A DNA stretch of 64,000 nucleotides from Shigella phage SSP1. Both the position numbers and the translations under genes were made by a program. The first letter of the stretch is position 1. Every line of letters begins with the position of its first letter. The stretch is taken from the sequence record KY963424. The stretch is one strand, 5' to 3'. Positions 1-64,000 of the stretch are shown in pieces. The notes beneath the pieces were generated by a model, which ran no database searches, was not told where the DNA came from, and worked only from the letters and a program-made list of their open reading frames with translations.

Positions 1-29
1 TGCAGGTTCGAATCCTGTGCCCAGCACCA
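1..29 (+). tRNA. 3-prime fragment of a tRNA (T-arm, acceptor strand, CCA), truncated by window start
   Basis: GGTTCGAATCC T-loop context followed by acceptor strand and terminal CCA at 27-29. Confidence 0.55.
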
Positions 30-211
30 ATTTAAGGATTAGTATGTTTAAACTCCTAGTAGTTATCTGGTATAGCCAATCAAATAGAGCTAATACCTCT
101 CACGTTATAGACTTTAATACTAAAAATGAAGCTGAAGAAGCATATGCTAATTTAATACAACGTAATAAAGAATCTCGTAGTATAGTTTATGAAGTGACTA
201 AACTTTATTAA
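17..211 (+). CDS. hypothetical small protein (start uncertain, probably internal ATG near 44)
   Basis: ORF in track; 5-prime end overlaps tRNA fragment so annotated start is doubtful. Confidence 0.3.
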   Translation: MPSTNLRISMFKLLVVIWYSQSNRANTSHVIDFNTKNEAEEAYANLIQRNKESRSIVYEVTKLY

Positions 212-219
212 AAATTCAT

Positions 220-248
220 TTGCTTTCTCTCTTATTTATTGTTATAAT
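220..248 (+). promoter_or_regulatory. T5 early-type sigma70 promoter (TTGCTT-N17-TATAAT)
   Basis: -35 TTGCTT 220-225, -10 TATAAT 243-248, 17-bp spacer, conserved leader ATAAATTAATGAGAGGG before ATG 279. Confidence 0.75.
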
Positions 249-278
249 ATTTATATAAATTAATGAGAGGGAAACCAA

Positions 279-572
279 ATGAAACGTTATCTTTCTGTTG
301 TGTTCCAAACTGGTGGTCAACGCTATACCTATGAATTTCCTAGCTCTTGGAAGATCAAAGAAGGTGATCAAGTAGTAGTGTTAACACCGCGTGAGGGTTT
401 CAAGGTAGTAACGGTTAAGCAAGTATTTCCAAAAGATCGTGAACCAGCTAAAGGCATTCGCTATAAGATGATTCATGGTGTAGTTCGTCAAGTACCACGA
501 GCGGAAGTCGAAATCAAAGTAGATAAAGATGGTAAACTTAAATATACCTCTTGCTTAGATGAGTTGCTATAA
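279..572 (+). CDS. hypothetical early protein
   Basis: ORF directly downstream of consensus promoter and RBS-containing leader. Confidence 0.6.
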   Translation: MKRYLSVVFQTGGQRYTYEFPSSWKIKEGDQVVVLTPREGFKVVTVKQVFPKDREPAKGIRYKMIHGVVRQVPRAEVEIKVDKDGKLKYTSCLDELL

Positions 573-778
573 TGAGAATTACTTTCACAGAAAAGATTAT
601 GGGTAATGGTGTTATGATCATTACCGCATGGGATGGTAATCAGTGGTGTAGTGTTTCAGGTATTAAGCCTGAAGAACAAACACTAGAAAATATCTCAAAG
701 ATTAAGCGAAGAATGGCAGAACGTGCACGACTTCCAGGTGCGCCTAGAAATGGTAAACGTTCTGCAATTAAATATTAA
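572..778 (+). CDS. hypothetical early protein
   Basis: ORF overlapping previous stop (ATGA-type coupling). Confidence 0.5.
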   Translation: MRITFTEKIMGNGVMIITAWDGNQWCSVSGIKPEEQTLENISKIKRRMAERARLPGAPRNGKRSAIKY

Positions 779-779
779 T

Positions 780-856
780 GCTTCGGTAGCTTAGCGATCT
801 AAAGCACTCGGCTGATAACCGAGAGATCGGGGGTTTAAATCCCTCCCGGAGTACCA
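780..856 (+). tRNA. tRNA-Ile (anticodon GAU)
   Basis: Cloverleaf by eye: acceptor GCTTCGG/CCGGAGT, anticodon stem CTCGG/CCGAG with loop CTGATAA, T-stem GGGGG/CCCTC, 3-prime CCA. Confidence 0.7.
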
Positions 857-953
857 AATTTAGGAATTAAGACTATGCGTCCAGGAAAGTTTAAAAAAGC
901 TAATTGGTCTAAAGAGTATAAAGAATACTTACTTAGTCTAGTAAAACATAACA

Positions 954-1027
954 GTTAGTTGGCAGAGTGGTTATGCACCTCCCTCATACGGAGCGACTAC
1001 AGTGGTTCAAATCCACTACTAACTACC
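954..1027 (+). tRNA. tRNA with CAU anticodon (Met or lysidine-Ile)
   Basis: Acceptor AGTTAGT/ACTAACT, anticodon loop CTCATAC, T-arm AGTGGTTCAAATCCACT, 3-prime CCA. Confidence 0.65.
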
Positions 1028-1065
1028 ATTAAAATAGCTAGAGATAGCTAAATTTAGGAGCAGCT

Positions 1066-1260
1066 ATGTTAACAATTAAAATAATGTCAGCCAAGAATGG
1101 TGAACATATCCATACGGGCAAAAGCGTAAGCTTTAATCCTAGAAATAAGAGATTGGCTATAGTTGGAGTAGATCAAGCCATCTTTTTAAAAGAAGATGAA
1201 GTAGCATACGTCATGAACCAAACTGGTAAGACAGTTTCCGTATACTATGGAAAAGTATAA
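1066..1260 (+). CDS. hypothetical protein
   Basis: ORF with RBS AGGAG upstream. Confidence 0.5.
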   Translation: MLTIKIMSAKNGEHIHTGKSVSFNPRNKRLAIVGVDQAIFLKEDEVAYVMNQTGKTVSVYYGKV

Positions 1261-1302
1261 AGAATAAAGAGCTGAGCCAAATTCTAACATCGGGGAGATC
1301 TA

Positions 1303-1671
1303 ATGAAAGCATATCAAAATCTTAAATCTGGCGTAATTAACCTTGTTCATGAAAATCAGATTATTCAGCTATACTCCGACAATGGTGAACTTAAACAGAA
1401 AGTTCTAGTCGAAGATCTAGAAGGTATCACACCTCACTTTGACCCTGAGGCCTTTCGCATTGTAGATGTGGAAGTGGTTCCTCAAGTCGAGGGTGGTCAG
1501 CACCTAAATGTCAATGTGTTAAGCCGTGATCAGCTTTTGGATGCACAGAAACATCCTGAAAAATATCCTCAGTTGACCATCCGTGTCTCTGGCTATGCTG
1601 TTCGATTTAACGCATTGACGCGTGAACAACAGAACGACGTTATTAGTCGTACATTTACTCAGGCGATATAA
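1303..1671 (+). CDS. autonomous glycyl-radical cofactor (GrcA/YfiD-like)
   Basis: C-terminus [55 protein letters not shown] closely matches the GrcA/PFL glycyl-radical domain (RVSGY radical glycine motif). Confidence 0.8.
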
Positions 1672-1752
1672 TGGGGTTTGGATACGATTTCTCCCAGCTA
1701 CGCAAGGTAGTCGAGCAAACTCCATTTATCTCCCAAGTTTTAGGAGAAATGT

Positions 1753-2052
1753 GTGGATCGAGCATTAAGACGCCATCACCGGCAACGTGTGAAAAACAAT
1801 CGCAAAAAGTATTGGACAGTCTTCCCACATGAAGAAAGTCCTAAGCGGTTAGGCATTATCACTACCACTCCTTGCATCTGTTCTTGTTGGATGTGTGGGA
1901 ATCCTCGCAAATACTATAAGAATAGTAAAGCAGGTATGAAAATCTCGGAGATTAAAAAGATGGATGCAATGATTATGGGCATCACCTTTACAGGTGGTAT
2001 CTCTGATGAATTCGACGGTTTTGTAACTCAGGATATTGTCGAAATTATCTAA
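1753..2052 (+). CDS. hypothetical Cys-rich protein (GTG start, uncertain)
   Basis: ORF with CxCxC..CxxC cluster; non-ATG start in track. Confidence 0.35.
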   Translation: MDRALRRHHRQRVKNNRKKYWTVFPHEESPKRLGIITTTPCICSCWMCGNPRKYYKNSKAGMKISEIKKMDAMIMGITFTGGISDEFDGFVTQDIVEII

Positions 2053-2061
2053 TTAATAATA

Positions 2062-2098
2062 AACCCCAGCTATTGAATACGTAGTCTGGGGTTTTCTT
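2062..2098 (+). terminator. putative intrinsic terminator
   Basis: Stem AACCCCAG/CTGGGGTT followed by TTTCTT. Confidence 0.5.
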
Positions 2099-2116
2099 GT
2101 ATATAGGATTTTCGAA

Positions 2117-2302
2117 ATGAAAATTTTTAAAGTGAACTATAGCGGCCTGTGGTTAGGTGGTACAGCTATTGTTGTTGCGGAAACTGTGGAAGAAGCAATC
2201 GAACTGGCTAGAAACCATAGAAGTTCTATAGAATTCGAGGATGTGACAGTAGAAGAACTCCCGAGCAGTGGGGTAGTATACAACGACAACGGAGATTACT
2301 GA
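2117..2302 (+). CDS. hypothetical protein
   Basis: ORF with upstream RBS. Confidence 0.45.
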   Translation: MKIFKVNYSGLWLGGTAIVVAETVEEAIELARNHRSSIEFEDVTVEELPSSGVVYNDNGDY

Positions 2303-2360
2303 TGTTATATTTTGAAGTTCGCCCACATTAAGTTAATTTAAAAGACTTAATGGAGGTAAT

Positions 2361-2756
2361 ATGAGCCGTACATATCGTAAACAATCTGGTGATCGTCACT
2401 GGCGTGATGCACATCGTTCTACTTATAATTTTCATAGCACTAATATCCGTATTCCGTATATCTACACGGATAGGGATGGTAAGCAGTGGAAGTATTATCA
2501 AGTTCGATCCAATGAAGCATGGGCTAAAACTTGGGATGAAATTGAGAAGGAGATTCAGGAAAATATCATCCGTAACGAGAAGAAAGATGGGCACTGGTGG
2601 GATTCTGTTAGTAGGAATGTTAAGTGGCATTCTAACAAAATGGTTCGTCAAGGAAACCGTCGCGAACTTCATCGTGTGATGAAAGATCCAGAAAATTACG
2701 ACTATAATCGCGATCATGATCTGCGTAAGCGTGGGTTATGGTGGTGCTACGACTAA
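2361..2756 (+). CDS. hypothetical basic protein
   Basis: ORF with RBS GGAGG; Trp/Arg-rich. Confidence 0.5.
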   Translation: MSRTYRKQSGDRHWRDAHRSTYNFHSTNIRIPYIYTDRDGKQWKYYQVRSNEAWAKTWDEIEKEIQENIIRNEKKDGHWWDSVSRNVKWHSNKMVRQGNRRELHRVMKDPENYDYNRDHDLRKRGLWWCYD

Positions 2757-2773
2757 TTTCGTAAATAATTCAT

Positions 2774-2802
2774 TTGCTAAAACCCTCTCCTTTTGATATA
2801 AT
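2774..2802 (+). promoter_or_regulatory. T5 early-type promoter (TTGCTA-N17-TATAAT)
   Basis: -35 2774-2779, -10 2797-2802, conserved leader ATAAATTGATGAGAGGG. Confidence 0.75.
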
Positions 2803-2832
2803 ATTTATATAAATTGATGAGAGGGCTTTGAA

Positions 2833-3105
2833 ATGAAAGAAGCAGAAATTAATGAAATGGCTAGAGTATTCATCGTTTCCTATATGCAAGGCAGTTGCAA
2901 TAGTTTATTCGAGTCCGCTGTAGTATTTCAGGAAATGTTAGCCGAAAAAGGCGTACATATGGAAGATACTGAAATTGAAGATCTTCTAATGGAAACTTGT
3001 AGTAGTGCTGAAGTCTTCCAGTGTGGTAACTGTAATTGGTGGTGTCCAGAGCATGATCGTTCTGAAGAAGGTTCCTACTGTTCCGATTGTGAAGGAGAAG
3101 AATAA
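2833..3105 (+). CDS. hypothetical acidic Cys-rich protein
   Basis: ORF downstream of consensus promoter; C-terminal CGNCNWWC..CSDC motif. Confidence 0.55.
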   Translation: MKEAEINEMARVFIVSYMQGSCNSLFESAVVFQEMLAEKGVHMEDTEIEDLLMETCSSAEVFQCGNCNWWCPEHDRSEEGSYCSDCEGEE

Positions 3106-3404
3106 TGAATAAGTTTATTATTGCTCTGGTGATTTCAGCAGTTAGTTTCGGTTCTCTGGCATCTACCAAAGTTTCTATGAAAAATGGTAATGTTAAAGTT
3201 CAACAGAACGGCATTATTACCGAATATGGTAAAGTTCGTGATGTTAAGGAACGTAATGGTAAAGTAGAAATCTATACTAATAAAAACTTCTCTACTCCAG
3301 CCGTTACTATTAGCAAACGCGGTGAAATAACCACTCAACGTACTAATAGCTCCAGTTCTTTTACTTGTCGTTATGATTGCGACTTTGAAGGTGAAGATGA
3401 ATAA
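3105..3404 (+). CDS. putative secreted/periplasmic protein
   Basis: N-terminal signal-peptide-like MNKFIIALVISAVSFGSLAS. Confidence 0.5.
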   Translation: MNKFIIALVISAVSFGSLASTKVSMKNGNVKVQQNGIITEYGKVRDVKERNGKVEIYTNKNFSTPAVTISKRGEITTQRTNSSSSFTCRYDCDFEGEDE

Positions 3405-3792
3405 TTTAGACCCTAGAATTAAATTTGCAATTACAGAAATCCAAGATCAAATTGATGAGGATTTCACTGTTTGGTCAAGGTCTGGTAATGGAGAATATTG
3501 CCAGCTTTATAGTATGAAAATGGGTATCTCAATTGAGCTTAATATCAACTCTGAAGGTAGGGTAGAAGCCCAACCCATGTTCAGTGTTCCAGGCTTCTCT
3601 GGATTTGTTGCAGGTATAAAATTGTGTCTACCAAATAACCATCTTCATCGAGTTATTTGTCAGTTAGAGACTATTAAGCATTTCTTGCCAGAAGGTAACA
3701 TTAATGACTACTACCATGAAGTTGTAGCAGCTCATATGATGAAAGAACGCAAACGTCGGAGAGAAGAACGTGAAAAGACTAAACATCAATAG
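3397..3792 (+). CDS. hypothetical protein
   Basis: ORF; start moved to internal ATG with SD-like GGTGAAG upstream. Confidence 0.45.
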   Translation: MNNLDPRIKFAITEIQDQIDEDFTVWSRSGNGEYCQLYSMKMGISIELNINSEGRVEAQPMFSVPGFSGFVAGIKLCLPNNHLHRVICQLETIKHFLPEGNINDYYHEVVAAHMMKERKRRREEREKTKHQ

Positions 3793-4066
3793 CACAGTGC
3801 AGATTCCAGCAACTAAGGATGTTTTAACATTCCTACGGAGTGAAAACGCTCAGTTTTGGCATGATCATGTTGTAAAGAACGGTAGTACTCCAGATGTAGT
3901 TGCCTTTGCTAAAAAACGTATCGAAGAATATAAAGATCCAGAGATTAAAGATGGGATGATCACTATGCAATTGTGGGTAGCCATGAATACGTTTGGACCT
4001 ACTATGAGTCTAGGAGTTACTCCACTGTTTACTAATATTCTAATTAATGAAAAGGATCTGAAATGA
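3770..4066 (+). CDS. hypothetical protein
   Basis: ORF overlapping neighbours in operon-like array. Confidence 0.45.
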   Translation: MKRLNINSTVQIPATKDVLTFLRSENAQFWHDHVVKNGSTPDVVAFAKKRIEEYKDPEIKDGMITMQLWVAMNTFGPTMSLGVTPLFTNILINEKDLK

Positions 4067-4347
4067 TTATCTCTCCATTTGCTCTTTGGTTCGTCATCGG
4101 ATCTGTGGTTGCTATTTATAGCTTGGTTGATGATCTGTATATTTCTAAGAATAAAGATGTAATATTATACGTTATACATAAAACTCGACCGTTAGACATA
4201 CCACCTCTTGATGATAAAACATTACTCAGATGTGCTAGATCTATGATATTTATTGTGGATATTCTTCTAGGCCCAACATCTGTGTTTTTCTTTTATAGAA
4301 AAACTCGTAATATGAAAAAGTTTAAAGCTGAAATGCGGAATATTTAA
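4063..4347 (+). CDS. hypothetical membrane protein
   Basis: Two hydrophobic segments (LWFVIGSVVAIYSLV; IFIVDILLGPTSVFFFY). Confidence 0.5.
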   Translation: MIISPFALWFVIGSVVAIYSLVDDLYISKNKDVILYVIHKTRPLDIPPLDDKTLLRCARSMIFIVDILLGPTSVFFFYRKTRNMKKFKAEMRNI

Positions 4348-4457
4348 AGAACTCGCGTAGGACCGAGTTGCGTCACCTGCAACTGTTACGGATAAGGGAG
4401 TCGTGCCCCTTAGTGCGGTAAGTGGTGAGGTGGCTGCTAGCCCTAACTGGAGATAAT

Positions 4458-4802
4458 ATGACTATATTACTAATTCTTATTACAACTTGGTTTTTAATCG
4501 GTGCTGGATATGCTATAGCTATTATTAGACATTTGGACGAATACTCTGCTGAATGGTTTGTTAAGTATCTACGTATTGATAATCAAGAACATGAGTTTAA
4601 AGATGAAAAGCAGAAAAAAGCAGTAAATAATATGACAGCCAAAGAATGCTTGTTCTACATGCGTATTGTAGGGTTCTTTGGACTATTAGTTGCTGGCCCA
4701 ATTGGTTCTACCATTGCTCCATATAAAGAAACAGTTGCTGACATCAAATTGTGGAGAAATGCAGGGGTACTACGCAAAGCTAGAGAAACTAATATTATAT
4801 AA
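4458..4802 (+). CDS. hypothetical membrane protein
   Basis: ATG with GGAG RBS; TM segments ILLILITTWFLIGAGYAIAII and IVGFFGLLVAGPIG. Confidence 0.5.
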   Translation: MTILLILITTWFLIGAGYAIAIIRHLDEYSAEWFVKYLRIDNQEHEFKDEKQKKAVNNMTAKECLFYMRIVGFFGLLVAGPIGSTIAPYKETVADIKLWRNAGVLRKARETNII

Positions 4803-4847
4803 GATTGATGCTAAATCAACTTACTAGCAAAAGCAAATAATGACAAA

Positions 4848-4881
4848 GCCCAGCCTGCACTTTTGCGACTGGGCTATTTTT
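4848..4881 (+). terminator. putative intrinsic terminator
   Basis: GCCCAG...CTGGGC stem followed by TATTTTT. Confidence 0.5.
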
Positions 4882-4896
4882 ATAATAAAATTTTAG

Positions 4897-4925
4897 TTGC
4901 TTAGATGCCCAAACTTTTGTATAAT
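4897..4925 (+). promoter_or_regulatory. T5 early-type promoter (TTGCTT-N17-TATAAT)
   Basis: -35 4897-4902, -10 4920-4925, 17-bp spacer. Confidence 0.7.
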
Positions 4926-4956
4926 ATGTTTATAGATTGAGGCAAGAGGATTAAAT

Positions 4957-5637
4957 ATGAAAATCATCTCTAAATTCGTAGATGTGTATGATTTGCAGAA
5001 CAGTTTATTTGACGCAGATCGTGTTTGGGAACGTAAAACTGAAGAGCTAACAATAAAAGCCCCAGATGATGGCAACTATATGATCATGCAAGAACGTAGG
5101 ATTGCTCGTATTGAGGGGAAGATTGGCTACTTTAAAATTTTGCCTTTCTTCCTAGCTGGGGAGATTTACTGGTTATACCACATTGATGTACTGGATACCC
5201 AAGTAAAAACCTTCAGTCTGGACAAGGCGTTAGAAATTTTAGATGAGAAGGGATGGTCAACAGGGTTTTCTTTGCTAGACATAAACAGAGGGAAGCCAAA
5301 AGAGTCGATCTTATCGTGGCAAGAAGAAGTTACCCCGAAAGCTAAAGAAGCCTTATCTGAGCTAAGAGTACCGCTAGCAGTTCTAGATTCATTAGTTCCA
5401 AATGATAAAGATAACAATAAATACTTCAAGATTATAACTAATCCGCGTCTACACCTATCAGGTATTCCGTGGCAGGAAATTGAAAGTAACTTATACCGTT
5501 TACACCAGATGATCGAGCAATATATCTGGGGCGTGTTAGGAACCGGTGAACCAAATACTATTACGATTTCCGATAAGGATCGCTTAGCTGCACATGGATT
5601 TGATACTGTTACTTCTTTTAGGAATATGAAAAGATGA
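4957..5637 (+). CDS. hypothetical protein
   Basis: 226-aa ORF downstream of promoter. Confidence 0.55.
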   Translation: MKIISKFVDVYDLQNSLFDADRVWERKTEELTIKAPDDGNYMIMQERRIARIEGKIGYFKILPFFLAGEIYWLYHIDVLDTQVKTFSLDKALEILDEKGWSTGFSLLDINRGKPKESILSWQEEVTPKAKEALSELRVPLAVLDSLVPNDKDNNKYFKIITNPRLHLSGIPWQEIESNLYRLHQMIEQYIWGVLGTGEPNTITISDKDRLAAHGFDTVTSFRNMKR

Positions 5638-6131
5638 TCAGTAAGGAAGAGCTAAGAAGAATGTTCGATTACCAAGAAGATGGTAATCTTATCTGGAAAC
5701 CCAGGGAAGGGGACGAACATTTTAATAAGATATTCGCCGGAACAGTAGCAGGATCTAGACAAAGTACAGGGCATAGAGTAGTTGAACTATATAATGGTTC
5801 CCTAGCTATAGGGGCGCACAGATTAATCTATGCATGGCATACTGGAGAATGGCCTGAAATAGTTGATCACAAGGACAAAGACCCAACTAATGATAGATTT
5901 GAGAATCTAAGACCTGCTACAAGATCTGATAATGCTTGTAACCAAAAAGTAAGAAGCGATAACCATTTAGGCGTTAAAAATATCCATAGAAAAACAAATG
6001 GGACTTACCAAGTAAGAATTACCAAACATGGTAAGCAAGTTTCGAAAACACTTAAGAGTTTGGAAGAGGCTATAAAATGGCGGGATACCAAACTCAAAGA
6101 ACTCCACGGTGAGTTTGCGAGTACAGGCTAA
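5634..6131 (+). CDS. HNH homing endonuclease with AP2-like DNA-binding region
   Basis: AHRLIYAWHTGEWPEIVDHKDKDPTNDRFENLRPATRSDN HNH_3-type motif; paralog of minus-strand ORF 29527-30024. Confidence 0.75.
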   Translation: MISKEELRRMFDYQEDGNLIWKPREGDEHFNKIFAGTVAGSRQSTGHRVVELYNGSLAIGAHRLIYAWHTGEWPEIVDHKDKDPTNDRFENLRPATRSDNACNQKVRSDNHLGVKNIHRKTNGTYQVRITKHGKQVSKTLKSLEEAIKWRDTKLKELHGEFASTG

Positions 6132-6574
6132 TGCGGAAAGGGTTTGTAGACTTAGTTTGGAATAACAAGATGTATATCCTGGGAGCAGGTCTAGCGATAG
6201 GCATCGGGTTCGGCACTTATCACTTAGTAGATAAAGTGGAGACTTTAGCGGGAGATCTTGCGGTAGCTACTAAAAAGATTTCTTCTCTAGAGATTTCCCT
6301 TAATAAGGTGAAAGCTGAAAGCGAACTTCGTGAGACTAGAATGAATCAGTATTTCACGATGAATAATATTTCTCAAGCAGACTTAGATAAGAAAATTGGT
6401 CAGCTTGATAAAGCACTTAACCGCCAAGATATTATAGCCGCAAAGCCTGGATTGGTAACATTAATTGCTAAAAAGCAGAGTAAGGAGTTCGAGGAAAGAT
6501 TAGCATGTTTAACTGGAAACTTGGAATACTGCTCGCAGCCGCAATCACAATCACAGGCTGTGCACAAGAAATAG
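6131..6574 (+). CDS. candidate i-spanin (inner-membrane spanin)
   Basis: N-terminal TM segment then coiled-coil-like periplasmic domain; 3-prime end overlaps a lipoprotein gene. Confidence 0.45.
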   Translation: MRKGFVDLVWNNKMYILGAGLAIGIGFGTYHLVDKVETLAGDLAVATKKISSLEISLNKVKAESELRETRMNQYFTMNNISQADLDKKIGQLDKALNRQDIIAAKPGLVTLIAKKQSKEFEERLACLTGNLEYCSQPQSQSQAVHKK

Positions 6575-6858
6575 AGTCAGAACCCACACATGAGCTACCA
6601 ACAGCTCATGTAGACTGGCCTAAAGGACTTCAACCTTGTAGCTTTGACTTTAAGTTTGAAAAGAAATTAGCTACAAATGGGGAAGATGGCGTAGTAGTTG
6701 TTGTACCATATAAAGATTGGAATATGTTGGCAAAATGCCGTGAGGCAGAATATTCATATATTTCACGACTGACAAGTATGGTTTGCTTCTATCGCCAAGA
6801 TTTGCAAGAAAAACGTTGTTTAGTATATTATCCACCAATTAACAATAGGAAAGATTAA
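6505..6858 (+). CDS. candidate o-spanin (outer-membrane lipoprotein)
   Basis: Lipobox ITGC after hydrophobic signal; overlapped architecture with upstream TM/coiled-coil gene. Confidence 0.45.
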   Translation: MFNWKLGILLAAAITITGCAQEIESEPTHELPTAHVDWPKGLQPCSFDFKFEKKLATNGEDGVVVVVPYKDWNMLAKCREAEYSYISRLTSMVCFYRQDLQEKRCLVYYPPINNRKD

Positions 6859-7610
6859 TGTCAGTATTAGTCGGTTTACATGGTGAAGCTGGTTCGGGAA
6901 AAGATACCGTTGCAAAATTAATTATCGATTGGTGTAATGACACGTATCCAACGTGTTTTTCTCGTCGTTATAGTTTTGCTAAGCCCGTTTATGAACTTGC
7001 ATCCGTAATCCTCGGTGTAACTCCAGAGTTTCTAGGAGAGCGCAGGGGAAAAGAGATTGACCAATGGTTTACGGTCACACAGTCTCAATTGGAGCGAGCC
7101 AGAGATGTGTGGTTTAAGTACGGTATAGATAAGTTTGAAGACTTCTCGTACGTTTGGCCTATTTTTGAGGAAAAATATCTTAATCCTCAACAACTTATCT
7201 CAGAGAATAAAGAGGACGGACTTTATAGTTTATTTATTTCTCCGAGAAAAATGTTACAGCTCGTAGGAACAGAGCTAGGAAGGCAGCTGGTGCATGAACG
7301 CATTTGGCTCATAATTCTGGAGCAATCCATCGCTAAAGACGACCCAGACGTCGCCGTAATAACAGATGTTAGATTCCCCAATGAAGGAGAGTTACTCAGA
7401 GAAACAAACCATTTAGATATGGATTCTTTGATAGTAAATGTAGTACCAGCTGAGCAGAAGTTCACTATTAAATCAGATCATCCATCTGAAAGTGGTATTC
7501 CTGCAAAATATATTACTCACGAATTAGTTAATAAATTCGATGGTATCAATAACCTTAAACTAGAAGTTTATAACTTCTGTGACTTAGAGCTAGAACCACT
7601 AGTTGGATAA
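6858..7610 (+). CDS. dnk: deoxynucleoside monophosphate kinase
   Basis: P-loop GEAGSGKDT at N-terminus; 250 aa as recalled for T5 dNMP kinase. Confidence 0.7.
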   Translation: MSVLVGLHGEAGSGKDTVAKLIIDWCNDTYPTCFSRRYSFAKPVYELASVILGVTPEFLGERRGKEIDQWFTVTQSQLERARDVWFKYGIDKFEDFSYVWPIFEEKYLNPQQLISENKEDGLYSLFISPRKMLQLVGTELGRQLVHERIWLIILEQSIAKDDPDVAVITDVRFPNEGELLRETNHLDMDSLIVNVVPAEQKFTIKSDHPSESGIPAKYITHELVNKFDGINNLKLEVYNFCDLELEPLVG

Positions 7611-7622
7611 TCAAGGATCGCT

Positions 7623-8204
7623 ATGACTAATAAAAAAGAAAAGACTAACCTGTTTCACTCCATTCGCCAATCTAATGAGTATACCTTTTTCTTTGATGAA
7701 GAATTAGGCCCGCCGGATGAATACCGTGATTTATCAATGGTACTTATGCAAGCAAATGAGGACGACGAAATTAATCTGATGATTAATGGCCCGGGTGGTT
7801 ATGTTGATACTGCTGCACAGTTATCTAACTTAATTGCTAATTGCCGTGGAACAGTTATAGGACATCTGGTTGGTCCTAGTGCTTCTGCTTACTGCACAAT
7901 TTTCCTATCCTGTCATGGGTGGGTAGTACACCCACATGCTACGCTAATGGGACACACGTTCTCTGGCGGATTCTGTGAGAAGGGTCAAGAAATCAAGAAA
8001 GCCTATGAATCTTACAACAAGTTCGTAGAAGATATGATGCTAGATGTCTACTATCCGTTCTTCTCAATAGACGAAATCGACGAGATGGTAAAAGACAATA
8101 AAAATATCTATCTAGATAGCAAAGAAATCCATAAGCGTATTGAAATCTTGGCAAAATATCGATCTGAGCAATATAATAAAGCCCAGTTATCTCGATCAGA
8201 GTAG
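7623..8204 (+). CDS. ClpP-like serine protease (putative)
   Basis: INGPGGYV...GPSASAYC...HPHA resembles ClpP INSPGG / catalytic Ser / His spacing. Confidence 0.45.
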   Translation: MTNKKEKTNLFHSIRQSNEYTFFFDEELGPPDEYRDLSMVLMQANEDDEINLMINGPGGYVDTAAQLSNLIANCRGTVIGHLVGPSASAYCTIFLSCHGWVVHPHATLMGHTFSGGFCEKGQEIKKAYESYNKFVEDMMLDVYYPFFSIDEIDEMVKDNKNIYLDSKEIHKRIEILAKYRSEQYNKAQLSRSE

Positions 8205-8228
8205 CATAATGAAGAGTAAGTAGTTTTA

Positions 8229-8260
8229 AGCCAGGGTTTAACGACCCTGGCTTTTCTTTT
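8229..8260 (+). terminator. intrinsic terminator
   Basis: Stem AGCCAGGG/CCCTGGCT, loop TTTAACGA, then TTTTCTTTT. Confidence 0.7.
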
Positions 8261-8322
8261 ATCTAAAATTCTTCTTGACAACGACAAAATTTTATGCTCC
8301 AAATAAGATCTTTAAAAACACA

Positions 8323-8351
8323 TTGTAATTTTCCTCCAAAATTAGTATAAT
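8323..8351 (+). promoter_or_regulatory. sigma70 promoter (TTGTAA-N17-TATAAT)
   Basis: -35 8323-8328, -10 8346-8351; RBS GAGGAGG 8363-8369. Confidence 0.6.
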
Positions 8352-8375
8352 GGTACTGGTTAGAGGAGGTTACAA

Positions 8376-9032
8376 TTGGAAAAGTTCTTACAATTATTAA
8401 CGGTACTGCTCCAAGAAGCGAAAGATCCAGCATCGCTTCTTAAACGTCTGCTAACTATCTTAGTTGCTGTCATTATTTTCTTATTTGTTAGTAATACTAG
8501 TGAGGTGATGTCATTCTTAAAGACTTTCTCCACGTCTGCGGTTCTACAGGATGTTCAAACTCAAAGGATAAGTAATTTTCCTAACGTAGCTAGAGAAAAG
8601 AGCATGGTGCTTTTTTCCCAAACGGGTGCGGATGCTGTTTTTGTCGTAAAGTATAAACCCGATGCCGTTAATGATTATTCTAACATTATTGCATGGGAAA
8701 GCAATGCGCAATTAGATAGGACTGACTTGGCCGATAAAGCGGTAAATAAAACGTCTGAGCTATATAGACGACACTTAGACGGCTTTAACTACGCATCGGA
8801 CTTAAGTGTAAAAGTAAATAAATACATGGGGTTAAATATACCTGCGTTTAAGAATGTTACTTTTAATTACATATACACTTGTCCGTATTTCAATCTAAAC
8901 AATATCTATGCTGGATATATTGGTATTGCTTGGAAAGATAATCCTGTAGATGCAGCCGATTCTGAGAAATTTAACGAGTACTTAACAAAGCTCTGTTCCC
9001 CACAACAGAGATCTTTAGGTAGATCAATATGA
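8376..9032 (+). CDS. hol: holin (T5-type)
   Basis: 218 aa, N-terminal TM LLKRLLTILVAVIIFLFV, immediately upstream of and coupled to endolysin; TTG start. Confidence 0.7.
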   Translation: MEKFLQLLTVLLQEAKDPASLLKRLLTILVAVIIFLFVSNTSEVMSFLKTFSTSAVLQDVQTQRISNFPNVAREKSMVLFSQTGADAVFVVKYKPDAVNDYSNIIAWESNAQLDRTDLADKAVNKTSELYRRHLDGFNYASDLSVKVNKYMGLNIPAFKNVTFNYIYTCPYFNLNNIYAGYIGIAWKDNPVDAADSEKFNEYLTKLCSPQQRSLGRSI

Positions 9033-9442
9033 GTTTTAAATTTAGTCAAAGAAGTTTAGATAGATTAAAAGGTGTTCATCCAGACTTAGTAAGAGTAACT
9101 CATAGGGCTTTAGAATTAAGCCCGTATGATTTTACGATTACAGAAGGACTTCGTTCTCTAGAGCAAAGTGCTAAGAATATTGCTAATGGAACCTCGTTTT
9201 TAAAAGACCCAAGCAAATCCAAGCATGTTCAAGGTAGGGCGGTAGATTTTGCTCCACTTAAGGATGGAAAGATTGACTGGAATGACCTAGAATCCTTCAA
9301 GTTAGTGGCAGATGCCTTCTTCAAAGCAGCCGAAGAGCTAGGAGTAAAGATTAGATGGGGTGGTGATTGGAACCAAAATGGAAGTTATAAGGATGAAATC
9401 CAACGAGGTACTTTTGACGGACCACACATAGAACTAGTTTAA
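9029..9442 (+). CDS. lys: endolysin, L-alanyl-D-glutamate peptidase (M15 family)
   Basis: 137 aa; ALELSPYDFTITEGLRS..NIANGTSFLKDPSKSKH..DF..DWND matches recalled T5 endolysin. Confidence 0.85.
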   Translation: MSFKFSQRSLDRLKGVHPDLVRVTHRALELSPYDFTITEGLRSLEQSAKNIANGTSFLKDPSKSKHVQGRAVDFAPLKDGKIDWNDLESFKLVADAFFKAAEELGVKIRWGGDWNQNGSYKDEIQRGTFDGPHIELV

Positions 9443-9453
9443 TTAATAACTGA

Positions 9454-9477
9454 GGCGGGAATATTCCCGCCTTTTTA
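9454..9477 (+). terminator. intrinsic terminator
   Basis: Perfect palindrome GGCGGGAAT/ATTCCCGCC followed by TTTTT. Confidence 0.8.
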
Positions 9478-9519
9478 GGCAAAGGGGGCTTTAATAATTT
9501 TTGAAGATAGGAGAAAGCC

Positions 9520-9936
9520 ATGTTTGCAGAACTATTCCTTATGATGCTGCTGGGTATCTGGAAAATAAGTCTAGTAGTATTCGTTTTAATGATAGTCTTT
9601 ACTATCCTTGCATTAACTACCCGAAATAGCTTATTAATAAAGGTTATTCACGGACTAGAGTATATAATTATGGGTTCATTCGGCGTTTGTAAATGCAATT
9701 GCCATAGAGATACGAAATATTGTTGGTTATGGATGGAACTAGAGAATCCTATATCCATAGCTTTGGCTGTTTCATTCGGCATGATTCTTATGGCCCTTAT
9801 TCTAGCATTAATACCTTTGATGTTAGCTGGGGGAGTTACAGCGTATTTCACCCTTTTCTCCCCGATACTTATGTACTCAATTTACCCAATAACTATGTAT
9901 CTAGTTAGGAGAAGATTTATACATGCAGTAGATTAA
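9520..9936 (+). CDS. hypothetical polytopic membrane protein
   Basis: Several hydrophobic segments across 138 aa. Confidence 0.5.
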   Translation: MFAELFLMMLLGIWKISLVVFVLMIVFTILALTTRNSLLIKVIHGLEYIIMGSFGVCKCNCHRDTKYCWLWMELENPISIALAVSFGMILMALILALIPLMLAGGVTAYFTLFSPILMYSIYPITMYLVRRRFIHAVD

Positions 9937-9949
9937 GATAAAAAAGTAG

Positions 9950-9978
9950 TTGACTTTTAGCCCTAGTTATTGTATAAT
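9950..9978 (+). promoter_or_regulatory. T5 early-type promoter (TTGACT-N17-TATAAT)
   Basis: -35 9950-9955, -10 9973-9978, leader ACATAAATTAGTTAAGAGAGG. Confidence 0.75.
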
Positions 9979-10011
9979 ATATACATAAATTAGTTAAGAG
10001 AGGTATATATT

Positions 10012-10443
10012 ATGTCTGATCGTTTCTATACTCAAATGGCGGAACATTTTCGTATACCACATTACGAGCTAAACATTGCACTCCGTGACCATGACTCTCC
10101 TGAGTACAAAAAGCTCGAAAAGAAAGCGGAAAAATCTATTGATACAAAGGTAGGTGCATCTATGTCTAAGGGCAAAAAGTTAACTCGTCTTGATCTTAAT
10201 AAAATTTTAACTGAACTTTTGGGTACTGATATTGAAGGTGCTAAATTACCGCTTCTTGTACTAGAGACTATGATTAAAAAGGTCAAAAATAAAGAATATA
10301 AGAAGGTAGAAGTCCCAGAAGGCAGATTAAAGGCTCCTTATCAGGAAGCATTAACCGAGTGTTTGGGTGTAAATCTTGATCTGAGCACCGCAACAGTAAA
10401 AACCATGAAAAACTTCTTAGAGGCCATTAATAACTATGAGTAA
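10012..10443 (+). CDS. hypothetical protein
   Basis: ORF downstream of consensus promoter. Confidence 0.55.
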   Translation: MSDRFYTQMAEHFRIPHYELNIALRDHDSPEYKKLEKKAEKSIDTKVGASMSKGKKLTRLDLNKILTELLGTDIEGAKLPLLVLETMIKKVKNKEYKKVEVPEGRLKAPYQEALTECLGVNLDLSTATVKTMKNFLEAINNYE

Positions 10444-10726
10444 ATTAGTATATCTATTGAAAGGTTCCACGTGTCGTCCTTGTGCTCTTTTCGAGCCAGT
10501 ATTTGATAAAGTAGTCAGTGACTATAATTTGGAAGTCCACAAAGAGACTGATAATACAGAATTAATGCAGAAATTTGGTGTGCGCCAAGTTCCTGTAGTA
10601 GTTCTGGCAGATCGCTTACCTAATGGTCGAGTAGAAGCTAATCATATTTTGATTGGACGTCAGCTTCGTAAAGAAACTATGCACGAAGCTATTAAAAATT
10701 TCCTGGATGATAATCCAGAGGACTAA
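10436..10726 (+). CDS. thioredoxin/glutaredoxin-like protein
   Basis: CxxC active-site-like CRPC near N-terminus and VPVVV beta-strand typical of thioredoxin fold. Confidence 0.55.
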   Translation: MSKLVYLLKGSTCRPCALFEPVFDKVVSDYNLEVHKETDNTELMQKFGVRQVPVVVLADRLPNGRVEANHILIGRQLRKETMHEAIKNFLDDNPED

Positions 10727-10732
10727 TAAACA

Positions 10733-10765
10733 AAGCCTGATCTTAGCTGATCAGGCTTTTATTTT
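10733..10765 (+). terminator. intrinsic terminator
   Basis: 10-bp stem AAGCCTGATC/GATCAGGCTT then TTTTATTTT. Confidence 0.8.
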
Positions 10766-10767
10766 AC

Positions 10768-10796
10768 TTGCTTTTTGCTAAAAATTTTGGTATAAT
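10768..10796 (+). promoter_or_regulatory. T5 early-type promoter (TTGCTT-N17-TATAAT)
   Basis: -35 10768-10773, -10 10791-10796, leader ATAAATTGATAGGAG. Confidence 0.75.
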
Positions 10797-10824
10797 ACTT
10801 ATATAAATTGATAGGAGTATTACG

Positions 10825-11202
10825 ATGAACTATGCATATCTAATTATTAATAACAATGTAGTTTGTGGTACTCGCGCCGTTGAGATGGGTATTACAGAAG
10901 AAAAGTATAAGTCACTTCCAGAAAAGGAACAACAATATTATGTTGAAGAAGCTGCTTGGGAATATGCTGATGTTTATCCCGAACAACGTGAAGATCGCGT
11001 TACTATTGTTGTTTCTTTGGGGCTGGTTGGCTGTGATACCGAAGTTGATACAGACCTAGAGACTTTAGAAGAGTGGGAAGAATTAGACATTTCAGCTAAA
11101 AACTCTTTAATCCGTGAGGCTTTTTGGGAAGCAGTTGACTGCCATGTTGTCTTCGAGCCTAACGATGAGGAAGCTGAGAAGCATACTAACCAATGGGGAT
11201 AA
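10825..11202 (+). CDS. hypothetical acidic protein
   Basis: ORF downstream of promoter. Confidence 0.55.
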   Translation: MNYAYLIINNNVVCGTRAVEMGITEEKYKSLPEKEQQYYVEEAAWEYADVYPEQREDRVTIVVSLGLVGCDTEVDTDLETLEEWEELDISAKNSLIREAFWEAVDCHVVFEPNDEEAEKHTNQWG

Positions 11203-11206
11203 TTAA

Positions 11207-11452
11207 ATGTTAGCGGAACAAGCAAAACGTTTAGCCAGGATAAATAGAGCTGCACTCCTTAAGAGCAAGAAGAAAACGTATAAGTATATTAAAAAGAGAA
11301 TAGTTTCTTCCGTAGGTATTGGAGGTTCTTTTGTACAGTTTAATCGTGATGAAATTAGTTATGAAGCTATAAAAGCCCTCTATAAAGAGGGCTATACTCT
11401 CCAACTATCTAATGATTATGGCACAACTATTTTAACTGTTATTTGGGAATAA
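11207..11452 (+). CDS. hypothetical protein
   Basis: ORF with basic N-terminus. Confidence 0.45.
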   Translation: MLAEQAKRLARINRAALLKSKKKTYKYIKKRIVSSVGIGGSFVQFNRDEISYEAIKALYKEGYTLQLSNDYGTTILTVIWE

Positions 11453-12306
11453 TTATGAAAAAAGAATTTAACCTGCATGAAATGTTAGTAGTACCAGACG
11501 ATGCTAATCTGTTCTTCGTAGGAGATATTCACGGCTGTAATGATATGCTGGAAGATGCTCTTAAACTAGCAGGATATAAAGAAAAGCGTGACTATGTTGT
11601 CTGTGTTGGTGACTTAATTGACCGAGGCACACAAAACCTACAAGTCTTAGCCAAATTCCTATATAATCCACGTTTTATCAGTGTACGTGGTAATCATGAT
11701 CAATTTATGATTGTGGGAGATTGGGCTAATTGGATGTATAATGGTGGTATGTGGGCCATGAATGAACTAGATGCAGACACCATTAAAAATATTGCCGAAG
11801 ATATGGCTGAAAAAATGCCTCTACTTATGACTGTGCTACATAGAGGGAAAAAATATGGTGTAGCACATGCCGCAGTACCAATTGAATACAAAGAATGTGG
11901 CAATGAAGTAAAAATCCCTAATTGGGACAATCTAGTAGTACAACTAGAACATGCCACAGGTCATGAGTTAGGGGATCTTATGGATGCCTACCTATGGGAT
12001 CGTGATGTTATTCAAGATGTATTTTCCCATATGTCTGAGGATGCAAATCACCCATACTTTAAAAAGTATGCAGGGATGCCGGAAGAACTAATAAACGTAG
12101 TGCCAGAAGTTAAAGGGGTAGATTTCGTGTTTCACGGACATACTGGAGTTCCTTACCCACTTCTTTATAAGAACCGTGTTTATCTTGATACTGGCGGTGT
12201 TTTCAACGGGCAGTTGACGGTTGCGCAAGTTAACGATGAAACTGGCAAAATCACCACATTTACCACAGACAAAAATGATAGCTGCGGTGTACAGAGGATT
12301 CTTTAA
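11443..12306 (+). CDS. Ser/Thr protein phosphatase (metallophosphatase)
   Basis: Motifs GDIHGC, GDLIDRG, GNHD characteristic of PPP-family phosphatases. Confidence 0.8.
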   Translation: MGIIMKKEFNLHEMLVVPDDANLFFVGDIHGCNDMLEDALKLAGYKEKRDYVVCVGDLIDRGTQNLQVLAKFLYNPRFISVRGNHDQFMIVGDWANWMYNGGMWAMNELDADTIKNIAEDMAEKMPLLMTVLHRGKKYGVAHAAVPIEYKECGNEVKIPNWDNLVVQLEHATGHELGDLMDAYLWDRDVIQDVFSHMSEDANHPYFKKYAGMPEELINVVPEVKGVDFVFHGHTGVPYPLLYKNRVYLDTGGVFNGQLTVAQVNDETGKITTFTTDKNDSCGVQRIL

Positions 12307-12827
12307 TGAAAGTTCGCTTTTGGAGTGATCTCCACTTGGGGCATGCAAATATTACTAAATTCAGACCAATCTTCTCTACTATGGAAGAGCATGATGAATT
12401 TATTATGGATACTATTACATCCATGAAAGATAAGCGTACAGTATTCTATATTTTAGGAGACGCATTTGTATCTAGAAATGGTTTGGAGAAGTTCGAAAAA
12501 CTCTTTGGCAATGTTAGAACTACGTTAGTTCTGGGAAACCACGACTTAGAACGAGAAGGATTATCTTTCAAAGACTTAATAGGAGTTGTAGATAACGTAC
12601 AATCACTAGTTAAATATAAAAACTTCTGGCTTTCCCATGCTCCAATACACCCTGGGGAGCTGAGAGGTAAAAAGAACTTACATGGGCATACTCACTTTGA
12701 GTTAATGGGAGATCCTCGTTATATTAACGTTTGTGTCGAGTATGCAAAATCACCAGTACGCCTGGAAGACATCATGGGTGGTAAGTACACTTCGCATGAT
12801 AAAACTAGTTGGATGTTAGATGTCTAA
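12306..12827 (+). CDS. calcineurin-like metallophosphoesterase
   Basis: Motifs DLHLGH, GDAF, GNHD, HGHTH. Confidence 0.7.
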   Translation: MKVRFWSDLHLGHANITKFRPIFSTMEEHDEFIMDTITSMKDKRTVFYILGDAFVSRNGLEKFEKLFGNVRTTLVLGNHDLEREGLSFKDLIGVVDNVQSLVKYKNFWLSHAPIHPGELRGKKNLHGHTHFELMGDPRYINVCVEYAKSPVRLEDIMGGKYTSHDKTSWMLDV

Positions 12828-12935
12828 GTATATAGCTGAGGCTATTATTAAACGAATCATACAAGCGATAGCGATACTTATAATCATTTGTATTGCTATT
12901 GGTACGGGATTAGGCATTTTAATTAAAAGTTTTAT

Positions 12936-12964
12936 TTGCTAAAATGCTTAAGTTTCTGTATAAT
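12936..12964 (+). promoter_or_regulatory. T5 early-type promoter (TTGCTA-N17-TATAAT)
   Basis: -35 12936-12941, -10 12959-12964, leader ATAAATTGATGAGAAGG. Confidence 0.75.
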
Positions 12965-12994
12965 TACTTTATAAATTGATGAGAAGGAATCAAA

Positions 12995-13426
12995 ATGAAC
13001 AAAGTTGATAAAGCTCTAGTTTTCGCAGCAGCAGATAAGTTTGAACAAGTTAAGGCAACTTTCCGAACCTTGTTCCAGTCTTACGTTCAGGATAAGTCTA
13101 ATCCTATCTCTGAACGTTTGATGGTCTGGGAATGTCATGCTTGCAATGCCCTATTAATTGCGGATTATCGTAGCGATATAGATAAAAATCTGTGCGAAAT
13201 TCTTATCCCTGAGGAGGCAGAACGTTATCAGTTAATCTCTTTCCAAGATTTGGCGGAGCATATCATTCCTGATGATCTTTGGGATAAATACTACGGTGAT
13301 CCTGAAGATGAGGGAATGACTCCAGAAGCCTGTATTGAGCTGATCTGCAAAGATCATCCTGAAATTGCAGAGAAATTTGAAAAAGTTTTTGCTTCTGAGT
13401 TCTCCGGCGTTGTTAACGATTGGTAA
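12995..13426 (+). CDS. hypothetical acidic protein
   Basis: ORF downstream of promoter. Confidence 0.55.
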   Translation: MNKVDKALVFAAADKFEQVKATFRTLFQSYVQDKSNPISERLMVWECHACNALLIADYRSDIDKNLCEILIPEEAERYQLISFQDLAEHIIPDDLWDKYYGDPEDEGMTPEACIELICKDHPEIAEKFEKVFASEFSGVVNDW

Positions 13427-13443
13427 GTACTTAAAAAATTCAG

Positions 13444-13472
13444 TTGCTTTAAGCCTTAAAATTCTGTATAAT
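13444..13472 (+). promoter_or_regulatory. T5 early-type promoter (TTGCTT-N17-TATAAT)
   Basis: -35 13444-13449, -10 13467-13472, leader CATAAATTAATGAGAGAGG. Confidence 0.75.
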
Positions 13473-13504
13473 AAGTTCATAAATTAATGAGAGAGGAAAT
13501 TCTA

Positions 13505-13756
13505 ATGGAAAACATGACTAAAAATGAAATGGCTAACGTTCTGGCAATTCTCCTCGATATGCAAGGATTTGAGGGGCAACTGATGAAAATGTCTATTCCG
13601 GCAATGAAAAAGATGTATGATTCCCTGAATAAGAATGCTATGGCGTTCAACCTTGCAAAACAGGAAGCACGTTTTGCGAAAGAGCATCAGGCAACTGCCG
13701 AACGCCGTGCAGCATCCTTTGAGCGTGAAGTTAAGCAACTGAAAGGTAAGAAATAA
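13505..13756 (+). CDS. hypothetical protein
   Basis: Track ORF starts at ATG inside the conserved promoter leader; real start more likely ATG 13505. Confidence 0.5.
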   Translation: MENMTKNEMANVLAILLDMQGFEGQLMKMSIPAMKKMYDSLNKNAMAFNLAKQEARFAKEHQATAERRAASFEREVKQLKGKK

Positions 13757-13917
13757 TGGAGAATAAACTAGCATTAGTAGCAATAATGGTAGTTTTCCAA
13801 GCGATATTTTTGGGACTTATCCACAATAAAGTTTCTAAACTAGAAAACTCAGCAAAAGAACTGAAAGTAGAAATGTGTAAATTAGTCCCGGATAACGAAA
13901 AATGTAGGGGTATTTAA
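13756..13917 (+). CDS. small hydrophobic protein (53 aa)
   Basis: TAATG-coupled to both neighbours; TM segment LALVAIMVVFQAIFLGLI; below ORF-track length cutoff. Confidence 0.4.
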   Translation: MENKLALVAIMVVFQAIFLGLIHNKVSKLENSAKELKVEMCKLVPDNEKCRGI

Positions 13918-14198
13918 TGTTAATTGAAATTCTCATCGGATTGCTAGTGCTTATGACACTAGCAGCGATTGGTGGGGTTATTGGTATTGTAAGCCTACGA
14001 AAAAATATGGAGAGTATGCTTATTACTAATAGTGGACTCCACTGCCGCTTAATAGGACAAGAACAAGATATTGAACTAGCTCAGAGACGCTCAGATATTC
14101 TAAAAGAAAAACTAAACAATATCGAAGCAATTGCTGGGAATACAAAACTACCTAATAAAGTAATGCGTGCACAGATAATTACGGAGATTAAAAAATGA
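13917..14198 (+). CDS. hypothetical membrane protein
   Basis: N-terminal TM segment MLIEILIGLLVLMTLAAIGGVIGIV. Confidence 0.5.
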   Translation: MLIEILIGLLVLMTLAAIGGVIGIVSLRKNMESMLITNSGLHCRLIGQEQDIELAQRRSDILKEKLNNIEAIAGNTKLPNKVMRAQIITEIKK

Positions 14199-14440
14199 TG
14201 ATGTTTATTCTAGCGTTTTATCTAATTGTGGTTAGTGTACTGGTTACTAAATACCACACATGGACGCCAAAGAATGTTGTTAAGGTAGCCTTATTTGTTA
14301 TTCCAGTTCCACTTATTATCTTTTCTATGTTACTGGTGATGTTAGTTGGTAAAATAACAAAAACTGATATTAAACGTATTGCTTATGAATTGCAACAGTC
14401 TTGTGATATGGTAGAGGATATTCTTAAAGATGAAGCTTAA
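14195..14440 (+). CDS. hypothetical membrane protein
   Basis: Two hydrophobic segments; overlapping stop/start with neighbours. Confidence 0.5.
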   Translation: MMMFILAFYLIVVSVLVTKYHTWTPKNVVKVALFVIPVPLIIFSMLLVMLVGKITKTDIKRIAYELQQSCDMVEDILKDEA

Positions 14441-14756
14441 TTTTAATGAATTAAATACCTTACATGAGATATTACAGTTTGTGAATAATAATATTAGTAT
14501 TCCAGATGATACACTAGAAGTTCTCATGTTAATCGAGAAAAAGGTAGGAATTGAAATTGAGGACTCTTGGAAACCACTTTCTGTATTAACACCACTTAAT
14601 ATGAAAGTGATAGTTAAAAATATTGATACTGGTGAAGAGTGTGAAATGATTCGTAAAGAACTAGCTGATAGCTATTCACCAAAGTCTGTAGTAATGTACC
14701 ATGATGATACTGCTAAGACTCTACAGACAGCTAGTTACGTATGGCGTCTCCCATGA
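14430..14756 (+). CDS. hypothetical protein
   Basis: ORF in coupled array. Confidence 0.45.
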   Translation: MKLNFNELNTLHEILQFVNNNISIPDDTLEVLMLIEKKVGIEIEDSWKPLSVLTPLNMKVIVKNIDTGEECEMIRKELADSYSPKSVVMYHDDTAKTLQTASYVWRLP

Positions 14757-14855
14757 TTGATTTAGTACCAATTACTGCGGGGCTACTAGCACTATTAGTG
14801 CTCGCAGTTTTTATTATTGTGGAGCAGGCCAAAGTAATAAGGAGACTTAAAAACA

Positions 14856-15056
14856 ATGATAAAACGTCTTGTTTATCAGGCACCAAAGATTGTAACTGAG
14901 TATTTTGTATTACTGCCTCAGATTGTATTTCTAACAGCATTATTTAATATACTTTTTCGACATCTAGGAATAACGGAAAATATCTTCTACACTTCTGAAC
15001 TACTTCCTTTTATGTACGAAGGCATCATCGTGGCAATTAACGGAGTTCGTAAATGA
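14856..15056 (+). CDS. hypothetical small membrane protein
   Basis: Hydrophobic stretch YFVLLPQIVFLTALFNILF. Confidence 0.4.
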   Translation: MIKRLVYQAPKIVTEYFVLLPQIVFLTALFNILFRHLGITENIFYTSELLPFMYEGIIVAINGVRK

Positions 15057-15514
15057 CAGCACTACAACAACTACAGAATTACTGGTTTGATAACCAATTT
15101 AACGATCTCTTCATCCAGTTGTTTGTCGAAACGAACGGACGCTTCAACTACCGATTCTTTAATAAGTTTCACGAAACAAAATTCTCGCATACAGAAATTA
15201 ATGCAGCGATCCAAGACCTAACTGGTTCTAAAGTAGTTCAATATCGTGAAGTAGACTTTACACCAGATTGTTTTGGGTTTGAATTGTTTAAGAAAGCATA
15301 TAAATTTGGTAAGTTTGAGGATGCTCGTCAATGGGTTCATGATTTCTGGTACAACACTGATATTGTTCCTAGTCGTGTGCTGATTCTTAACTGGATTGCT
15401 AAGCAACATCCACCTAAAGCTCAATCGTCCTTCTTACCAACTGACACAGGAAACCTCTACCATGACAGAAAAGAAAAATCCATTGCTGGAGCAGATGAAG
15501 GAATGGGAGAGTAA
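15053..15514 (+). CDS. hypothetical protein
   Basis: 153-aa ORF overlapping previous stop. Confidence 0.5.
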   Translation: MTALQQLQNYWFDNQFNDLFIQLFVETNGRFNYRFFNKFHETKFSHTEINAAIQDLTGSKVVQYREVDFTPDCFGFELFKKAYKFGKFEDARQWVHDFWYNTDIVPSRVLILNWIAKQHPPKAQSSFLPTDTGNLYHDRKEKSIAGADEGMGE

Positions 15515-15833
15515 TATTGAATCTGGTCTAGTAGATGGAGAAGATATTGTTAACTCTATGTTAGAAGTAACAATAGATAATATTGATCCCATCTTAGCTA
15601 GTGAAACCTCAGATCTTATAGGACTTTCTATTGCATTCGATTCTTTGGCTAAATTAGCTTTAGATGATGAAGAGATAACCAAAGAAGATCTCGCCTCAGC
15701 TATGAATATGGCTATTAACGCTTACATTGGCAAACGTACCGATGAACTCGACAAACAAATCAAAAAGCGTGATACAACGTTAAATCTTATGGAAACGGCC
15801 ACTATGTTAAGAAGTGGTAAGCAACTTCATTAA
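15462..15833 (+). CDS. hypothetical acidic protein (start ambiguous: 15396, 15462 or 15495)
   Basis: ORF overlaps the previous gene; several in-frame ATGs. Confidence 0.4.
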   Translation: MTEKKNPLLEQMKEWESNIESGLVDGEDIVNSMLEVTIDNIDPILASETSDLIGLSIAFDSLAKLALDDEEITKEDLASAMNMAINAYIGKRTDELDKQIKKRDTTLNLMETATMLRSGKQLH

Positions 15834-15840
15834 TTTTAGA

Positions 15841-15868
15841 GGCCAGGACTTAATTGTTCTGGCCTTTT
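15841..15868 (+). terminator. putative intrinsic terminator
   Basis: GGCCAG...CTGGCC stem followed by TTTT. Confidence 0.6.
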
Positions 15869-15887
15869 GTGTTTCAAGGAATATAAT

Positions 15888-16085
15888 ATGAAAGCACTAG
15901 ATAATTACTTAAAGGCTAAATATAGCCCTACAGAAGATCAATCTGCTGTAACTTGTGAAATAAGTCGAAATAATACAGTACGATTGGCTCAAAAAGGCGG
16001 AGGAACATCTGCCAGTATTATTTGGCTATCAGAAGAACAAGCAAAAGACTTGTACCATAAACTAGACAAGTTATTTAACAAGTAG
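15888..16085 (+). CDS. hypothetical protein
   Basis: ATG with AGGA RBS; track ORF uses upstream TTG. Confidence 0.45.
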   Translation: MKALDNYLKAKYSPTEDQSAVTCEISRNNTVRLAQKGGGTSASIIWLSEEQAKDLYHKLDKLFNK

Positions 16086-16086
16086 T

Positions 16087-16533
16087 ATGAGAGAAAAAGT
16101 AAATGAATTATTAATCGAGGAAGCTAACAACTTCCCAATAAATAGGTTTATCAAATCGGATGGGTCTATTAATAGAACTAAGATTAAGCAGTTACATCCC
16201 GACTTTCAACAAGAAGCACTAAACCTTATATTTATCAAGAAAGCTGTTGCAGTTCATGGAGCTTTCTTTGGGTATGAGCGTGTAAATTACAAAACAATGC
16301 AACAACAAGTCGAGATCTACTGTCCAGATCATGAAGGATATTACTGGCAAACTGCTAGATCTCATTTAGAAGGGCATGGTTGTCGACTGTGTGCACACAA
16401 GGTTGTACAGCGTGTCACGGATTATGGAACTTATACCGTGCCAGCATGTTATCATAAATTTGTAATTGACGATAATCATATAGTTTGGTATAATAAGTTT
16501 TCAAAGCTAAGAATGGAGATAAATAGTGAGTAG
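16087..16533 (+). CDS. hypothetical protein with Cys/His cluster
   Basis: CPDHEGYYW...HLEGHGCRLCAHK suggests a metal-binding site. Confidence 0.5.
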   Translation: MREKVNELLIEEANNFPINRFIKSDGSINRTKIKQLHPDFQQEALNLIFIKKAVAVHGAFFGYERVNYKTMQQQVEIYCPDHEGYYWQTARSHLEGHGCRLCAHKVVQRVTDYGTYTVPACYHKFVIDDNHIVWYNKFSKLRMEINSE

Positions 16534-16816
16534 CTATATTATATGGTCAAATCCATTAGCAGCACTTAGTAACAAACTATTTAAAACAACGTTGGGCTAT
16601 AATGAAATAGACTTAAGCAGTCGCCCCATACCAAATACATGCTCACTAGTCCCAGATCTGTATAAAGTAGTAATAAATAACGTAGAATATTTGGTTGACG
16701 AATTTGACAGAAGGTATATACTAGAGAGTATTTATGATGCCAGTATATCAATGAATGAATTGATAGAGCATGCCCAAATGTGTGATAAAAGTTGGATGTT
16801 AATATGGAAATCATAG
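16526..16816 (+). CDS. hypothetical protein
   Basis: ORF in coupled array. Confidence 0.45.
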   Translation: MSSYIIWSNPLAALSNKLFKTTLGYNEIDLSSRPIPNTCSLVPDLYKVVINNVEYLVDEFDRRYILESIYDASISMNELIEHAQMCDKSWMLIWKS

Positions 16817-17037
16817 CAATTATTTTAGTAGTTATGTTATTCATCGTAGTACTTGTATCTTTTGCTATTATGCGTAGAGCTAGAGAACTAGCAGAAGATC
16901 TAGTAAAATTACGTGGTGAGTTGGCTGCTCTTAAACTACAACGAGAGGCCTTAAAAGTATTTGTAGCTCAAGGTAGCGCAGCGCATACAGCAGAAGACTT
17001 CATCGTATCTCTCAAACGTTACATGGGAATCAAATAA
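16792..17037 (+). CDS. hypothetical membrane protein
   Basis: N-terminal TM segment IIAIILVVMLFIVVLVSFAIM. Confidence 0.45.
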   Translation: MDVNMEIIAIILVVMLFIVVLVSFAIMRRARELAEDLVKLRGELAALKLQREALKVFVAQGSAAHTAEDFIVSLKRYMGIK

Positions 17038-17222
17038 TGGAAACATTACTTCTTGTATTACTAGGAGGCTCACTCCTAATAATCCTGGGGCTGATACTGA
17101 TTTGCAGTCGCCTCAATACTAAGAATCTAGAGTTAACCTGTGAGAATGAAATTCTCAATAATGAACTCTTTCAATATAACATCGCAGCTCATAAACTGTT
17201 AGACAAACTGGAGGATATATAA
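17037..17222 (+). CDS. hypothetical small membrane protein
   Basis: N-terminal TM segment LLLVLLGGSLLIILGLILI. Confidence 0.45.
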   Translation: METLLLVLLGGSLLIILGLILICSRLNTKNLELTCENEILNNELFQYNIAAHKLLDKLEDI

Positions 17223-17836
17223 TGTTTACACAACAACCTATTCAAGTAGTACCGGATCATGAACTGAACACATGGGATTATAGCTTTAAAGATTTAACTG
17301 CTACTGTACAATTTAAATCTATGAAGCTAACATTTGCACATACGGATCTTAAAGCCTGTAAAGATCTTGAAGGTAAGCTCGAAGATGCTCGTAAGATTTT
17401 TGGCAAGGCTCGCATCCCAGCTGATAATCTAATTAACGCATTAATCGATGCAGGGTACAAACTTGTGAAGACTGAGGTGAACCGCCCTAGTACTCCAGTG
17501 ACTATTAGAGATCCGTGGCCGTCAGGGACAATCTCAATGCTGAATAACTCCGATAAAAGATTAATGTCGGATATGCACAATGTTCCTTGTGGGGGTGTGG
17601 TAAGTAGTACGCAGTCATATAAGTTTGGGGAAGATTACGGCCCTTCTGTACAGCTGAAACATACTCAAGAAGCTTTTGAATCTGATATGCGAAGCGTAGC
17701 ACCTGCGGATGCTGGAGTTTCTAGGAGTTCTGTTTATGCTATTCATTTTAATAATCCTAGTAAACATGGAAGTTTAGAGGATGCTATTATGGAGGCGTTG
17801 GGAGCCGCTATTAATGAAGATAAGAGAGGTAATTAA
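17222..17836 (+). CDS. hypothetical protein
   Basis: 204-aa ORF coupled to neighbours. Confidence 0.5.
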   Translation: MFTQQPIQVVPDHELNTWDYSFKDLTATVQFKSMKLTFAHTDLKACKDLEGKLEDARKIFGKARIPADNLINALIDAGYKLVKTEVNRPSTPVTIRDPWPSGTISMLNNSDKRLMSDMHNVPCGGVVSSTQSYKFGEDYGPSVQLKHTQEAFESDMRSVAPADAGVSRSSVYAIHFNNPSKHGSLEDAIMEALGAAINEDKRGN

Positions 17837-18177
17837 TGATATTTGGTAAAACAAAAATAGCCCCTGCTGGGGAAAATTTAATTACTCTTAGCCTTTACTA
17901 TAAAGACGAGGATTCTGAGGTAGAGACATTAGAATACGTGGTGGTAGTAAACAGTAAGGCTAAAGAGACAGAATTATTTAATACATTAATAGAGATATCA
18001 AACTGTGAATCTCTACCCCCATTGACCCCTAGAAATGTTGCCCATATGGTTAACCAGCTAGGAATGCTGTGGTATAAATTAGAACCTAGTAAAAGTAATA
18101 CTACAGGAACTTTTAAACCACGAAGAGAGAAAAAGACACAAGTTAGTGATACTAGTCAGCAGGCATGGGATATATGA
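17836..18177 (+). CDS. hypothetical protein
   Basis: ORF in coupled array. Confidence 0.45.
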   Translation: MIFGKTKIAPAGENLITLSLYYKDEDSEVETLEYVVVVNSKAKETELFNTLIEISNCESLPPLTPRNVAHMVNQLGMLWYKLEPSKSNTTGTFKPRREKKTQVSDTSQQAWDI

Positions 18178-18920
18178 TTGAAGAAGCTAATAAATTTAAG
18201 AATATACTCGCTTTAGCAGTAACAGCAGATCACAAATGTCTATCAGAGCTAGAGCCAGATGTCAAACATGCAGTAATGTTTGTTTGTGAGATGTTCCCTG
18301 CTAAATGGGAGGGCAAGAAGATTAAGTTTGATATTAATGCTCCTCAAGCAGATCTAGCGTATTCATACGTGGATATGAACAAAGTATTGAAGTCTTTAGA
18401 TCCAACTGCTAAAGGGCATAGAGCTAACTTTTTACATGTTATTATAGATGAACCTTTGCCAACATATCCAGAAGCAAACGTTCGTCAGGCACTAGAGGCC
18501 TATCCTGAACAACTTCTTATTCCGCCTAAGAAATGTAAGTATGACCATCTTCCCCCTCTAAAATATATGGAGAGTGTTTCTTTCGAGGATATTAATAAAA
18601 CAATTGGAGCTATGATAGCACGGATTGCAGTATCTCATACCCGTAAGATTCCATTAACGGATATTGAAGATAACATTCTTTATGCTATTCATGATGAAGA
18701 GAATACCTTTAGACGTCTTGCGGATGTTCTAGGATTAGGATCATTAACTGCGGCTGTGCTTAACTATGCTCCTAAAACAAATAAATACCCTAGAGGTACG
18801 TTAACCTATGAGGAATCTGGATCAGAATCTTCGTTTCTAGCAACATATATTTACCTAGCATCTAAAGGGGTATATCTCAAAGCCAAGAAGAATCCAAAAA
18901 CGTTAGCAAAATCTTCTTGA
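18165..18920 (+). CDS. hypothetical protein
   Basis: 251-aa ORF; last + strand early gene before the repeat region. Confidence 0.5.
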   Translation: MGYMIEEANKFKNILALAVTADHKCLSELEPDVKHAVMFVCEMFPAKWEGKKIKFDINAPQADLAYSYVDMNKVLKSLDPTAKGHRANFLHVIIDEPLPTYPEANVRQALEAYPEQLLIPPKKCKYDHLPPLKYMESVSFEDINKTIGAMIARIAVSHTRKIPLTDIEDNILYAIHDEENTFRRLADVLGLGSLTAAVLNYAPKTNKYPRGTLTYEESGSESSFLATYIYLASKGVYLKAKKNPKTLAKSS

Positions 18921-19261
18921 CGTTATTAAAAATGTATGTTATAATAATCTCATAGATTAACAATAACTCTTATTGTGAACTCTAGGGGCGATGATTATTA
19001 CAACTCTATTTGCGTCTGTGCTATAGCGGCTAGTCTTAGCGCGGGCCAATATTAGAGTTCTTCCGTAATACTCACGCGCCCCACGAGGAATCTCACATGA
19101 AATGGGGGATCATTTACTTTTAAAACATACGAATATATTTAAAGGCAATATTTGTATTCAAGATGATACACTTGTTGCCGCTCTCCATCTCTAGGATCAC
19201 ATACACTTTCCTAGAAACTCCAGAGTTCTCACGAGATATCACACTTCTAGTGGGCGGTTCT

Positions 19262-19333
19262 CCTAAGTTTCTAGGAACATATACTAGGCGGTTAATACAG
19301 GGCGGTTATGGGGAGGGCGGTTATTTCTAGACA
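19262..19333 (+). repeat. four direct copies of GGCGGTT(A/C)
   Basis: GGCGGTT at 19263, 19297, 19311, 19326. Confidence 0.7.
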
Positions 19334-19366
19334 ACATTTTTTGAAAACACATTTTCAGAAATTATT

Positions 19367-19972
19367 GTCGGATTTGCACACTGACATAAGTTTAAAAACT
19401 GGTCGGATTTGCACAATTGCCTAAGTTTTTAGGAACATATAATCTCCTGAAAATGCCAGCATTATTTCGGGCCGAAGGCCCATGGTTGCCTGAGTTTTTA
19501 GAGCCACAGAAATTTTCACTTGTCAAGCTATTTTGCCCCATTTAGCAAATAAAATTTTACTTTATCTCCACTAATCTCAAATTAACCCAAATCTTCTCAA
19601 CTCTTCCCCAAAATCCCCACAAATCAGGTGCTCCGCACCAAACATGCGCCCCTCTAGCTTCCCCCCCCCCCCTAATTTTCTCTCGCTCTCTCAACTTCTC
19701 CCCAAACCCACACAATCACACACCCTCTCATCGAAGTCACAAAAATATTCCTGAAACCATAAATCTGTCTCCTAGTAAACTCGTGTCGGATTTGCACATA
19801 CCCCACAGGATTCGAACGCAGTTCGAGATTGCTGGAGTTTTTGGGAAAATTCATTGTCGGATTTGCACACTATAAAAATTTTTCGGGTCGGATTTGCACA
19901 CTACCAAAAATTGTCGGATTCGCACATACACGCCCGCACGTAACACCCGTGGAGCAATGTCGGTTTTGCACA
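19367..19972 (+). repeat. dispersed array of seven copies of 14-mer GTCGGATTTGCACA
   Basis: Exact copies at 19367, 19402, 19785, 19856, 19887; one-mismatch copies at 19913 and 19959; same orientation. Confidence 0.85.
19661..19672 (+). repeat. C12 homopolymer within a G-depleted C/A/T-rich tract
   Basis: Twelve consecutive C; surrounding 19560-19780 has about 6 percent G on + strand. Confidence 0.85.
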
Positions 19973-20002
19973 AAAGCGCAGGGCAATTGCCCTGCGCTAA
20001 AT

Positions 20003-20160
20003 ACGAATGATAATAAGAATCATTCTCATTTAAAAAGCGGAATGAGAATGATAATAATTCGCATTTAGAAAGTGAAATGAGAATCAATCTCATTTAAAAA
20101 GTGGAATGATTCTCATTTAGATAGTGGAATGCAAATGATAATGATTCGCATTTAAGAACG
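20003..20160 (+). repeat. tandem array of degenerate AT-rich palindromic repeats (AATGAGAAT...ATTCTCATT / TGATAAT cores)
   Basis: About five tandem units each ending CATTTA(R)AAAG; extra copy at 20491-20512; resembles Fur-box-like GATAAT arrays. Confidence 0.6.
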
Positions 20161-20161
20161 G

Positions 20162-20295
20162 AAGTGAGAAACACTGTTATTTAAGTTATCCACAGACTTA
20201 TCAACAGCACGATTTGACTTGACAAAACCCTAGCCATTTTGAAGCGTTATTAACAGACTTATCCACAGCTTATCCTACTGTATAAATATACAGTA
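20162..20295 (+). repeat. left arm of about 135-bp imperfect inverted repeat carrying DnaA boxes
   Basis: Reverse complement of 23553-23686 aligns with few mismatches; TTATCCACA at 20186-20194 and 20259-20267, TTATCAACA at 20198-20206. Confidence 0.8.
20276..20295. promoter_or_regulatory. LexA (SOS) box-like palindrome TACTGTATAAATATACAGTA
   Basis: 19 of 20 matches to E. coli LexA consensus TACTGTATATATATACAGTA. Confidence 0.55.
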
Positions 20296-20550
20296 TTCCT
20301 ACGCAGTGAATAATTCTAATATAGCGTTAAAACGCTCTCAAACGCATTCTAACGCGTTTAATTTTGGTGGGGATACTAAATCAAGGGCAAAATTGAAGGA
20401 GGCTTGAAAATTAGTTAGCGCGCTAACGATCACACAAGGCGACACGTAACACCCGAATCATTAGCAGGCTAACCATCGCGGGCGCGGTCAAATGAGAATG
20501 ATTATCATTTGAAAATTGGGGCACTTCCAGATAGTTGCGCCCCGTGATTA

Positions 20551-20745
20551 TTAGTCTGGTAGTCGATGCGTGATCTTTTCCTCCTCCCCATATGAGTCCA
20601 CCAAATACTTATAATAACCATCGTGATCATAAATCACTTTATCATATTCGCCACGCTCAACCGCTTGTCGGTTTTCCGGCGTATCGGGCACGTAAAAAAC
20701 ATCAACCATTGTACTAGTTTTGGTTACAACAATTTTATTGCTCAT
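20551..20745 (-). CDS. hypothetical protein (cassette gene 8)
   Basis: 64-aa ORF, GC-richer composition, last gene of minus-strand cassette. Confidence 0.45.
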   Translation of the reverse strand: MSNKIVVTKTSTMVDVFYVPDTPENRQAVERGEYDKVIYDHDGYYKYLVDSYGEEEKITHRLPD

Positions 20746-20855
20746 AATAACTCCCTAGTAAATATATTTTTGCCAATAGTGGCGAACGTTATCGCCCCCA
20801 GCGGAATCATTAGCGGCCTTACTATTACCAACGAAAGTATATAATCTCATTAGTA

Positions 20856-21017
20856 TTATTTTCCTTGCATTAATTTATATATAACGAACATTCCGCAAAA
20901 CTGCCCTAATATAGTGCAGACAACAAGGGATAACACAATATTGCCGATTGTGTTATAAATAACCATACCAACAATAAGGGATAACGCATATCCTAGCAAA
21001 GCAATATAAACAGCCAT
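20856..21017 (-). CDS. small two-TM membrane protein (cassette)
   Basis: ATG one nt after upstream stop; hydrophobic MAVYIALLGYALSLIVGMVIY and LSLVVCTILGQFCGMFVIY. Confidence 0.45.
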   Translation of the reverse strand: MAVYIALLGYALSLIVGMVIYNTIGNIVLSLVVCTILGQFCGMFVIYKLMQGK

Positions 21018-21018
21018 A

Positions 21019-21363
21019 TTATTTACCCATTTTTCGAAACGCTGTTTCAATACTATCAGCCGTGGATTGAATATATGCTCCTTTCATTATCAGGCGCTCG
21101 GTGCACACCTTACGGAAAATATTAATAAAATCATCCTCATTTTCTGCAATTAATGCTTCACCCATAACCTGAACGTCGCAAGCTGCAAAGGTTAAAAATT
21201 GAAACGCTAGTTCACGGGCAACGACCGCATTGATTTTATAATGCGCCTTACCCTCATAAATATTAATAACGCCCTTATATGCTGGCGAAAGCTGGTTTAA
21301 ATAGCTTGCTAATAATGCCGGGCGGCAGTTAGCAACAAAACGATTTCCCTCATAAATAACCAT
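21019..21363 (-). CDS. hypothetical protein (cassette)
   Basis: 114-aa ORF with GGGAGG RBS supplied by upstream small ORF. Confidence 0.55.
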   Translation of the reverse strand: MVIYEGNRFVANCRPALLASYLNQLSPAYKGVINIYEGKAHYKINAVVARELAFQFLTFAACDVQVMGEALIAENEDDFINIFRKVCTERLIMKGAYIQSTADSIETAFRKMGK

Positions 21364-21364
21364 T

Positions 21365-21490
21365 TTATAACCTCCCGATCAGATAGCCCGATAATAACAT
21401 AAAGATCCCCAGCGAAAGAGGATCATTCTTAAATAAGGTGGCGATAAAACCGCCAGCCATTGCAAGGGCAATAACAATAACGCTTTTCAT
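21365..21490 (-). CDS. small hydrophobic peptide (41 aa, cassette)
   Basis: ATGA overlap with upstream stop; sequence MKSVIVIALAMAGGFIATLF...; below track cutoff. Confidence 0.4.
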   Translation of the reverse strand: MKSVIVIALAMAGGFIATLFKNDPLSLGIFMLLSGYLIGRL

Positions 21491-21699
21491 AGTACCCCAC
21501 GAAACGCAGCGTAAAAGGTGGCAAAGTGCCTAACCGTTTCAAGGATCACGTTGCCGCGCTTGTCGAATTTCTTTTCAGTAACACGAAAAGCGTTTTTGTT
21601 ACGTGCTACATATTCGATTTTACAATCTGGACGCTCGAATGTGTTAGCATCCACCAGCTTAAAACCTTTCGAACGTGCAAGAGAAACGTTACGAATCAT
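21487..21699 (-). CDS. hypothetical protein (cassette)
   Basis: 70-aa ORF translationally coupled to neighbours. Confidence 0.5.
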   Translation of the reverse strand: MIRNVSLARSKGFKLVDANTFERPDCKIEYVARNKNAFRVTEKKFDKRGNVILETVRHFATFYAAFRGVL

Positions 21700-21701
21700 T
21701 T

Positions 21702-21881
21702 TTATTCTCCTTTACTATTCATGCAGCCCAGCAGATAAGAAAATGCAGCGATACCCGCGCCAATAATAACCATTGGTTTTGTGACTACTAAACCGCAATA
21801 ATCTTGAATGCCGTAAGCGGTGGCGAAAAGGGTCAAAATAGCGCCCAAGATACCCGCCAGAATAGCTCGAAAAATAACCAT
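21702..21881 (-). CDS. small two-TM membrane peptide (59 aa, cassette)
   Basis: GGGGAG RBS; MVIFRAILAGILGAILTLFATAYG...MVIIGAGIAAFSYLLG; below track cutoff. Confidence 0.45.
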   Translation of the reverse strand: MVIFRAILAGILGAILTLFATAYGIQDYCGLVVTKPMVIIGAGIAAFSYLLGCMNSKGE

Positions 21882-21931
21882 TTTTTAATACTCCCCTAGT
21901 TAGTGGGGCGAAAGTAACGCCCCGTTATTAA

Positions 21932-22162
21932 TTACATTAAGATAATTTTTGCAGCTTGTTTTTTGGTGCAATGTTCCGCCTTCAGGGTATCCAGCAAAAA
22001 GCCCGCTGTTTGTTGATCGATTTGATCATTATCATAAAGCGTCTGGATGGTGTTATAAGTTTTAGCAATGCCGTATTCTTGGACCATTTCTTGAATAATC
22101 CAGCGATTTGATACCCAGCCTTTACCAGTGAAAAGAGCGTCAGAAGAAGAAAAAGCAACCAT
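21932..22162 (-). CDS. hypothetical protein (cassette)
   Basis: 76-aa ORF on cassette strand. Confidence 0.5.
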   Translation of the reverse strand: MVAFSSSDALFTGKGWVSNRWIIQEMVQEYGIAKTYNTIQTLYDNDQIDQQTAGFLLDTLKAEHCTKKQAAKIILM

Positions 22163-22277
22163 TTTAAGCCTCCAAATTTTTGGGAAAATTTTCGACCGTC
22201 CTCAAACGGTGTAAAGGCATTATAACAAAAAAGGCCACCATAAAAGGCGACCTTTACAAAACTTTACAATAGGCTAG

Positions 22278-23267
22278 TTATTGCTCGTTTTCGGTGTTAT
22301 TGGTAAAAGTAGAAATATCGATACCTTTTACCATTTCATCGATCATCTCAGCGATGTTAAAACTTTGGACCATTTCCAACATTGCCGCTTCCATAGCCGC
22401 CCCCGCTACCGCTTTCGCTTTCTGGTTACTCGGGGCGTACTGGTCAACCGCTACACTCAGCAGGTTAGCGATCACTACACGACCAACCGGCGTATCAATA
22501 TAGCCTTTGATCATGAACGGTGCTTTTTTAGCCGCTACTTTCGTGATTTGAGTTAGTGCAATTTTACCCGCTTCCAGTTTTGCAGCGTTTACAACGGCAG
22601 ACTTATTGGCGGCAACGATGTTAGCAATCTTGGTCATAGTGTTTTTTCCTTTATTTTCAGTAGTTTGAGTGTGAACGCTTTTAGTGTTAGAATTTACAGC
22701 ATGTTTTTCTATATTGCCAATACTTTCTTCCCTTTCGAAAGAAAATCCGGCGTCAACAATATCGCCGTCATATACCCGATTATATAACTCCGACGGTAGC
22801 AAAAAATTACCGTTATCATCAAAGGCCATTATAGCCGCAAAACGATACCCATCAGAATCCGACCGATTCCAGCCAACTGATAAATAACGCCAAAATGAAT
22901 CAAGAAAATTTTCTACGTCATAAAGATCATTATCATTGGCCTCATAGTTTTCTATTGAAAAAACTTCTAAGCCCGCCCCAGTATCATAGGCTTTTACTGT
23001 GTTGCCTTTTACGATTATGAAATCAGTATCCGGCCCCCGACTAGTGAGTAATTGATAATCCTGATTATACAAAACAAGCGTTGCCCCTTGCTTATATAAC
23101 GGTAGAAAACTATTCATATTATAAGCATCATAAGCATCAAAAAAGTTTTGATGAATAGTTTCAATATTGAAAACAAAATGTTTAATGCTGGTGGTCCTGC
23201 TACCATCCAGCAGGTTACGCAGCGCACCTTTTAAGACGGTTGCGTTATCTGGTTTATATAGCCTCAT
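22278..23267 (-). CDS. hypothetical 329-aa protein (first and largest cassette gene)
   Basis: Long ORF with RBS GAGGAGG; N-terminal Asp/Tyr-rich domain and Ala/Lys-rich helical C-terminal half; no motif I recognise. Confidence 0.6.
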   Translation of the reverse strand: MRLYKPDNATVLKGALRNLLDGSRTTSIKHFVFNIETIHQNFFDAYDAYNMNSFLPLYKQGATLVLYNQDYQLLTSRGPDTDFIIVKGNTVKAYDTGAGLEVFSIENYEANDNDLYDVENFLDSFWRYLSVGWNRSDSDGYRFAAIMAFDDNGNFLLPSELYNRVYDGDIVDAGFSFEREESIGNIEKHAVNSNTKSVHTQTTENKGKNTMTKIANIVAANKSAVVNAAKLEAGKIALTQITKVAAKKAPFMIKGYIDTPVGRVVIANLLSVAVDQYAPSNQKAKAVAGAAMEAAMLEMVQSFNIAEMIDEMVKGIDISTFTNNTENEQ

Positions 23268-23552
23268 TTGTTGGCCTCCTCGTTAATCGGTGAGTGAATG
23301 ATAAGGGTAATTTTCTAGTATAGGCAAAGATTATTTTACTTTTTTATTTTCCTTGCCTAGTGCCTAATTTTATGCTAACCGCGCAGCGGTGTAATAAAGA
23401 GCAAAACACGGCGAAGCCACCAGGGCGCCGCATTGCCGCCACCTGGCCAACGTGTTGGGCCTTTACTTTAATATTACCCCGCAGCGTTTAGCTCGTTAGA
23501 AAGCGTTTTAGGCGGCCTAAAATTGATTGCAGTCGTTAACACTGCCTTTCTA

Positions 23553-23572
23553 CCCTGTATATTTATACAGTA
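23553..23572. promoter_or_regulatory. LexA box-like palindrome (CTGTATATTTATACAG core)
   Basis: CTGT-N8-ACAG with AT spacer, 17 of 20 to LexA consensus; inverted copy of the site at 20276-20295. Confidence 0.5.
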
Positions 23573-23686
23573 GGATAACCTGTGGATAACTCTGTGTAAA
23601 AGTCCCCATATCGCCGCCTATTGTGTCAAATTATTTTGTGCTGTGGATAACGTTGTGGATAACTTAAATGATAGTGGTTCTCACTT
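23553..23686 (+). repeat. right arm of inverted repeat carrying DnaA boxes
   Basis: TGTGGATAA at 23581-23589, 23642-23650, 23654-23662; reverse complement matches 20162-20295. Confidence 0.8.
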
Positions 23687-23696
23687 ATGCCGATAG

Positions 23697-23765
23697 TTTC
23701 TTATAGTTATTATTATAATGGTGATGATTACATATAGCTATTATTATAGTGGTGATGATTTCATA
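23697..23765 (+). repeat. AT-rich direct repeats (two copies of about 31 bp)
   Basis: AGTTATTATTATAATGGTGATGATTACATAT and AGCTATTATTATAGTGGTGATGATTTCATAT in tandem inside a 350-bp AT-rich non-coding stretch. Confidence 0.75.
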
Positions 23766-24045
23766 TAGTTATTATTTCTCATTAATTTATAAGTATATTA
23801 TATATCATGAAATAGTTAGTTGGCTAATGAGATTTTCCGTGATTAATAGTCTGCTAATAGTTCAGGCCGTTACAATCCACCAGCATGATTATCATCCTAG
23901 CAATTATTAGTCTGCTATCTTTCCGATGCATACTAACAAATAAAAGTCAATTAATTAATTTTATAAAATAAGTCATTTGATCTTGATTTTTAAAAGTCAA
24001 GACCTTTTCCAACTATTTTTCAATTTTGCGTTTGTTAATGATTTG

Positions 24046-24285
24046 TTAAGTCGAAAATAGGCGGCCTAAAACGCCCCAGAACGCAATAAAGTTTTTAGCC
24101 ATCCCATCATAAGGGGATATGCCGTTTATCGCTGCCACGAGGTTTTTGGATTTTGTCAAGTAGGGCAGGGCAAATATAAATGAAAAAATTACTTGCCTAT
24201 TTGCTTTGTTTTGTGGTATTCGCGCGCCCGTTTCTTTTAATTTTGGGCCGTCGCCGGACGTGGTGCGGAAAACTGTATTAGCCAT
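24046..24285 (-). CDS. hypothetical protein (doubtful)
   Basis: 79-aa minus-strand ORF without clear RBS or promoter. Confidence 0.25.
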   Translation of the reverse strand: MANTVFRTTSGDGPKLKETGARIPQNKANRQVIFSFIFALPYLTKSKNLVAAINGISPYDGMAKNFIAFWGVLGRLFST

Positions 24286-24286
24286 A

Positions 24287-24314
24287 TTGCTAATAATTTT
24301 GATATAATATAATA
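24287..24314 (+). promoter_or_regulatory. sigma70 promoter (TTGCTA-N16-TATAAT)
   Basis: -35 24287-24292, -10 24309-24314, upstream of HNH gene with AGGAG RBS. Confidence 0.5.
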
Positions 24315-24342
24315 ACCAAATGAAACTAATAGGAGAATACTA

Positions 24343-24684
24343 ATGATTGAACTAACAAAAGATATTGATTTAGAAACCGTACTAGATAACCTTTACTATG
24401 ATGAAACTAGTCCTAGTTGCCTACGGTGGAAAGTATCCCGCCCCGGTTGCGCCCTTCATGGGGTAGCAGGTACTAAACGGAAGGATGGCTATTGGTCTGT
24501 TCAACTAAATAAAGAGCGTTATCTTGCGCATCGTATTGTGTGGTTACTATTTAATTATAAAATAGATAGCAAACTAGTAATTGATCATATTGATCGTAAT
24601 CCTAGTAACAATTTTATTGATAACTTACGGTTAGTAACTCAAGCCGAAAACAACCAAAATAAAGGAGAGTATAGAAAGGCGTAA
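24343..24684 (+). CDS. HNH homing endonuclease
   Basis: LAHRIVWLLF...IDHIDRNPSNNFIDNLRLVTQAENN HNH_3 motif; AT-rich relative to neighbours. Confidence 0.75.
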   Translation: MIELTKDIDLETVLDNLYYDETSPSCLRWKVSRPGCALHGVAGTKRKDGYWSVQLNKERYLAHRIVWLLFNYKIDSKLVIDHIDRNPSNNFIDNLRLVTQAENNQNKGEYRKA

Positions 24685-24804
24685 AATTTACATTTCTTTA
24701 CAAATATAAGGTTGCGCCTTTTTCGTTATTTGTTATTATTTATCTCGTAGGGCGGCAATGACGAACTACACGGCGGGAAGTTTACCGCCGCGCTCTTTAA
24801 AAAT

Positions 24805-24828
24805 TGGGTATATCTTAAAGCCTATCGG
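24805..24828 (+). repeat. left copy of 24-bp inverted repeat TGGGTATATCTTAAAGCCTA(T/C)CGG
   Basis: Reverse complement of 25075-25098 with one mismatch. Confidence 0.8.
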
Positions 24829-24862
24829 CGGTAAACTTATTACATTATAAGGAATCGACGAT

Positions 24863-25066
24863 ATGAAACAAACTTTATTGATCACTGGTAAACCTAGCAA
24901 GGCACTGGATAGCAAAACAAAAAATTTATTGACAGTAGCGCAAAGATCGGTAAAATATCGATTTGAGCAGTACAAGAAAGGCCGCCAGCAAGGTTTAGAA
25001 ATGATCTGGCGAAATATTATGATCGACCTGAAGGAAAATCATAAAAAACTGCAAAAAATAGTTTGA
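24863..25066 (+). CDS. hypothetical basic 67-aa protein flanked by inverted repeats
   Basis: ORF with AAGGAA RBS lying between the two 24-bp repeat copies. Confidence 0.45.
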   Translation: MKQTLLITGKPSKALDSKTKNLLTVAQRSVKYRFEQYKKGRQQGLEMIWRNIMIDLKENHKKLQKIV

Positions 25067-25074
25067 CAACATAG

Positions 25075-25098
25075 CCGGTAGGCTTTAAGATATACCCA
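25075..25098 (-). repeat. right copy of 24-bp inverted repeat
   Basis: CCGGTAGGCTTTAAGATATACCCA is reverse complement of left copy. Confidence 0.8.
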
Positions 25099-25296
25099 GT
25101 TCGATAAGAGCGATAACTTGATACAATTTGACGGTCGGTACTTACCATAATGTGCCCCGCCCCCTAACTGGGATATAGCGGCCCGCGTGGAGTTCCTTAA
25201 ATTGATTTTATAATGGCGAGCGGATTTTTTCTTATTACCTGTTATTTTCCAGCAGGTAATGCGGAACAATCCCCTAAATAACTTGGAGTTTATACC

Positions 25297-25548
25297 ATGA
25301 AAAACGTTATTACCGCGCCTAAAATTGGTCAATCTGTTTTCATCCCTTTCGTTACTAAAACGGATGAATTAACCGGAAAAGCCGAACGTATTAAAGGCGC
25401 GGCGCTCATGCCGTTCGATACAATCGATGCGGTATACGCTGAAACAGAACGCAGTAACAACGGCAAGCCGATTTATAACGTTCGCGTTAAATCTGGCGAC
25501 GTTGTAAAGGTTGTTCAACGCAACGAAAAATGGGAAGCCGTTTTATAA
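25297..25548 (+). CDS. hypothetical pre-early protein
   Basis: ORF preceded by conserved leader CCCCTAAATAACTTGGAGTTTATACC. Confidence 0.55.
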   Translation: MKNVITAPKIGQSVFIPFVTKTDELTGKAERIKGAALMPFDTIDAVYAETERSNNGKPIYNVRVKSGDVVKVVQRNEKWEAVL

Positions 25549-25562
25549 TTTAGTGTTAACTT

Positions 25563-25590
25563 TATATGCCCCAGTAGTTCGGGGCATATA
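25563..25590 (+). other. GC-cored hairpin without U-tract (pre-early intergenic punctuation)
   Basis: 10-bp stem TATATGCCCC/GGGGCATATA with 8-nt loop. Confidence 0.6.
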
Positions 25591-25646
25591 ACGATTAACA
25601 TTATGTTAATCTTATCCCTTAAATTAAATTAATTGGAGTTTATATC

Positions 25647-26054
25647 ATGACTAACGTTAAAGCCGCAAAATTCACCTGGAACGAAGAAAACACCCAAAAA
25701 GCTGTTACCATGTATCAGCAGTTAATCAATGAAAACGGATTAGAATTCGCAAACAGCGACGGCCTGAAAGAGATTGCGAAAGCAGTGGGCGCGACTTCTC
25801 CCGTGTCAGTTCGTTCGAAATTGACCAGCGCGAAAGCCTATCAAAAAAGCGATAAGCCTCGCAAGGTTGGCGGCGGTAGCTCAATCCGCAAGGCTCATTA
25901 TGTGCGAGTAATTGCAAGACACGCCATCGATTCCGGCATTATCAAAGACGCCGATGATCTGGCAAGCCTTGAAAGCGCGAAGCTGGAAACGCTGGACGCC
26001 GTGGCGCAGTTGTTAGGCGTTGCCGATGAGGTGAAACAAGCCGCAGGCGAATAA
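25647..26054 (+). CDS. hypothetical pre-early protein
   Basis: ORF preceded by leader CCTTAAATTAAATTAATTGGAGTTTATATC. Confidence 0.55.
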   Translation: MTNVKAAKFTWNEENTQKAVTMYQQLINENGLEFANSDGLKEIAKAVGATSPVSVRSKLTSAKAYQKSDKPRKVGGGSSIRKAHYVRVIARHAIDSGIIKDADDLASLESAKLETLDAVAQLLGVADEVKQAAGE

Positions 26055-26062
26055 ATTTAATT

Positions 26063-26088
26063 AGTGGGGATTATTCCCCACTATTTTC
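26063..26088 (+). terminator. hairpin / possible terminator
   Basis: Stem AGTGGGGA/TCCCCACT loop TTAT followed by ATTTTCC. Confidence 0.5.
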
Positions 26089-26109
26089 CCCTTGATTGGA
26101 GTTTTTAAA

Positions 26110-26307
26110 ATGATCTTTTACCCCACTGAATCGCTCATTCTAGGCTTATTTATTATGGCGGCCTCGTTATTGTTCGCATATTTTCAAAATGATTTAGATT
26201 CGTATTATTTTAAACGCAAATCTAAGTTAGCGAAGCGTTTGGGCCTGATTTGTTTTATTGCCGCCGTTGCTTGTGGTGTTAGTTCTAGCCTGATGCCGAT
26301 TAGTTAA
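26110..26307 (+). CDS. small two-TM membrane protein (pre-early)
   Basis: ATG after TTGGAGTTTTTAAA leader; hydrophobic LILGLFIMAASLLFAYF and LGLICFIAAVACGV. Confidence 0.5.
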   Translation: MIFYPTESLILGLFIMAASLLFAYFQNDLDSYYFKRKSKLAKRLGLICFIAAVACGVSSSLMPIS

Positions 26308-26319
26308 ATATTGCAAATT

Positions 26320-26345
26320 ATAACGCCTATTATTGGAGGCGTTAT
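26320..26345 (+). other. intergenic hairpin
   Basis: Stem ATAACGCCT/AGGCGTTAT. Confidence 0.55.
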
Positions 26346-26347
26346 AT

Positions 26348-26364
26348 TTGGCAATATTTGCCAA
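26348..26364. promoter_or_regulatory. 17-bp palindrome TTGGCAA-TAT-TTGCCAA (operator-like)
   Basis: Perfect 7-bp half-sites, located about 40 bp upstream of A1 start. Confidence 0.4.
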
Positions 26365-26404
26365 TAACAAACGTTTTTTAATCCCTTTAATGGAGTTTAT
26401 TATT

Positions 26405-28075
26405 ATGATTATTTCCGCAGAAAAACAAACCGTTATCCTGAAGCTGGCCGCTGACTTTAATTTCTATGGTAAACGTCTGCGCGCCACTAAATTGGAAGTA
26501 TGTGACGATATTTCGAAAGCGGTATACGATACACCGAAACACTCTACCGCGATTTGTGATTGGCTGGAAGCAAATAAACCAGCGAAACCGAAAACGGCAA
26601 AAGTAGCAAAAGCTATTAAAAACGACGAGCGCCCCGAGGCGGCTGGAATTATTTCTAGCACGGTGGAACAGTGGGAAGTAAAGCAGGGCAAACGCTTTAT
26701 TATTACATCGATTCAGAATAATACTTTCCCGCATAAAAACTTTTTGGCCTCACTGGAACAATACGCTAAATTTATCGGCGCTGATTTACTTGTTTCTAAG
26801 TATATTTATAACAAAAACGGCTTTCAAAATGGTGAAGGCGCGGACGGTGTAAAATATGATTCCGCGTTTGATAAGTATATTTGCAGCAAAAACGTGTTTT
26901 TAAATAACCGCCGTTTTGCTTTCATGGCTGAAATTAATGTTCTGCCCACTGCAGACTATCCGCTGTCTGGATTCGCAGAAACTGCAACGGCTCTCAATCT
27001 TGAAGGTCTGGCAATTGGTCACGCTAAAATCACCGCCGAAAGCGTGCCAGCTCTCAAAGGTGAAGTAGTACGCCGCATGTACTCAACCGGAACGGCAACA
27101 CTCAAAAACTACATTCAGCAGAAAGCAGGACAGAAAGCGGAAGCACTGCATAATTTCGGTGCGCTGATTGTTGAGTTCGACGAAGACGGTGAGTTTTTTG
27201 TGCGCCAGCTTGAAACGATGGACGAAAGCGGCATGTTTTACGATTTGAATATTTGCGCGACCCCCGCCGGATGTTATGAAACATCGGGGCATGTTTTAGG
27301 TTTACAATATGGCGACATACACGCCGAAAAACTTGATGAGGAGTGCGCCGCAGCGTCATGGGGTCATGGTGATACTTATGGGCTAGTGGATATTCTTAAA
27401 CCTAAATATCAGTTTGTGCATGACGTTCACGATTTTACATCACGCAACCATCACAACCGCGCTTCAGGTGTATTTCTAGCGAAACAGTATGCAGCCGGAC
27501 GTGACAAGGTTCTGGATGATCTCATCGACACCGGGCGCGTGCTGGAATCAATGGAACGTGATTTTAGTCAAACGATCATTGTCGAATCTAATCACGATCT
27601 GGCGCTATCCCGTTGGCTTGATGATCGCAATGCTAACATTAAAGACGATCCAGCCAACGCGGAACTGTATCACCGCCTTAATGCTGCGATTTACGCGGCA
27701 ATCGGTAATCATGACGATACTTTCAACGTGCTGGATTATGCGCTGCGTACGGTTGCAGGTTGCGAGTTTAACGCGATTTTCCTGACAACTGACCAATCGT
27801 TTAAAATCGCAGGCATTGAATGCGGCGTACACGGTCACAACGGCATTAACGGGAGCCGTGGCAATCCGAAGCAATTCAAGAAATTGGGCAAGTTAAACAC
27901 GGGGCACACCCACACCGCCAGCATTTACGGCGGCGTTTATACCGCTGGCGTCGCTGGTTCCCTCGATATGGGCTATAACGTTGGCGCGTCAAGCTGGACG
28001 CAAACGCATTTAATTACCTATGCAAACGGCCAGCGCACTTTGATTGACTTTAAAAACGGCAAATTTTTCGCATAA
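26405..28075 (+). CDS. A1: A1 pre-early protein (metallophosphatase-fold, host DNA degradation/takeover)
   Basis: 556 aa from ATG 26405 as recalled for T5 A1; phosphoesterase motifs GDIHAE and GHGD; conserved pre-early leader. Confidence 0.75.
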   Translation: MIISAEKQTVILKLAADFNFYGKRLRATKLEVCDDISKAVYDTPKHSTAICDWLEANKPAKPKTAKVAKAIKNDERPEAAGIISSTVEQWEVKQGKRFIITSIQNNTFPHKNFLASLEQYAKFIGADLLVSKYIYNKNGFQNGEGADGVKYDSAFDKYICSKNVFLNNRRFAFMAEINVLPTADYPLSGFAETATALNLEGLAIGHAKITAESVPALKGEVVRRMYSTGTATLKNYIQQKAGQKAEALHNFGALIVEFDEDGEFFVRQLETMDESGMFYDLNICATPAGCYETSGHVLGLQYGDIHAEKLDEECAAASWGHGDTYGLVDILKPKYQFVHDVHDFTSRNHHNRASGVFLAKQYAAGRDKVLDDLIDTGRVLESMERDFSQTIIVESNHDLALSRWLDDRNANIKDDPANAELYHRLNAAIYAAIGNHDDTFNVLDYALRTVAGCEFNAIFLTTDQSFKIAGIECGVHGHNGINGSRGNPKQFKKLGKLNTGHTHTASIYGGVYTAGVAGSLDMGYNVGASSWTQTHLITYANGQRTLIDFKNGKFFA

Positions 28076-28082
28076 TTAAATT

Positions 28083-28110
28083 TATAAGCGGGGTATATAC
28101 CCCGCTTATA
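28083..28110 (+). other. GC-cored hairpin without U-tract
   Basis: Stem TATAAGCGGGG/CCCCGCTTATA around TATATA loop. Confidence 0.6.
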
Positions 28111-28142
28111 TCCCTTATTAAATTAATTGGAGTTTTATAACT

Positions 28143-28535
28143 ATGAAAAAGCAAAATATCCCATTCGATCGCGCTCAATCTTCCATCGTTCTGGTTTATT
28201 CTAATGGTGAGCGGTATCACGTTGAGGCCGGTCACGTTGTTGATGATTTAATCGACTTTAATGACGCTTTACAGATTACTACTTTCGCCTATACGCAAGG
28301 CCGCGCAAGTAGTCACATCAAGGCCGCAGGCGTTTATGTTGATACGGTGAAGCAGGAAACGATTATCATCGACGCCGTAAAATCCGGTCTAGCCTTTGCA
28401 GTTGTCGCGCCTTGTCCAGCTTGCTTTGATGATCAGCTATCGAGCGCAAAGGTATATATCTGCGCGGGTGTTCGTTCTCATGTATCCGGCGAAGATATTA
28501 GTTTCATCGCTGATGCGTTGGCTTATGGTCTTTGA
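28143..28535 (+). CDS. A2: A2-like pre-early protein (assignment by position and size)
   Basis: 130-aa ORF between A1 and dmp with conserved leader TTAAATTAATTGGAGTTTTATAACT. Confidence 0.45.
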   Translation: MKKQNIPFDRAQSSIVLVYSNGERYHVEAGHVVDDLIDFNDALQITTFAYTQGRASSHIKAAGVYVDTVKQETIIIDAVKSGLAFAVVAPCPACFDDQLSSAKVYICAGVRSHVSGEDISFIADALAYGL

Positions 28536-28548
28536 TAGTTGATTTATT

Positions 28549-28575
28549 ATTGCCCGCTGATAAATAGCGGGCAAT
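28549..28575 (+). other. GC-cored hairpin without U-tract
   Basis: 10-bp stem ATTGCCCGCT/AGCGGGCAAT, loop GATAAAT. Confidence 0.6.
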
Positions 28576-28615
28576 GCTGGATAAACTAAATCCCTTTAAT
28601 GGAGAACGTAACAAA

Positions 28616-29350
28616 ATGAATCAAGTTAAAATGAATATTACCCGTAATTTCCCGCATATTTCCCGCGTCATGATTTGGGATCTGGACGGAACAATCATTA
28701 ATTCATTCCATCGTGTCGCGCCTTGCTTTGATAGCGAGGGTAATTTAGATTTAAATAAGTATAAGAATGAAGCGTGTAAGCATCATTTAATAATGCAAGA
28801 TACCTTATTGCCTTTGGTTGAATATATGCGCCAGTGCATGAATGACGCAAATACTTTAAACATTATTTGTACCGCTCGACTAATGAGCAAATCGGACTAT
28901 TATTATTTGCGCAAACAAGGCTTACGCGGTCGTGGGGATAGTAATATCCGCGTGTTTTCCCGCGATACGCTGCATAAATATTTTGAAGCTGATAAAGTTA
29001 GCGAAATATACCACAGTAAGGACGCAGTTTATAAATCGTATTATTTTGAGCTATTCAAACAACTATATCCGAACGCTGATTTTACAATGATTGATGATCA
29101 TAAAGGTGTATTATCAGCGGCAGCGTCATACGGATTTAAAACGCTGGACGCGCAAGCCGTTAATGATATTCTATCAATCGGCGTGGCATTGATAGGCGGA
29201 ACCTTTATTGATGAATCTCTCGATGATGATAATGATTATCAGTTCCTAGCGGACCGCTTAAAACTATGTTGGGAAAGCATGACCGAAGAAGAACGCGCAG
29301 AATATAGTTGCAGCCCGCAACAATATATTGAGAAATTAAAAGTTGCGTAA
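28616..29350 (+). CDS. dmp: 5-prime-deoxyribonucleotidase (HAD family)
   Basis: 244 aa from ATG 28616 as recalled for T5 Dmp; HAD motif I WDLDGTI. Confidence 0.75.
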   Translation: MNQVKMNITRNFPHISRVMIWDLDGTIINSFHRVAPCFDSEGNLDLNKYKNEACKHHLIMQDTLLPLVEYMRQCMNDANTLNIICTARLMSKSDYYYLRKQGLRGRGDSNIRVFSRDTLHKYFEADKVSEIYHSKDAVYKSYYFELFKQLYPNADFTMIDDHKGVLSAAASYGFKTLDAQAVNDILSIGVALIGGTFIDESLDDDNDYQFLADRLKLCWESMTEEERAEYSCSPQQYIEKLKVA

Positions 29351-29526
29351 TAATTAAAATTGAAATAGTTTCATCCTGTAATTAAAAATGGTTGCAGGGT
29401 GAAACAGTTAGCAGGGTAATAGTCACGGGGGTGGCGGTTAGCAGACTAAGTATTTTCGCCCTAGCCACTGGACTCACCCACGCGTACGTAATCCAAAGAA
29501 TTTGGCAAAAGTCATTTTAGCGCTAA

Positions 29527-30024
29527 TTAATTATGATTTGCAAACTCACCGTGATAGTGCTCCCTGGCTTTTCTAAGTTCTTTTTCAGCCTGCTCAAGAG
29601 TTTTAAAAGTTCCCACGGTAATCCTATTGCCATTTACACGTAATTTTGCTTCGAACTTTTCCTCACCACGTTTATATACTCCCTTAACTCCGGTAGACTC
29701 ATTCTTCCATCCCGAAGAGTTTTTGCCATTCTCTGCATTTGTTGCTTTACGCAGGTTATTCCATCTATTGTTGAAAGGATCTTGATCTTTATGATCAATG
29801 AGAAACTCACTCGGATCTTCTCCTGTCATGTATAGATATGCTACCCGATGGGCTTTATATAACCCATTACTGCCCATTGATAGGGATATTCCTGAGCTGT
29901 TTCTACTGCCTGCTGGCTTACCTTTACGACTTCCCGAGTTCCAAGTAAAGATACCAGTTCCAGGATCATAATCAAATTTCTTCTGGTATTCTGCTAAGGG
30001 CAGTAGAGGTTTATGATTTGCCAT
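29527..30024 (-). CDS. HNH homing endonuclease with AP2-like domain
   Basis: AHRVAYLYMTGEDPSEFLIDHKDQDPFNNRWNNLRKATNAEN; 165 aa, paralog of 5634-6131. Confidence 0.75.
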   Translation of the reverse strand: MANHKPLLPLAEYQKKFDYDPGTGIFTWNSGSRKGKPAGSRNSSGISLSMGSNGLYKAHRVAYLYMTGEDPSEFLIDHKDQDPFNNRWNNLRKATNAENGKNSSGWKNESTGVKGVYKRGEEKFEAKLRVNGNRITVGTFKTLEQAEKELRKAREHYHGEFANHN

Positions 30025-30229
30025 CTATCTTGGATCTCCTCCGAGAACTTCTTGAACCGTCATTCCACTCCCGCTCAAACTCCGCACGTTTCTCATCAAA
30101 CTTCCGCTCCCTTTCCGCAATCTCCCGCGATACTTCCGCAATATATTTACGATGCTTGTTGATTGCCGCAGTCGTCCCGAAAACTCCCGCGAGTATCCCG
30201 ATAATAAAAGCAATTACAATACTAAACAT
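30011..30229 (-). CDS. small single-pass membrane protein with charged C-terminus
   Basis: TM segment FSIVIAFIIGILAGVFGTTAAI then Arg/Glu-rich tail; coupled to upstream ORF. Confidence 0.5.
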   Translation of the reverse strand: MFSIVIAFIIGILAGVFGTTAAINKHRKYIAEVSREIAERERKFDEKRAEFEREWNDGSRSSRRRSKIDGKS

Positions 30230-30416
30230 CTAATTCCCTCTCAATTTGCAGAATACGGGTGCTATCACAACGTTGCAGTAGTACTAGCTTTTCTAGAATA
30301 ACTTGTTGTTGTTTCACCTGAGCTTCTAGAGTTTTTAGGCGGAGATACACGATACGAGAGACAATGAGGATTACCCAGACTAATATTACTATTAGTGTAA
30401 CTGCCACCTCCATCAT
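30222..30416 (-). CDS. small single-pass membrane protein
   Basis: TM segment VAVTLIVILVWVILIVSRIVYL; ATGA overlap with upstream ORF. Confidence 0.5.
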   Translation of the reverse strand: MMEVAVTLIVILVWVILIVSRIVYLRLKTLEAQVKQQQVILEKLVLLQRCDSTRILQIERELDV

Positions 30417-30520
30417 TTACGTTTCTCCAATAATAAGGTCTCAATTCTAGCTAAGTGATTATCTAAAATACACTGTCCAATAATCACAATCCCTAGTAGT
30501 GTAATAATTACCCATTCCAT
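30413..30520 (-). CDS. small membrane peptide (35 aa)
   Basis: TAATG and ATGA coupling to both neighbours; MEWVIITLLGIVIIGQCIL; below track cutoff. Confidence 0.4.
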   Translation of the reverse strand: MEWVIITLLGIVIIGQCILDNHLARIETLLLEKRK

Positions 30521-30711
30521 TAAATCCACCCCGCCATAGCTGCTAACCAAAAGCCTACGAAAATAAAGAATAAGATAGTTCCGAACCCAAAACTATTTAT
30601 CCAGCTATCATACACCTCTCCACGTCTGCTCTTTCTTTTATTTGACATATCTTTCATGCTCCTGTAAATGTTGTATTTGGAATATTTTATATTTTGTGCA
30701 TAACCAACCAT
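30520..30711 (-). CDS. small C-terminally anchored membrane protein
   Basis: Basic N-terminus, C-terminal TM segment FGFGTILFFIFVGFWLAAMAGWI. Confidence 0.5.
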   Translation of the reverse strand: MVGYAQNIKYSKYNIYRSMKDMSNKRKSRRGEVYDSWINSFGFGTILFFIFVGFWLAAMAGWI

Positions 30712-30823
30712 GCTTGTGACTTCCTAGAGGACTTCTACTTTTCTTACATAGTGGTTTCTGCCAATATACCATCCAAGAAATAAAAAATTTAGTTTACTTG
30801 GATGTCTTTTTGCTTTATACTAA

Positions 30824-31090
30824 TTACAGGTAGTTAGATTGCTCTAGTTTAAATTTACAATCACCATATTTAAGGTCAAACTGACTGAGATCCCACCACC
30901 CAAACTTAGTGCGGAGCTGTACTACTGGAAAGCGATCTCCCTTAATACGAACTTTTTGAACCTTGAGGCCGTAATGTTCTTCTCCAGCACCACCAAAAGA
31001 TTTTACAAATCCAGTACAAAATGGTTTGGGAGCAGGTGCACAACCAGATAACATAACTGTGGTAACTAGTGCAATCACAAACTTTTTCAT
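30824..31090 (-). CDS. llp: Llp-like lytic-conversion lipoprotein (receptor-blocking)
   Basis: Signal peptide with lipobox LSGC; divergent from and adjacent to the receptor-binding protein gene; own strong early promoter. Confidence 0.65.
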   Translation of the reverse strand: MKKFVIALVTTVMLSGCAPAPKPFCTGFVKSFGGAGEEHYGLKVQKVRIKGDRFPVVQLRTKFGWWDLSQFDLKYGDCKFKLEQSNYL

Positions 31091-31121
31091 ATTTATCTCT
31101 CCATTTCTAATTTATGAATCT

Positions 31122-31150
31122 ATTATAGCAAAATAGAGGGATGAAAGCAA
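31122..31150 (-). promoter_or_regulatory. T5 early-type promoter for llp (TTGCTT-N17-TATAAT)
   Basis: Minus-strand -35 at 31145-31150, -10 at 31122-31127, then AGATTCATAAATTAGAAATGGAGAG leader. Confidence 0.75.
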
Positions 31151-31175
31151 ATACATTTTTATAATAGGAGATTAT

Positions 31176-32933
31176 ATGGGTTTTTTCGCTGGAAAATATA
31201 GCGATGGTAAGACCGTACTATCTTTAAATACTGAATCTGGTGGTGACATTAATCGTCACTATAGTCCAAATGCTAATAGTATTTTTCATAGTGATATGCC
31301 ATTTGTCCTAGTTGATGGTACTTACGAGGCTGGGTTAGGAAATGCTGGAAATGGGTTTTTTGTATGCCAGATGCCTTCTGACATAATAAATATTAAATCC
31401 AACGACCCAGGTAGAGTTATACTAACTGCTATTGAGATTAATGGTACTCATAGGGCTTTTCTTAACGGTACTCAGAGTAAGGTGGGTCAAACTATAGTTG
31501 CCACTCAAGCAGATCCTTTTAGATCTTTTGCTAGTGTTTCCCAGACTAGTGGATTTGCATTTGGTAATAGCCTGGCATCTGGTACATATAACTATAATCC
31601 ATCTATAGGACATGAAGAATCTATTTCTAGGAATGGTACAGGGGGTACTACCTTACATAGTACGTATCATGGTATAGTTAGGCCAGGTGCAGGAGCTCCA
31701 GTAGGTATTACTGTTGCAGAAGCTTTTGCACAGTTAGGATTCCCTACTAATAGTAGTACAGTACCTATAGATGGTAATAACCAATATTACTGGGACCCAG
31801 GATGGATGTCTCCTTTAGGATCAGCACACAGAGGGCACGATTGGTTTTATGTTTGTAACTCTAACATACGTGGGTATGGTGGGGTAAGACAAGGTCTTCC
31901 TGGTAATGTAAATACTATGTATCATGATGGAGGTAACAGATTTGTTTGTAGGGGTTCTACAACTAATTTAGCTAACCAATCTGGTAACGCTACAATATTA
32001 CAGGATTGGTATAACATAACCCCTACTAAAGTTATTTGGTACGTTTTGAATTTAAGATACTCAAATGGTGGTATGAGTATCTCTGGTAATCCTTTTACTG
32101 GTTCAGATATTCTTATATCTCCTTCTAATTTCATAATTAAAGGGGTTAGTCTTCCCAATACTGGATACAAGTTTATTAACCAAAACGCTTTCGGTAACTT
32201 AGGTTATAGACCAGATATGGAATACATTGGAAATAACGCAGCATACACTGGGGCCTTTGGGGATACCACTGCAAGATGTGAACTTGTAGGTTCTAGTAAC
32301 GGGAGTTTATGGTCTCCTGTAGACTATGGAGGGGCTAAGTCTCAAATTAGTATTTACAAATTCGGAGCTGGTAAGCAATGGTACGTAAACTCTAATGATA
32401 ATACTATCGGTAATGAACACGGGGTTGTTTGGGGGCCTTCAGCAGTTCCACTACGACTTTTTAGCGGAAATGTTGGTAGTTCTTACATGGGGGATGATAT
32501 TACTCCCAGCTATCCAGGAACTGGAGATAGATACGTTGGTTTATCAACTATTGGGCTAGGTATACCGGGTGGCAATGCTACAGTAATTCTTACCACTGAA
32601 GTTATATCAGGTAATCTTAACTGTGCAGGTGTTCCTGCTAATACATGGAATAACGGTGTGTTTCAAGTGCAAGGAAGAAGAGCATATAGTTATAGTAATG
32701 GAGACGCGATATTCCACCAGATTTTAACACTACCAGTAGGGTATTTAGTACCTTTTCATACTACATCTGCTTTTAGATACACACCTAACAATGCCCTAAG
32801 TAGAAATAGTTTTATATACACTGCTAAAAATCTGGGGAACGGAAATGTAGAGTTAGGGGTAGTTATGCACGTAAGTTTAGGTAGTGCAGTTTTCCTACCT
32901 AGATTAAGAGTAACAGTTCAACGCCTTACCTAA
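31176..32933 (+). CDS. receptor-binding tail protein (pb5-like)
   Basis: 585 aa; N-terminus [17 protein letters not shown] resembles recalled pb5 family start; Gly/Asn-rich; position next to llp as in T5. Confidence 0.65.
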
Positions 32934-32943
32934 AGGAGGAAAT

Positions 32944-33426
32944 ATGGCAAATGATGTATTAGTACCAGATCTTATGTCCCCTGAAGGGATGGATGTAATT
33001 GAAGCTTATTTACAGTGCGGTAGTGATGTGCCCTCTGCCGCACGTAGTCTCGGAATGTCAGAAATTGCTTTCCGAGATATTATGAATCGTAGTGAAGTTA
33101 AGAACTACTTAAATGATATTTTTATGGAGAGTGGATTCCGTAACAGAGATCGTTTATTTGGTGTTCTGGATGAAGTTATCAAGCGTAAACTAGAGGAGCT
33201 AGAAGAAACCGGCATGGGTTCTGATCAGGATATTATGGATATTCTCTGGAAAGCACATAAAATGAAAATGGAAGAAATGAAAATGATGGTAGAATTGGAG
33301 AAAGTGAAGGCAGCAGCCCGTACTCCAGCTAATCAGACTAATATCCAGAATAACATTATTGCTGGAGCTGGAGATCAAAACTACATGGATTTAATTACTT
33401 CCCTAGCTACTGGAGGTAAGAAGTAA
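32944..33426 (+). CDS. terminase small subunit (putative)
   Basis: Directly upstream of and coupled to the large terminase; HTH-like [17 protein letters not shown]. Confidence 0.5.
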
Positions 33427-34742
33427 TGGAAGTATCAAGACCCTATGTTAATACAGTAGATGTTATTGATTTCGGAATAGATAAGCGTTTCTTTCGTCTA
33501 CCTGTTTCGGGAATACTAGCGCAAGAAGGTATTACACCTAATGGCCCTCAAATAGCAATTATCAATGCCCTAGAAGACCCTAGACATCGTTTTGTAACGG
33601 CGTGTGTATCACGCCGTGTGGGTAAGTCCTTTATAGCATATACACTTGGGTTCCTAAAACTGCTGGAACCTAATGTGAAAGTACTAGTAGTTGCTCCTAA
33701 CTACTCACTGGCCAATATCGGATGGTCTCAGATTCGTGGTCTTATTAAAAAGTACGGCCTACAAACCGAACGTGAGAACGCTAAAGATAAAGAGATTGAG
33801 CTGGCAAACGGCTCACTGTTTAAACTAGCTTCCGCGGCGCAGGCTGACTCAGCAGTTGGACGTTCATATGATTTTATCATCTTTGATGAGGCGGCAATTT
33901 CTGATGTTGGTGGTGATGCCTTTAGAGTTCAGCTACGTCCTACCCTAGATAAACCTAATTCTAAGGCTCTATTTATCTCTACCCCTCGTGGAGGTAACTG
34001 GTTTAAGGAGTTTTATGCCTATGGATTTGATGATACATTACCTAACTGGGTATCTATTCATGGTACATATCGTGATAACCCACGTGCTGATCTGAATGAT
34101 ATCGAAGAAGCACGTCGTACAGTTAGTAAAAACTACTTCCGTCAGGAATATGAGGCTGACTTCTCTGTATTCGAAGGTCAGATCTTTGATACCTTTAATG
34201 CTATCGATCATGTTAAAGACCTCAAAGGTATGCGTCACTTCTTTAAAGATGATGAAGCATTCGAAACGTTGCTCGGTATTGACGTTGGTTATCGTGATCC
34301 TACAGCAGTTCTTACTATCAAGTATCACTATGATACGGATACTTACTATGTATTAGAAGAGTACCAGCAAGCGGAGAAAACCACAGCTCAGCATGCTGCT
34401 TACATTCAGCACTGTATAGATCGTTATAAAGTTGATCGTGTTTTTGTTGACTCTGCCGCAGCTCAGTTCCGTCAGGACTTAGCGTATGAACATGAGATTG
34501 CCTCTGCTCCTGCTAAGAAATCTGTCCTAGATGGCCTAGCATGTTTACAAGCACTATTCCAACAGGGTAAGATTATTGTAGATGCTTCATGTTCCTCATT
34601 AATTCATGCACTGCAGAACTATAAGTGGGATTTCCAAGAAGGTGAAGAAAAATTATCACGTGAAAAACCACGTCATGATGCTAACTCTCACCTTTGTGAT
34701 GCTCTGCGCTATGGAATTTACTCTATTTCCCGTGGTAAATAA
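33426..34742 (+). CDS. terminase large subunit
   Basis: Walker A-like SRRVGKS, Walker B IIFDEA, C-terminal nuclease-like acidic motifs; 438 aa. Confidence 0.85.
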   Translation: MEVSRPYVNTVDVIDFGIDKRFFRLPVSGILAQEGITPNGPQIAIINALEDPRHRFVTACVSRRVGKSFIAYTLGFLKLLEPNVKVLVVAPNYSLANIGWSQIRGLIKKYGLQTERENAKDKEIELANGSLFKLASAAQADSAVGRSYDFIIFDEAAISDVGGDAFRVQLRPTLDKPNSKALFISTPRGGNWFKEFYAYGFDDTLPNWVSIHGTYRDNPRADLNDIEEARRTVSKNYFRQEYEADFSVFEGQIFDTFNAIDHVKDLKGMRHFFKDDEAFETLLGIDVGYRDPTAVLTIKYHYDTDTYYVLEEYQQAEKTTAQHAAYIQHCIDRYKVDRVFVDSAAAQFRQDLAYEHEIASAPAKKSVLDGLACLQALFQQGKIIVDASCSSLIHALQNYKWDFQEGEEKLSREKPRHDANSHLCDALRYGIYSISRGK

Positions 34743-34856
34743 ATAAGTATAGGATGGGATACTACTCAGTTGGTATCCCATCCCTGCATTTTAAAATCCC
34801 CTTTACAAATTCGATACGATTATGTATACTATATTCATACAGTTGAGGAGAACACT

Positions 34857-35294
34857 ATGGCAAGCAATGTAAAATATAAACGCGATGCTATATCCCTTAT
34901 GAGAGACGGAATAAAAAGTCAATATAAAAAAGACTCTCAATGTGCTATCTGCGGTTGTGCTGAAGAATTAGAGCTTCATCATTACCATACGGTGTCTCTA
35001 CTAGTTAAAAAATTTGCTAAAGAACTCCAATTGGATTTCACTGACGAAGAAATAGTCCTTTCAAATAGGACGGCATTCTATGATCGATATAGGCATGAGC
35101 TAGTAGAAGACACTGTTACCCTTTGTGTACACCATCACCAATTATTACATAAGGTTTACACAAAAGAACCTCCTTTATTTTCTGCTAATAAGCAAAAAGT
35201 GTGGGTTCAAAAGCAGAAAGACAAATTACAGAATCCTCAAGAAAAGACACAAGTCAAGACTGAAACAAAATCAGGATTCGCAAGGTTCTTATAA
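34857..35294 (+). CDS. HNH endonuclease (terminase/portal-associated)
   Basis: CAICGC...LELHHYH...CVHHHQLLH zinc-binding HNH motif; GAGGAG RBS at internal ATG. Confidence 0.65.
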   Translation: MASNVKYKRDAISLMRDGIKSQYKKDSQCAICGCAEELELHHYHTVSLLVKKFAKELQLDFTDEEIVLSNRTAFYDRYRHELVEDTVTLCVHHHQLLHKVYTKEPPLFSANKQKVWVQKQKDKLQNPQEKTQVKTETKSGFARFL

Positions 35295-36511
35295 TGGGTT
35301 TTAAAAGCTGGATTACTGAAAAGCTAAATCCGGGTCAACGTATTATAAGAGACATGGAACCAGTTAGTCATCGCACTAACCGTAAGCCTTTTACCACTGG
35401 ACAAGCCTACAGTAAAATTGAGATTCTCAATAGAACTGCTAATATGGTTATAGATAGTGCGGCGGAGTGTTCTTATACTGTCGGAGATAAATATAATATT
35501 GTCACGTATGCCAATGGCATCAAGGCAAAGACTCTAGACACTCTCTTAAATGTACGACCTAATCCATTCATGGATATAAGCACATTCCGTAGACTTGTAG
35601 TCACTGACCTACTTTTTGAAGGTTGTGCATACATCTATTGGGATGGCACAGCACTTTATCATGTCCCTGCTGCACTTATGCAAGTAGAGGCAGATGCCAA
35701 TAAGTTTATCAAAAAATTTATATTTAATAATCAGATAGACTATCGCGTAGATGAGATTATCTTTATAAAGGATAACAGTTACGTGTGTGGCACAAATTCT
35801 CAAATTTCTGGACAATCTCGTGTTGCTACTGTTATTGATTCTCTTGAGAAGCGATCTAAGATGCTTAACTTTAAAGAGAAATTCCTCGATAACGGAACCG
35901 TGATTGGTCTTATTCTTGAGACGGATGAAATCCTGAACAAGAAATTGCGTGAGCGTAAACAAGAAGAATTACAACTAGATTATAATCCTAGTACTGGTCA
36001 GTCCTCTGTCCTGATTCTAGATGGTGGTATGAAAGCTAAACCGTACTCCCAAATATCCTCTTTTAAAGATCTAGACTTTAAGGAAGACATTGAAGGATTT
36101 AATAAATCCATCTGTCTAGCCTTTGGTGTTCCGCAAGTGTTACTTGATGGCGGTAATAATGCGAACATTCGACCAAATATCGAACTGTTCTATTACATGA
36201 CTATCATCCCTATGCTGAACAAACTGACTAGTTCTCTTACTTTCTTTTTTGGTTATAAGATTACTCCTAATACTAAGGAAGTAGCTGCGTTAACACCAGA
36301 CAAAGAAGCTGAGGCTAAACATTTAACCTCATTGGTTAATAATGGTATTATGACTGGTAATGAAGCTCGTTTAGAGCTGAACCTTGAACCTTTAGATGAT
36401 GAGCAGATGAATAAGATTCGTATTCCTGCTAACGTTGCTGGTTCTGCAACAGGCGTATCTGGTCAAGAAGGTGGTAGACCTCAAGGTTCCACCGAGGGAG
36501 ATAAAGAATGA
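35294..36511 (+). CDS. portal protein
   Basis: 405-aa protein between terminase and protease/capsid genes; size close to T5 pb7. Confidence 0.75.
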   Translation: MGFKSWITEKLNPGQRIIRDMEPVSHRTNRKPFTTGQAYSKIEILNRTANMVIDSAAECSYTVGDKYNIVTYANGIKAKTLDTLLNVRPNPFMDISTFRRLVVTDLLFEGCAYIYWDGTALYHVPAALMQVEADANKFIKKFIFNNQIDYRVDEIIFIKDNSYVCGTNSQISGQSRVATVIDSLEKRSKMLNFKEKFLDNGTVIGLILETDEILNKKLRERKQEELQLDYNPSTGQSSVLILDGGMKAKPYSQISSFKDLDFKEDIEGFNKSICLAFGVPQVLLDGGNNANIRPNIELFYYMTIIPMLNKLTSSLTFFFGYKITPNTKEVAALTPDKEAEAKHLTSLVNNGIMTGNEARLELNLEPLDDEQMNKIRIPANVAGSATGVSGQEGGRPQGSTEGDKE

Positions 36512-36990
36512 TTGATTATAATGGTCTAAAGACCATTTTTGGTGAAAAACTACCAGAATCTCATATCTTCTTTGCTACGGTTGCTGCGCATAAATATGTT
36601 CCTAGCTATGCTTTTCTACGTAGAGAACTAGGACTTTCATCTGCGCATACTAACCGTAAAGTATGGAAGAAATTTGTAGAGGCATATGGTAAAGCAGTTC
36701 CCCCTGCTCCACCATTAACTCTTTCTAAAGATTTAACTGCTAGTATGTCTATTACAGAAGGGGCAACATTAACACTTTCTGTTACTGCAACCGGTGGCAC
36801 CGGTCCTTATACTTACGCATGGACTAAAGATGGTTCTCCTATTCCAGGTGCTTCAGGAGCTACCTACACTAAGCCTGCAGCAGCTACTGATGATTCTGGA
36901 GTCTATAAAGCAACGGTTACAGATAGCAAGAAAGTTAGTAAACCTTCTACTGCATGTACAGTAACGGTTAATCCAGGTGTTGGAGGCTAA
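36508..36990 (+). CDS. head decoration protein with C-terminal Ig-like domain (pb10-like)
   Basis: C-terminal TLSVTATGGTGPYTYAWTKDGSPIPGASGATYT...GVYKATVTD is an Ig-like domain signature. Confidence 0.6.
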   Translation: MIDYNGLKTIFGEKLPESHIFFATVAAHKYVPSYAFLRRELGLSSAHTNRKVWKKFVEAYGKAVPPAPPLTLSKDLTASMSITEGATLTLSVTATGGTGPYTYAWTKDGSPIPGASGATYTKPAAATDDSGVYKATVTDSKKVSKPSTACTVTVNPGVGG

Positions 36991-36993
36991 TAA

Positions 36994-37626
36994 ATGACAC
37001 AAGCTGCTATTGACTATAACAAGTTAAAATCAGCACCGGTTCATTTAGATGCTTATATTAAATCTATTGATAGCGAATCCAAAGAGGGTGTTGTAAAAAT
37101 CCGTGGATTCGCTAATACAATTAGTAAAGATCGCGCTGGTGATGTAATTCCTGCTTCGGCATGGAAAACATCTAATGCACTTGCTAACTACATGAAAAAC
37201 CCGATTATTCTTTTCGGACATGACCATCGTCGTCCAATCGGCAAGTGTATTGATCTTAACCCTACTGAAATGGGTCTCGAAATCGAATGCGAGATCTACG
37301 AAAGTTCTGATCCGGCTATCTTTTCACTAATTAAAAACGGTGTACTGAAAACTTTTAGTATCGGATTCCGCTGCCTAGATGCAGAGTGGGATGAAGCTAC
37401 TGATATATTTATTATTAAAGATTTAGAACTATACGAAGTCTCGGTAGTTTCTGTACCTTGTAATCAGGACTCAACATTCAACCTCGCTAAGAGCATGAAT
37501 GGTCATGATTATACTGAATGGCGTAAATCTTTTACTGCAATAAGTTCTAAAGCTGTCCCAGCTCAAGAACGTAATCTTTCTGAACTAGAAAAACTTGCGA
37601 TAGCTTTAGGCTACGTTAAAGAATAA
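36994..37626 (+). CDS. prohead protease
   Basis: 210-aa protein immediately upstream of the major capsid gene. Confidence 0.7.
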   Translation: MTQAAIDYNKLKSAPVHLDAYIKSIDSESKEGVVKIRGFANTISKDRAGDVIPASAWKTSNALANYMKNPIILFGHDHRRPIGKCIDLNPTEMGLEIECEIYESSDPAIFSLIKNGVLKTFSIGFRCLDAEWDEATDIFIIKDLELYEVSVVSVPCNQDSTFNLAKSMNGHDYTEWRKSFTAISSKAVPAQERNLSELEKLAIALGYVKE

Positions 37627-37643
37627 CGGAGAATTATTTAAAA

Positions 37644-39020
37644 ATGACTATTGATATTAATAAGCTGAAAGAAGAACTTGGTCTGGGTGATCTGGCTAAA
37701 TCTCTGGAAGGTCTGACCGCTGCTCAGAAAGCTGCTGAAGCTGAACGTATGCGTAAAGAGCAGGAAGAAAAAGAACTGGCCCGTATGAATGACCTGGTTT
37801 CTAAAGCAGTTGGCGAAGATCGTCAGAAACTGGAAGAAGCTCTGACTCTGGTTAAGTCTCTGGACGAGAAATCCAAGAAGAGCGCAGAACTGTTTGCACA
37901 GACTGTAGAAAAACAGCAGGAAACTATTGTTGGTCTCCAGGATGAAATTAAATCTCTGCTGGCAGCTCGTGAAGGACGTTCCTTCGTCGGTGATAGCGTA
38001 GCTAAAGCACTGTACGGTACTCAGGAAAACTTTGAAGATGAAGTTGAAAAACTGGTTCTGTTATCTTATGTAATGGAAAAAGGCGTATTCGAGACCGAGC
38101 ACGGTCAGAGACACCTGAAAGCTGTAAACCAGTCCTCTTCAGTAGAAGTTTCTAGTGAAAGCTATGAAACTATTTTCTCCCAGCGTATTATTCGTGACCT
38201 GCAGAAAGAACTAGTAGTTGGTGCTCTGTTTGAAGAACTGCCAATGTCCAGCAAAATTCTTACTATGCTGGTTGAACCAGATGCTGGTAAAGCTACTTGG
38301 GTAGATGCTAATACATATGGTACTGATGCTACTACTGGTAACGAAGTTAAAGGTGCTCTGACTGAAATTCAGTTCAAAACCTATAAACTGGCTGCTAAGT
38401 CCTTCATTACTGATGAAACTGAAGAAGATGCAATCTTCTCCCTGCTACCATTGCTGCGTAAGCGTCTGATTGAAGCACACGCTGTTTCTATCGAAGAAGC
38501 GTTTATGACTGGTGACGGTACTGGTAAGCCTAAGGGTCTGCTGAAACTGGCTGAAGGCGATAGTGCTAAAGTTATTACTGAAGCTAAAGCTGATGGTTCT
38601 GTTCTAGTAACTGCTAAAACTATCTCTAAACTGCGTCGTAAACTGGGCCGTCATGGTCTGAAACTGAGCAAACTGGTACTTATCGTATCTATGGATGCTT
38701 ACTACGATCTGCTGGAAGATGAAGAATGGCAGGATGTTGCCCAGGTTGGTAATGATGCTGTTAAACTGCAAGGTCAGGTTGGTCGTATTTACGGTCTGCC
38801 GGTTGTAGTTTCTGAGTTCTTCCCGGCTAAAGCTAACTCTGCAGAGTTCGCAGTTATTGTTTATAAAGATAACTTCGTAATGCCGCGTCAGCGTGCTGTT
38901 ACTGTTGAACGTGAGCGCCAAGCTGGTAAACAGCGTGATGCGTACTACGTTACTCAGCGTGTTAACCTGCAACGTTACTTCGAAAACGGCGTTGTATCTG
39001 GTGCTTACGCTGCATCTTAA
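37644..39020 (+). CDS. major capsid protein precursor (pb8-like) with N-terminal scaffolding delta domain
   Basis: 458 aa; coiled-coil-rich first 150 aa; strongly host-optimised codon usage; position after protease. Confidence 0.85.
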   Translation: MTIDINKLKEELGLGDLAKSLEGLTAAQKAAEAERMRKEQEEKELARMNDLVSKAVGEDRQKLEEALTLVKSLDEKSKKSAELFAQTVEKQQETIVGLQDEIKSLLAAREGRSFVGDSVAKALYGTQENFEDEVEKLVLLSYVMEKGVFETEHGQRHLKAVNQSSSVEVSSESYETIFSQRIIRDLQKELVVGALFEELPMSSKILTMLVEPDAGKATWVDANTYGTDATTGNEVKGALTEIQFKTYKLAAKSFITDETEEDAIFSLLPLLRKRLIEAHAVSIEEAFMTGDGTGKPKGLLKLAEGDSAKVITEAKADGSVLVTAKTISKLRRKLGRHGLKLSKLVLIVSMDAYYDLLEDEEWQDVAQVGNDAVKLQGQVGRIYGLPVVVSEFFPAKANSAEFAVIVYKDNFVMPRQRAVTVERERQAGKQRDAYYVTQRVNLQRYFENGVVSGAYAAS

Positions 39021-39041
39021 TACAGGCTTTTCAGCCGATAA

Positions 39042-39065
39042 GGAGAGCTTCGGCTCTCCTTTTTT
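39042..39065 (+). terminator. intrinsic terminator
   Basis: Stem GGAGAGC/GCTCTCC with UUCG tetraloop then TTTTTT. Confidence 0.85.
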
Positions 39066-39079
39066 ATTGGGAAAAATAA

Positions 39080-39592
39080 ATGCAAATCATCACAGCCGAA
39101 GATTATAGATTATATGGTAGCTTAAAACGACCTGAATTAGAATCTGGTGTAGAAATGATGATTACTGCTGCCAATGCGCTGATCACGAGCCTTCTAGGCA
39201 TGGATGATGCTGATGCGGTAGACCAGTTAATCAATACAAAACCTACACGTAGGAAATATTTTCTGAGTTCACCATCTGCTACCTCCGTAACTAAAGTGAC
39301 GATTAATGATAATGAGATTGACCCAGAGCAGTATAAGCTATACTCTGACGGTATTATCCTTCTCAAATTTAATCCTCCAGAAGGTTATATGGATGTAGCA
39401 TATACACAAGGTGGATTTAATCCAGTGCCTGAAGATCTCAAACTTGCAGCGTGTATGCTAGTAGATCATTGGCATAAACAAGATTATCGCCAAGCTAAAA
39501 CAATTGGTGGTGAAACAGTAACCTTCAATAGCACTAAGTCTGGTATTCCAGAGCATATTCGTACTATTATTGAAGTATATAGGAGAGTATAA
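39080..39592 (+). CDS. head completion / head-tail connector protein (putative)
   Basis: 170-aa ORF immediately after capsid gene. Confidence 0.5.
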   Translation: MQIITAEDYRLYGSLKRPELESGVEMMITAANALITSLLGMDDADAVDQLINTKPTRRKYFLSSPSATSVTKVTINDNEIDPEQYKLYSDGIILLKFNPPEGYMDVAYTQGGFNPVPEDLKLAACMLVDHWHKQDYRQAKTIGGETVTFNSTKSGIPEHIRTIIEVYRRV

Positions 39593-40359
39593 TGTCTCTT
39601 TCCGATCTAGCTAAACAAATTATTAAAGAGCAGCTAGATACTGCAGGACGATCTGAAAATAATAAGAATACTGTTGTGTACTCTGTTGAAACAGGGTTAA
39701 AAGATCCTACCAGAGATGGTACTATTGCTCAAGTATCTTTTAAGTTTTCAAAACCCGTATCACAAGATCTTCTTGATGTTAGAACAGCCTCCATACTAAA
39801 AGCTGTATCCTCTAGTTTAGATATTTCAGGAGATTTAGGTGCTCTAGAAAATTTAATACAAGCAACTGCTGGTAAAAAATCTGCTGTAGGTAAAAAACGT
39901 TCTACAGGCAGAGTACAGGTAAACTTTGGAGATCCTAAAGACGTAGAGGATGGATACTCAGGTGCAATAACAGGTGCTTCCGGACGTTTCGTGTCTAATA
40001 GCAATATGAAGGTTATATTAGAGATAGTTGCTAAAGAATACTTAATAAAGGATATGAAAAAGACAGGAGCGCCATTAAAATTTAGAACCGGTCGCTTTGC
40101 AAATTCTCTAAAAATTAAGGATGTTATGCTTAGAGACGCAGAGACTAGTAAAGGTTCTCCTGAATTGAACGTAACATATAATTATATGACTCGTCCATAT
40201 TCTGTGTTCAACCCCGCAGTATCTACATATAGAAGATTATCTCTACGACCTTATCCTGGCGCTAGAAACCCACAAAAACTTATTGGTGAGGCTATAGCAA
40301 AAGCTGCAAGAGACCTGATTCACTCCAGATATAAAATTAAGGTTAATCAAGGAACCTAA
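39592..40359 (+). CDS. neck / tail completion protein (putative)
   Basis: 255-aa ORF in head-tail joining position. Confidence 0.45.
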   Translation: MSLSDLAKQIIKEQLDTAGRSENNKNTVVYSVETGLKDPTRDGTIAQVSFKFSKPVSQDLLDVRTASILKAVSSSLDISGDLGALENLIQATAGKKSAVGKKRSTGRVQVNFGDPKDVEDGYSGAITGASGRFVSNSNMKVILEIVAKEYLIKDMKKTGAPLKFRTGRFANSLKIKDVMLRDAETSKGSPELNVTYNYMTRPYSVFNPAVSTYRRLSLRPYPGARNPQKLIGEAIAKAARDLIHSRYKIKVNQGT

Positions 40360-40362
40360 TAA

Positions 40363-40848
40363 ATGGACCATAGAACAAGTATTGCACAAGCTATGGTTGA
40401 CCGAATCTCTAAACAAATGGATGGTTCTCAACCTGACGAATATTTTAATAACCTATACGGAAACGTTTCTCGTCAAACTTATAAATTTGAGGAAATACGA
40501 GAGTTTCCTTATGTGGCAGTTCATATCGGAACTGAAACTGGGCAGTATCTTCCTTCAGGCCAACAGTGGATGTTTTTAGAACTTCCAATCCTGGTGTACG
40601 ATAAAGAGAAAACAGACATTCAAGAGCAACTTGAAAAACTCGTAGCGGATATAAAAACCGTTATTGACACAGGTGGAAATTTAGAATATACTGTTAGTAA
40701 ACCTAATGGATCGACCTTCCCATGTGAGGCAACTGATATGATCATTACATCAGTTAGTACAGATGAGGGTCTACTGGCCCCATATGGTTTAGCAGAAATA
40801 AATGTAACAGTGAGGTATCAGCCTCCACGTAGGTCACTTCGCAGATAA
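40363..40848 (+). CDS. tail terminator protein (putative)
   Basis: 161-aa ORF directly upstream of tail tube gene. Confidence 0.5.
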   Translation: MDHRTSIAQAMVDRISKQMDGSQPDEYFNNLYGNVSRQTYKFEEIREFPYVAVHIGTETGQYLPSGQQWMFLELPILVYDKEKTDIQEQLEKLVADIKTVIDTGGNLEYTVSKPNGSTFPCEATDMIITSVSTDEGLLAPYGLAEINVTVRYQPPRRSLRR

Positions 40849-40874
40849 GTTACAGATTAGGAGAAAATAATTAA

Positions 40875-42281
40875 ATGTCTTTACAACTATTACGTAATAC
40901 TCGAATCTTCGTGTCTACGGTTAAGACCGGTCACAATAAGACCAACACGCAAGAGATTCTAGTTCAGGATGATATTTCTTGGGGTCAGGACAGTAACTCA
41001 ACAGATATTACTGTTAATGAAGCTGGTCCGCGTCCAACTCGTGGTTCTAAACGTTTTAATGACTCTTTAAACGCAGCTGAGTGGAGTTTCTCTACTTATA
41101 TCCTGCCATATAAAGATAAAACTACTAACAAACAGATTGTTCCTGACTATATGTTATGGCATGCACTTTCTAGTGGTAAAGCTCTTAACCTAGAAGGTGA
41201 TACAGGAGCACACAATAACGAAGCTAACTTTATGGTTAACTTCAAAGATAACTCTTATCACGAGTTAGCAATGTTACATATTTATATTCTGACCGATAAA
41301 GCATGGAGTTATATCGATTCCTGTCAGATTAATCAGGCAGAAGTTAACGTTGATATTGAAGATATTGGTCGTGTAACTTGGTCTGGTAATGGTAATCAGC
41401 TTATTCCTCTGGATGCTCAGCCATTTGATCCTGATACTGTAGGTATTGATGATGAAACTTATATGACTATTCAGAGTTCTTATATCAAGAACAAATTGAC
41501 TATCCTGAAAATTAAGGATATGGATTCTGATAAGGCATATGATATCCCTATTACTGGCGGTACTTTCACCATTAATAACAATATCACGTACCTAACCCCG
41601 AATATTATGTCCCGTGTAAATATTCCGATCGGTTCATTTACTGGTGCGTTTGAATTAACTGGTTCACTAACTGCCTATCTAAATGATAAATCTCTTGGTT
41701 CTATGGAGCTGTACAAAGATCTTATCAAGACTCTGAAGGTAGTTAACAAGTTTGAAATTGCACTTATCCTTGGTGGTGAGTATGATGATGAACGCCCGGC
41801 AGCTGTGTTAGTTGCTAAACAGGCGCATGTTAACATTCCTACTATTGAGACTGATGATGTACTTGGTACTTCAGTAGAGTTTAAAGCTATTCCTACAGAT
41901 CTGGATACTGGTGATGAAGGTTATCTTGGTTTCTCTAGCAAGTATACTAAAACCACTGTGGCTAATCTGATTGCTACAGGAGATGGCGCTAAAACTCCAC
42001 CAAAACTAGTTGAATCAATCACAGTTAAATCTGCTGGTAATGTCACTTCAGTAGCGAACAGTAATACTCTACAGATGTCTGTTGAAGTAACTCCGCCAGA
42101 TGCTACTAATAGTGCCGTAACCTGGTCTATTTCTAGTGGTGATGCAGCTACAATTGATCCAGAGTCTGGTCTATTAACTGCGGACACTACTAAGACAGGC
42201 TCTGTTACTGTCAAAGCTGTAGCTAAAGACGGTTCTGGTGTAGAAGGTACTAAGAGCATTACAGTTACTGCTGGTGGCTAA
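40875..42281 (+). CDS. major tail tube protein (pb6-like) with C-terminal Ig-like domain
   Basis: 468 aa; C-terminal Big_2-like segment VTSVANSNTLQMSVEVTPPDATNSAVTWSISSGDAATIDPESGLLTA. Confidence 0.8.
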   Translation: MSLQLLRNTRIFVSTVKTGHNKTNTQEILVQDDISWGQDSNSTDITVNEAGPRPTRGSKRFNDSLNAAEWSFSTYILPYKDKTTNKQIVPDYMLWHALSSGKALNLEGDTGAHNNEANFMVNFKDNSYHELAMLHIYILTDKAWSYIDSCQINQAEVNVDIEDIGRVTWSGNGNQLIPLDAQPFDPDTVGIDDETYMTIQSSYIKNKLTILKIKDMDSDKAYDIPITGGTFTINNNITYLTPNIMSRVNIPIGSFTGAFELTGSLTAYLNDKSLGSMELYKDLIKTLKVVNKFEIALILGGEYDDERPAAVLVAKQAHVNIPTIETDDVLGTSVEFKAIPTDLDTGDEGYLGFSSKYTKTTVANLIATGDGAKTPPKLVESITVKSAGNVTSVANSNTLQMSVEVTPPDATNSAVTWSISSGDAATIDPESGLLTADTTKTGSVTVKAVAKDGSGVEGTKSITVTAGG

Positions 42282-42285
42282 TTAA

Positions 42286-43185
42286 ATGTACTACTCTCTA
42301 ATGAGAGAGTCAAAAGTTATAGTTGAGTATGATGGTAGGGCATTTCATTTTGATGCCCTATCAAACTATGATATACAGACTTCCTACGAGGAATTCAAGA
42401 CTCTTCGTAGGACTGTTCATCGTAGAACTAACTATGCAGACTCTATTATAAATGCTCAAACTCCCTCTTCTATCTCTCTAGCAGTAAATTTCAGTAATAC
42501 TCTTACTGAGGCTAACTTCTTTGAATGGTTAGGTTTTGATAGAAAAGGTAATACTTTCTTACTCCCACTATATAGTAGTAATATTGAACCTATTATGTTC
42601 AATATCTATATAGTAAATAAAGATAATAACTGTGTATATTTTGAAAACTGTTATGTATCTACGGTAGATTTTTCTTTAGATAAGAACATACCAATTCTTA
42701 ATGTTGGTATTGAGTCTGGGAAATTCTCAGAGGTATCTACCTATAGAGAAGCAGCTTCTATTATACAGGGTGAAGTAATGTCTTACAGCCCAGTAATAGC
42801 TTCTACTAATGGCAGCATCTTACCCGGTCTTATTTCTGCCTCTTTATCTTTCCAACAGCAGTGCTCCTGGAGAGAGGATAAGAGTGTTTTTGATATAAAT
42901 AAAATTTATAATAATAAAAGAGCCTATGTAACTGAAATGAATGCTTCGGCAACCATCTCTCTATACTACTTAAAACGTTTTGCAGGAGATATGGTTTATA
43001 ATATAGAACCGGAGATAGATATACCTTTAACGATAAGAAATAATAATATTTCTATAGATTTTCCTTCAGCACGTATTACAAAACGCCTAGAGTTCTCAGA
43101 TGTGTATAGAGTTGAGTGGGATATTATACCTACTGCTTCTTCAGACCCAGTGAGAATAGATTTCTTTGGAGAAATTAAAAAATGA
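42286..43185 (+). CDS. hypothetical tail-associated protein
   Basis: 299-aa ORF between tail tube and tape measure genes. Confidence 0.45.
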   Translation: MYYSLMRESKVIVEYDGRAFHFDALSNYDIQTSYEEFKTLRRTVHRRTNYADSIINAQTPSSISLAVNFSNTLTEANFFEWLGFDRKGNTFLLPLYSSNIEPIMFNIYIVNKDNNCVYFENCYVSTVDFSLDKNIPILNVGIESGKFSEVSTYREAASIIQGEVMSYSPVIASTNGSILPGLISASLSFQQQCSWREDKSVFDINKIYNNKRAYVTEMNASATISLYYLKRFAGDMVYNIEPEIDIPLTIRNNNISIDFPSARITKRLEFSDVYRVEWDIIPTASSDPVRIDFFGEIKK

Positions 43186-43586
43186 TTAATTTAAAAGATA
43201 TTACTCTTGATACTCGTACTATTACTCTTTCCTACCCAGGTATGCCGAACTTTAAACTAGAACTTAACTATATGTCTCGTGCTACCTCTAAACGTGTTAT
43301 TTCTTCTGCTAAACGCGATGAATGGGTTAACGGTACTTTGATTCAGGTGCAGGATGATGATAAGTTCATTGAAGCCTTTGTTGACGCAGCTATTAAAGGC
43401 TGGACTGGCTTAACTGTTGGTGACGTTGAAAAACTGATGCTGATTGAAACAGACGCTGATCCTACTACTGAAGTTCCTTTTAGCCGCGATAATGCTGTAA
43501 TGCTCATGCAGAACTCTGCTGCGTTTGATTCTTGGATCAACCAGACAGTGTTCCACTTAGACACTTTTCGTAGCCCAAAAGCGTAA
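43182..43586 (+). CDS. putative tail assembly chaperone
   Basis: 134-aa acidic protein upstream of tape measure gene. Confidence 0.45.
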   Translation: MINLKDITLDTRTITLSYPGMPNFKLELNYMSRATSKRVISSAKRDEWVNGTLIQVQDDDKFIEAFVDAAIKGWTGLTVGDVEKLMLIETDADPTTEVPFSRDNAVMLMQNSAAFDSWINQTVFHLDTFRSPKA

Positions 43587-43647
43587 AGAACTCCTAGATG
43601 CTGTTGCTGATTTTGCAGATAAATGTATTAAAAGCTCAGCATCTAAA

Positions 43648-44016
43648 ATGACCAAACAACAATATTTGATACTTTGTGAGTCAATGGGTATAGAACCTGA
43701 TCCTAAGGCTATGCCCGTTGAACTCGAAGATTTTCCACCTATTGTATCTATTAGTATGAATATTTATAACAGTCTGATTGACTGTTTCATACCTGGTGAC
43801 TTTCCTATTTTTATAGGTAAGGATAAGGCTGCATTAGGTGTTTTATTTGATATTTATGGGATTACTGATCCTATAGAAAAAGAATTTGTTCTACACATTA
43901 TCAATATATTTGATGCTAAAGCTGTAGATGCTGCACGTAAGCGTGCTGAGAAGCATAAACCGCAAAACGGAAGGATTCCTAACGTTAAGCCACATGCTAG
44001 ATCTCGTGCACGGTAA
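43648..44016 (+). CDS. putative tail assembly protein
   Basis: 122-aa ORF immediately upstream of tape measure gene. Confidence 0.4.
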   Translation: MTKQQYLILCESMGIEPDPKAMPVELEDFPPIVSISMNIYNSLIDCFIPGDFPIFIGKDKAALGVLFDIYGITDPIEKEFVLHIINIFDAKAVDAARKRAEKHKPQNGRIPNVKPHARSRAR

Positions 44017-44051
44017 AAGTTTCCTCCAATGGGCGTTCCACGATGAGGCTT

Positions 44052-44082
44052 GGCTCTGGGTGATTTGCCCAGAGCCTTTTTT
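44052..44082 (+). terminator. intrinsic terminator
   Basis: 9-bp stem GGCTCTGGG/CCCAGAGCC then TTTTTT. Confidence 0.85.
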
Positions 44083-44099
44083 ATTGGGAAAAATAAAAC

Positions 44100-47000
44100 A
44101 TGACTGATAAGCTAATACGAGAATTACTAATAGACGTTAAACAGAAGGGGGCAACTCGTACTGCAAAGTCTATTGAAAACGTATCTGATGCGTTGGAAAA
44201 TGCTGCTGCTGCTTCCGAACTGACAAATGAGCAGTTAGGTAAAATGCCCAAAACCCTTTACTCCATTGAGAGGGCAGCAGATAGAGCAGCGAAAAGTCTT
44301 ACTAAAATGCAAGCTAGTAGGGGTATGGCTGGTATCACTAAATCTATTAATGATATTGGTGATAAACTAGACTACCTAGCTATCCAACTTATTGAAGTAA
44401 CAGATAAACTAGAAATTGGATTCGATGGAGTTTCTAGATCTGTTAAAGCAATGGGTAATGATGTTGCAGCTGCAACAGAGAAAGTTCAAGATAGATTGTA
44501 TGATACTAATAGAGCATTAGGTGGCACAGCTAGAGGTTTTAATGACACTGCTGGTGCCGCTGGTAGAGCTTCTAGAGCTATTGGTAATACTTCTGGTTCA
44601 GCGCGTGGTGCAACTCGTGATTTTGCGGCAATGGCTAAGATCGGTGGTAGTCTACCTATTATGTACGCAGCTCTTGCTTCCAACATCTTCGTTTTGCAAT
44701 CAGCATTTGAACAACTTAAACTAGGTGATCAGCTAAATCGTCTAGAAAAATTTGGTGTTATAGTAGGTACTCAGACAGGTACTCCTGTTCAGACCCTTGC
44801 TAGATCACTACAAGAAGCTGCTGGATATGCTATTTCTTTTGAGGAAGCGATGAGACAGGCGTCTTCAGCATCTGCTTATGGATTTGATGCCGAACAACTT
44901 AATAAATTTGGTTTAGTAGCTCGTCGTGCTGCTGCTGTTCTTGGCGTTGATATGACTGATGCACTTAACCGTGTAATTAAGGGTGTATCTAAACAAGAAA
45001 TCGAACTTCTGGATGAACTTGGTGTCACCATCCGTCTTAATGATGCATACGCTGATTATGTTAAACAGTTAAATGCTGCAAACACAGGTATAACATATAA
45101 TGTTAATAATCTTACCACTTTCCAGAAGCAACAAGCATACGCTAACGCGGTAATTGCTGAATCTACTAAGCGTTTTGGCTACCTAGATGAAGTACTACGT
45201 GCAACTCCGTGGGAGCAATTTGCTGCTAATGCAGATGCTGCACTAAGAAAAATACAACAAGCTGCTGCTAAGTATTTAGGGCCAGTAATTGATGCTATCA
45301 ACACAGTATTTTATACATCTCAGGCTTCTATATCTGCTGAAGCAGCTAGAGCTCAAGAAAAAACTAATAGACAGATAGACCCTACCAACGTTGGTGCTGT
45401 TGCTTTAAGTTTAGCTGCTTCTGAAGAAGGCTATAATAAAGCTCTAGATATGTATAAGGAATCTCTTGATAAGCGTAATAAGCTAAAATCTGAGTTCGAT
45501 AAACGAATGGAACAAGCAGATTTCTATACAAAACTAGCTATACGTCAGGTTGGAGAAGGTATTCCTGTTGGTATTGCAGCAGCAGGTGCCTCGGAGGCCA
45601 ATAAGCAATTTGTAGCAGAAACTGCAGCTATGGGTCTACAAGTAACTAGACTTGGTAAGGAAGTAGAGGATTCTACAGAGAATCTCAATGCTTGGAAATC
45701 AGCGTATCAAGCTGCTGGGGCTGCTGCTGCAAAAGCTAATCCAGAGTTTCAGAAGCAAATTAATCTACAGAGAGATACTACTGATCCTGATGCTGTATAC
45801 GATTTTAACTCTACTGTATTAAAAGGACTAACTGAGCAGCAGAAAGCGTACAATCAGACTAAGAAAACTGCTAGTGACTTAGCTAATGATATACAGAACG
45901 TTGCTCAGAATACAGATACTGCTGCTAAAACTAGTGCTACTTTAGCAGATGCTATAAAAAACATAGAATCTCTATCTCTAGGTACTGGTAAGAGTGCTGA
46001 TGAATATGTTAAAAATCTTAACCTAGGCTACAATACTCTGTCTGAAATGAAAACTGCGTCTCAGGCCTTATCTGAGTATGTTAAACTAACTGGTAATGAA
46101 ACTAAAAATCAGTTAGCAGTTCAACAGAAGATAGCTGATGTATATAACCAAACTAAGGATAAAGAAAAAGCACAGGAAGCTGGTAGGCGTTTAGAACTCC
46201 AACAGTTAGAAGAGCAAGAAGCTGCTTTACGCCGTGTTCTTCAAACAAACCAGGGAAATAAAGCTGTTGAGAAAGAAATTGAAAAAATTCAGCTGGAGAA
46301 ACTTAAGCTTACCAATCAGGGCATGGAAGCTCAGAAGAAAGTTAAGGATTATACAGATAAAATTCTGGGTGTAGATCGTGAGATAGCTCTTCTGAATGAC
46401 CGTACTATGACTAGCACTCAGTATAGATTAGCACAGTTAAAGTTAGAACTAACCATAGAGGAGGAAAAATACGAGTGGTATTTAAAACAAGCGGATAAAC
46501 AAAAAGAGGCAGAACAGTCTAGACGTGCTCAAGCACAGATAAGTAGAGAGTTATGGGAAGCAGAGAAACAAGCTACTGCTACTCATGTATCCGCCCTTAT
46601 GGATGCCTTAGAGGTTAGCCAAACGCAGAGAAATGTCACTGGTCAGTCCCAGATTCTCACTGAAAGGTTATCTATTCTGCAGCAGCAGCTGGAGCTGTCT
46701 AAAGGTAATACTGAAGAAGAAATTAAATATCGTAATGAGATTTATAAAACTTCAGCAGCCTTAGAACAGCTTAGGAAACAGAGGGATAGCCAGATGCAGC
46801 AACAGGTAGGGTCTTCTGTAGGTGCTGTATATACTCCTACAACTGGACTATCTGGAGAAGATAAAGATTTTGCTGATATGCAAAATAGAATGGCTTCTTA
46901 TGACCAGGCAATCTCTAAATTATCTGAGCTAAACTCTGAAGCAACCGCTGTGGCTCAAAGTATGGGTAATCTAACTAATGCCATGATCCAGTTCTCCCAG

Positions 47001-47780
47001 GGATCTTTAGATACTACTTCCCTGATTGCTTCTGGTATGCAGACTGTGGCCTCTATGATTCAATATAGTACTAGTCAACAGGTTAGTGCAATTGATCAGG
47101 CTATTGCAGCAGAGCAAAAACGCGATGGTAAATCAGAAGCATCTAAAGCTAAGTTGAAGAAGCTGGAAGCTGAAAAGCTGAAGATTCAACAAGACGCAGC
47201 TAAGAAGCAGATTATCATCCAAACTGCAGTAGCTGTAATGCAGGCGGCAACAGCTGTTCCATACCCGTTCTCTATCCCTCTGATGGTAGCGGCAGGTTTA
47301 GCGGGTGCTCTGGCCCTCGCCCAAGCATCTTCTGCATCGAGTATGTCGAGTATTGCTGATTCGGGAGCTGATACAACTAGTTACTTAGCCTTAGGAGAGC
47401 GCCAAAAGAATATAGATGTGTCCATGTCTGCTAATGCAGGTGAACTATCTTATATCCGTGGCGATAAAGGCATAGGCGGTGCTAATTCTTTCGTTCCTCG
47501 TGCTGAGGGTGGTAACATGTACCCAGGGGTTAGCTATCAAATGGGTGAGCATGGTACAGAAGTAGTTACACCTATGGTTCCTATGAAAGCTACACCTAAT
47601 GATGAGCTAAAAACCTCATCTAACTCAACTTCAGGAAGACCCATCATCCTGAATATTAGTGCTATGGATGCTGCAAGTTTTAGAGAGTTTGCTTCTAGTA
47701 ATAGTAGTGCTCTAAGAGACGCAGTAGAATTAGCTCTGAATGAGAACGGTGCTAGTCTGAAAACATTAGGAAATTCTTAA
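44100..47780 (+). CDS. tape measure protein (pb2-like)
   Basis: 1226 aa, Ala/Gln-rich coiled-coil composition, hydrophobic segment near C-terminus, upstream of distal tail protein. Confidence 0.85.
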   Translation: MTDKLIRELLIDVKQKGATRTAKSIENVSDALENAAAASELTNEQLGKMPKTLYSIERAADRAAKSLTKMQASRGMAGITKSINDIGDKLDYLAIQLIEVTDKLEIGFDGVSRSVKAMGNDVAAATEKVQDRLYDTNRALGGTARGFNDTAGAAGRASRAIGNTSGSARGATRDFAAMAKIGGSLPIMYAALASNIFVLQSAFEQLKLGDQLNRLEKFGVIVGTQTGTPVQTLARSLQEAAGYAISFEEAMRQASSASAYGFDAEQLNKFGLVARRAAAVLGVDMTDALNRVIKGVSKQEIELLDELGVTIRLNDAYADYVKQLNAANTGITYNVNNLTTFQKQQAYANAVIAESTKRFGYLDEVLRATPWEQFAANADAALRKIQQAAAKYLGPVIDAINTVFYTSQASISAEAARAQEKTNRQIDPTNVGAVALSLAASEEGYNKALDMYKESLDKRNKLKSEFDKRMEQADFYTKLAIRQVGEGIPVGIAAAGASEANKQFVAETAAMGLQVTRLGKEVEDSTENLNAWKSAYQAAGAAAAKANPEFQKQINLQRDTTDPDAVYDFNSTVLKGLTEQQKAYNQTKKTASDLANDIQNVAQNTDTAAKTSATLADAIKNIESLSLGTGKSADEYVKNLNLGYNTLSEMKTASQALSEYVKLTGNETKNQLAVQQKIADVYNQTKDKEKAQEAGRRLELQQLEEQEAALRRVLQTNQGNKAVEKEIEKIQLEKLKLTNQGMEAQKKVKDYTDKILGVDREIALLNDRTMTSTQYRLAQLKLELTIEEEKYEWYLKQADKQKEAEQSRRAQAQISRELWEAEKQATATHVSALMDALEVSQTQRNVTGQSQILTERLSILQQQLELSKGNTEEEIKYRNEIYKTSAALEQLRKQRDSQMQQQVGSSVGAVYTPTTGLSGEDKDFADMQNRMASYDQAISKLSELNSEATAVAQSMGNLTNAMIQFSQGSLDTTSLIASGMQTVASMIQYSTSQQVSAIDQAIAAEQKRDGKSEASKAKLKKLEAEKLKIQQDAAKKQIIIQTAVAVMQAATAVPYPFSIPLMVAAGLAGALALAQASSASSMSSIADSGADTTSYLALGERQKNIDVSMSANAGELSYIRGDKGIGGANSFVPRAEGGNMYPGVSYQMGEHGTEVVTPMVPMKATPNDELKTSSNSTSGRPIILNISAMDAASFREFASSNSSALRDAVELALNENGASLKTLGNS

Positions 47781-47787
47781 AACTGGA

Positions 47788-47810
47788 GGAGGACTTTGAG
47801 TCCTCCTTTT
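47788..47810 (+). terminator. intrinsic terminator
   Basis: Stem GGAGGACT/AGTCCTCC then TTTT. Confidence 0.8.
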
Positions 47811-47889
47811 CTTTATGGAAAAATAAAAATTTCTTGATAAAATTTTCTAATACTATTATAATATTGTTATTAAAGAGGAGAAATTAACT

Positions 47890-48504
47890 ATGAGATTACC
47901 AGACCCATACACGAATCCGGAACTTTCAGGCTTAGGATTCGAAAGTGTTAACCTGATTGATAATGACCCAGTAATTCGTGATGAGTTACCAAATGGTAAA
48001 GTTAACGAAGTTAAGGTATCCGCTCAATACTGGGGTATAAATATTTCTTACCCAGAATTATTTCCAGATGAATATAGTGTTCTAGATGCTTTTATTCTAG
48101 AATACAAAAGGACTGGTGGTTATATAGATGTTATATTACCACAATACGAAGCTTTTAGAGTTAGAGGTAATACTAGTCTAGTAAATATACCTGCTGGACA
48201 GAAGGGTTCTAATATAACTATGGATACAAAAGGACTTCTTACAGGTACTCCAAAACCGGGGGATCTATTTAAGCTGTCTAACCACCCAAAAGTATATAAA
48301 ATAACATCATTTAACAAATCAGGTAATACATGGTCCATAAACCTATACCCTGATTTATTTATAACTACTACTGGAGCGGAGAAGCCAGTATTTAATGGAA
48401 TACTATTTAGAACAAAACTCATGAATGGTGATGCTTTTGGATCTACACTAAATAATAACGGAACATACTCCAACATCTCATTAAATTTACGGGAAAGTCT
48501 ATGA
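47890..48504 (+). CDS. distal tail protein (pb9-like)
   Basis: 204 aa as recalled for T5 pb9; positioned between tape measure and hub. Confidence 0.75.
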   Translation: MRLPDPYTNPELSGLGFESVNLIDNDPVIRDELPNGKVNEVKVSAQYWGINISYPELFPDEYSVLDAFILEYKRTGGYIDVILPQYEAFRVRGNTSLVNIPAGQKGSNITMDTKGLLTGTPKPGDLFKLSNHPKVYKITSFNKSGNTWSINLYPDLFITTTGAEKPVFNGILFRTKLMNGDAFGSTLNNNGTYSNISLNLRESL

Positions 48505-51350
48505 AAAAAATATTAGATAGTGCTAGAAACTACTTAAAAAATAATAGCAGAATAAAAACTGCTAGTCTAATTTCTCTAGAGTTGCCTAGCTCTACTGGTA
48601 CTAGTACTGCTTTTATTTATTTAACTGATTATTTTAGAGATGTACTATATAATGGTATTTTGTATCAGGCTGGTAAAGTTAAATCTATTAGCGCACATAA
48701 ACAAAACAGAGATTTATCTATTGGCAGTCTATCTTTTACTATTACGGGTACAGCGCAGGATGAAGTACTGAAATTAGTGCAGAATGGTGTGTCCTTTTTA
48801 GATAGAACAGTATCAATCCACCAAGCAATTATTACAGAGGATGGTTCTATTTTACCTGTAGACCCAGACACAAACGGGCCTTTATTATACTTTAGAGGTA
48901 GAATTACTGGTGGAGGTATTAAGGATAATATTAGTACTTCGGGAGTTGGAACCTCCACAATTACTTGGAATTGTTCTAACCAATTCTATGATTTTGATAG
49001 GGTTAATGGTAGATTTACTGATGATGCTTCTCATAGAGGGCTTGAAGTTGTAGCAGGGCAATTACTTCCATCTAACGGGGCTAAAAGACTTGAGTACCAA
49101 GAAGACTACGGTTTCTTTCACGCCAATAAAAGTATCTCTATTCTAGCAAAGTATCAGGTACAGGAGGAAAGATACAAGCTAAAGTCTAAGAAAAAGCTAT
49201 TTGGACTATCCAGAAGTTATAGTCTTAAAAAGTATTATGAGACTGTTACTAAAGAAGTAGATATAGATTTTAACCTTGCTGCTAAATATATACCAGTAGT
49301 TTATGGTGTGCAGAAAATACCTGGAATACCTATTTTTGCGGATACGGAATTACATAATCCTAATATAGTTTACGTAGTATATGCTTTTGCTGAAGGAGAG
49401 ATAGACGGTTTTCTTGACTTTTCCTTTGGTGATAATCCTATGATTTGTATGGACTCTAATGATAGCTCTGCTAGAACCTGCTTCGGTGTTAAAAAAGTAG
49501 CAGGAGACACCATGCAAAGAATAGCATCAGGAATATCTTCTAGTAGTCCTTCTGTGCATGGCCAGGAATATAAATATAACGATGGTAATGGTGATATAAG
49601 GATTTGGACTTATCATGGAAAAGCCGATCAAACTGCTTCTGAAGTATTAGTAAATATAGCGAAGGAGCGTGGGTTCTATCTCCAAAGTATGAACGGTAAT
49701 GGACCTGAGTACTGGGATGCTAGATATAAACTATTAGATACTGCATACGCGGTAGTACGCTTTACTATTAATGAAAATAGAACTGAGATCCCAGAAGTTA
49801 GTGCTGAGATTCAGGGTAAGAAGATAAAAATCTACCATTCTGATGGTAGAGTAACTGCTAATAGTACTAGTTTAAATGGTATTTGGCAAACACTTGACTA
49901 CTTAACTTCAGATAGGTATGGTGCAAACATTGCTATTGATCAGTTCCCTCTCCAACAATTGGTACAAGAAGCTGCTATCTTAGATATTATAGATGAATCT
50001 TACCAGGTATCTTGGCAGCCATACTGGAGATATGTTGGGTGGACTGATCCATTAGCAGAAAATAGGCAAATAGTACAAATGAATACTATTCTAGATACAT
50101 CTGAATCAGTATTTAAAAACGTGCAAGGTTTGCTAGAGTCCTACGGTGGGGCTATTAACAACTTATCTGGTCAATATAGGATTACTGTAGAAAAATATTC
50201 TAATACTCCATTAGAGATTAATTTTCTGGATACTTATGGTGATTTAGAGCTATCAGATACTACTGGTAGAAATAAATTCAACTCAGTTCAAGCATCCATC
50301 GTAGACCCAGCTCTTAGCTGGAAAACTAACTCTATTACCTTTTACAACTCTAAATATAAAGAGCAAGATAAAAATTTAGACAAAAAATTACAATTATCTT
50401 TTGCAAATATAACTAACTACTATACTGCTAGAAGTTTTGCAGACAGAGAGCTTAAAAAATCTAGGTATTCTAGAACCCTCTCATTTTCTTTACCATACCA
50501 ATTCATTGGTATTGAGCCTAACGATGCTATTGCATTTACATACGACCGTTATGGATGGGATAAGAAATACTTTTTAGTAGATGAAGTCGAAAACTCTAGA
50601 GAAGGAAAGATAAATGTTACTCTACAAGAGTATGGGGAAGATGTATTTATCAACTCTGATCAAGTAGATAATAGTGGTAATGATATACCAGATATTAGTA
50701 ACAATGTTCTTCCTCCTAGAGATTTTAAATATACCCCTACACCCGGTGGTTTAGTTGGTTCTATAGGAAAAAATGGTGAGCTATCTTGGCTTCCAAGTTT
50801 AACTAATAACGTAGTTTATTACTCTATCATGCATTCAGGTCATGCTGAACCCTATATCGTACAGCAACTAGAAACAAATCCCAATGAACGCATGATCCAA
50901 GAGATAATTGGAGAGCCTGCAGGTTTAGCAATATTTGAAATAAGGGCCGTGGATATAAACGGTAGAAGAAGTTCTCCAGTAACATTATCTATAGAACTTA
51001 ACTCTGCTAAAAACCTAAGTGTAGTATCTAATTTTAGGGTAACTAATACGGCTTCTGGGGATGTAACTGAGTTTGTAGGCCCAGATGTAAAACTAGCTTG
51101 GGATAGGATACCAGAAGAAGATATAATAGAAAGTATATTCTATACTCTGGAGATCTATGATTCTCAGAATAGAATGCTAAGAAGTGTACGTATTGAAAAT
51201 CAGTATACTTATGACTATTTATTAATGTATAATAAGGCAGATTTTGCTCTTCATAACAGCGATGCTCTAGGAATCAATAGAAAACTATATTTTCGTATTA
51301 GAGCAGAAGGAGATGATGGAGAACAGTCTGTGGAGTGGGCATCCATTTAA
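48501..51350 (+). CDS. baseplate hub protein (pb3-like)
   Basis: 949 aa as recalled for T5 pb3; follows distal tail protein. Confidence 0.8.
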   Translation: MKKILDSARNYLKNNSRIKTASLISLELPSSTGTSTAFIYLTDYFRDVLYNGILYQAGKVKSISAHKQNRDLSIGSLSFTITGTAQDEVLKLVQNGVSFLDRTVSIHQAIITEDGSILPVDPDTNGPLLYFRGRITGGGIKDNISTSGVGTSTITWNCSNQFYDFDRVNGRFTDDASHRGLEVVAGQLLPSNGAKRLEYQEDYGFFHANKSISILAKYQVQEERYKLKSKKKLFGLSRSYSLKKYYETVTKEVDIDFNLAAKYIPVVYGVQKIPGIPIFADTELHNPNIVYVVYAFAEGEIDGFLDFSFGDNPMICMDSNDSSARTCFGVKKVAGDTMQRIASGISSSSPSVHGQEYKYNDGNGDIRIWTYHGKADQTASEVLVNIAKERGFYLQSMNGNGPEYWDARYKLLDTAYAVVRFTINENRTEIPEVSAEIQGKKIKIYHSDGRVTANSTSLNGIWQTLDYLTSDRYGANIAIDQFPLQQLVQEAAILDIIDESYQVSWQPYWRYVGWTDPLAENRQIVQMNTILDTSESVFKNVQGLLESYGGAINNLSGQYRITVEKYSNTPLEINFLDTYGDLELSDTTGRNKFNSVQASIVDPALSWKTNSITFYNSKYKEQDKNLDKKLQLSFANITNYYTARSFADRELKKSRYSRTLSFSLPYQFIGIEPNDAIAFTYDRYGWDKKYFLVDEVENSREGKINVTLQEYGEDVFINSDQVDNSGNDIPDISNNVLPPRDFKYTPTPGGLVGSIGKNGELSWLPSLTNNVVYYSIMHSGHAEPYIVQQLETNPNERMIQEIIGEPAGLAIFEIRAVDINGRRSSPVTLSIELNSAKNLSVVSNFRVTNTASGDVTEFVGPDVKLAWDRIPEEDIIESIFYTLEIYDSQNRMLRSVRIENQYTYDYLLMYNKADFALHNSDALGINRKLYFRIRAEGDDGEQSVEWASI

Positions 51351-53407
51351 TGATTTCGAATAATGCACCAGCCAAAATGGTCTTAAATAGTATAATGACT
51401 GGATATACAATGGCATATGTCCAGCACTCTATATATACTGACTATGACGTTATTGGCAGATCTTTTTGGTTAAAGACAGGAGAAAGTGTAGATAGACGTG
51501 ATTATACTGGTATAGATACTTTCTTCGTAATGATTAATAATCTGACCCCTTCAACCTCTTATGAGATTCAAGGGGCTTTCTACGACTCTATTATTGATTC
51601 TGAACTGTTAGAGGCTAAGATTGGTATCAATCTCTCTAATGAGACTAACTTTAGGACAAAAGAGAAGCCAACAATTGTTGCAGCAAGATCTGAATCAGAA
51701 CCTGTGGATGTTGGGGTAGGTGCACCGATAGTTATCGTAGAAACAACTGGTGAAGCAAGCTACTGTACTATTGAGTTAAAAAGTACAGCTACTGAAGACA
51801 GTCCTTGGACTAAGTATTACATTGGTGCTTTAGGTTCTACTATTAAATTTGGTGGAGTTCCTATCGGAGATTACAAGATCAGAATATCTGGTCAAGTAAC
51901 TATGCCTGATGGTGTTACAGTTGATTCTTCTGGGTATTATGAATTCCCTAATATTTTAACTGTAGCGTATAATTTTGTTCCTCCTACTGCACCTATCAAT
52001 ATTGTTTTTAAAGCTGCACGAATTGCTGATGGTAAAGAACGCTATGATGTTAGAATTGAGTGGGATTGGGAACGCGGTGGCGGTGCTAATGTTCGTGAGT
52101 TCTTGGTTACTTATATAAACTCTGAAGAATACGGTAAGACTGGCTGGGCTAAAGCCCAAAAGATAAACGTTGGTGCTGCTAGAGCTGCAACAATTATATC
52201 CTTTCCATGGAAAGTTGAGCATACTTTTAAGGTATCATCAATTGCCTGGGGACCAAATAAGCAGGATATAACAGAATCAGCTCCTGTAACATTTATATTG
52301 AATGAAGATACTCCTCTAGACAACAGCTTTGTCAATGAGACGGGTATTGATGTTAACTATGCCTTTATTAAAGGCAGCATGAAAGATGGAGAAATCTGGA
52401 GACAGACATTCTTAATCGATGCAGCTACTGGTGCTATTAACATCGGTCTGCTAGATGAAGAGGGAAAAGCACCTATTTCTTTTGATCCTATAAACCGTGT
52501 TGTTAACGTTGATGGTAAAGTAATTACTAGAGATATTAATGCTGCGAATTTTATCATGACTAACTTATCCGGTAAGGATAATCCAGCAATTTATACTCAA
52601 GGTAAATCTTGGGGAGATAATAACTCCGGTATTTGGATGGGCATGGATAATACCTCTGCCAAAGCTAAGTTAGACATTGGTAATGCCACACAGTGGATTC
52701 GTTATGATGGTGATGTGCTACGTATCTCTAGTGGTGTAGTAATTGGGACACCAAATGGCGATGTAGATATTGGTACTGGGATGCAGGGTAAACAAACAGT
52801 ATTTGTTTATAAGTTAGCAACATCTCTACCCGCTAAACCACTAGAACAAGATTACCCGCCTCCTGGTTGGTCAAAAACTCCACCTAACCGTACAGATATG
52901 ACACAAAATATCTATGCAACTACGGGTACACTTGATCCGGTTACTAACAAACTTCTTGAAGGTACTAGCTGGTCTGATGTAGTTCAGTGGAGTGGTACTG
53001 AAGGTACTATTGGTGCAGATGGTCAAAGGGGGCCTGGCATGTATTCCTTAGGTATTCCAGGTCTTGGAGGCTGGGATGATGGACAAGCTAATGCCTTCTT
53101 CCAGAATAACTTTGGTAGTCCACCAGTTAGATATGATGTATTGACTGAGTTTAATAGTAATGCTCCGCAATCTGCATTTACTCGTCAATGGAATGGTTCC
53201 GGTTGGATTAACCCTGCAATGGTTCTTCATGGCAACATGATTGTTAATGGAACTGTGACTGCTGATAAGATTGTGGCAGGAAATGCCTTCTTATCACAAA
53301 TCGGTGTTAATATAATCTATGATAGAAATGCTGCGTTATCAGGGAACCCTGAAGCATACTATAAGATGAAGATAGACCTAAATAGTGGGTATATCCATAT
53401 AAGGTAA
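51335..53407 (+). CDS. central straight fibre / baseplate protein (pb4-like)
   Basis: About 690 aa following hub gene; alternative TAATG-coupled start at 51350. Confidence 0.7.
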
Positions 53408-53411
53408 AATA

Positions 53412-53834
53412 ATGAGTACAGAAAATAGAGTAATTGATATTGTTGTTGATGAGAAAGTACCTTATGGTCTTGTCATGCAGTTTATGGATGTTGATGATAG
53501 TGTCTACCCTCCCTCTGAAATACCTGTTAACCTAACAGGTTACTCACTTCGTGGAACTATTAAAGCAAGTCTTGATGAAGATGCAGAAACTTTAGCTACT
53601 TTTAAAACTCGTATAATCGATGCGGCTCAAGGAGCTGCTGCTATTAGCCTTAGTGTTGGAGATGTTAATAATATTGGTATTAAGGCATCCAAAGAGCGTG
53701 ATAAATATAACCCAAGACAACGTTTTGCAGGCTATTACGATATTCTAATGACCCGCGATGTTATTGGTTCAGAAGTCAGTTCTTTCCGTATTATGGAAGG
53801 AAAGGTTTATGTGAGTGATGGGGTAACTCAATAA
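53412..53834 (+). CDS. collar protein (p132-like)
   Basis: 140 aa immediately upstream of L-shaped fibre gene. Confidence 0.6.
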
Positions 53835-56800
53835 TGGCACTTAAAACTAAAATTATTGTACAGCAGATTCTGAACATAGATGACACTACAACTACTGCTA
53901 GTAAGTACCCTAAATATACAGTAGTTTTAGGAAATTCTATTAGCTCTATTACTGCTGGTGAATTAACTTCTGCTGTAGAAGCCTCCGCTGCTTCTGCGGC
54001 AGCAGCAAAAGGTTCTGAAATTGCTGCTAAAGATTCTGAGAATAAAGCAAAAGACTCCGAAATTATGGCGGGTATCTATGCAGATTCTTCCCAAACATCA
54101 GCTACTCAATCCGCAGCTTCAGCAGCAGAATCTGAGAAACAAGCTAGATTATCTCAGAAGAGTGCAGATGCTTCTGCTACATCAGCGGAAGAGTCTAAAG
54201 GATTTAGAGATTCTGCTGAACTAGCTGCTCAGAATGCTGAGAACAGTCGTAGACTTGCTGAACAAGCTAAGTCTGCTGCGCAAGCTGCTCAAACAGCGGC
54301 TGAAACTGCTAAGACTGGTGCTGAAACAGCAAAAGCTGGAGCAGATGCTGCTGCTACAACTGCTGGAGAACACGCTGCTGCTGCGAAACAATCAGAATTA
54401 AATGCTAAAACTTCTGAGACTAATGCTGCTAGCTCTGCTACAGAAGCGGGGGACAAAGCTATTGATGCTACTACTGAAGCAGATCGTGCTAAAGCTGAAG
54501 CAGATCGTGCAACTCAGATTGTTGATAGTAAACTTGATAAGGTAGATATTTCTGGTTTCATCAAAGTTTATAAGACTAAAGCAGAAGCCGATGCGGATGT
54601 TGGAAGTCGTGTACTAGGGGAGAAGATCCTAGTATGGAATCAAACTGATTCAAAATATGGGTGGTATAAGGTCACTGGTACTGCCGAAGCTCCTGTTCTA
54701 GAATTAGCAGAAATAGAGCAAAAGCTAGTTTCTATTAATAACGTTCGTGCAGATGACGCGGGTAACGTACAGATTACTCTTCCTGGTGGTAACCCCTCTT
54801 TATGGCTAGGTGAAGTTACTTGGTTCCCTTATGATAAAGATTCAGGTGTTGGCTATCCCGGTGTTCTGCCTGCCGATGGCCGTGAAGTCCTTCGTGTAGA
54901 CTACCCAGACACTTGGGAAGCCATCGAAGCTGGTCTAATTCCTTCTGTATCAGAAGCTGAATGGCAGGCTGGTGCAATACTCTACTTCTCCACTGGTGAT
55001 GGTTCTACAACCTTCCGTTTACCAGATATGATGCAAGGGCAGGCTTTCCGTGCACCAACTAAAGGTGAAGAAAATGCTGGTGCTATCAAAGAACAAATTC
55101 CTTATATCACCACTGTGAATGGAATTAGTCCTGCTGACGATACTGGAGCTATTAAGCTCCCTTACGTGGCGATGGTTAATGGAACTATTATACCAGATGA
55201 GAATGGAAACCTAGCACTAGGTAACGTTGTTACTAAGAATGTTTGGAATGGTACTGATGGAGAAGTTCTACTTCGTGGTGCTTTTGGTTTAGGTGGTGCT
55301 GGTATTGCGTTAAATGAACCTGATATAGTATCATTTTTTAAGGCTATGAGAGCTTTTGGCTCTGGGTATTATCGCAATGATACGGGATTTGATGGCTTGC
55401 CTGCATACGCTGCAGGTTTCTACTCCAGGGTAGCAGATACTAACTCGTTTATCTGCCCATCGTATGGTAGTGCTTCAGTATTTGTAGCTGCAATCAATGA
55501 TGCTGGTTTAGATAGTGAAAACCCTATTGTTCATACTAATATTCTTTATGGTACTGTTAATAAGCCAGATCTAAATGGTGATACTAATGGAGTTCTTAGT
55601 GTTGGTAAAGGCGGTACTGGAGCTACCACAGTTAGTGCTGCTAAGAAAGCTTTAGAAGTTGGTGGAGTTTTCTGTAATGATAGCCCAGCTGATGCTGCTT
55701 TCAACTCTCTCCAGAGCCCTGCTGGTATTCATGAGTTTAGACTAACTAATGAGGGGTTATGGGGTGTATGGAAGAAGGGGGAAGAAACGGTAGCTGCGTT
55801 GCCTATAGGCTCTGGTGGTACAGGAGCTACTGATAAAGTTGCTGCACGTGATAACTTTGAATTGGGGTATCATAATACTCCTAGATTTACTGGGGTAGAT
55901 CTATCTAATCCCGAAAGCATACCCTATAGTGGTATCCTTAATCTAAACAGGCTAAAGGAATCTGATCAAAATGTTATTACTCAGGGTAGAATCTATCATG
56001 AGATGCAATCAGATTTGGCTAAAATTACCCTTCATATTAACAATACTTTAAATGGTGCAAACCGTTATATACAGTTTGTAGAAAATGGTGATTTAACTGG
56101 GCTACAGAATGTACATGCAGTTAACTACCTTGCAAGTGGTTATGTTACAGCCCAGGGATGGATCAAAGGCGGGGAAAAAATCTATATACAGCAAACAGGT
56201 GGGGGCAACAGGGAAATTAGTATGGCTGTACCTACTCCTAATAATGACCCTGGTGCTGGTTCTTGGGTTAACTTACTACAGGGTAACTGGTATAACGGTT
56301 ACTGGCAAGTAGGTGGTATCCGTGGTAGTGGACCGGACTTAGACTGCCTCCGTATTGGAGTTAACAACTCTGGTACAGATTGGAAGGAATTCAATTTCTA
56401 CAACTCCTATGGTGGCCATATAACTGCTCCAAAAGGTTTTCGTGGTCAGTGTACTCAAGGATATTGGGGCTTAGAGTGGGATTACATGGGCGCCCCATTT
56501 CATGCAGAGTCTGTAGCAAATAATGATGGTGGTTGGTCTCCTATAGTATCGGGAGGTTCTTTATCCGCTGGTGGATATCATTTAAGAATAGGCCTTGGCT
56601 GTATCTCTAATGGTAACGCTGCATGGCCTGACGCTGCTCTTAAGTTAAATGGGGATGGCCAGTTCCACCGTTCATTCAACTTTAGAACAAACGGTAGCGT
56701 GTATACTTGGGGTAATGATCCTTGGGGAGGTAACTATGACTTTGCTATGAACCCTTCTTCAGATAGAGATATCAAAAGAGATATTAATTATGATGATGGG

Positions 56801-57184
56801 TTAGCCTCCTATGAGAATATAAAGCAATTTAAACCTACCACATTTATCTATAAACTAGATAAGTATAATCGTGTACGCCGTGGTGTTATTGCTCAAGATC
56901 TTTATAAAATTGACCCTGAGTACGTAAAACTGGTTCCTGGTTCCCCTATCATAGAAACTCCAGAACATCATTGCTGTGACGAAAAAACTGAGAACGTAGA
57001 AAGTAAGATCATTGACTATGAGGATGATACTTTAGCTCTGGATATTAACCCGATCGCTATTGATACGGCATTAGCAGTTCGTTACTTGTCTCTAAAGTTC
57101 GAAGAGTCCCAGGAAGAACTGAAGTCCGTTAAGGCAGAACTGGCAGAGTTAAAAGCTCTAGTAGCCACTCTGGTAAATAAGTAA
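53834..57184 (+). CDS. L-shaped tail fibre protein A with C-terminal intramolecular chaperone (S74-like) domain
   Basis: 1116 aa; Ala/Glu/Ser-rich N-terminal coiled region; GGTGATT repeats; C-terminal DRDIKRDINYDDGLASYENIKQFKPTTFIYKLD...GVIAQDL chaperone domain. Confidence 0.8.
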   Translation: MALKTKIIVQQILNIDDTTTTASKYPKYTVVLGNSISSITAGELTSAVEASAASAAAAKGSEIAAKDSENKAKDSEIMAGIYADSSQTSATQSAASAAESEKQARLSQKSADASATSAEESKGFRDSAELAAQNAENSRRLAEQAKSAAQAAQTAAETAKTGAETAKAGADAAATTAGEHAAAAKQSELNAKTSETNAASSATEAGDKAIDATTEADRAKAEADRATQIVDSKLDKVDISGFIKVYKTKAEADADVGSRVLGEKILVWNQTDSKYGWYKVTGTAEAPVLELAEIEQKLVSINNVRADDAGNVQITLPGGNPSLWLGEVTWFPYDKDSGVGYPGVLPADGREVLRVDYPDTWEAIEAGLIPSVSEAEWQAGAILYFSTGDGSTTFRLPDMMQGQAFRAPTKGEENAGAIKEQIPYITTVNGISPADDTGAIKLPYVAMVNGTIIPDENGNLALGNVVTKNVWNGTDGEVLLRGAFGLGGAGIALNEPDIVSFFKAMRAFGSGYYRNDTGFDGLPAYAAGFYSRVADTNSFICPSYGSASVFVAAINDAGLDSENPIVHTNILYGTVNKPDLNGDTNGVLSVGKGGTGATTVSAAKKALEVGGVFCNDSPADAAFNSLQSPAGIHEFRLTNEGLWGVWKKGEETVAALPIGSGGTGATDKVAARDNFELGYHNTPRFTGVDLSNPESIPYSGILNLNRLKESDQNVITQGRIYHEMQSDLAKITLHINNTLNGANRYIQFVENGDLTGLQNVHAVNYLASGYVTAQGWIKGGEKIYIQQTGGGNREISMAVPTPNNDPGAGSWVNLLQGNWYNGYWQVGGIRGSGPDLDCLRIGVNNSGTDWKEFNFYNSYGGHITAPKGFRGQCTQGYWGLEWDYMGAPFHAESVANNDGGWSPIVSGGSLSAGGYHLRIGLGCISNGNAAWPDAALKLNGDGQFHRSFNFRTNGSVYTWGNDPWGGNYDFAMNPSSDRDIKRDINYDDGLASYENIKQFKPTTFIYKLDKYNRVRRGVIAQDLYKIDPEYVKLVPGSPIIETPEHHCCDEKTENVESKIIDYEDDTLALDINPIAIDTALAVRYLSLKFEESQEELKSVKAELAELKALVATLVNK

Positions 57185-57190
57185 GAGTAT

Positions 57191-57209
57191 AGGGGAGTAA
57201 TTCTCCCCT
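57191..57209 (+). other. intergenic hairpin between fibre genes
   Basis: Stem AGGGGAG/CTCCCCT with 5-nt loop. Confidence 0.5.
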
Positions 57210-57227
57210 ATTTACTAAGGAAATACT

Positions 57228-59315
57228 ATGTCACGTAATTTAATGCCTAAATCTGGCGCAATGGCGCCTTACGTAGTAGTTAACAGAGACGCTGCAGTTG
57301 CTGGTGTTTTCTCTGTCGATGGAGAGGCTGGTGCTGTTGTACTAACTTCCAAATATCTACAAATTACAAAATATACTACTGATAAAGCTGCTACTGATGC
57401 ATCTATTAATAGTATTAATGAATCAATTGGTAATATTAATACTGCATTAGGTGGTATTAATACTACTTTAGGTACTAAAGCTGCTAAAGGTGCTAATAAC
57501 GATATTACAGAATTAAATGCACTGACTAAAGCTATTACTATTGCTCAGGGTGGTACTGGTGCTACTACGTTAGAGGGTGCTAAGAAGGCCTTACAAGTTG
57601 AGCGCCTTCGCCAACAGAGTAATGGAACTTTTATTGTATCTCCTAATGAGAAATATTCTTTATTTATATATGATAGTGGAGATTTTGGTCTACTTGATAA
57701 TTCTACCGCAGCAGTACAAGCATTAAAAGTTGCATTTGGTGGTACTGGAGGAACTACTCCAAAAGCAGCAAGAAAAAATCTTAATGTTCCGGTTGGCGCC
57801 TCGGCTGAAAAAATTGCTGATGGGGAAGATGTTCTAAACTATATTGCGGTTGCAGGTCAAAGTGGATACTATTCATCTGGTGAATTAATAGTTAATGGGC
57901 CTCCTAAGCAAGAAGGTTGGTGGGCCTATAACTTCCACTGTCATGGTGTGGATATTAACGGAGCTGCTCAGTATGGTACACTAAAAGCTACAGGAGCACT
58001 TGGAAGTACTTGGATCAATATTCTAGATGGTACAGACAACTGGAGAGGATGGAAAGAGCAATTTAATACCCAGTCTATCATACAGTTTTCAAATGGGGGT
58101 ACTGGTGCTACTTCTAAAGATGGTGCAAGAACTAACCTGGATATTGACAGATTCAAACAAAGTGCTACTGAGACTATGGTATATGCTCCCGGAAGTGGAT
58201 TTAGAATCACTGCTAGGCCTAATGGGGAATGGGGTACATGGAGAGATGATACCGGTACTTGGGTTCCTTTGGCTATTACAGCCGGGGGTACAGGAGCTAA
58301 TTCTGCCGACCAAGCTAGAAAAAATCTAGAGTTAACAGAGTGGAACCTCTTATCCTCTATGGATGGTAAATACCCTAATGGGTTTAATTTTGACACTCTT
58401 GCTGTAAATAGTAAGTTTACTGTTCCACCTACTGGAGGAAATATTGTTGGTACCCGACCATACCAACAAATAAACGGGTTGGAAGACGCTTGGTTTTTCC
58501 TAGAGACTCTAGTACACCCAGATCCTAACTATAGAATGCAAAGAGCCACCACGTTTACAGGAACTTGGAAAGGTTCAGTAAGCGTACGTATTATGGAGAA
58601 TGGTACTTGGGGTGTATGGCAACAAGCTCATGGGGCTTTGGGGCAATTAGTTAATGCAATCTCTAACCGAGGTGCCATTAGAGTACAGGGGGCTGCAAGT
58701 GGGGAATCTGGGTCACTAATAAGTGGTGCTATTACTGGTGGTTCATTTACTGATTGGAGATCAAGACCTACAGGAGTACTAGTAGAACATACTGGATTGG
58801 ATTCTGCATCTTCTGTATTTAAAAGCGTAATGTGGGGTGTAGACTGGTTAGCCGGTATGGATGTAGTAGGCTGGAGTGCCGGCGGTGCACAGTTAAACAT
58901 GTATTGCAGGGGGGCTGAGTTTCGTTTTGATAGCGCTGGTAATGCTGTTGGTGGTAACTGGGTAAGCAGTTCTGATATTCGCATGAAAGCCAATCTTAAG
59001 GAAATTGAGAATGCTCGTGATAAGGTTAAGTCTCTAGTAGGCTATACATACTACAAGAGAAATACTCTAGCAGAAGAAAGAGATACCGTGTACAGTACTG
59101 AGGCTGGTGTTATCGCTCAAGATGTGCAATCTGTTCTCCCAGAAGCAGTGTACAAGATTGAGCCACAAAAAGAAGACAGTATGCTTGGTGTCTCCCATGC
59201 AGGTGTCAATGCTCTTCTAGTTAATGCTTTTAATGAACTTAACGAAGTTGTTGAAAAGCAGCAACAAGAGATTGATGAGCTTAAGAAACTGGTAAAACAG
59301 TTACTTGATAAATAA
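57228..59315 (+). CDS. second tail fibre protein (LtfB-like) with C-terminal intramolecular chaperone domain
   Basis: 695 aa; four GGTG(A/G)(T/N) repeats; C-terminal SSSDIRMKANLKEIENARDKVKSLVGYTYY...GVIAQDVQ chaperone domain. Confidence 0.75.
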   Translation: MSRNLMPKSGAMAPYVVVNRDAAVAGVFSVDGEAGAVVLTSKYLQITKYTTDKAATDASINSINESIGNINTALGGINTTLGTKAAKGANNDITELNALTKAITIAQGGTGATTLEGAKKALQVERLRQQSNGTFIVSPNEKYSLFIYDSGDFGLLDNSTAAVQALKVAFGGTGGTTPKAARKNLNVPVGASAEKIADGEDVLNYIAVAGQSGYYSSGELIVNGPPKQEGWWAYNFHCHGVDINGAAQYGTLKATGALGSTWINILDGTDNWRGWKEQFNTQSIIQFSNGGTGATSKDGARTNLDIDRFKQSATETMVYAPGSGFRITARPNGEWGTWRDDTGTWVPLAITAGGTGANSADQARKNLELTEWNLLSSMDGKYPNGFNFDTLAVNSKFTVPPTGGNIVGTRPYQQINGLEDAWFFLETLVHPDPNYRMQRATTFTGTWKGSVSVRIMENGTWGVWQQAHGALGQLVNAISNRGAIRVQGAASGESGSLISGAITGGSFTDWRSRPTGVLVEHTGLDSASSVFKSVMWGVDWLAGMDVVGWSAGGAQLNMYCRGAEFRFDSAGNAVGGNWVSSSDIRMKANLKEIENARDKVKSLVGYTYYKRNTLAEERDTVYSTEAGVIAQDVQSVLPEAVYKIEPQKEDSMLGVSHAGVNALLVNAFNELNEVVEKQQQEIDELKKLVKQLLDK

Positions 59316-59320
59316 AAGAA

Positions 59321-59349
59321 AACCCCAGTGGATTGCCCACTGGGGTTTA
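59321..59349. terminator. bidirectional intrinsic terminator between convergent genes
   Basis: 12-bp stem AAACCCCAGTGG/CCACTGGGGTTT, A-run upstream and T-run downstream. Confidence 0.85.
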
Positions 59350-59352
59350 TTA

Positions 59353-59619
59353 TTACCTGCTACCAGCAATAATACCTAAATTAAACACTGCTAACATAGC
59401 TCGAAGAGTAGGATCTTCTGAATTACTACATAGTTCGATAAAAGCCTCCTCATCCCAATGGATTACATTGCCTTCACGATCTACTTTGAGAACTACGTTA
59501 TTCATGTCTGGTTCTGCTACCATAACATGATGATATGTAGCGGGATGTTCAAATGATCCTACCATATTAGGATCAACAAAATTATTTACTTCCTGAACTT
59601 CCAAATCCACCTTCTCCAC
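59353..59619 (-). CDS. hypothetical protein
   Basis: 88-aa ORF downstream of dUTPase on minus strand. Confidence 0.5.
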   Translation of the reverse strand: MEKVDLEVQEVNNFVDPNMVGSFEHPATYHHVMVAEPDMNNVVLKVDREGNVIHWDEEAFIELCSNSEDPTLRAMLAVFNLGIIAGSR

Positions 59620-60028
59620 GATTAGTCTCCTCTAGTTCGTCAACGATTTTAAAATTATGGGTTGAGTAGTGTGGTACTATCACCAACTGACAAAGTCTTT
59701 CGAAATTTTCTAATGTTTGTATTTCAGAACCGTAGTTAAATAGATTCATCTTAATAGTTCCACGATAGTCTGAGTCAATCACTCCTGCGGTGTTTGCGAT
59801 CATCAGATGACGCTTACCTAAAGAGCTGCGAGGAACTACCAAACCGAACCAACCTCGCGGAATTTCCACCGCGACACCGGTGTCAATCATTAAGGATTTG
59901 CCTGGTGCAATAGCACGTAAATCTGCGGCAGGGTTAGTACCAAAGAACGCTCGTAAATCCATACCTGCGGCATCTTCGGAACCAATCTTAGGCATACAAT
60001 CTGGATGAGTTAATTTAATTTTAATCAT
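59582..60028 (-). CDS. dut: dUTPase
   Basis: 148 aa; conserved dUTPase motifs AGMDLRA, GLVVPRSSLG, IDSDYRG, RGEGGFGSSG. Confidence 0.9.
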   Translation of the reverse strand: MIKIKLTHPDCMPKIGSEDAAGMDLRAFFGTNPAADLRAIAPGKSLMIDTGVAVEIPRGWFGLVVPRSSLGKRHLMIANTAGVIDSDYRGTIKMNLFNYGSEIQTLENFERLCQLVIVPHYSTHNFKIVDELEETNRGEGGFGSSGSK

Positions 60029-60900
60029 TGTTCTGCAATCTCCAAAATATCTTTTGTAAACTTATCTAATACATCTTGACCTACAGCAGCAATAGCATCT
60101 ACACAGTAGGTAGGTAAATCAACCAGAATTAAGTTTCGGTAAAGCAATTCTTCCGAAGCATTTAAATTCTGTATATATTTCTGTTTTCCAGGTAGTGGAA
60201 GCTGATCAATAATATCCAGAACGTTACCAAATTCACGAATAATATTATACCCGCGTTTTGCCCCAATACCTTCAACACCACGGATATTATCCCCTAAATC
60301 ACCCATAATTGCTTTCAGAGAGATAAACTGCTCTACATCGTCAACATTATGATGCTCATACATATCACGAAGATGGTATTCGCGACGTGTTGTAAAAGAG
60401 AAGCGAGAAACTTTATCAGTTAATAAAGTATCCCAGTCACCATCAGTAGAAATCAACCAAACGTGATCATACAGATGTCCAATGAGTTTAACGATATAAG
60501 CCGCCATATCATCTGCTTCTACACCACGAATAGTGAATGTTGGGAATGTAGTTTCACATAGTTCGAAAGCATCTTTCAAATACTCGAAGAACTGCTCATC
60601 TAACGCTTTCTCCTCTTCCGTACGCTGCGAGTATTTCTCATCTCGATTCCCTTTATACTCAGGGAGATGCTCTAAGCGGAATGCAGACTTCCCTTTATCT
60701 CCTAAAACTATTGTAGTTCTAGCGGAATAAGATTTTGCTAGAGACTGAATAGTGGAAACATAACTTGAGGCAAATGGTTTTTTACTGTTATTATGCTTGA
60801 AGCGAAAGCCTAAGTTAGTTCCATCAACAATCATTAGGTTACGACGGGAAGCCATTTCAGCTTCCTCTTCTTCAATAAATTTTCCCCAGGATTTACTCAT
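60025..60900 (-). CDS. D15: flap endonuclease / 5-prime-3-prime exonuclease
   Basis: 291 aa; N-terminus MSKSWGKFIEEEEAEMASRRNLMIVDGTNLGFRF matches recalled T5 D15 exonuclease. Confidence 0.9.
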   Translation of the reverse strand: MSKSWGKFIEEEEAEMASRRNLMIVDGTNLGFRFKHNNSKKPFASSYVSTIQSLAKSYSARTTIVLGDKGKSAFRLEHLPEYKGNRDEKYSQRTEEEKALDEQFFEYLKDAFELCETTFPTFTIRGVEADDMAAYIVKLIGHLYDHVWLISTDGDWDTLLTDKVSRFSFTTRREYHLRDMYEHHNVDDVEQFISLKAIMGDLGDNIRGVEGIGAKRGYNIIREFGNVLDIIDQLPLPGKQKYIQNLNASEELLYRNLILVDLPTYCVDAIAAVGQDVLDKFTKDILEIAEQ

Positions 60901-61382
60901 TATTTAATTAAGTCCTCAACAGATGCATGATGTAGCCACGGCTCAAATAAACCAATTACGATTTCCATGTCTTTCTTATTTAACACCATATGGGTACGAC
61001 TCATTAAGTTGTCAACCATCGGGTCTGAGCTATCCAAAGCTATTAACCACTGTCCTCTGTCTTTCTTGAATATTAATGCAGGTTTGGAGTTCATCTGCTC
61101 ACCTTCACGTGAGCACTGCTGCCACCACTTCTCTAGAGTGGATTCACCAACATTAAATAAATTACTTGATATATTATCATCTTTATACCACTTAACTTCG
61201 AAGCAGTATTTACTAATGTGTCCGCTTTGTGGTGGAAGGTAGATGTCACCCTTCAATCCGTGGCTCTGGCCAAAAGCACCAGAACCAGGAACACGTTCCC
61301 ACTCAAGACCTGTACGTTCACGTAAAATATCTCTTACCTGATATTCACCACGTTTACCCTTCTCTCTACTATCTACAGCCAT
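60900..61382 (-). CDS. D14: D14-like protein (function unknown)
   Basis: 160-aa ORF between flap endonuclease and SbcC-like genes. Confidence 0.55.
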   Translation of the reverse strand: MAVDSREKGKRGEYQVRDILRERTGLEWERVPGSGAFGQSHGLKGDIYLPPQSGHISKYCFEVKWYKDDNISSNLFNVGESTLEKWWQQCSREGEQMNSKPALIFKKDRGQWLIALDSSDPMVDNLMSRTHMVLNKKDMEIVIGLFEPWLHHASVEDLIK

Positions 61383-61385
61383 GTT

Positions 61386-63224
61386 TTATTCTAAGTAGGA
61401 AAATCCTTCTGCATCTTTTTTGACAGTAATCTTATGGGCCAATGGATGCGTATGCCCATGAGAAACAATGATAGAATTTAGACTTTCTTCCTCATTTAAT
61501 AATTCAACAAGGGTGTCAAGTCCTTTAGTATCAATAAAGCTAATTACTTCATCAAGGAATAGAAGATTAATATTAACTTTACTAATAGATGTTAGTAGCA
61601 TTCGAATAGCTAACAGAGTTGCTAGGTTGATTCTACTTTGCTGACCAGTAGAGCAGTTCTCCATACTGGTACGGTTTCCATCATTGAAGATTACTACTTG
61701 TAATTTCGTTTCATCAAGCTCAAATCCAAGTGCGAACTTACCGCCAGTCATAATAGAAAGGTATTTATTGATAAGCTCTTCAAATACTTTCACACTATGC
61801 TCTAGTTTATACCCTACCAGATTTTTCAATGCGGCGATCAGAATATCGAGATCAGCAACAGCTTCTGATACTCCATCTAGTTTGGAAGTAATCTCAGACA
61901 TTTCTGCCTCAGCTTTCTCAATCTGTTCTAGTTTCGCTCTATATTTTGCATTGGCTAATTCAACATTTGCATTATGCTCTTTGGCAATTGCAACCTTAGA
62001 ACGTCCGTCAGCGATTTCCTGTTCTAGTTGTCGGATTTGCACCTGTAGGTTTTGCACATTGAGTTCTTCAAAAGAGGCATCACTCATTGAATTTTTGAAC
62101 TCGTCTCTAGCTGCTACTGCTTTATCCAAAGCATCCTTTGCTCTGATATACGTAGTGTACTCAAGTTGTTCTTTCTTCAGCTGTTCTAGCTTGGTTTCAA
62201 GAGATTGCTTCTCTTTGAACAGAGGATCATATTCTGTTCTAGCCATATCCATTGCTTTTTGAGCAGCAGTTATATCCAGATGAGTACCACAAGTAGGACA
62301 TTCAGTATTTGAAGCCTCTTGCTTGAACTTCTGATAACGTTTCTTGACTTCGCCCGCACGTGAGGTCACAATTGTTAGGTCACGCGTAACACTCGAGATC
62401 TCTTCATTTTGGTCGGTGGGCGCAGGTAAATTTTTGAAAGGCTCGAAAGATTGTTCGGCAACTTGTACAGCTTTGTCCAAATTACGCAATTTAGTAATAT
62501 TAGCCTCTTGAGACTTGGCTAATGCCGCCTTAATTTTCGATTCAGTAAGTTCTTGTGCTAAGGGTTCTTCGTCAAACTCAGGCACTTCGACTGGTTCCTG
62601 CAAAGTTCCCAGATTATTCTTTCCATTAAGGATTTTCGTAATTACAGCCATTTGGCCCTGCAAATTATTCAAGGTATTTGCTATTTCTTTACGGTCGGCC
62701 TTAATAGTTTCTGACATTTCTTTGTACTGTTCTTGATTGAACAAGTTAACAAGAAAAGCCTTACGTGTTGCATCTGTTGCTTTTAGAAAATCTAGGTTGG
62801 AACCCACTGATTGATAAATTAGTTTGGTGAATGTTTGGAAGTCACCACCCATAATCTCTTCAATCATCTTGTATGTTTGAGTTGCCGTGTGGCCACTAAT
62901 ATCTTCTCCATTCTTAATAAGAGTTACTTTAGCAGTTGATTTAACTACTTTATGCAATTCATACTCATCTTCATCTTTTGAGAAGTAAGCGTGCATATCA
63001 TACTCTTTTTTCGGAGAAGACCAGGAGAACAGAGCATCCTTCTTAATACCACGTGAGTTCTTATTATAAAATAGTTCTTCAATAACAGTAGCAATAGTGG
63101 ATTTTCCTAACCCATTGCCACCAATTAGTTGGGTAACTGGATTCTTATCGAAATGAATTACGATGTCCTTACCGTAAGACATAACGTTACTAAATTTTAG
63201 TGTCTTAATTGTAATCTTTGACAT
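61386..63224 (-). CDS. D13: SbcC/Rad50-like recombination ATPase
   Basis: Walker A GGNGLGKST, long coiled-coil middle, CxxC zinc hook (CPTCG), C-terminal signature/Walker B LLFLDEV; start set at internal Met. Confidence 0.85.
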   Translation of the reverse strand: MSKITIKTLKFSNVMSYGKDIVIHFDKNPVTQLIGGNGLGKSTIATVIEELFYNKNSRGIKKDALFSWSSPKKEYDMHAYFSKDEDEYELHKVVKSTAKVTLIKNGEDISGHTATQTYKMIEEIMGGDFQTFTKLIYQSVGSNLDFLKATDATRKAFLVNLFNQEQYKEMSETIKADRKEIANTLNNLQGQMAVITKILNGKNNLGTLQEPVEVPEFDEEPLAQELTESKIKAALAKSQEANITKLRNLDKAVQVAEQSFEPFKNLPAPTDQNEEISSVTRDLTIVTSRAGEVKKRYQKFKQEASNTECPTCGTHLDITAAQKAMDMARTEYDPLFKEKQSLETKLEQLKKEQLEYTTYIRAKDALDKAVAARDEFKNSMSDASFEELNVQNLQVQIRQLEQEIADGRSKVAIAKEHNANVELANAKYRAKLEQIEKAEAEMSEITSKLDGVSEAVADLDILIAALKNLVGYKLEHSVKVFEELINKYLSIMTGGKFALGFELDETKLQVVIFNDGNRTSMENCSTGQQSRINLATLLAIRMLLTSISKVNINLLFLDEVISFIDTKGLDTLVELLNEEESLNSIIVSHGHTHPLAHKITVKKDAEGFSYLE

Positions 63225-64000
63225 ATTTCGCAGCTCTAGCCAAGATTCTATCAATGTCACCTTGAGATAGCTTCTCAACTTCACGGAAGTAAAGTTCAAG
63301 TTCACCTAACATATCAAGATCAACAAGATTTAACTTAGCGTCTTTAGTAACTCGATGATTAATCTTCTTATCTAATAAATCAGAGTCTTTGATAGACTTT
63401 AATTGAACAACGTCACCAGTAACTTCATAGACTACACGATCATAATCACTAGGTTCCATCTCTTCACCAGCTCCGATTGTTTTACGAATCAGTTGTGGTA
63501 AATCACCGAGTTCAATCCATTCTACTTTTAATGTATCGGTATCAATGATAAAGCAACCATTTGTACCTTTTGTGCGTTCTCTATGGAACGATGTAGTTAA
63601 TGGAGACCCTGGGTAGAGGAGTCTAGTAGATCCGATAGTCTGGCTATTAGTATAAGAATGTAAATCGCCAGCAATTACAGTATCATAACAGTTGTACTTA
63701 GTTAGATCAATTTCTGGTTTTACATGTGGAGGGATTTCACCACGAACATGCGTGAAACATAGTTTTGATTCAGATGGTTTCCACTTAGACTTATGGATCT
63801 CATCATACGGAACAATATCAAATTCAGGGGAACGATATGGTTTGGTAATTACTTCCCACTTCCCACTCGTTACTTTATTAATAACTCCCGCATAATGATA
63901 TAGGCATGAAATAGTTTTAGTTAACATTTCATGATTTCCAGTAAAGATTTTGCCCGGATGGTCAAGTCTTGACATGAACTGTTCAAGCAGTTCTATTTCT
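63205..64000 (-). CDS. D12: SbcD/Mre11-like nuclease, 5-prime truncated by window end
   Basis: Phosphoesterase motifs GNHE, GDLHS, HGH; reading frame open to window edge so true start lies beyond 64000. Confidence 0.8.
   Translation of the reverse strand, partial: EIELLEQFMSRLDHPGKIFTGNHEMLTKTISCLYHYAGVINKVTSGKWEVITKPYRSPEFDIVPYDEIHKSKWKPSESKLCFTHVRGEIPPHVKPEIDLTKYNCYDTVIAGDLHSYTNSQTIGSTRLLYPGSPLTTSFHRERTKGTNGCFIIDTDTLKVEWIELGDLPQLIRKTIGAGEEMEPSDYDRVVYEVTGDVVQLKSIKDSDLLDKKINHRVTKDAKLNLVDLDMLGELELYFREVEKLSQGDIDRILARAAKYVKDYN

Follow-up and report, generated by a model that had tools for sequence, protein, structure and literature searches.

Two long arms in inverted orientation bracket a set of minus-strand genes at positions 20162-23686 of a 64,000-nucleotide stretch of Shigella phage SSP1 DNA (KY963424), the whole of which is called here the window. 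An initial annotation, made from the sequence alone, offered as a hypothesis either a host-takeover or anti-defence module or an invertible or mobile cassette. The locus raises the question of whether its arms are the ends of a segment that flips or moves, or sites with another role in the phage genome.

The region is part of the terminal-repeat DNA of a T5-like phage

The window belongs to a Tequintavirus, and its positions 19500-24254 are 99.9% identical to the left terminal repeat of Salmonella phage SPC35, whereas the flanks of this SPC35-like block are only 93-97% identical to that phage. Among the 468 phage records that matched the query, 119 are collinear with it over at least 80% of its length. 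The same layout is annotated in the SPC35 and T5 records, and the order A1/A2, arm, 011 to 017, arm, DRD repeats is alike in 29 IMG/VR loci, T5 and SPC35. Comparison with T5, as suggested in the initial annotation, showed that both the arms and the ORFs align. The cassette and its flanking repeats have already been described and are ordinary for the T5-like family; the initial annotation had held that finding both in all T5-like genomes, with characterised functions, would count against it, and this is largely the case, since they occur across T5-like genomes and in the literature. Very probably, the region is the right-hand half of the terminal repeat, the first-step-transfer DNA, in its standard form for a T5-like phage (an SPC35-like Tequintavirus). 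Its minus-strand ORFs form the second pre-early operon, with an accessory role in host takeover, and the arms are the published inverted repeats, which would serve as cis-acting platforms for host DNA-binding proteins.

The genes and transcription signals between the arms are the following.

23273..23350, minus strand: operon promoter with an A-rich upstream region and TTGCCT-18-TATCAT, aligning near-identically with the promoter annotated at T5 6411-6489 (scan match 23327-23298)
22278..23267, minus strand: 329-aa orthologue of T5.011 (DUF7566; 75% identity; PF24450, E 6e-112)
22230..22255, minus strand: terminator-like hairpin after the 011 orthologue, with a T5 terminator annotated at the same place
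21932..22162, minus strand: 76-aa orthologue of T5.012 (93% identity)
21702..21881, minus strand: 59-aa orthologue of T5.013 (93% identity; two TM-like segments by hydropathy)
21487..21699, minus strand: 70-aa orthologue of T5.014 (94% identity)
21365..21490, minus strand: 41-aa hydrophobic peptide (SPC35_0013), without T5 counterpart and present in some relatives only
21019..21363, minus strand: 114-aa orthologue of T5.015, Ung-dependent abasic-site nickase (89% identity over 114/114 aa)
20856..21017, minus strand: 53-aa (ATG) or 64-aa (TTG at 21050) two-TM peptide, without T5 counterpart
20551..20745, minus strand: 64-aa orthologue of T5.017 (87.5% identity)

All eight minus-strand ORFs listed initially (329, 76, 59, 70, 41, 114, 53 and 64 aa) were found, transcribed opposite to A1 and dmp as stated, and likewise to A2. 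The three small hydrophobic peptides correspond to the 59-, 41- and 53-aa products, with GRAVY values of 1.26-1.56 and one to two TM-like segments. The tight coupling that had been described applies to 013-014-41aa-015-53aa only, the 329-aa gene being followed by a 115-nt gap that carries the terminator-like hairpin. The claimed GC enrichment is marginal, at 0.399 compared to 0.373 (1-19500) and 0.391 (29474-64000), and the cassette lies below the A1-dmp block (0.422). Downstream of the aligned promoter, the orthologues of 011, 012, 013, 014, 015 and 017 share 75-94% identity with their T5 counterparts, as members of the T5 pre-early operon 011-017; within the 329-aa protein the N-terminal domain is variable and the helical C-terminal domain highly conserved.

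Studies of T5 have established that 011, 013 and 015 are toxic: T5.011 disturbs the nucleoid, expression of T5.013 in E. coli gives lysed-looking cells, for which its authors suggest a membrane effect, and T5.015 nicks abasic sites generated by Ung (Mahata 2021). With homology over its full length, the 114-aa protein is the orthologue of this Ung-dependent nickase, Ung binding and nicking being known only for T5.015 itself. The databases disagree on this name: NCBI and PHROG call the 70-aa protein "endonuclease nicking abasic sites", UniRef names the 114-aa protein AP endonuclease, and the "15ATG" cloning primer of Annor 2026 encodes the N-terminus of the 114-aa protein. Because the primers of Annor 2026 and the UniRef name point to the 114-aa protein, the "Ung nickase" label on the 70-aa T5.014 orthologue is probably misplaced. 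The host-takeover module proposed initially holds up only because its genes are orthologues of these already-studied T5 pre-early genes, which had gone unrecognised. No known defence-system model in PADLOC matched any of the eight cassette ORFs.

The arms are diverged repeats that evolve independently

The arms and the adjoining non-coding DNA comprise three features.

20162..20293, no strand assigned: injection-stop-side arm, orthologue of T5 IRD'-spacer-IRC' (Repeat Region 3)
23555..23686, no strand assigned: promoter-side arm, orthologue of T5 IRC-spacer-IRD (Repeat Region 2), between the divergent pre-early operons
19400..20161, no strand assigned: non-coding repeat field outside the stop-side arm, equivalent to the T5 iss region, with TGTCGGATTTGCACA repeats at 19400-19975 and Fur-box-like repeats at 19982-20160

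The positions are those of the T5-type terminal-repeat inverted repeats, one copy lying between the divergent pre-early operons and the other starting the non-coding iss region, with flanking genes and repeats as in T5 and SPC35; the T5 record labels the stretch orthologous to 19400..20161 as injection stop signal. In the best gapped local alignment of the two arms, in inverted orientation, 108 of 137 columns match (79%), with ungapped pieces of 66 nt at 80% and 56 nt at 84%. The alignment score of 118 compares to maxima of 32 in 300 shuffles and of 29 among 273 other real segments of the window. The inverted repeat that had been described (arms of about 135 bp, 20162-20295 and 23553-23686) is real, but at this identity the arms are not the near-perfect reverse complements that were claimed.

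The stop-side arm is 93.9% identical to T5 NC_005859 9411-9542 (132 nt) and 88.6-97.7% identical to the 29 IMG/VR loci; for the promoter-side arm the values are 83.3% with T5 6098-6228 (132 nt) and 82.4-96.2% with the IMG/VR loci. Each arm is 82-98% conserved across genomes and arm-to-arm identity is steady at 73-82% (29 IMG/VR loci, T5 and SPC35). The arms evolve independently and are not homogenised. Within the arms, conservation falls on the columns of the DnaA boxes, of a TTGAC motif and of a palindrome. These 131-bp repeats, their eight DnaA boxes in pairs spaced by 3 nt and their conservation in 25 phages were reported by Davison 2020, according to whom the T5 repeats were first analysed in 1987 and the IR nomenclature comes from Wang et al.

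The operon has a fixed orientation within the genus

The geometry, an inverted repeat around a segment, is that expected if the arms were crossover sites and inversion of the cassette switched its expression. The 011-015(-017) operon of Sugarlandvirus and Myunavirus is indeed inverted between unchanged arms, which points to an ancient inversion between distant genera. By contrast, the orientation is identical in 45/45 T5-type loci, and the opposite one is confined to loci with an A1 of 65-75% identity; orientation tracks deep clades only, and close relatives do not show both. No recombinase or transposase was found among the eight cassette ORFs and no recombinase family among the seven neighbouring terminal-repeat ORFs, and the arms, which evolve independently, share only 79% identity. 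A programmed, site-specific invertible segment is very improbable.

A transposon-like or moron element with terminal inverted repeats would account for the variable gene content between the arms (1.75-4.1 kb) and for the closer match to SPC35 inside the block than in its flanks, but we give it hardly any credence. It would have to lack a transposase; the arm ends show no target-site duplication, the flanks AAGAACGG and ATGCCGAT being different; no match to the cassette was found among 72,556 plasmids; and the arm motif, instead of appearing in unrelated contexts, occurs in T5-like genomes only, always at the same two positions. With no such enzyme, arms at 79%, a single orientation in all 45 loci and no plasmid match, the invertible or mobile cassette of the initial annotation was not retained as a present-day mechanism.

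The arms might also serve mainly as homology anchors through which co-infecting T5-like phages exchange or invert a variable accessory operon, by analogy with the conserved boundaries around hyperplastic regions in other phages. This is consistent with conserved arms around highly variable content, with a cassette closer to SPC35 than its flanks are and with an ancient inversion that falls between the arms. However, conservation is focused on protein-binding motifs rather than spread evenly, and the SPC35-like block has one of its breakpoints at an HNH insertion 570 bp past the arm, and not within the arm. We regard this explanation as rather improbable.

Each arm carries paired DnaA boxes

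The perfect DnaA box TTATCCACA occurs six times in the 64 kb, and five of these copies lie inside the arms (20186 and 20259; 23581, 23642 and 23654 on the reverse strand), in agreement with the 2-3 per arm counted initially. A further box, TTTTACACA at 23593-23601 (reverse strand), and the variants TTATCAACA (20198) and TTATTAACA (20247) bring the total to eight. They form four pairs (20186/20198, 20247/20259, 23581/23593 and 23642/23654), each with a 3-nt gap and with pair starts 61 nt apart in both arms, which is the T5-type arrangement.

20186..20206, plus strand: DnaA box pair, TTATCCACA-GAC-TTATCAACA
20247..20278, plus strand: DnaA-box array, TTATTAACA-GAC-TTATCCACA-GC-TTATCCTAC, two boxes and a degenerate third overlapping the palindrome
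23570..23601, minus strand: DnaA-box array, TTTTACACA-GAG-TTATCCACA-GG-TTATCCTAC
23642..23662, minus strand: DnaA box pair, TTATCCACA-ACG-TTATCCACA

The array is kept in both arms across genera, and by its match to the sequence consensus it is a predicted DnaA-binding cluster. Clustered boxes in the same orientation resemble oriC, but a secondary DnaA-dependent replication origin is most unlikely, as the origins of T5 lie close to the centre of its genome, no replication genes are present during first-step transfer and the element is duplicated and inverted around a transcribed operon.

In Davison's model, the two arms jointly act as the stop signal for injection: membrane-associated DnaA binds the eight boxes, and the first-step DNA stays tethered until its release by A1/A2. 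In favour of it, the annotated iss region does include the stop-side arm, which lies about 150 bp to the inner side of the estimated shear point; the boxes keep a strictly conserved arrangement; and a second FST band had been reported, in 1979, close to where the promoter-side arm lies. On the other hand, a T5 hegG-017 deletion is viable with only smaller plaques, and under laboratory conditions the operon can be dispensed with. From the mapped positions of its primers, this deletion spans T5 5394-9160, so that the mutant has lost the promoter-side arm (6098-6228) and kept the other (9411-9542). T5 can do without the promoter-side arm and therefore does not need the arms as a pair in order to infect. 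In addition, Type 4 phages carry one arm only, and the model leaves the conserved LexA-like palindrome unexplained. We consider it unlikely in this form.

A near-consensus LexA-like box is fused to the DnaA-box array

20276..20295, no strand assigned: LexA-box-like palindrome TACTGTATAAATATACAGTA, 19/20 to the E. coli consensus
23553..23572, no strand assigned: LexA-box-like palindrome, reverse complement TACTGTATAAATATACAGGG, 17/20, with CTGT-N8-ACAG intact

When the LexA consensus TACTGTATATATATACAGTA (PMC5101192) was searched with up to three mismatches, the window contained only two matches (one and three mismatches), both at arm ends, compared to 0.01 expected. Both palindromes have the features of a LexA operator (SOS box), namely CTGT-N8-ACAG, an AT-rich centre and likeness to the 20-nt consensus. 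Of 62 distinct arm contexts, 52 retain intact CTGT/ACAG half-sites, with variation concentrated in the central AT-rich octamer. The promoter-side box is overlapped only by a consensus-level promoter match, TTAACA-16-TATATT (23536-23563), which is absent in T5, and the number of promoter-like matches in the region (22, with 17.3 expected) does not stand out from chance.

The core, in which the LexA-like palindrome is fused to the DnaA-box array, is conserved in four genera of the Demerecviridae, three of which carry it as an inverted pair. It is present in Sugarlandvirus, Myunavirus and a Vibrio Pogseptimavirus, and in IMG/VR only on T5-like contigs of 96-123 kb; the 17 loci with two copies always carry them as an inverted pair, 1.75-4.1 kb apart. 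No mention of a LexA reading of the terminal palindrome was found in the accessible T5 literature, including Davison 2020.

The palindrome could instead be the operator of a dimeric DNA-binding protein encoded by the phage, such as A2, which is needed for second-step transfer, its likeness to an SOS box being coincidence or mimicry. A2, a dsDNA-binding dimer with no known site, is conserved in all T5-like phages, and the palindrome is kept wherever A2 is. This explanation is possible but doubtful: a 19/20 match to a 20-nt host consensus is a very specific coincidence, and the octamer varies while CTGT/ACAG is kept, as in LexA sites. A2 has no recognisable LexA-like domain, but it has no other recognisable domain either.

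As a tentative reading, we suggest that the arms may be composite host-factor modules, each joining a phased DnaA-box array to a near-consensus LexA operator and conserved across the four genera, so that both the host's replication initiator and its SOS repressor would bind the first-injected DNA; the same repeats may have mediated the ancient operon inversion. If this is true, the injection pause or pre-early expression could be coupled to the replication or DNA-damage state of the host.

Proposed mechanism

The strong T5-type promoter at about 23273-23350 would be used by host RNA polymerase for the second pre-early operon, whose transcription diverges from that of hdi-A2-A1-dmp. The arms would be cis-acting platforms for host DNA-binding proteins, and neither recombination sites of a switch nor ends of a mobile element. 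On each of them, two same-orientation DnaA-box pairs and a third, degenerate box fused to a putative LexA-type operator would be bound by DnaA, and probably also by LexA, once the DNA has entered the cell. The arm adjoining the injection-stop point may help the pause or the handling of the paused DNA, the promoter-side copy being presumably auxiliary, and the inverted repeats would have permitted at least one evolutionary inversion of the operon.

Comparison with known systems

With Hin/Gin/Cin-type invertible segments and shufflons, the locus shares a segment between inverted repeats; unlike them, it has no recombinase, its arms are long and divergent, and close relatives show no orientation polymorphism. 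The DnaA-box arrays of oriC, datA and DARS also comprise several 9-mers in the same orientation with an 11-12 bp periodicity, a format that supports DnaA oligomers, whereas the phage arms sit in first-injected DNA as an inverted pair. E. coli SOS boxes have the same CTGT-N8-ACAG and AT-rich centre, to whose consensus the arm boxes conform at 19/20 and 17/20; in contrast with the standard SOS promoter layout, the putative LexA box of the arms is fused to a DnaA-box array.

The T5.011-T5.017 operon has the order of 011, 012, 013, 014, 015 and 017, the promoter and the terminator after 011 in common with the cassette, but the window phage lacks T5.016, carries the additional hydrophobic 41-aa and 53/64-aa peptides and has a diverged 011 N-terminal domain. 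The closest likeness of the arms is direct orthology to T5 IRC-spacer-IRD and IRD'-spacer-IRC', which match them in position, in length (131-132 bp) and in the four pairs of DnaA or DnaA* boxes with 3 nt between the members of each pair; the window phage has six consensus and two variant boxes and T5 seven boxes in total, and otherwise nothing of substance differs between them.

The inverted repeats belong to the first-step-transfer DNA of T5-like phages

With 99.9% identity, 19500-24254 corresponds to the left terminal repeat of Salmonella phage SPC35, a Tequintavirus. Matches were obtained in 468 phage records, of which 119 align collinearly along 80% or more of the query. In the records of SPC35 and T5 this region is annotated as first-step-transfer DNA, the terminal-repeat DNA that is injected first. 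Over 14718-29471 the identity to SPC35 is mosaic, with 93-97% in the adjoining early genes and in the A1-dmp block. Relative to SPC35, a 432-bp insertion (24255-24686) carrying an HNH endonuclease gene (24343-24684, PF13392) lies to the right of the promoter-side arm, between this arm and the A2/A1 operon.

The stop-side arm (20162-20293) and the promoter-side arm (23555-23686) match at 108 of 137 columns (79%) in the best gapped alignment, and a repeat finder returned ungapped pieces of 66 nt at 80% and 56 nt at 84%. The alignment score of 118 far exceeds the maxima obtained with 300 shuffles (32) and with 273 other real segments of the window (29), so that the repeat is not due to chance; it is real, but not near-perfect as the initial annotation had described it. 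Five of the six perfect TTATCCACA sites of the 64-kb window fall within the arms. When relaxed and variant 9-mers are included, eight boxes are found in four pairs, with a 3-nt gap in each pair and the same 61-nt spacing between pairs in both arms. The promoter-side arm is immediately followed on its outer side by three tandem 31-bp repeats (ATGCCGATAGTTTCTTATAGTTATTATTATA and variants, 23687-23779). The only Rfam match was a sub-threshold one to rliI (24 bits; gathering score 45).

These arms have been named IRC-spacer-IRD (Repeat Region 2) and IRD'-spacer-IRC' (Repeat Region 3) by Davison (bioRxiv 10.1101/866236), who reported a length of 131 bp and, in 25 T5-like phages, eight boxes of the DnaA or DnaA* type paired at a spacing of 3 nt, dated their first observation to 1987, and proposed that they halt DNA injection through the binding of membrane-associated DnaA. 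A 2023 paper on BF23 points to the lack of experiments on these sites. The initial annotation had itself held that its proposal would be refuted if the same cassette and flanking repeats, with characterised functions, were present in all T5-like genomes, and this is largely the case. What it submitted is real but is a known, textbook-level T5 feature, and its re-discovery adds nothing by itself.

Several other repeated elements were observed beyond the stop-side arm. The DRD repeats of the T5 injection-stop region (iss), with the sequence TGTCGGATTTGCACA, are present in six or more copies at 19400-19975 and cross the inner terminal-repeat boundary (~19501). Between this boundary and the DRD repeats, 19640-19760 is non-coding, C-rich and strongly skewed, with a run of ~12 C. 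Fur-box-like repeats, agreeing with GATAATGATAATCATTATC at 15-16 of 19 positions, lie at 19982-20160 and ~20487-20512, the matches to the Fur consensus clustering at 20009-20160 and ~20494. Nine of the 20 matches of the window with at most 5 mismatches lie within 20000-21000, and a 2-mismatch site is found inside the dmp ORF (29222-29246). It is implausible that so few sites would titrate Fur, and these matches are kept as an observation only.

The cassette is a pre-early operon encoding small host-directed proteins

All eight minus-strand ORFs of the initial annotation are present at the sizes it gave, three of them encoding hydrophobic peptides. Their higher GC content is marginal: the cassette (0.399) exceeds the flanking modules (0.373 and 0.391) but not the A1-dmp block (0.422).

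ORFs of the cassette and their T5 orthologues
22278-23267, minus strand, 329 aa: T5.011 orthologue, 75% identity
minus strand, 76 aa: T5.012 orthologue, 93% identity
minus strand, 59 aa: T5.013 orthologue, 93% identity
21487-21699, minus strand, 70 aa: T5.014 orthologue, 94% identity
minus strand, 41 aa: no T5 orthologue
21019-21363, minus strand, 114 aa: T5.015 orthologue, 89% identity
minus strand, 53/64 aa: no T5 orthologue
20551-20745, minus strand, 64 aa: T5.017 orthologue, 87.5% identity

The promoter that the T5 record places upstream of T5.011 has an almost identical counterpart at 23273-23350, and a terminator-like hairpin lies 3' of the 011 orthologue, as in T5. A promoter and terminator scan of 19300-24400 gave promoter-like sites at chance level (22 versus 17.3 expected), and its matches were used only where the T5 annotation corroborates the site. 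According to the T5 literature, 011, 013 and 015 each have a toxic effect when expressed singly. The nucleoid becomes disorganised with 011; for 013, which gives lysed-looking cells, its authors suggested an effect on the membrane because of two predicted transmembrane segments; and 015 nicks abasic sites in an Ung-dependent manner. The 011 gene could be cloned only in recoded form (Annor 2026). The region is a pre-early operon with a strong promoter that encodes small host-directed proteins, and the conserved cis elements on either side of it consist of consensus sites for host factors.

Searches of the eight ORFs against Pfam, PHROG and PADLOC returned only DUF7566 and PHROG families of unknown function, with no defence models, and a PDB sequence search with the 329-aa, 114-aa and A2 proteins gave no match. 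AlphaFold2 modelled the 329-aa protein with a mean pLDDT of 43 from an alignment of 21 sequences that are 87-97% identical to the query. Among these 21 homologues residues 205-322 are almost wholly invariant, and they are ~70% identical even in Sugarlandvirus; the N-terminal domain is divergent. An internal AAAGGA followed by an ATG (Met211) could start a separate C-terminal product. In addition, a 31-aa minus-strand ORF (20755-20850) is 87% identical to a translated T5 stretch (8641-8733) whose frame is not the one annotated as T5.016; what is conserved here is either a small ORF or non-coding sequence.

In RefSeq and PHROG, the 70-aa T5.014 family carries the label "endonuclease nicking abasic sites generated by Ung", and UniRef names the 114-aa T5.015 family AP endonuclease. 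In Annor 2026, the "15ATG" cloning primer contains the codons for MVIYEGNRF, with which the 114-aa protein begins. From the UniRef name and this primer, the nickase is likely the T5.015 family and the label on the 70-aa protein a propagated mis-annotation, probably because another T5 record names this protein "ORF015". The probably misplaced label is spreading through RefSeq and PHROG annotations and needs correction.

The operon is not a present-day switch but was probably inverted in the past

The initial annotation had considered an invertible or mobile cassette. No recombinase or transposase match was found in the eight cassette ORFs or in seven neighbouring terminal-repeat ORFs, and a plasmid search gave no match. 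The order A1/A2, arm, 011 to 017, arm, DRD repeats is constant in 29 IMG/VR loci, T5 and SPC35. Moreover, each arm is 82-98% conserved between genomes whereas arm-to-arm identity is 73-82%, so that the arms show none of the homogenisation expected from frequent recombination. A degenerate 35-nt pattern of the arm core was confined, in IMG/VR, to T5-like contigs of 96-123 kb, and in the 17 two-copy loci the cores are always inverted and 1.75-4.1 kb apart. On these grounds a present-day switch or mobile element is rejected.

In Type 2 and 3 phages, the inter-arm region was described by Davison as "missing and replaced by ORFs read in the opposite direction". We found that these ORFs include homologues of 011 (E 1e-43) and 015 (E 4e-6, limited to the C-terminal part) and, for My1, of 017 (E 1e-19), which keep their internal order and read toward the promoter-side arm.

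Loci carrying the inverted operon
L033 (Klebsiella Sugarlandvirus), 7001-11000
L034 (Pectobacterium My1), 7850-11830
also comparison loci L037, L075 and L080

Among 51 loci, 011 is divergent from A1 in the 45 of T5 type and co-oriented with it in the six of Sugarland or My1 type, the arms being unchanged in both. This pattern is what inversion by recombination between inverted repeats would give, and we infer an ancient inversion, a modest and testable addition to the known feature. As a rival to a role in the injection pause, the arms may chiefly serve as recombination anchors through which the variable operon is exchanged.

A predicted LexA-type operator is fused to the DnaA array

Both arms end, on the cassette side, in CTGT-ATAAATAT-ACAG, a palindrome resembling the E. 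coli LexA consensus (PMC5101192).

LexA-box-like palindromes
20276-20295, stop-side: TACTGTATAAATATACAGTA, 19 of 20 matches to the consensus
23553-23572, promoter-side: 17 of 20 matches to the consensus

These two are the only matches of the window with at most 3 mismatches, for 0.01 expected. DnaA array and palindrome are joined in the arrangement TTATnnACA-3nt-TTATCCACA-GS-TTATCCTA-CTGT, a core that in Tequintavirus is better conserved than the rest of either arm; it survives in Sugarlandvirus, Myunavirus and a Vibrio Pogseptimavirus, that is, in four Demerecviridae genera in all. CTGT..ACAG is kept in 52 of 62 distinct arm contexts; most of the variation affects the central octamer, which also occurs with its strands flipped. 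Davison 2020 mentions neither LexA nor SOS, and no link between LexA or the palindrome and T5-like phages or Tequintavirus was found in the accessible literature, outside which lie the 1987, 2005 and 2015 papers and the Mahata 2021 supplement. The predicted LexA-type operator is a further modest, testable addition; alternatively, the palindrome may be an operator for the phage A2 protein.

An outward σ70-like promoter, TTAACA-16-TATATT (23536-23563), is conserved in most Tequintavirus flanks, with its -10 hexamer inside the promoter-side SOS box, and reads toward A2/A1 through the DnaA boxes; it is absent in T5 and two other loci and is not claimed here.

In a published T5 mutant, deletion of hegG to 017 leaves the phage viable but reduces its plaque size. 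The deletion primers, mapped here onto T5, delimit ~5394-9160, so that the promoter-side arm (6098-6228) and the whole operon are lost and the stop-side arm (9411-9542) is kept. The cassette and the promoter-side copy are thus dispensable in the laboratory, and the arm pair is not essential.

By homology with T5, DNA would enter from ~29473 down to ~20000 of the window. DnaA, and probably LexA, would occupy the arms after entry; the stop-side arm would take part in the pause or in the handling of the paused end, the promoter-side arm being auxiliary. How T5 DNA injection stops and restarts is a decades-old question. To our knowledge, a single sequence-based model of the injection stop is current, and DnaA alone is the host factor in it; a conserved, near-perfect predicted LexA operator fused to the DnaA array offers a second, easily testable host candidate.

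Follow-up and report, generated by a model that had tools for sequence, protein, structure and literature searches.

Two LexA-type (SOS) boxes lie in the inverted-repeat arms of the first-step-transfer (FST) DNA of this T5-like phage, one in each arm and each beside paired DnaA boxes, and both are retained in its relatives. In our estimate it is an even call whether these boxes are genuine high-affinity sites for the LexA of the host, selected as part of a LexA/DnaA module of the injection-stop repeats, rather than classical SOS operators. The boxes were studied in a window of 64,000 nucleotides, by which we mean the whole stretch of DNA that was analysed (Shigella phage SSP1, KY963424).

The phage is a Tequintavirus of the Demerecviridae, a virulent family. 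Positions 19900-24000 of the window are 100% identical to Salmonella phage SPC35, in reverse orientation to the SPC35 record, and fall in the left terminal repeat of SPC35, which carries the FST DNA. The window does not follow SPC35 throughout, an HNH-endonuclease ORF at 24343-24684 being absent from the SPC35 record, and beyond the terminal repeat its identity to public phages is only ~92%. There is one copy of the terminal repeat in the window, as in a circular assembly. In the orientation of the window, the region is laid out as follows.

Up to 18920, plus strand: early genes.
19366-19975: seven TGTCGGATTTGCACA direct repeats.
About 19506: end of the terminal repeat, from the comparison with SPC35.
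20006-20160: Fur-box-like palindromic repeats, directly outside arm 1, in the place of the DRC repeats and palindromes E-J of T5.
20162-20308: inverted-repeat arm 1, equivalent to IRD'-spacer-IRC' of T5 (T5 annotation; Davison 2020).
20186-20206, plus strand: distal DnaA-box pair of arm 1 (TTATCCACA, gac, TTATCAACA); repeat family D13.
20247-20267, plus strand: DnaA-box pair proximal to box 1 (TTATTAACA, gac, TTATCCACA), ending 8 nt before the LexA-type box.
20276-20295: LexA-type box 1, the injection-stop-proximal box (TACTGTATAAATATACAGTA), at the inner, cassette-facing end of arm 1.
20340-20359, plus strand: terminator-like hairpin that separates box 1 from the cassette, in the place of palindrome C of T5.
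20487-20519: extra copy of the Fur-box-like repeat.
20551-23267, minus strand: pre-early gene cassette, bracketed by both arms, with homologues of T5 genes 011-017.
23540-23686: inverted-repeat arm 2, equivalent to IRC-spacer-IRD of T5, between the divergent pre-early operons.
23553-23572: LexA-type box 2, the A2-proximal box (CCCTGTATATTTATACAGTA, reverse complement TACTGTATAAATATACAGGG), at the inner, cassette-facing end of arm 2 (IRD of T5).
23581-23601, minus strand: DnaA-box pair proximal to box 2 (TGTGGATAA, ctc, TGTGTAAAA), starting 8 nt after the LexA-type box.
23642-23662, minus strand: distal DnaA-box pair of arm 2 (TGTGGATAA, cgt, TGTGGATAA); repeat family D17.
After arm 2, plus strand: pre-early operon with A2, A1 and dmp.

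The arms form the inverted-repeat pairs I1 and I2, which are 80-84% complementary, and lie within the terminal repeat at places homologous to those in T5, which is the architecture of the T5-type injection-stop inverted repeats. Arm 1 belongs to the injection-stop region, which is non-coding, and lies ~0.8 kb inward from the end of the terminal repeat. The pre-early cassette between the arms encodes a 329-aa protein with the Pfam domain DUF7566.

A first-pass annotation of this DNA had described a near-consensus LexA box at the position of box 1 and a mirrored copy, our box 2, that keeps the CTGT-N8-ACAG core. Both were found at the coordinates given. The former matches the LexA consensus TACTGTATATATATACAGTA at 19 of 20 positions; the latter does keep the core, with its reverse complement matching the consensus at 17 of 20. 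Both are 20-bp palindromes in which the core encloses an AT-rich spacer, and this is the form of the gammaproteobacterial LexA (SOS) box. A symmetrised weight matrix and the heterology index (HI) were derived from 17 classic E. coli K-12 LexA operators, whose boxes were confirmed letter for letter upstream of their SOS genes in NC_000913.3 (MG1655).

Scoring of both sites with such a matrix was a check named beforehand, and it returned values of LexA-box grade. Box 1 reaches 29.7 bits (HI 0.55-0.77), above all 17 training operators, the best of which is umuDC with 27.8 bits, and box 2 reaches 24.9 bits (HI 3.7-4.0), about level with recA (24.6 bits). Since the verified K-12 operators range from 16.7 to 27.8 bits, both boxes score as established operators do. 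The next-best 20-mer in the window has 14.4 bits. Matches to CTGT-N8-ACAG number only three in the 64 kb, and the third, at 8993, scores -14 bits and was set aside as a chance occurrence. The exact chance probability per position is 2.5e-11 for a score of 29.7 bits and 1e-8 for 24.9 bits, corresponding to 1.6e-6 and 6.7e-4 sites expected in 64 kb. These exact probabilities and the shuffles are in agreement and rule out a chance origin of the boxes.

The persistence of the sites in related phages, also named beforehand as a check, was found in T5 and across the Demerecviridae. Close relatives were collected by their A2 protein, without use of the motif, which gave 29 distinct T5-like IMG/VR contigs; both boxes are present in 28 of them, and the remaining contig has too little upstream DNA to tell. 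Box 1 scores at least 26.1 bits in all 28 informative contigs. Its natural variants (CTGG, TAC and a leading C) are all of kinds found in real LexA operators, and CTG and CAG are never touched. Box 2 varies from 20.2 to 29.7 bits across the 28 contigs, with one CAG changed to CAA in four of them. Column entropy among these 28 phages is 0.07-0.10 bits over CTGTAT/ATACAG, 0.35-0.45 bits in the central four columns and 0.27-0.62 bits in the flanks, which is the profile that would be expected of a LexA site.

More distant members of the Demerecviridae were reached with the A1 protein (tblastn; A1 identity 31-74%). LexA-type boxes recur in Klebsiella phage Shiner (A1 identity 73%; 29.7 and 29.7 bits), Pectobacterium phage My1 (65%; 28.4 and 26.9 bits), Proteus phage M4H10_20 (42%; 21.9 and 24.9 bits), Vibrio phage D232 (34%; 22.2, 19.3 and 24.9 bits) and Vibrio phage Chester (33%; 27.4 and 19.6 bits), where about 0.01 sites of at least 19 bits per 15 kb are expected by chance. 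The family-wide majority fraction is 0.89 in the box, 0.60 in the flank on the DnaA side and 0.49 in the far flank. Three phages outside the family that bear A1 (Rhizobium phage RHph_Y48, Rhodobacter phage RcRhea and one Vibrio phage) served as negative controls, because their A1 lies inside dense replication modules and they have no FST-like region; no site above 12.2 bits was found in them, and there are only isolated GTTC-N7-GTTC matches. RHph_Y48 and RcRhea are phages of Alphaproteobacteria. Hosts of all family members belong to the Gammaproteobacteria, which share the CTGT-N8-ACAG LexA motif. That the site is unchanged while the phage proteins have strongly diverged fits a host factor of invariant specificity. 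The conservation could equally well be explained by a conserved phage protein that co-evolves with its site.

The boxes had further been said to be embedded in both inverted-repeat arms beside DnaA boxes, and this was borne out: a consensus DnaA box lies exactly 8 nt from each, TTATCCACA at 20259-20267 for box 1 and TGTGGATAA at 23581-23589 for box 2. Each arm carries two pairs of DnaA or DnaA-like boxes, four boxes in all, with 3 nt between the members of a pair, as is characteristic of the T5-type injection-stop repeats, and in both arms the starts of the two pairs are 61 bp apart, like the annotated copies of direct repeat B in T5. In its usual form the composite runs from two DnaA boxes, 3 nt apart, through a gap of 8 nt to the LexA box. 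Between the LexA-type box and the nearest DnaA-type 9-mer, the gap is 8 nt in SPC35, T5, L039, Shiner and My1, and 9, 7 and 6 nt in the remoter Proteus phage, Chester and D232, respectively. DnaA, the binder of the adjoining boxes, is likewise a host protein of invariant specificity.

When 2.9 million viral contigs were searched for the composite pattern, it was found in about 25, nearly all of them T5-sized. Among ~186,000 bacterial and archaeal genomes there was a single match, which is a mis-binned T5-like fragment. The LexA/DnaA composite is private to T5-like phages, and we rejected its derivation from a host regulatory module given its absence from the cellular genomes, save for that one phage contig.

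In T5 (AY587007), a 20-mer identical to box 1 is annotated as 'palindrome D' at 9330-9349, overlapping IRD', and the IRD copy CACTGTATAAATATACAGGG at ~6126-6145 corresponds to box 2. T5 and the present phage have in common the 3-nt gap within the DnaA pairs, the recurrence of the pairs after 61 bp and the distance of about 3.2 kb between the arms. The inverted repeats and their eight DnaA boxes, which are paired at a distance of 3 nt, have been described as conserved in 25 T5-like phages, together with the proposal that membrane-bound DnaA arrests injection at these repeats; the same work lists palindrome D among candidate A1/A2 cleavage sites and reports 'Type 4' relatives without an equivalent of arm 2 (Davison 2020, bioRxiv 10.1101/866236). 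The words LexA and SOS are absent from its text, and both it and the T5 annotation treat palindrome D solely as a palindrome and discuss DnaA. A 2023 paper on phage BF23 remarks on the lack of experiments on the injection-stop sites (PMC10644984). No assignment of palindrome D to LexA was found in the literature searched, an earlier mention in older T5 papers being possible. The palindrome itself was already known; the LexA reading, the fixed partnership with DnaA and the family-wide conservation appear to be new.

The designation of the sites as operators, made in the first-pass annotation, was not supported, for no annotated or conserved promoter overlaps either box and the orientation of the cassette is not fixed. 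The annotated T5 promoters P3 and P4 lie ~190 bp from box 2, box 1 is placed after a terminator where there are no genes, and the promoter-like matches in the region number 23, as compared with 17.6 +/- 4.8 in shuffles, which is no excess. The overlap of promoter and box that marks a LexA operator was not seen at either site. What we take to be the P_D/E20 promoter has an exact match at position 40664 of the window, outside this region, and the presumed sequence of P_H207 was not found in the window. With P3 and P4 ~190 bp away and P_D/E20 at 40664, we rejected a function of the boxes as operators of known promoters. Tracing the strand of the cassette by its DUF7566 gene, we found Shiner, My1 and L039 to be opposite to SPC35, T5, ESCO40 and the Proteus phage. 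The cassette has been inverted in some lineages, and the boxes therefore hold no fixed relation to a promoter or terminator of the cassette. A classical operator could still act over weak, unannotated promoters built from the DnaA-box side, in which case LexA, and DnaA, would repress an arm transcript into the cassette or the flank that comes on in SOS-induced hosts. Promoter-like hexamers do touch box 2, on the minus strand at 23600-23572 (TTTACA-17-TATCCT, with the start inside the box) and on the plus strand at 23536-23563 (TTAACA-16-TATATT, with the -10 inside the box), and another set lies on the minus strand at 20341-20313 (TTGAGA-17-TAGAAT), ~18 nt upstream of box 1. The box sequence itself includes TATAAA or TATATT, and in all characterised cases known to us mobile elements use LexA for transcriptional control. 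We nevertheless consider such operators unlikely. The promoter-like matches do not rise above the level of the shuffles, the two arms have different candidate promoters, which are not kept in T5, the flank of the boxes away from DnaA is poorly conserved, and the characterised pre-early promoters are located elsewhere. The place of box 1 after a terminator in gene-free DNA, the distance of P3 and P4 from box 2 and the flipping of the cassette between lineages argue in the same direction.

The binder could also be a phage dimer, foremost A2, alone or with A1, and the likeness to a LexA site would then be a coincidence or would reflect mimicry or competition. A2 is a DNA-binding dimer that binds A1 and is essential for second-step transfer, and palindrome D is among the candidate A1/A2 cleavage sites (Davison 2020, bioRxiv 10.1101/866236). 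Moreover, A2 is conserved family-wide, its gene lies 2-6 kb away from the boxes, and the predicted model of the protein has a small helix-turn-helix domain. However, a match at 19 of 20 positions to the consensus of another protein, flanking TA included, is very unlikely as a coincidence, and Vibrio, Proteus and Klebsiella phages keep the motif unchanged though their A1 proteins are 31-74% identical; A2 itself is variable, down to 52% identity among the homologues found. A2 shows no sequence similarity to LexA (BLASTP E = 8), and its model (pLDDT 84) gives generic, weak helix-turn-helix fold matches (Z up to 5.8), with LexA not among them. No LexA-type or other recognisable DNA-binding Pfam domain was found in the 10 FST proteins, and with all three of these searches negative a LexA-like protein of the phage was rejected. 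It is a classical finding that the injection stop requires no phage protein synthesis, which fits pre-existing host factors and also counts against A2, so that we judge a phage binder to be quite unlikely. Far less probable still is a role of the palindrome as a DNA structure, whether as a hairpin or cruciform, or as a crossover point for recombination of the two arms, by which the cassette is inverted or the arms become paired. The palindrome is near-perfect and lies inside an inverted repeat of 130-150 bp, the cassette has been inverted during evolution, and the same flanks can carry a box with central AA or one with central TT, as would fit exchange between the arms. Yet the departures from consensus in the palindrome arms are one-sided in 10 of 10 cases and compensated in none, which indicates that base identity has been kept and not pairing; selection for a hairpin was rejected on this count. 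The same bases are kept in Vibrio and Proteus phages with unrelated flanks, and an AT-rich hairpin of 16-20 bp is weak. A search for known RNA families at the region gave a single sub-threshold chance match.

It had also been suggested that the boxes could tie the cassette, or DNA entry, to the SOS state of the host. A need for SOS induction finds no support; a link to DNA entry is conceivable. Phage ESCO40 has both boxes, with 29.7 and 24.9 bits, and its record names E. coli DH5alpha as the host. DH5alpha is recA1 and unable to cleave LexA. Given this recorded host, LexA cleavage is apparently not needed for growth, which argues against SOS induction as the event that releases the injection block. 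The link to the cassette is weakened as well, in that a T5 mutant deleted from hegG to 017 is viable and forms small plaques; if its deletion is contiguous, it probably lacks the IRC-IRD arm together with box 2. This viable mutant, the 'Type 4' relatives without the arm and the damaged CAG in four of the 28 contigs together indicate that at least one copy is dispensable. Box 1 is probably the universal copy and box 2 the dispensable one.

The reading that we prefer, in which the boxes are host-LexA sites within a LexA/DnaA module, builds on the observed quality of the sites, their conservation, their fixed spacing from DnaA boxes and the lack of a conserved promoter context; the occupancy of the boxes by LexA, and the role of the resulting complex, we infer from sequence. 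According to this model, each arm of the FST DNA would hold one module (DnaA, 3 nt, DnaA, 8 nt, LexA), on which pre-existing LexA dimers and DnaA would load side by side as the arm enters the cell. The resulting nucleoprotein complex may mark and organise the distal end of the first-injected DNA, which is the injection-stop region, with the second, dispensable copy of the module bracketing the pre-early cassette. Such a complex could help to pause or anchor the DNA, or could insulate it from transcription and nucleases, and it would later be overridden by the phage proteins A1 and A2 rather than by RecA-driven cleavage of LexA.

T5 halts its injection after ~8% of the genome, and the mechanism has been sought since the 1960s. 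The signal that acts in cis has by now been traced to a region rich in repeats. It is tempting to speculate that LexA beside DnaA, perhaps with Fur on the adjacent repeats, represents the host-side part of the T5 stop signal, and that the pause is imposed by a complex of global regulators which A1 and A2 then dismantle. We regard this extension as quite doubtful on present sequence evidence, and the absence of an obvious physical reason why proteins on DNA that has already entered should stop the DNA that follows counts against it and against the preferred model alike. If the extension were true, the SOS repressor would serve a strictly virulent phage family in a structural or entry-control role and not as a transcriptional switch. 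LexA would in any case become a second concrete and testable host-protein candidate for the two-step injection of T5, DnaA having been the sole earlier proposal, and, to judge from the literature that we found, strictly virulent phages would here provide their first LexA site that is family-wide, and it would be used away from a promoter. Should LexA not bind, the conservation would still point to a strongly selected element of 20 bp and make it worthwhile to look for its binding protein.

The SOS boxes on the chromosomes of E. coli and Salmonella (umuDC, dinD, sulA, recA and others) have the same CTGT-N8-ACAG palindrome with an AT-rich centre, and the scores of the phage boxes equal or exceed those of the strongest natural chromosomal operators, with variants that stay within operator tolerance. 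Chromosomal LexA boxes of Salmonella overlap promoters within ~100 bp of the start codon (PMC8072944). Unlike these, the phage boxes are located in repeat DNA that is non-coding and has no conserved promoter, and they are paired with DnaA boxes. As regards the bearing of host-type LexA boxes by a mobile element, the phage resembles several known systems. Host LexA is used by GIL01 with its gp7, by CTX-phi at rstA, by coliphage 186 at tum, by colicin operons and by integron integrases. All of these sites are promoter operators that tie a lysogeny or expression switch to DNA damage, whereas here the family is strictly virulent, the site is off the promoter and SOS induction is apparently unneeded. 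A LexA-controlled switch of the temperate-phage kind is thus not what we see in these virulent Demerecviridae, whose boxes overlap no promoter, and no repressor or antirepressor genes were found in the cassette or the neighbouring genes. A further parallel is the DnaA-box model of Davison, in which host DNA-binding proteins already present in the cell likewise load at the distal end of the first-step DNA. DnaA is the one protein put forward there, IHF and Fis being mentioned only briefly, and LexA and the Fur-like boxes do not figure in it. A LexA site together with the neighbouring Fur-like boxes would, in contrast to this DnaA-only model, make the region a landing pad for multiple host factors.

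Close to arm 1 (20162-20308), palindromes of the type AATGAGAATCATTCTCATT are repeated at 20006-20160 and 20487-20519, and they resemble Fur boxes. Within 600 bp in this region, six 19-mers share 14-16 of 19 positions with the Fur consensus GATAATGATAATCATTATC, as against 0.03 in shuffled sequences and 0.08 per 600 bp in the rest of the window. Fur-like boxes also lie no more than 600 bp from the injection-stop-proximal LexA box in T5 and in the My1, Proteus and Shiner phages; none was found within 600 bp of that box in the two Vibrio phages. The Fur-like, DnaA and LexA sites taken together look like a cluster of predicted host-regulator sites.

The strand of the pre-early cassette (20551-23267), which the two inverted arms bracket, relative to A1/A2 is not the same in all relatives. 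In Klebsiella phage Shiner, Pectobacterium phage My1 and IMG/VR contig 2974548499 (the opposite-strand loci L039, which is this contig, L052 and L053) it is opposite to that in SPC35, T5, ESCO40 and the Proteus phage. Such a difference implies that the cassette was inverted in the course of evolution, by recombination between the inverted arms.

Additional features of the window, within and outside the repeat region, are as follows.

15080-15099, weak LexA-like 20-mer TACTGGTTTGATAACCAATT, 14.4 bits
19366-19975, seven direct repeats with core TGTCGGATTTGCACA, spanning the terminal-repeat end at ~19506
23687-23779, 31-bp ATGGTGATGATTACATATAGCTATTATTATA-like repeat, three copies in tandem, immediately outside arm 2
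24343-24684, HNH endonuclease ORF, 113 aa, Pfam HNH_3

The weak LexA-like 20-mer lies outside the repeat region and is unaltered in several relatives, ~8.5-9.8 kb upstream of A2; at its score on the matrix of E. coli K-12 LexA operators, ~0.7 sites per window are expected by chance. Both LexA boxes are present in a 3-kb contig (RZZU01000077.1) of a metagenome-assembled genome recorded as 'Clostridia bacterium'. This contig is a fragment of a T5-like phage, with 82-91% identity to window positions 19906-23891, and is therefore probably a binning contaminant of that genome.

From ~29474 on, the window continues beyond the position of the left genome end of SPC35, into DNA with only ~92% identity to any public phage. 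The terminal repeat was found only once in the 64 kb of the window, and the LexA boxes occur as one pair only. The source of the window therefore looks like a relative of SPC35 that was assembled as a circle, with its terminal repeat collapsed. At 40664-40692, ~11 kb past the terminal repeat, there is an exact 29-nt match to what we take to be the sequence of P_D/E20, a classic strong T5 promoter. At odds with this match, a 2026 preprint locates a promoter named P_D/E20 over the pre-early gene hdi.

The HNH ORF is absent from the SPC35 record, and window and record coordinates are shifted by 396 bp there. The ORF falls in the region where T5, Shivani and FFH1 have an HNH insert according to Davison (bioRxiv 10.1101/866236). 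In the Shivani record, an HNH endonuclease is annotated beneath the match.

The two arms differ on their outer sides, arm 2 being flanked by the 31-bp tandem repeats whereas arm 1 has the Fur-like repeats at that place. The TGTCGGATTTGCACA-core repeats have their counterparts in the copies of 'direct repeat D' of T5.

Follow-up and report, generated by a model that had tools for sequence, protein, structure and literature searches.

Why does the leader of a small pre-early gene carry an inverted copy of the core of the promoter that follows that gene? This question, which seems not to have been asked before, is raised by the hdi locus of Shigella phage SSP1 (KY963424), of which a stretch of 64 kb, here called the window, was analysed. 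A preliminary description of the locus had reported a 24-nt inverted repeat with one mismatch around a basic open reading frame of 67 codons, and had proposed a miniature mobile element, a transcript whose ends pair into a long stem, or paired operator sites as possible readings. The copied promoter is P-D/E20, and its inverted copy lies in the 5'UTR of hdi.

The repeat, its gene and its promoters

The left 24-mer, TGGGTATATCTTAAAGCCTATCGG, and its inverted copy, CCGGTAGGCTTTAAGATATACCCA, lie at 24805-24828 and 25075-25098 exactly as claimed, and their sole mismatch, T24825 opposite G25078, corresponds to a U·G wobble in plus-strand RNA. A repeat search extends the pair to 24791-24829/25074-25112 (39 nt, 85% complementarity), comprising a core of 28 bp, two of whose pairs are G·U, and an outer helix of 7 bp, with a 4x4 internal loop between the two (Table 1). 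With up to three mismatches allowed, the 24-mer is found at two places only in the 64-kb window, and none of 100 dinucleotide shuffles of the window contained any match at this tolerance. Apart from the repeats of the injection-stop signal, no other long-range inverted repeat in the interval 19000-30000 is comparable, and this one far exceeds the rest in strength. The arms do flank the reading frame, if less precisely than had been stated, as 34 nt separate the end of the left arm from the ATG and 8 nt separate the stop codon from the right arm.

The same feature is annotated at the homologous site in GenBank record AY587007 (T5 strain ATCC 11303-B5) as 'inverted repeat A' (4682-4706) and 'A'' (4950-4974), with arm A inside a 'putative pre-early promoter T5P1'; this annotation consists of coordinates only and comes without function, RNA reading or comparative evidence. 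A literature search found no text that assigns a function to the repeat, and the Davison preprint covers the repeats B, C and D only. The bare annotation of the repeat is already known, as are the gene hdi and the promoters P-D/E20 and P-H22. What appears to be new is the repeat as a family-wide design. Here a pre-early cassette carries, within its 5'UTR, the complement of the core of the promoter that follows, and compensatory change keeps the two complementary.

The phage is T5-like, and the locus falls within its terminal repeat, in the first-step-transfer (pre-early) DNA; compared with the T5 record, the window shows it in reverse orientation. Salmonella phage Spc35 shares 24687-25600 with 100% identity, and matches were obtained in 494 phage records. 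The order of genes, with HNH endonuclease, hdi, the T5.007 homologue, A2, a small membrane protein and A1, is the same as in T5, Spc35 and Shivani, and hdi is thereby found in the pre-early operon upstream of T5.007-A2-A1, as it is in T5. Scans for tRNA and tmRNA genes and for Rfam families returned nothing at the locus (whole window at the gathering threshold; 24650-25350 at E values up to 5). An intrinsic terminator was likewise rejected, since the scan of 24300-25700 gave no terminator-like site.

The reading frame between the arms exists as described, encoding 67 residues with a net charge of about +11. Its product is 88% identical to T5.008 and matches PF24188 (DUF7416; E = 2.8e-36, above the cut-off) and phrog_4718 (E = 1.9e-40). 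By this homology the gene is hdi, the published FtsZ-targeting division inhibitor, the activity of the present allele being taken from the T5 homologue. For T5.008, now named Hdi, it was found experimentally that host division is inhibited via FtsZ (ring formation), that the protein is toxic when expressed alone, and that it is dispensable for infection (PMC10714956).

The leader of hdi, of which about 80 nt show 97.5% identity between the Klebsiella Sugarlandvirus Spivey and Tequintavirus phages, contains two predicted hairpins and a motif that occurs only once. The Shine-Dalgarno sequence of hdi is homologous in position to a ribosome-binding site annotated in the Shivani record. A T5.009-like reading frame at 24758-24850 was considered as a gene and rejected; it has no family match, is conserved at the nucleotide level and was treated as leader. 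When the 5'UTR is folded alone, the left arm stays mostly unpaired. A local hairpin of 13 bp, which would hold most of the left arm in its loop, was tried as a conserved switch and dropped, as it is lost in two loci with an inverted hairpin B (L006, L019) and in several Epseptimavirus and Sugarlandvirus relatives; it is probably specific to a lineage.

P-D/E20 and P-H22 are among the strongest promoters of E. coli and make the locus hard to clone. The P-H22 sequence inside hdi is homologous to the P-H22 that is annotated in the T5 records NC_005859 and AY692264, and the P-D/E20 found here is homologous both to P-D/E20 at 4664-4738 in AY692264 and to the 'T5P1' of AY587007. The -35 hexamer of P-D/E20 overlaps the stop codon of hdi, and the right arm of the repeat is made of the spacer, the -10 hexamer and the discriminator of this promoter, ending at its predicted start A25098. 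A partial overlap of P-D/E20 with hdi has been described, and the locus was reported to be unclonable owing to two strong promoters (bioRxiv 10.64898/2026.04.02.716235). A further candidate promoter of the sigma-70 type is predicted upstream of the unit. In alignments the relatives, among them Sugarlandvirus and a Yersinia phage, share its hexamers but differ in its spacer; it scores under the cut-off of the consensus scan, is absent from the annotations of the T5 records and is to be taken as a prediction only. The T5 records annotate promoters farther upstream of the unit, and the scan gave no terminator-like site between the arms.

Table 1. Features of the hdi unit and its surroundings, in window coordinates
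Feature	Position	Strand	Basis and remarks
HNH endonuclease gene	24343-24684		profile matches; adjoins the unit
Candidate sigma-70 promoter upstream of the unit	24712-24739	+	TTGCGC, 16-nt spacer, TATTAT; read from the sequence; predicted start ~24747
Conserved 5' leader	24747-24804	+	single-sequence fold and RNAalifold consensus
Predicted hairpin A of the leader	24747-24769	+	single-sequence fold and RNAalifold
Predicted hairpin B of the leader	24771-24776/24785-24790	+	CGGCGG/CCGCCG; single-sequence fold and RNAalifold
Alternative local hairpin	24778-24838	+	24778-24790 with 24826-24838; 13 bp, perfect; 35-nt loop holding most of the left arm
Leader motif CGCTCTTTAAAAATT	24791-24805	+	single occurrence (motif search)
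Outer helix, left strand	24791-24797	+	CGCTCTT; pairs with 25106-25112; repeat search, fold, RNAalifold
Left arm of the long-range helix	24802-24829	+	core 24805-24828; pairs with 25074-25101; in the hdi 5'UTR
Shine-Dalgarno sequence of hdi	24849-24854	+	AAGGAA; partly within a small conserved hairpin, CUUAU/AUAAG
hdi (T5.008 homologue), host division inhibitor	24863-25066	+	homology, profiles, synteny
P-H22, inside hdi	24929-24956	+	TTGACA, 16 nt, TAAAAT; consensus scan 11/12; predicted start ~24963
P-D/E20	25063-25091	+	TTGACA (25063-25068), 17 nt, TAAGAT (25086-25091); consensus scan 10/12; predicted start ~A25098
Right arm of the long-range helix	25074-25101	+	core 25075-25098; spacer, -10 and discriminator of P-D/E20
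Outer helix, right strand	25106-25112	+	AAGAGCG; pairs with 24791-24797; repeat search, fold, RNAalifold
T5.007 homologue	25297-25548		downstream of hdi; synteny with T5
A2	25647-26054		downstream of the T5.007 homologue; synteny with T5

Complementarity of the arms among relatives

The unit was collected from about 100 loci, which yielded 27 distinct arm haplotypes, and a metagenome scan for relatives of Hdi added only 13 further ones, all of them close. When the 27 haplotypes are placed on the structure of core and outer helix, 96% of the cells are paired and seven pairs are found changed on both sides. All five pairing measures exceed those of 500 out of 500 shuffles, which are counts and not probabilities, as the sequences are related by descent. 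It is the complementarity and not the sequence that is kept across Tequintavirus, Epseptimavirus, Sugarlandvirus and Myunavirus, and also between the tandem units of one genome.

Individual changes follow the same pattern. At position 7 the states C-G, U·G and U-A occur and C·A never does; in Epseptimavirus two pairs are changed on both sides; one relative (L020) possesses a compensated insertion of 1 bp, an A added to the left arm being answered by a T added to the right; and a DT57C-like relative (L257) has TAAAAT instead of TAAGAT as its -10 hexamer and a left arm that is changed accordingly. The Klebsiella phage Spivey, a Sugarlandvirus, has very different arms that still pair, the right one with TTGACA-17-TATTAT, and misterkot has a repeat of 42 nt with only two G·U pairs. 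Two tandem units are present in Pectobacterium phage My1 and three in a distant relative (L271), and each of these units has arms of its own sequence, the right arm containing a -10-like hexamer and ending near a predicted start. In the units beyond the window the helix spans 23-42 bp. Some departures from pairing do occur: the outer helix has U·G pairs in several of the relatives and one C·A in a single locus (L004), and in Gostya9 and the DT57C-like phages complementarity is down to 82%, with two A·C mismatches tolerated. On this comparison, complementarity itself is under selection.

If the helix forms in plus-strand RNA, mismatches are expected to be G·U rather than A·C. A strict tally of the isolated mismatch types in these related sequences gave 10 G·U against 5 A·C (p = 0.15), each G·U variant being found in 33-54 loci and each A·C variant in 1-3. 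In a looser tally the numbers are 26 and 14 (p = 0.04), with a loose promoter pattern and with internal loops and stray repeats mixed in. Counted by types the excess of G·U is modest; it is suggestive of pairing in plus-strand RNA but not decisive.

The frame formed by the arms is constant while the genes that it encloses are swapped or doubled. Four types of content are found, namely hdi alone, gene X alone, gene X with an hdi-like gene, and an extra reading frame with hdi. Gene X encodes a different product of 58 residues and stands alone in place of hdi in HK6 and Gostya9; two genes are enclosed in UTK0009 and Spivey, with about 410 nt between the arms; and in two loci (L020, L032) an extra small reading frame is placed ahead of hdi.

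Folding predictions point to the same helix. The minimum-energy fold of 24750-25125 contains it (-118 kcal/mol, z = -9.85, 0 of 100 shuffles as good), and RNAalifold predicts it independently from 17 relatives, together with the outer helix and the two leader hairpins. The polycistron of the relative with three units is predicted to fold into three successive panhandles with single-stranded GCUCUUUAAAAA linkers between them (z = -10.3).

A proposed gene-enclosing stem in read-through RNA and its alternatives

The reading that we favour, with a probability of roughly 0.55, is that the arms form a gene-enclosing stem in the pre-early read-through mRNA, and that this stem is probably a substrate of RNase III which would separate or stabilise the mRNA of the cassette. 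It takes up the transcript with paired ends of the preliminary description, which is preferred because the complementarity is kept across four genera and between tandem units and because the mismatches are mostly G·U. The RNase III step on its own is held with lower confidence than the reading as a whole.

The proposed mechanism starts from transcripts that begin upstream of the unit, either at the predicted promoter at 24712-24739 or at the farther promoters annotated in T5, and that would carry both arms. In such RNA the left arm would pair with the RNA copy of the P-D/E20 core, the outer 7-bp helix would add to this, and the resulting panhandle would enclose the hdi cistron in a loop of about 245 nt. 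Transcripts from P-D/E20 would form no helix, since their start coincides with the 3' end of the right arm, and those from P-H22 would contain the right arm only, so that the duplex would be restricted to read-through RNA. Arms that are 140-440 nt apart pair readily only as single strands, that is, in RNA, and not by extrusion of a cruciform.

Near-perfect duplexes of 23-42 bp are substrates of RNase III, for which roughly two helical turns are the minimum. The 28-bp core and the 7-bp outer helix of the window comprise the 20 bp or more of nearly continuous pairing that such a helix needs, and the 28-bp near-perfect duplex is probably a substrate of the host enzyme. Cutting it would free the cassette mRNA from the essential message for A2 and A1 downstream and leave the downstream RNA with a 5' end beside the P-D/E20 start, and the cassette mRNA might retain its paired ends. 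The sequences show the repeat, the identity of its gene, its overlap with the promoter and the complementarity kept throughout the family by compensatory change; that the arms pair in RNA, that RNase III cuts them and how expression responds is inferred, and the hdi mRNA might be either stabilised or limited. A literature search found no paper that links RNase III to T5 pre-early RNA.

Several points bear against the helix, among them the tolerated A·C mismatches and the modest G·U excess described above. The right arm is constrained as a promoter anyway, which explains part of its conservation without RNA, and ribosomes as well as co-transcriptional folding could block a helix that has to close a loop of 245-440 nt.

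A wider proposal may be put forward, although we regard it as doubtful. The pre-early regions of the Demerecviridae might be built from exchangeable 'anti-promoter' cassettes, each with a 5'UTR in which 23-42 nt are complementary to the core of the next promoter and end at its start. As only read-through RNA would form the duplex, read-through and promoter-initiated RNA would be handled differently, by insulation through RNase III or by protection of ends. In a radical version of this proposal, the RNA of the 5'UTR would pair with the non-template strand of the open complex.

The same helix could have another role in which RNase III is not the key. It might be a long-range terminator or insulator against read-through into P-D/E20, or a translational device that brings stop and start codons together or holds a toxic mRNA inert, as in hok. 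All evidence for pairing applies to such roles as well as to the favoured one, and some details would fit them, as Hdi and several other pre-early products are toxic, the ribosome-binding site lies some 20 nt and the stop codon 8 nt away from the base of the helix, and a U-rich sequence follows the right arm in misterkot-type units and in unit 2 of the relative with three units (UAGUUUUUAAAG, UUUGAUUUGUGCUCUUU). However, neither the window nor T5 has a U-tract past the right arm, the terminator scan was negative, and loops of 140-440 nt make poor terminator hairpins. Moreover, duplexes of at least 23 bp are cut by RNase III in enterobacteria regardless, and we consider these other roles unlikely.

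The arms could also be boundaries at the DNA level, that is, terminal inverted repeats of an exchangeable or once mobile module with an outward promoter, retained because such modules would move or recombine in blocks and not owing to pairing of the RNA. This would agree with the exchange and addition of genes between the arms, while left arm, Shine-Dalgarno sequence, promoter and right arm stay constant, with the tandem units of My1 and its three-unit relative, and with the HNH endonuclease gene that adjoins the unit in the window. Unit 1 of My1 is directly abutted at both ends by the motif CGCTCTTTAACAA(G/T)TT, as it would be by a target-site duplication, and this motif is found in Epseptimavirus and Sugarlandvirus as well, ahead of the left arm and 15-20 nt past the right one. 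The window itself shows no target-site duplication, its flanks CGCTCTTTAAAAAT and GTTCGATAAGAGCG being inverted and not direct. Terminal inverted repeats, as expected of a miniature mobile element, are present, but the unit occurs in a single copy per genome and at a constant locus, its neighbourhood shows the HNH endonuclease gene but no evident transposase or recombinase, and searches of 5,426 E. coli genomes and 72,556 plasmids gave no copy; a pattern scan of bacterial contigs gave only single matches in unrelated taxa, at about the rate of chance. Because the arms are wholly different between units, no single enzyme could recognise them, and mobility alone leaves the fine-scale compensatory changes and the G·U bias unexplained. 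We think that a DNA boundary is unlikely, and the miniature mobile element of the preliminary description is not supported. That description was to be refuted by a unit at the same site in all relatives without signs of mobility or regulation; signs of mobility are indeed missing in this comparison, whereas those of regulation are not.

It is very unlikely that the repeat is a functionless inverted duplication of the promoter core, which could have arisen for instance by template switching in replication and been kept alike by occasional intramolecular conversion. Template switches do occur at this locus, since hairpin B is found exactly inverted in two relatives (L006, L019), and the right arm would be conserved as a promoter in any case. 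Against this stand the persistence of the repeat across subfamilies with many compensatory changes, the shared geometry of units whose arm sequences are independent, the length of the arms, which is consistently at least 23 bp, and the position of the right arm, which consistently ends at the predicted start.

Slimmer still are the prospects of the paired operators, through which a phage or host protein would loop the DNA and shut off P-H22 and P-D/E20, maybe within the A1/A2-dependent pre-early shut-off. The right arm does cover the spacer and -10 hexamer of P-D/E20, which is a classic operator position, a loop would enclose P-H22, the pre-early shut-off needs A1, and A2 is annotated as a DNA-binding protein. 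Yet the arms are not palindromic themselves, and Tequintavirus, Sugarlandvirus and Myunavirus have unrelated arm sequences. Even the two or three units of one genome differ completely in their arms, each of which remains complementary to its own partner, so that a different protein would be needed for every unit, and the left arm follows even neutral changes in the discriminator and -10 hexamer of the promoter. An invertible promoter switch of the fimS/hin type, with which the locus shares a promoter-bearing segment between inverted repeats (P-H22 between the arms), was rejected, as a query with the inter-arm segment flipped was covered to at least 80% in 0 of 466 phage records.

Significance and comparison with known systems

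If the pairing in RNA works as proposed, the same bases would be a promoter in DNA and a processing signal in RNA, and small, toxic and exchangeable genes for host takeover would be insulated in a compact way from the essential A2-A1 message. This would explain how pre-early cassettes can be swapped among T5-like phages without disturbed expression. It would also provide a defined element for mutation in the engineering of T5-like therapeutic phages.

In rRNA operons the sequences that flank 16S and 23S rRNA pair into stalks for processing by RNase III. The hdi unit resembles them in that sequences flanking a gene would pair over a long range into a helix that encloses the product and is long enough for RNase III. 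It differs from them in that it encloses a small mRNA, that the 3' strand of the helix doubles as a promoter core, and that cleavage is only predicted. The early RNase III sites of phage T7 are comparable in another respect, because an early polycistronic RNA from strong tandem promoters for the host polymerase would be cut into pieces of gene size. The T7 sites, however, are local hairpins with an internal loop that lie between genes, whereas the hdi helix would be long-range and bracket a cistron.

The fold-back of hok mRNA (fbi/tac) and the retroregulation of lambda int by sib resemble the hdi unit as proposed here in that a long-range or read-through-specific structure controls a toxic or dosage-sensitive gene, and sib is similar also in being a structure that is present only in transcripts from one promoter. 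Unlike these systems, the hdi unit has no antisense RNA as partner, gives no evidence of translational silencing and has another geometry. T4-type phages reportedly possess the PeSL (promoter-early stem-loop) regulatory cassettes that are attributed to Arbiol et al. 2010. As in the hdi-type units, small early reading frames are framed there by repeated promoter modules, the reading frames are shuffled between relatives, and some genomes have tandem arrays. PeSL modules, however, are direct repeats of a local stem-loop with a promoter, whereas each of the hdi-type units has an inverted repeat of its own that spans the gene.

The leader upstream of the left arm

The leader that precedes the left arm of the unit, the inverted repeat enclosing hdi, is conserved over about 80 nt (window 24734-24805; 987-1067 in L055, the locus of Spivey), with 97.5% identity between the Klebsiella Sugarlandvirus Spivey and Salmonella and E. 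coli Tequintavirus phages. This stretch begins at the predicted upstream promoter's -10 and ends at CGCTCTTTAAAAATT, and the protein of the neighboring gene T5.007 shows only 58% identity between Spivey and Tequintavirus. Either this is an ultraconserved two-hairpin leader or it was recently transferred. Two relatives (L006 and L019; site homologous to window 24771-24790) have, in place of the leader's hairpin B (CGGCGGGAAGTTTACCGCCG), the exact reverse complement of that hairpin: a clean inversion of the kind that template switching produces. A T5.009-like ORF lies entirely within the leader and the left arm (see table) and has no PHROG match; T5.009 has been described in a preprint as present in <15% of Demerecviridae genomes. 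The ORF is probably not a gene.

Cargo and borders of the unit

The arms can enclose other genes. Two relatives (L020 1341-1497, L032 1346-1502) have an extra small ORF (~51 aa, MQTIYNDHPATHDTIEKIEQW...) inserted so that it separates hdi from its ribosome-binding site, with the start-codon region duplicated at both junctions. A second small gene family, here called X (...TVEQAEAVI.FCANH...YHHKDG...), is found within the same arms, either in place of hdi or ahead of an hdi-like gene.

At the borders, Epseptima-, Sugarland- and Myunavirus-like phages carry direct repeats of the motif GCTCTTTAA(A/C/T)AA(T)TTGG, with copies immediately ahead of every left arm and 0-20 nt past every right arm; in the window the motif occurs once. 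In the predicted folds it forms a single-stranded linker joining the panhandles, in which the arms pair around the enclosed cistron. Candidate interpretations of the motif are an RNase E-type site, a binding site for a protein and a scar left by recombination.

Positions of ORFs, genes and border motifs
Feature	Sequence	Position	Size
T5.009-like ORF	window	24758-24850	30 aa
HNH_3 homing-type endonuclease gene, directly upstream of unit	window	24343-24684	113 aa
GCTCTTTAA-type motif	L034	1418-1432, 1757-1772
GCTCTTTAA-type motif	L055	1047-1063, 1535-1551
GCTCTTTAA-type motif	L109	763-778, 1068-1083
GCTCTTTAA-type motif	L271	475-488, 784-797, 990-1003
Gene X	L052 (HK6)	823-999
Gene X	L053 (Gostya9)	819-989
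Gene X	L054	998-1171
Gene X	L055	1118-1285

Leader of T5.007 and further repeats

The 199-nt leader from promoter P-D/E20 to T5.007 contains two hairpins (window 25128-25160 and 25236-25270) with compensatory changes across relatives (GGYRC...GYRYC; TTACCTG...CAGGTAA to ATCTG/CAGAT), and its single-sequence fold is unexceptional (z = -1.3). Epseptimavirus has unrelated sequence in place of most of it. T5.007 and A2 resemble each other where translation starts: over 42 nt (TAAATAACTTGGAGTTTATACCATGA...; window 25275-25316 and 25625-25666) their initiation regions share 81% identity, which points to a ribosome-binding module that is shared or was duplicated. Further downstream, a 23-nt inverted repeat (window 26306-26359; AAATATTGCAAATTATAACGCCT / AGGCGTTATATTTGGCAATATTT; 91% complementary, 8-nt loop) straddles position 26333, where the A1 ORF is listed as starting, and could regulate A1 translation. 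AATGAGAATGAT-type repeats, both direct and inverted, are densely clustered at window 20006-20516, probably the part of the terminal repeat that holds the injection stop signal.

The endonuclease gene beside the unit

The HNH_3 gene is covered by just 13 of 494 matching phage records, and Spc35 lacks it though otherwise 100% identical to the window here. The position upstream of the unit looks like a hot spot of endonuclease insertion; in T5, the equivalent place is occupied by a different HNH gene, hegG.

Follow-up and report, generated by a model that had tools for sequence, protein, structure and literature searches.

Intercistronic hairpins conserved in structure, and a shared translation leader, in the pre-early operon of a T5-like phage

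The pre-early operon in a 64,000-nt stretch of the genome of Shigella phage SSP1 (sequence record KY963424; hereafter the window) carries hairpins that are conserved in structure rather than in sequence, in the sense RNA, and each of its six cistrons is preceded by a copy of the same leader. We see about an even chance that the hairpins are stability and processing punctuation of the sense RNA, combined with a shared translation leader and possibly with weak termination. This type of control is known, but has not yet been described for the T5-like phage family. The pre-early genes of T5 serve host takeover and the second step of DNA transfer. To our knowledge, the question of what sets their amounts, and of what shuts them off within minutes, dates from the 1970s.

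The window comes from a T5-like phage, with Salmonella phage SPC35 as its closest relative, and its pre-early region is 96.8% identical to the FST DNA of SPC35. The A2-A1-dmp pre-early operon occupies 25.1-29.4 kb, with the gene order T5.007-A2-T5.005-A1-T5.002-dmp in synteny with T5.001-T5.008 (Table 1). It is driven by a promoter that corresponds in position to P-D/E20, annotated in T5 in the gap separating T5.008 from T5.007, and the known promoters (P-H22 and P-D/E20) all lie upstream of the six cistrons. The promoter scan (at least 10/12 matches) found no site inside the operon and none in any leader, the promoter count did not exceed that in shuffled sequences, and manual inspection upstream of A1 revealed no usable -10/-35 pair. 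With six T5 homologues downstream of P-D/E20 and no promoter-like site between them, the region was aptly called pre-early and polycistronic in the preliminary description.

Table 1. Features of the pre-early operon (window coordinates).
Feature	Position	Strand	Details
P-D/E20-like sigma-70 promoter	25063..25091	+	TTGACA-17-TAAGAT; promoter scan, 10/12 matches
5'UTR hairpin	25219..25275	+	core 25233-25261 (11 bp); 22 bp in full
Leader copy 1 (T5.007 homologue)	25268..25296	+	C-box 25271-25274; SD GGAG 25285-25288; ATG 25297
T5.007 homologue (DUF7177)	25297..25548	+	
HP1	25551..25611	+	core 25562-25591 (perfect, 11 bp); 21-bp interrupted stem 25551-25603
Leader copy 2 (A2)	25614..25646	+	C-box 25616-25618; SD 25635-25638
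A2, DNA-binding protein, phrog_1725	25647..26054	+	
Hairpin 3' of A2	26062..26083	+	9 bp; tail AUUUUCC; fifth intercistronic hairpin
Leader copy 3 (T5.005 membrane protein)	26087..26109	+	SD 26098-26101
T5.005 homologue, small membrane protein	26110..26307	+	
HP2	26308..26364	+	core 26319-26346 (perfect, 10 bp); 19-bp interrupted stem 26308-26357; second hairpin 26348-26364
Leader copy 4 (A1)	26381..26404	+	C-box 26383-26385; SD 26392-26395
A1, DNA transfer protein, 556 aa	26405..28075	+	
HP3	28083..28110	+	perfect 12-bp palindromic hairpin 3' of A1
Leader copy 5 (T5.002 homologue)	28110..28142	+	C-box 28112-28114; SD 28129-28132
T5.002 homologue	28143..28535	+	
HP4	28536..28588	+	core 28548-28576; 22-bp interrupted stem, many sense-strand G.U pairs
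Leader copy 6 (dmp)	28590..28615	+	C-box 28592-28594; SD 28601-28604
dmp, deoxynucleoside-5'-monophosphatase	28616..29350	+	
Hairpin 3' of dmp	29368..29405	+	17 bp; several G.U pairs; without U-tract

The four hairpins first reported (HP1-HP4) were all found in place, with perfect stems of 10-12 bp; the HP4 stem at 28549-28575 has 10 bp, or 12 bp if G.U pairs are counted. Three further hairpins, at 25233-25261, 26062-26083 and 29368-29405, extend this set. The preliminary description had also passed over the AU-rich second hairpins at 25593-25611, which forms an alternative fold in the HP1 region, and at 26348-26364, as well as the interrupted lower stems that lengthen HP1, HP2 and HP4 to 19-22 bp. 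Across the operon, the stems comprise 9-12 perfect bp, of which 4-6 are GC, and enclose loops of 4-8 nt, as in intrinsic terminators with their short loops and GC-rich stems of about 5-14 bp, and the core hairpins begin 7-17 nt downstream of stop codons. The 25233-25261 hairpin follows closely behind no gene; it stands directly upstream of the first leader, and its extended stem joins GGAUU to AAUCC from the first C-box. The hairpin downstream of dmp lies approximately 70 nt from the physical end of the DNA. Three of these elements are already recorded in the T5 annotation, two as palindromes and one as a terminator: in the T5 record AY587007, the orthologues of HP4 and of the 26062-26083 hairpin are 'palindrome A' and 'palindrome B', respectively, and that of the hairpin downstream of dmp is a 'putative rho-independent terminator'.

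Five perfect hairpins (at least 9 bp, at least four GC pairs, loop of 3-10 nt) occur between 25200 and 29420, whereas 200 dinucleotide shuffles gave 0.04 on average and never more than one. The intergenic segments had folding z-scores of -3.3 to -5.8. Hairpins of at least 8 bp number 20 in the whole window, including the five of the operon. With the Rfam 15 covariance models, the region 19000-31000 gave a single match, to rliI, at 24 bits versus a gathering score of 45; it is a sub-threshold chance match outside the operon.

The six leader copies first noted were likewise recovered, at 25271, 25616, 26088, 26383, 28112 and 28592. They share a layout in which the C-box AUCCC(U/C)U is followed by an A/U-rich spacer and UGGAG(U), with the ATG 8-11 nt beyond. 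The pattern CCC[CT][TA]-N0-22-[AT]TGGAG has only two matches in the remainder of the window, both strands considered, and its shuffle mean was 0.058 compared to the six copies observed. In the copy of A2, ATCCCTTAAATTAA is invariant in 23 relatives, whereas the copy of dmp diverges from the others downstream of GGAG. Every leader, including that of the first cistron, is preceded at 1-18 nt by the foot of a hairpin.

The preliminary description had tied its reading to conservation of the stem pairing. In approximately 35 relatives, 93-99% of the stem positions were paired, and compensatory changes were present. HP1 (alignment A1) was 99% paired, with one pair occurring as CG, AU, GC and UA, and none of the 500 shuffles of this alignment reached the observed value. 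HP2 (alignment A4) was 98.4% paired and had two-sided changes in 9 of its 19 pairs, and here too none of 500 shuffles matched the observed value, whatever the measure. HP4 was 93% paired, and the 5'UTR hairpin contained covarying pairs in 26 relatives. Moreover, unrelated stems have been substituted at fixed positions, namely downstream of A2, A1, T5.002 and dmp. An unrelated hairpin of 19-20 bp occupies the site after A2 in many relatives, at least three unrelated stem alleles occur at the HP3 position, and the hairpin after dmp falls into two allele families. The arrangement as such is kept in Sugarlandvirus, Novosibvirus and T5-like phages of Vibrio, down to 34% A1 identity. The pairing is also biased towards the sense RNA. 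At all six positions the main hairpin was more stable on the + strand (e.g. -21.5 versus -15.9 and -22.9 versus -16.4 kcal/mol), and the + strand held 128 G.U pairs versus 44 on the - strand.

The hairpins might still be leaky intrinsic terminators or attenuators, each halting some of the polymerases and so producing a gradient from promoter-proximal to promoter-distal cistrons (T5.007 and A2 high, A1 and dmp lower), with efficiency tuned by degenerate U-tracts. We consider this unlikely, although it is the strongest of the alternatives. Their GC-cored stems are terminator-sized and stand directly downstream of stop codons, and the T5 annotators named the last one accordingly. The T-runs reported missing in the preliminary description are indeed missing, with 2-4 T in the 8 nt downstream of the stem, where an intrinsic terminator would have at least about 5 U, and a caveat for HP2. 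From its GC core onwards, HP2 has the tail UUAUAUUU, with U at 6 of 8 nt interrupted by A, and HP2 is the sole position reaching 6/8; the corresponding tail of HP3 is UUAUAU. In contrast, the window also contains eight canonical terminators, in which 5-7 T follow the last GC pair. Among the relatives (142 unique intergenic sequences, all six positions pooled), the 8 nt beyond the last GC pair contained on average 2.3-4.1 T at five positions. On the + strand no hairpin passed the terminator scan, except for a weak match within the 26062 hairpin. Even the final hairpin, downstream of dmp, lacks a U-tract, though read-through there would be purposeless.

In the Tequintavirus, Epseptimavirus and Sugarlandvirus relatives sampled, stems were repeatedly replaced, but at five of the six positions a T-run was never gained, while true terminators in the same genomes carry 5-7 T. 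These results suggest at most weak terminator activity of the hairpins. In My1, L039, Proteus phage 1 and a Vibrio phage, several hairpins at the corresponding positions do have true T-runs, and these adjoin the same leader. Given the U-rich tail of HP2 and the T-runs of these distant relatives, weak or ancestral terminator activity is possible, and the elements may be terminators or derive from them.

Gene-level RNA levels are publicly available for another phage, Bas33/HildyBeyeler (ENA PRJEB101990; RNA-seq at a single time point), which has the same hairpins and leaders as the phage of the window. At 20 min, the RPKM values were 12444 for 007, 2233 for A2, 788 for 005, 1564 for A1, 492 for 003, 1538 for 002 and 1126 for dmp, and the other three samples showed the same pattern. 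The RPKM fell 2.3-5.6-fold from 007 to A2, a large drop that would also fit partial termination at HP1. From 005 to A1 it rose 2-4-fold, and from 003 to 002 it rose 3-4-fold, with no detectable promoter inside the operon. Serial termination alone is therefore insufficient to explain these non-monotonic levels. At four of the five hairpin junctions the upstream cistron exceeded the downstream one, with 005 to A1 reversed, in these gene-level data, which is indirect evidence for accumulation of upstream segments. Both low cistrons (005 and 003) are short. Moreover, 005 was low despite HP2 at its 3' side, and hence abundance does not follow from a 3' hairpin alone. Daunorubicin, which prolongs pre-early expression, changed the cistrons of Bas33 unequally, with log2 fold changes ranging from -0.12 (007) to +1.20 (A1); the cistrons therefore did not behave as parts of one intact transcript, and their unequal responses also speak against leaky termination. 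The step changes at cistron boundaries favour differential stability or processing over pure termination.

The preliminary description had proposed processing or stability signals rather than termination. The first half of this proposal gains from the covariation, the sense bias, the absent U-tracts and the Bas33 levels, whereas its second half is tempered by the HP2 tail and by the T-runs of distant relatives. The literature searched contained no mapping of 5' or 3' ends of T5-like pre-early transcripts. On the reading as stability and processing punctuation, the host RNA polymerase would start at P-H22 and P-D/E20 and make one RNA towards the end of the DNA. Stem-loops bracketing each cistron would form in this sense RNA, just past the footprint of the terminating ribosome. 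We infer that they act post-transcriptionally by blocking 3'-to-5' exonucleases, and that endonucleolytic cuts, perhaps by RNase III or RNase E, may fall either within the leader, where it is single-stranded and A/U-rich, or within the extended stems of 19-22 bp. Together, hairpins and cuts would divide the polycistronic RNA into segments, each with its own half-life, and cistron RNA levels would therefore be uncoupled from gene order. Adjoining the hairpin foot, the leader would offer each cistron an equivalent unstructured ribosome-loading site, in which the C-box presumably takes part.

Alternatively, each hairpin and its leader could be a single unit serving the downstream cistron, in which the hairpin acts as a stabiliser, like a 5' cap, or as an insulator, and in which the C-box-A/U stretch is a ribosome standby or S1-loading site or the C-box is the site of a trans-acting regulator, such that translation of the six cistrons is uniform or co-regulated. 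The spacing of hairpin foot and leader, with the first cistron included, would fit this view, as would a leader that is invariant amid variable neighbouring sequence and is retained as TTCCCTTTAA..AGGAGTT in Sugarlandvirus and Novosibvirus. In some relatives T5.003, an HNH gene or extra ORFs are inserted between hairpin and leader, and insertion of T5.003 or the HNH gene leaves the leader joined to T5.002; in Bas33, T5.002 RNA is high without a hairpin between 003 and T5.002. However, no gene follows the hairpin downstream of dmp, changing the C-box to AAA in silico gave no consistent change in SD accessibility (ddG -1.5 to +0.6 kcal/mol), and the operon products include no candidate RNA-binding protein. 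We rate this alternative slightly below leaky termination; it overlaps with the reading as punctuation and does not exclude it.

More speculatively, the module of hairpin foot, C-box, A/U spacer and UGGAGU could serve as a shared cis-target on which one dedicated post-transcriptional regulator or nuclease acts to turn off the pre-early set jointly. Such a regulator or nuclease would be either a phage factor, dependent on A1 or A2, or a host factor that the phage has hijacked. The module stands upstream of all six cistrons and is kept down to approximately 42% A1 identity, but we regard such a factor as a long shot. The A1-dependent shut-off of pre-early protein synthesis is a classic, unexplained phenomenon, for which a module-targeting factor, if it exists, would supply a mechanism at the RNA level. 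RegB of phage T4 cuts GGAG in early mRNAs, a logic comparable to that of the proposed factor acting on the T5-like leader module.

If the operon is controlled at the RNA level, the unequal cistron levels in RNA-seq data would be explained, and the shared leader would provide a handle for testing post-transcriptional shut-off. Removal of a hairpin could then alter neighbouring cistrons, and deletion and knock-down designs would therefore have to allow for these elements. The elements could also serve as compact natural 'insulator plus RBS' parts that function with unmodified E. coli machinery.

A close parallel in layout is phage T7, in which the RNase III processing sites R0.3-R1.3 lie between cistrons of a polycistronic early RNA of several kb made by the host RNA polymerase, as the T5-like hairpins do. 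In both cases stem-loops occupy almost every intercistronic gap, a few tens of nt from the ribosome-binding site that follows, and cleavage, putative in the T5-like phages, would leave the upstream piece with a 3' hairpin. The 5'UTR hairpin (22 bp), HP1 (21 bp), HP2 (19 bp) and HP4 (22 bp) are interrupted helices of 19-22 bp, the size of RNase III substrates (irregular double helix of about two turns, roughly 20 bp), and the hairpin after dmp has 17 bp. In contrast, typical RNase III substrates are longer than HP3 (12 bp) and the 26062 hairpin (9 bp). Furthermore, the T5-like stems have no sequence similarity to those of T7 and no Rfam match, and they consist of a GC core with AU-rich feet, whereas those of T7 are two stems around an internal loop.

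The intercistronic stabilisers of bacterial operons (malE-malF REP, Rhodobacter puf, pap) and the hairpins of T4 early and middle polycistronic mRNAs are likewise stable, in the sense RNA, 3' of a cistron and without a U-tract, and they go with unequal steady-state cistron levels from one promoter, as the predominance of upstream cistrons in Bas33 suggests for the T5-like hairpins. The T5-like elements are not repeated sequences, since the stem differs from site to site. They are also paired with a common downstream leader, and the step from 005 to A1 runs in the opposite direction. Rho-independent terminators resemble the T5-like hairpins in the GC-rich stem of 9-12 bp, the small loop and the place right after stop codons, but differ in the U-tract, which is absent at five of the six positions in approximately 35 relatives.

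A further resemblance is to the promoter-early stem-loop (PeSL) cassettes of T4-type phages (PMC2839356, PMC4122927). Both are composite intergenic motifs of a stem-loop and a conserved expression signal, located between small early genes and, for the T5-like motifs in some relatives, apparently at indel boundaries, although the conserved half is a ribosome-binding leader in the T5-like phages and an early promoter in PeSLs. The elements could act at the DNA level, as palindromic protein-binding or cruciform sites (e.g. for A2 or A1) or as PeSL-like cassette boundaries at which pre-early genes are gained and lost by recombination that the repeated leader promotes. The two palindrome entries of the T5 annotators, the perfect palindrome of HP3, the almost invariant flanks of HP1 and the indels between hairpin and leader (T5.003, the HNH gene and, between 007 and A2, extra ORFs) agree with this, but we think it very improbable: stem sequences vary between sites and phages while pairing is retained, which argues against a sequence-specific DNA-binding protein, the many G.U pairs are tolerated in the sense strand alone and would turn into A.C mismatches in the arm of a cruciform, and the promoter half that PeSLs need is lacking. 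Unlike the pre-early leaders, the early region of T5 carries annotated terminator-promoter pairs.

The window is from a T5-like phage. Its segment at 25100-29400 matched 515 phage records and shared 96.8% identity with the first-step-transfer DNA (left terminal repeat) of the Salmonella phage SPC35. Gene order on the + strand was set by synteny with three T5 records. The only characterised pre-early promoters named in a recent T5 preprint are P-H22, P-D/E20 and one for gene 011, and the preprint handles these pre-early genes as a single operon. Hence, the preliminary description was right to call them pre-early and polycistronic. Pfam and PHROGs assigned the operon products to DUFs, a DNA-binding protein, a DNA transfer protein and a phosphatase only; no RNA-binding protein or nuclease was found by these searches.

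The SPC35 annotation starts dmp at the ATG at 28574, within the 3' arm of HP4, the hairpin after the T5.002 homologue. The T5-style start sits behind the Shine-Dalgarno (SD) sequence of the shared leader (28601-28604), and the longer SPC35 annotation is probably wrong. The T5 and SPC35 records stop ~123 nt past dmp. The window continues unbroken through ~29473, so its assembly has the terminal repeat collapsed or permuted, and the sequence beyond ~29473 is DNA left of the right terminal repeat.

Features of the left pre-early operon of Shigella phage SSP1
Feature	Position	Strand	Basis or remark
T5.008/hdi homologue	24863-25066	+	synteny with T5
P-D/E20-like promoter	25063-25091	+	promoter scan; TTGACA-17-TAAGAT
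Operon 5'UTR, ~200 nt	between promoter and T5.007 homologue	+	
Conserved 5'UTR hairpin	25233-25261	+	directly upstream of first leader
T5.007 homologue	25297-25548	+	synteny with T5; PHROGs and Pfam
HP1, after T5.007 homologue	25562-25591		11 bp
AU-rich second hairpin 3' of HP1	25593-25611	+	
A2	25647-26054	+	synteny with T5; PHROGs and Pfam
Hairpin 3' of A2	26062-26083	+	
T5.005 membrane protein	26110-26307	+	synteny with T5; PHROGs and Pfam
HP2, after T5.005 homologue	26319-26346		10 bp
AU-rich second hairpin 3' of HP2	26348-26364	+	
A1	26405-28075	+	synteny with T5; PHROGs and Pfam
HP3, after A1	28083-28110		12 bp
T5.002 homologue	28143-28535	+	synteny with T5; PHROGs and Pfam
HP4, after T5.002 homologue	28549-28575		10 bp
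dmp	28616-29350	+	synteny with T5; PHROGs and Pfam
Hairpin 3' of dmp	29368-29405	+	17 bp

The four hairpins of the preliminary description (HP1-HP4) were recovered where it had placed them. It had overlooked the hairpins 3' of A2 and dmp, the 5'UTR hairpin, the AU-rich second hairpins, and lower stems that lengthen HP1, HP2, HP4 and the 5'UTR hairpin into interrupted helices of 19-22 bp. With the A2, 5'UTR and dmp hairpins added, all cistrons of the operon are thus bracketed by hairpins. The stretch 25200-29420 has five perfect hairpins with stems of 9 bp or more, versus 0.04 per dinucleotide shuffle; at a cut-off of 8 bp, the entire 64 kb has just 20 hairpins, these five included. Folding of the intergenic segments gave z-scores of -3.3 to -5.8. 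HP1 (25551-25611) and HP2 (26308-26364) have a common X-core-X'-X layout, in which the 3' flank X' has two possible partners: pairing with the upstream X would make the main stem 19-21 bp long, and pairing with the downstream X would give the alternative second hairpin; the latter covaries in My1 and L039. No operon hairpin matched a known family in Rfam. Three of the hairpins are already in the T5 annotation, two under the names 'palindrome A' and 'palindrome B' and the third as a 'putative terminator'; the literature searched gave no earlier account of the systematic pattern, of how it is conserved or of the leader that the cistrons share.

Relatives for the covariation counts were drawn from 53 A1-encoding IMG/VR loci together with T5, SPC35, Klebsiella phage Shiner, Proteus phage 1, a Vibrio phage and Bas33. 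Stem pairing proved to be conserved. In HP1, 99% of the cells were paired and four pairs had changed on both sides, one of them occurring as CG, AU, GC and UA; in HP2, 98.4% were paired and 9 of the 19 pairs had changed on both sides. None of 500 shuffles reached the observed values for HP1, nor for HP2 by any measure. HP4 was 93% paired, with numerous U.G pairs. MAFFT mixed two allele families of the hairpin after dmp, the covariation of which was judged from the sequences and excluded from the counts. Flanks and leaders were near-invariant, yet entire stems had been exchanged, position for position, for others of unrelated sequence: A2 and dmp are each followed by one of two alleles, A1 by one of at least three and T5.002 by one of at least four.

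The best-supported reading, to which we give an even chance, is that intercistronic stem-loops punctuate the sense RNA for stability and processing, in combination with a translation-initiation leader common to the cistrons. The elements most closely resemble the RNase III sites in the early region of T7 and classical intercistronic stabiliser hairpins. Two of the operon stems are too short for the T7 RNase III class, so that membership cannot be claimed and the likeness is one of analogy.

Leaky termination at the hairpins is a possible but unlikely explanation. The eight canonical terminators elsewhere in the window have 5-7 T within 8 nt past the last GC pair, versus means of 2.3-4.1 T at five of the six operon positions (142 unique intergenic sequences, six positions pooled), and a terminator scan found no + strand T-run after the operon hairpins. 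HP2 alone is U-rich when counted from its core (UUAUAUUU). The T5 early region is annotated with terminator-promoter pairs instead. The hairpin after dmp lacks a U-tract as well; the physical end of the DNA is ~70 nt away, and read-through there is of no use. This fits an RNA-end function. True T-runs follow several equivalent hairpins in My1, L039, Proteus phage 1 and the Vibrio phage (A1 identity from 66% to 34%), and in the first three they directly precede the same leader. Judging from these four distant relatives, the operon elements may have terminators as ancestors, and weak termination may persist at some of them.

Expression was assessed from gene-level RNA-seq of Bas33/HildyBeyeler at 20 min after infection, published in a 2026 preprint; daunorubicin prolongs pre-early expression. 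Hairpins and leaders of the Bas33 operon are the same as those in the window.

Expression (RPKM) of Bas33 pre-early genes, two infections per treatment
Gene	Untreated 1	Untreated 2	Daunorubicin 1	Daunorubicin 2
hdi	588	445	1113	1350
007	12444	11820	12579	11819
A2	2233	2621	5194	5220
005	788	1005	1170	1172
A1	1564	2463	4877	4974
003	492	716	1094	1193
002	1538	2521	4523	4328
dmp	1126	1424	1997	2439

From 007 to dmp, RPKM went down, down, up, down, up and down, a non-monotonic profile that cannot arise by serial partial termination downstream of a single promoter; these are gene-level counts at a single time point in a different phage, and the low cistrons 005 and 003 are short. The 005 segment was low despite the hairpin 3' of it. 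Daunorubicin left 007 at a log2 fold change of -0.12 and raised A2, A1 and 002 by +0.98 to +1.20; such cistron-specific responses imply that these are not cistrons of one intact RNA. No internal promoter accounted for the rises at A1 and T5.002, as neither a scan (no site of at least 10/12 in the operon) nor manual inspection revealed one. Together, the profile, the unequal responses and the absence of internal promoters favour a transcript physically split into segments of differing stability. The earlier preference for processing or stability signals over termination is partly supported; the missing U-tracts at five of six positions and the Bas33 RNA speak for it, and the HP2 tail and the T-runs of distant relatives weaken it. 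No mapping of pre-early transcript ends or ribonuclease dependence in T5-like phages was found in the literature searched.

Several more specific candidates were rejected. The 'putative promoter' before A1 in the T5 record AY692264 has no -10 usable at 16-18 nt spacing, a TTTAAT within the A1 leader, taken as a -10, would place the transcript start beyond the SD, and a sigma-54 site in TTGGCAATATTTGCCAA is 2 nt short in its GG-to-GC spacing. No support was found for put-like antitermination by the 200-nt 5'UTR, which has one covarying hairpin and a GC-rich block. This block (25153-25195, GTGCCCCGCCCCCTAACTGGGATATAGCGGCCCGCGTGGAG), with a small predicted stem, is kept in most Tequintavirus relatives and deleted in L027, L035 and L037.

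The other pre-early operon (right arm, minus strand; 21905-21923, 22230-22255) has a canonical terminator at 22230-22255 followed by TATAAT and, in the gap that separates the T5.012 and T5.013 homologues, one hairpin lacking a U-tract. Bas33 RNA dropped ~5-fold across the latter and only ~1.3-fold across the terminator.

That hairpin and leader form one unit for the downstream cistron is rather improbable, and overlaps with the punctuation reading. The hairpin foot lies 1-18 nt upstream of each leader. Where T5.003 or an HNH gene is present, it is inserted between the post-A1 hairpin and the leader, which stays with T5.002. 

All six leader copies claimed for the operon were matched by a regular expression, with two matches in the rest of the window (both strands) and 0.058 per shuffle. 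The T5 early DNA (50 kb, 100 kb of strand) gave ~8 matches; the leader is thus enriched in the operon but also occurs outside it. Its consensus is (A)UCCC(U/C)U (the C-box), 6-16 nt of A/U and UGGAG(U), with the ATG 8-11 nt on. It is unchanged among relatives while adjacent positions vary, and forms such as TTCCCTTTAATTAGGAGTT are still recognisable in Sugarlandvirus and Novosibvirus. RNAfold predicted weak UCC:GGA pairs between C-box and SD. The C-box was rejected as an anti-SD thermodynamic switch, as changing CCC to AAA in silico shifted the SD-opening cost by -1.5 to +0.6 kcal/mol, inconsistent in sign. The inserted HNH endonuclease gene (L015:5666-6275 and relatives; A1/T5.002 gap) brings a hairpin of its own, CCTCCAATTAAT...ATTAATTGGAGG, by which its SD is sequestered, unlike the design of the resident cistrons.

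DNA-level or PeSL-like roles are very improbable. In each of the six positions, the + strand version of the main hairpin was more stable than its minus-strand counterpart, and there were 128 G.U pairs on the + strand versus 44 on the minus strand. These differences point to hairpins acting as sense RNA rather than as a DNA palindrome or a minus-strand signal.

In the neighbouring regions, DnaA-box-like TTATCCACA clusters, tandem GTGCAAATCCGAC repeats and a G10 run occur at 19400-20350 and 23570-23800 on the minus strand, which correspond to the non-coding repeat regions and injection-stop-signal area of T5 in the literature. Between the divergent pre-early promoters lies a 113-aa ORF (24343-24684, + strand), where T5 has an HNH endonuclease.
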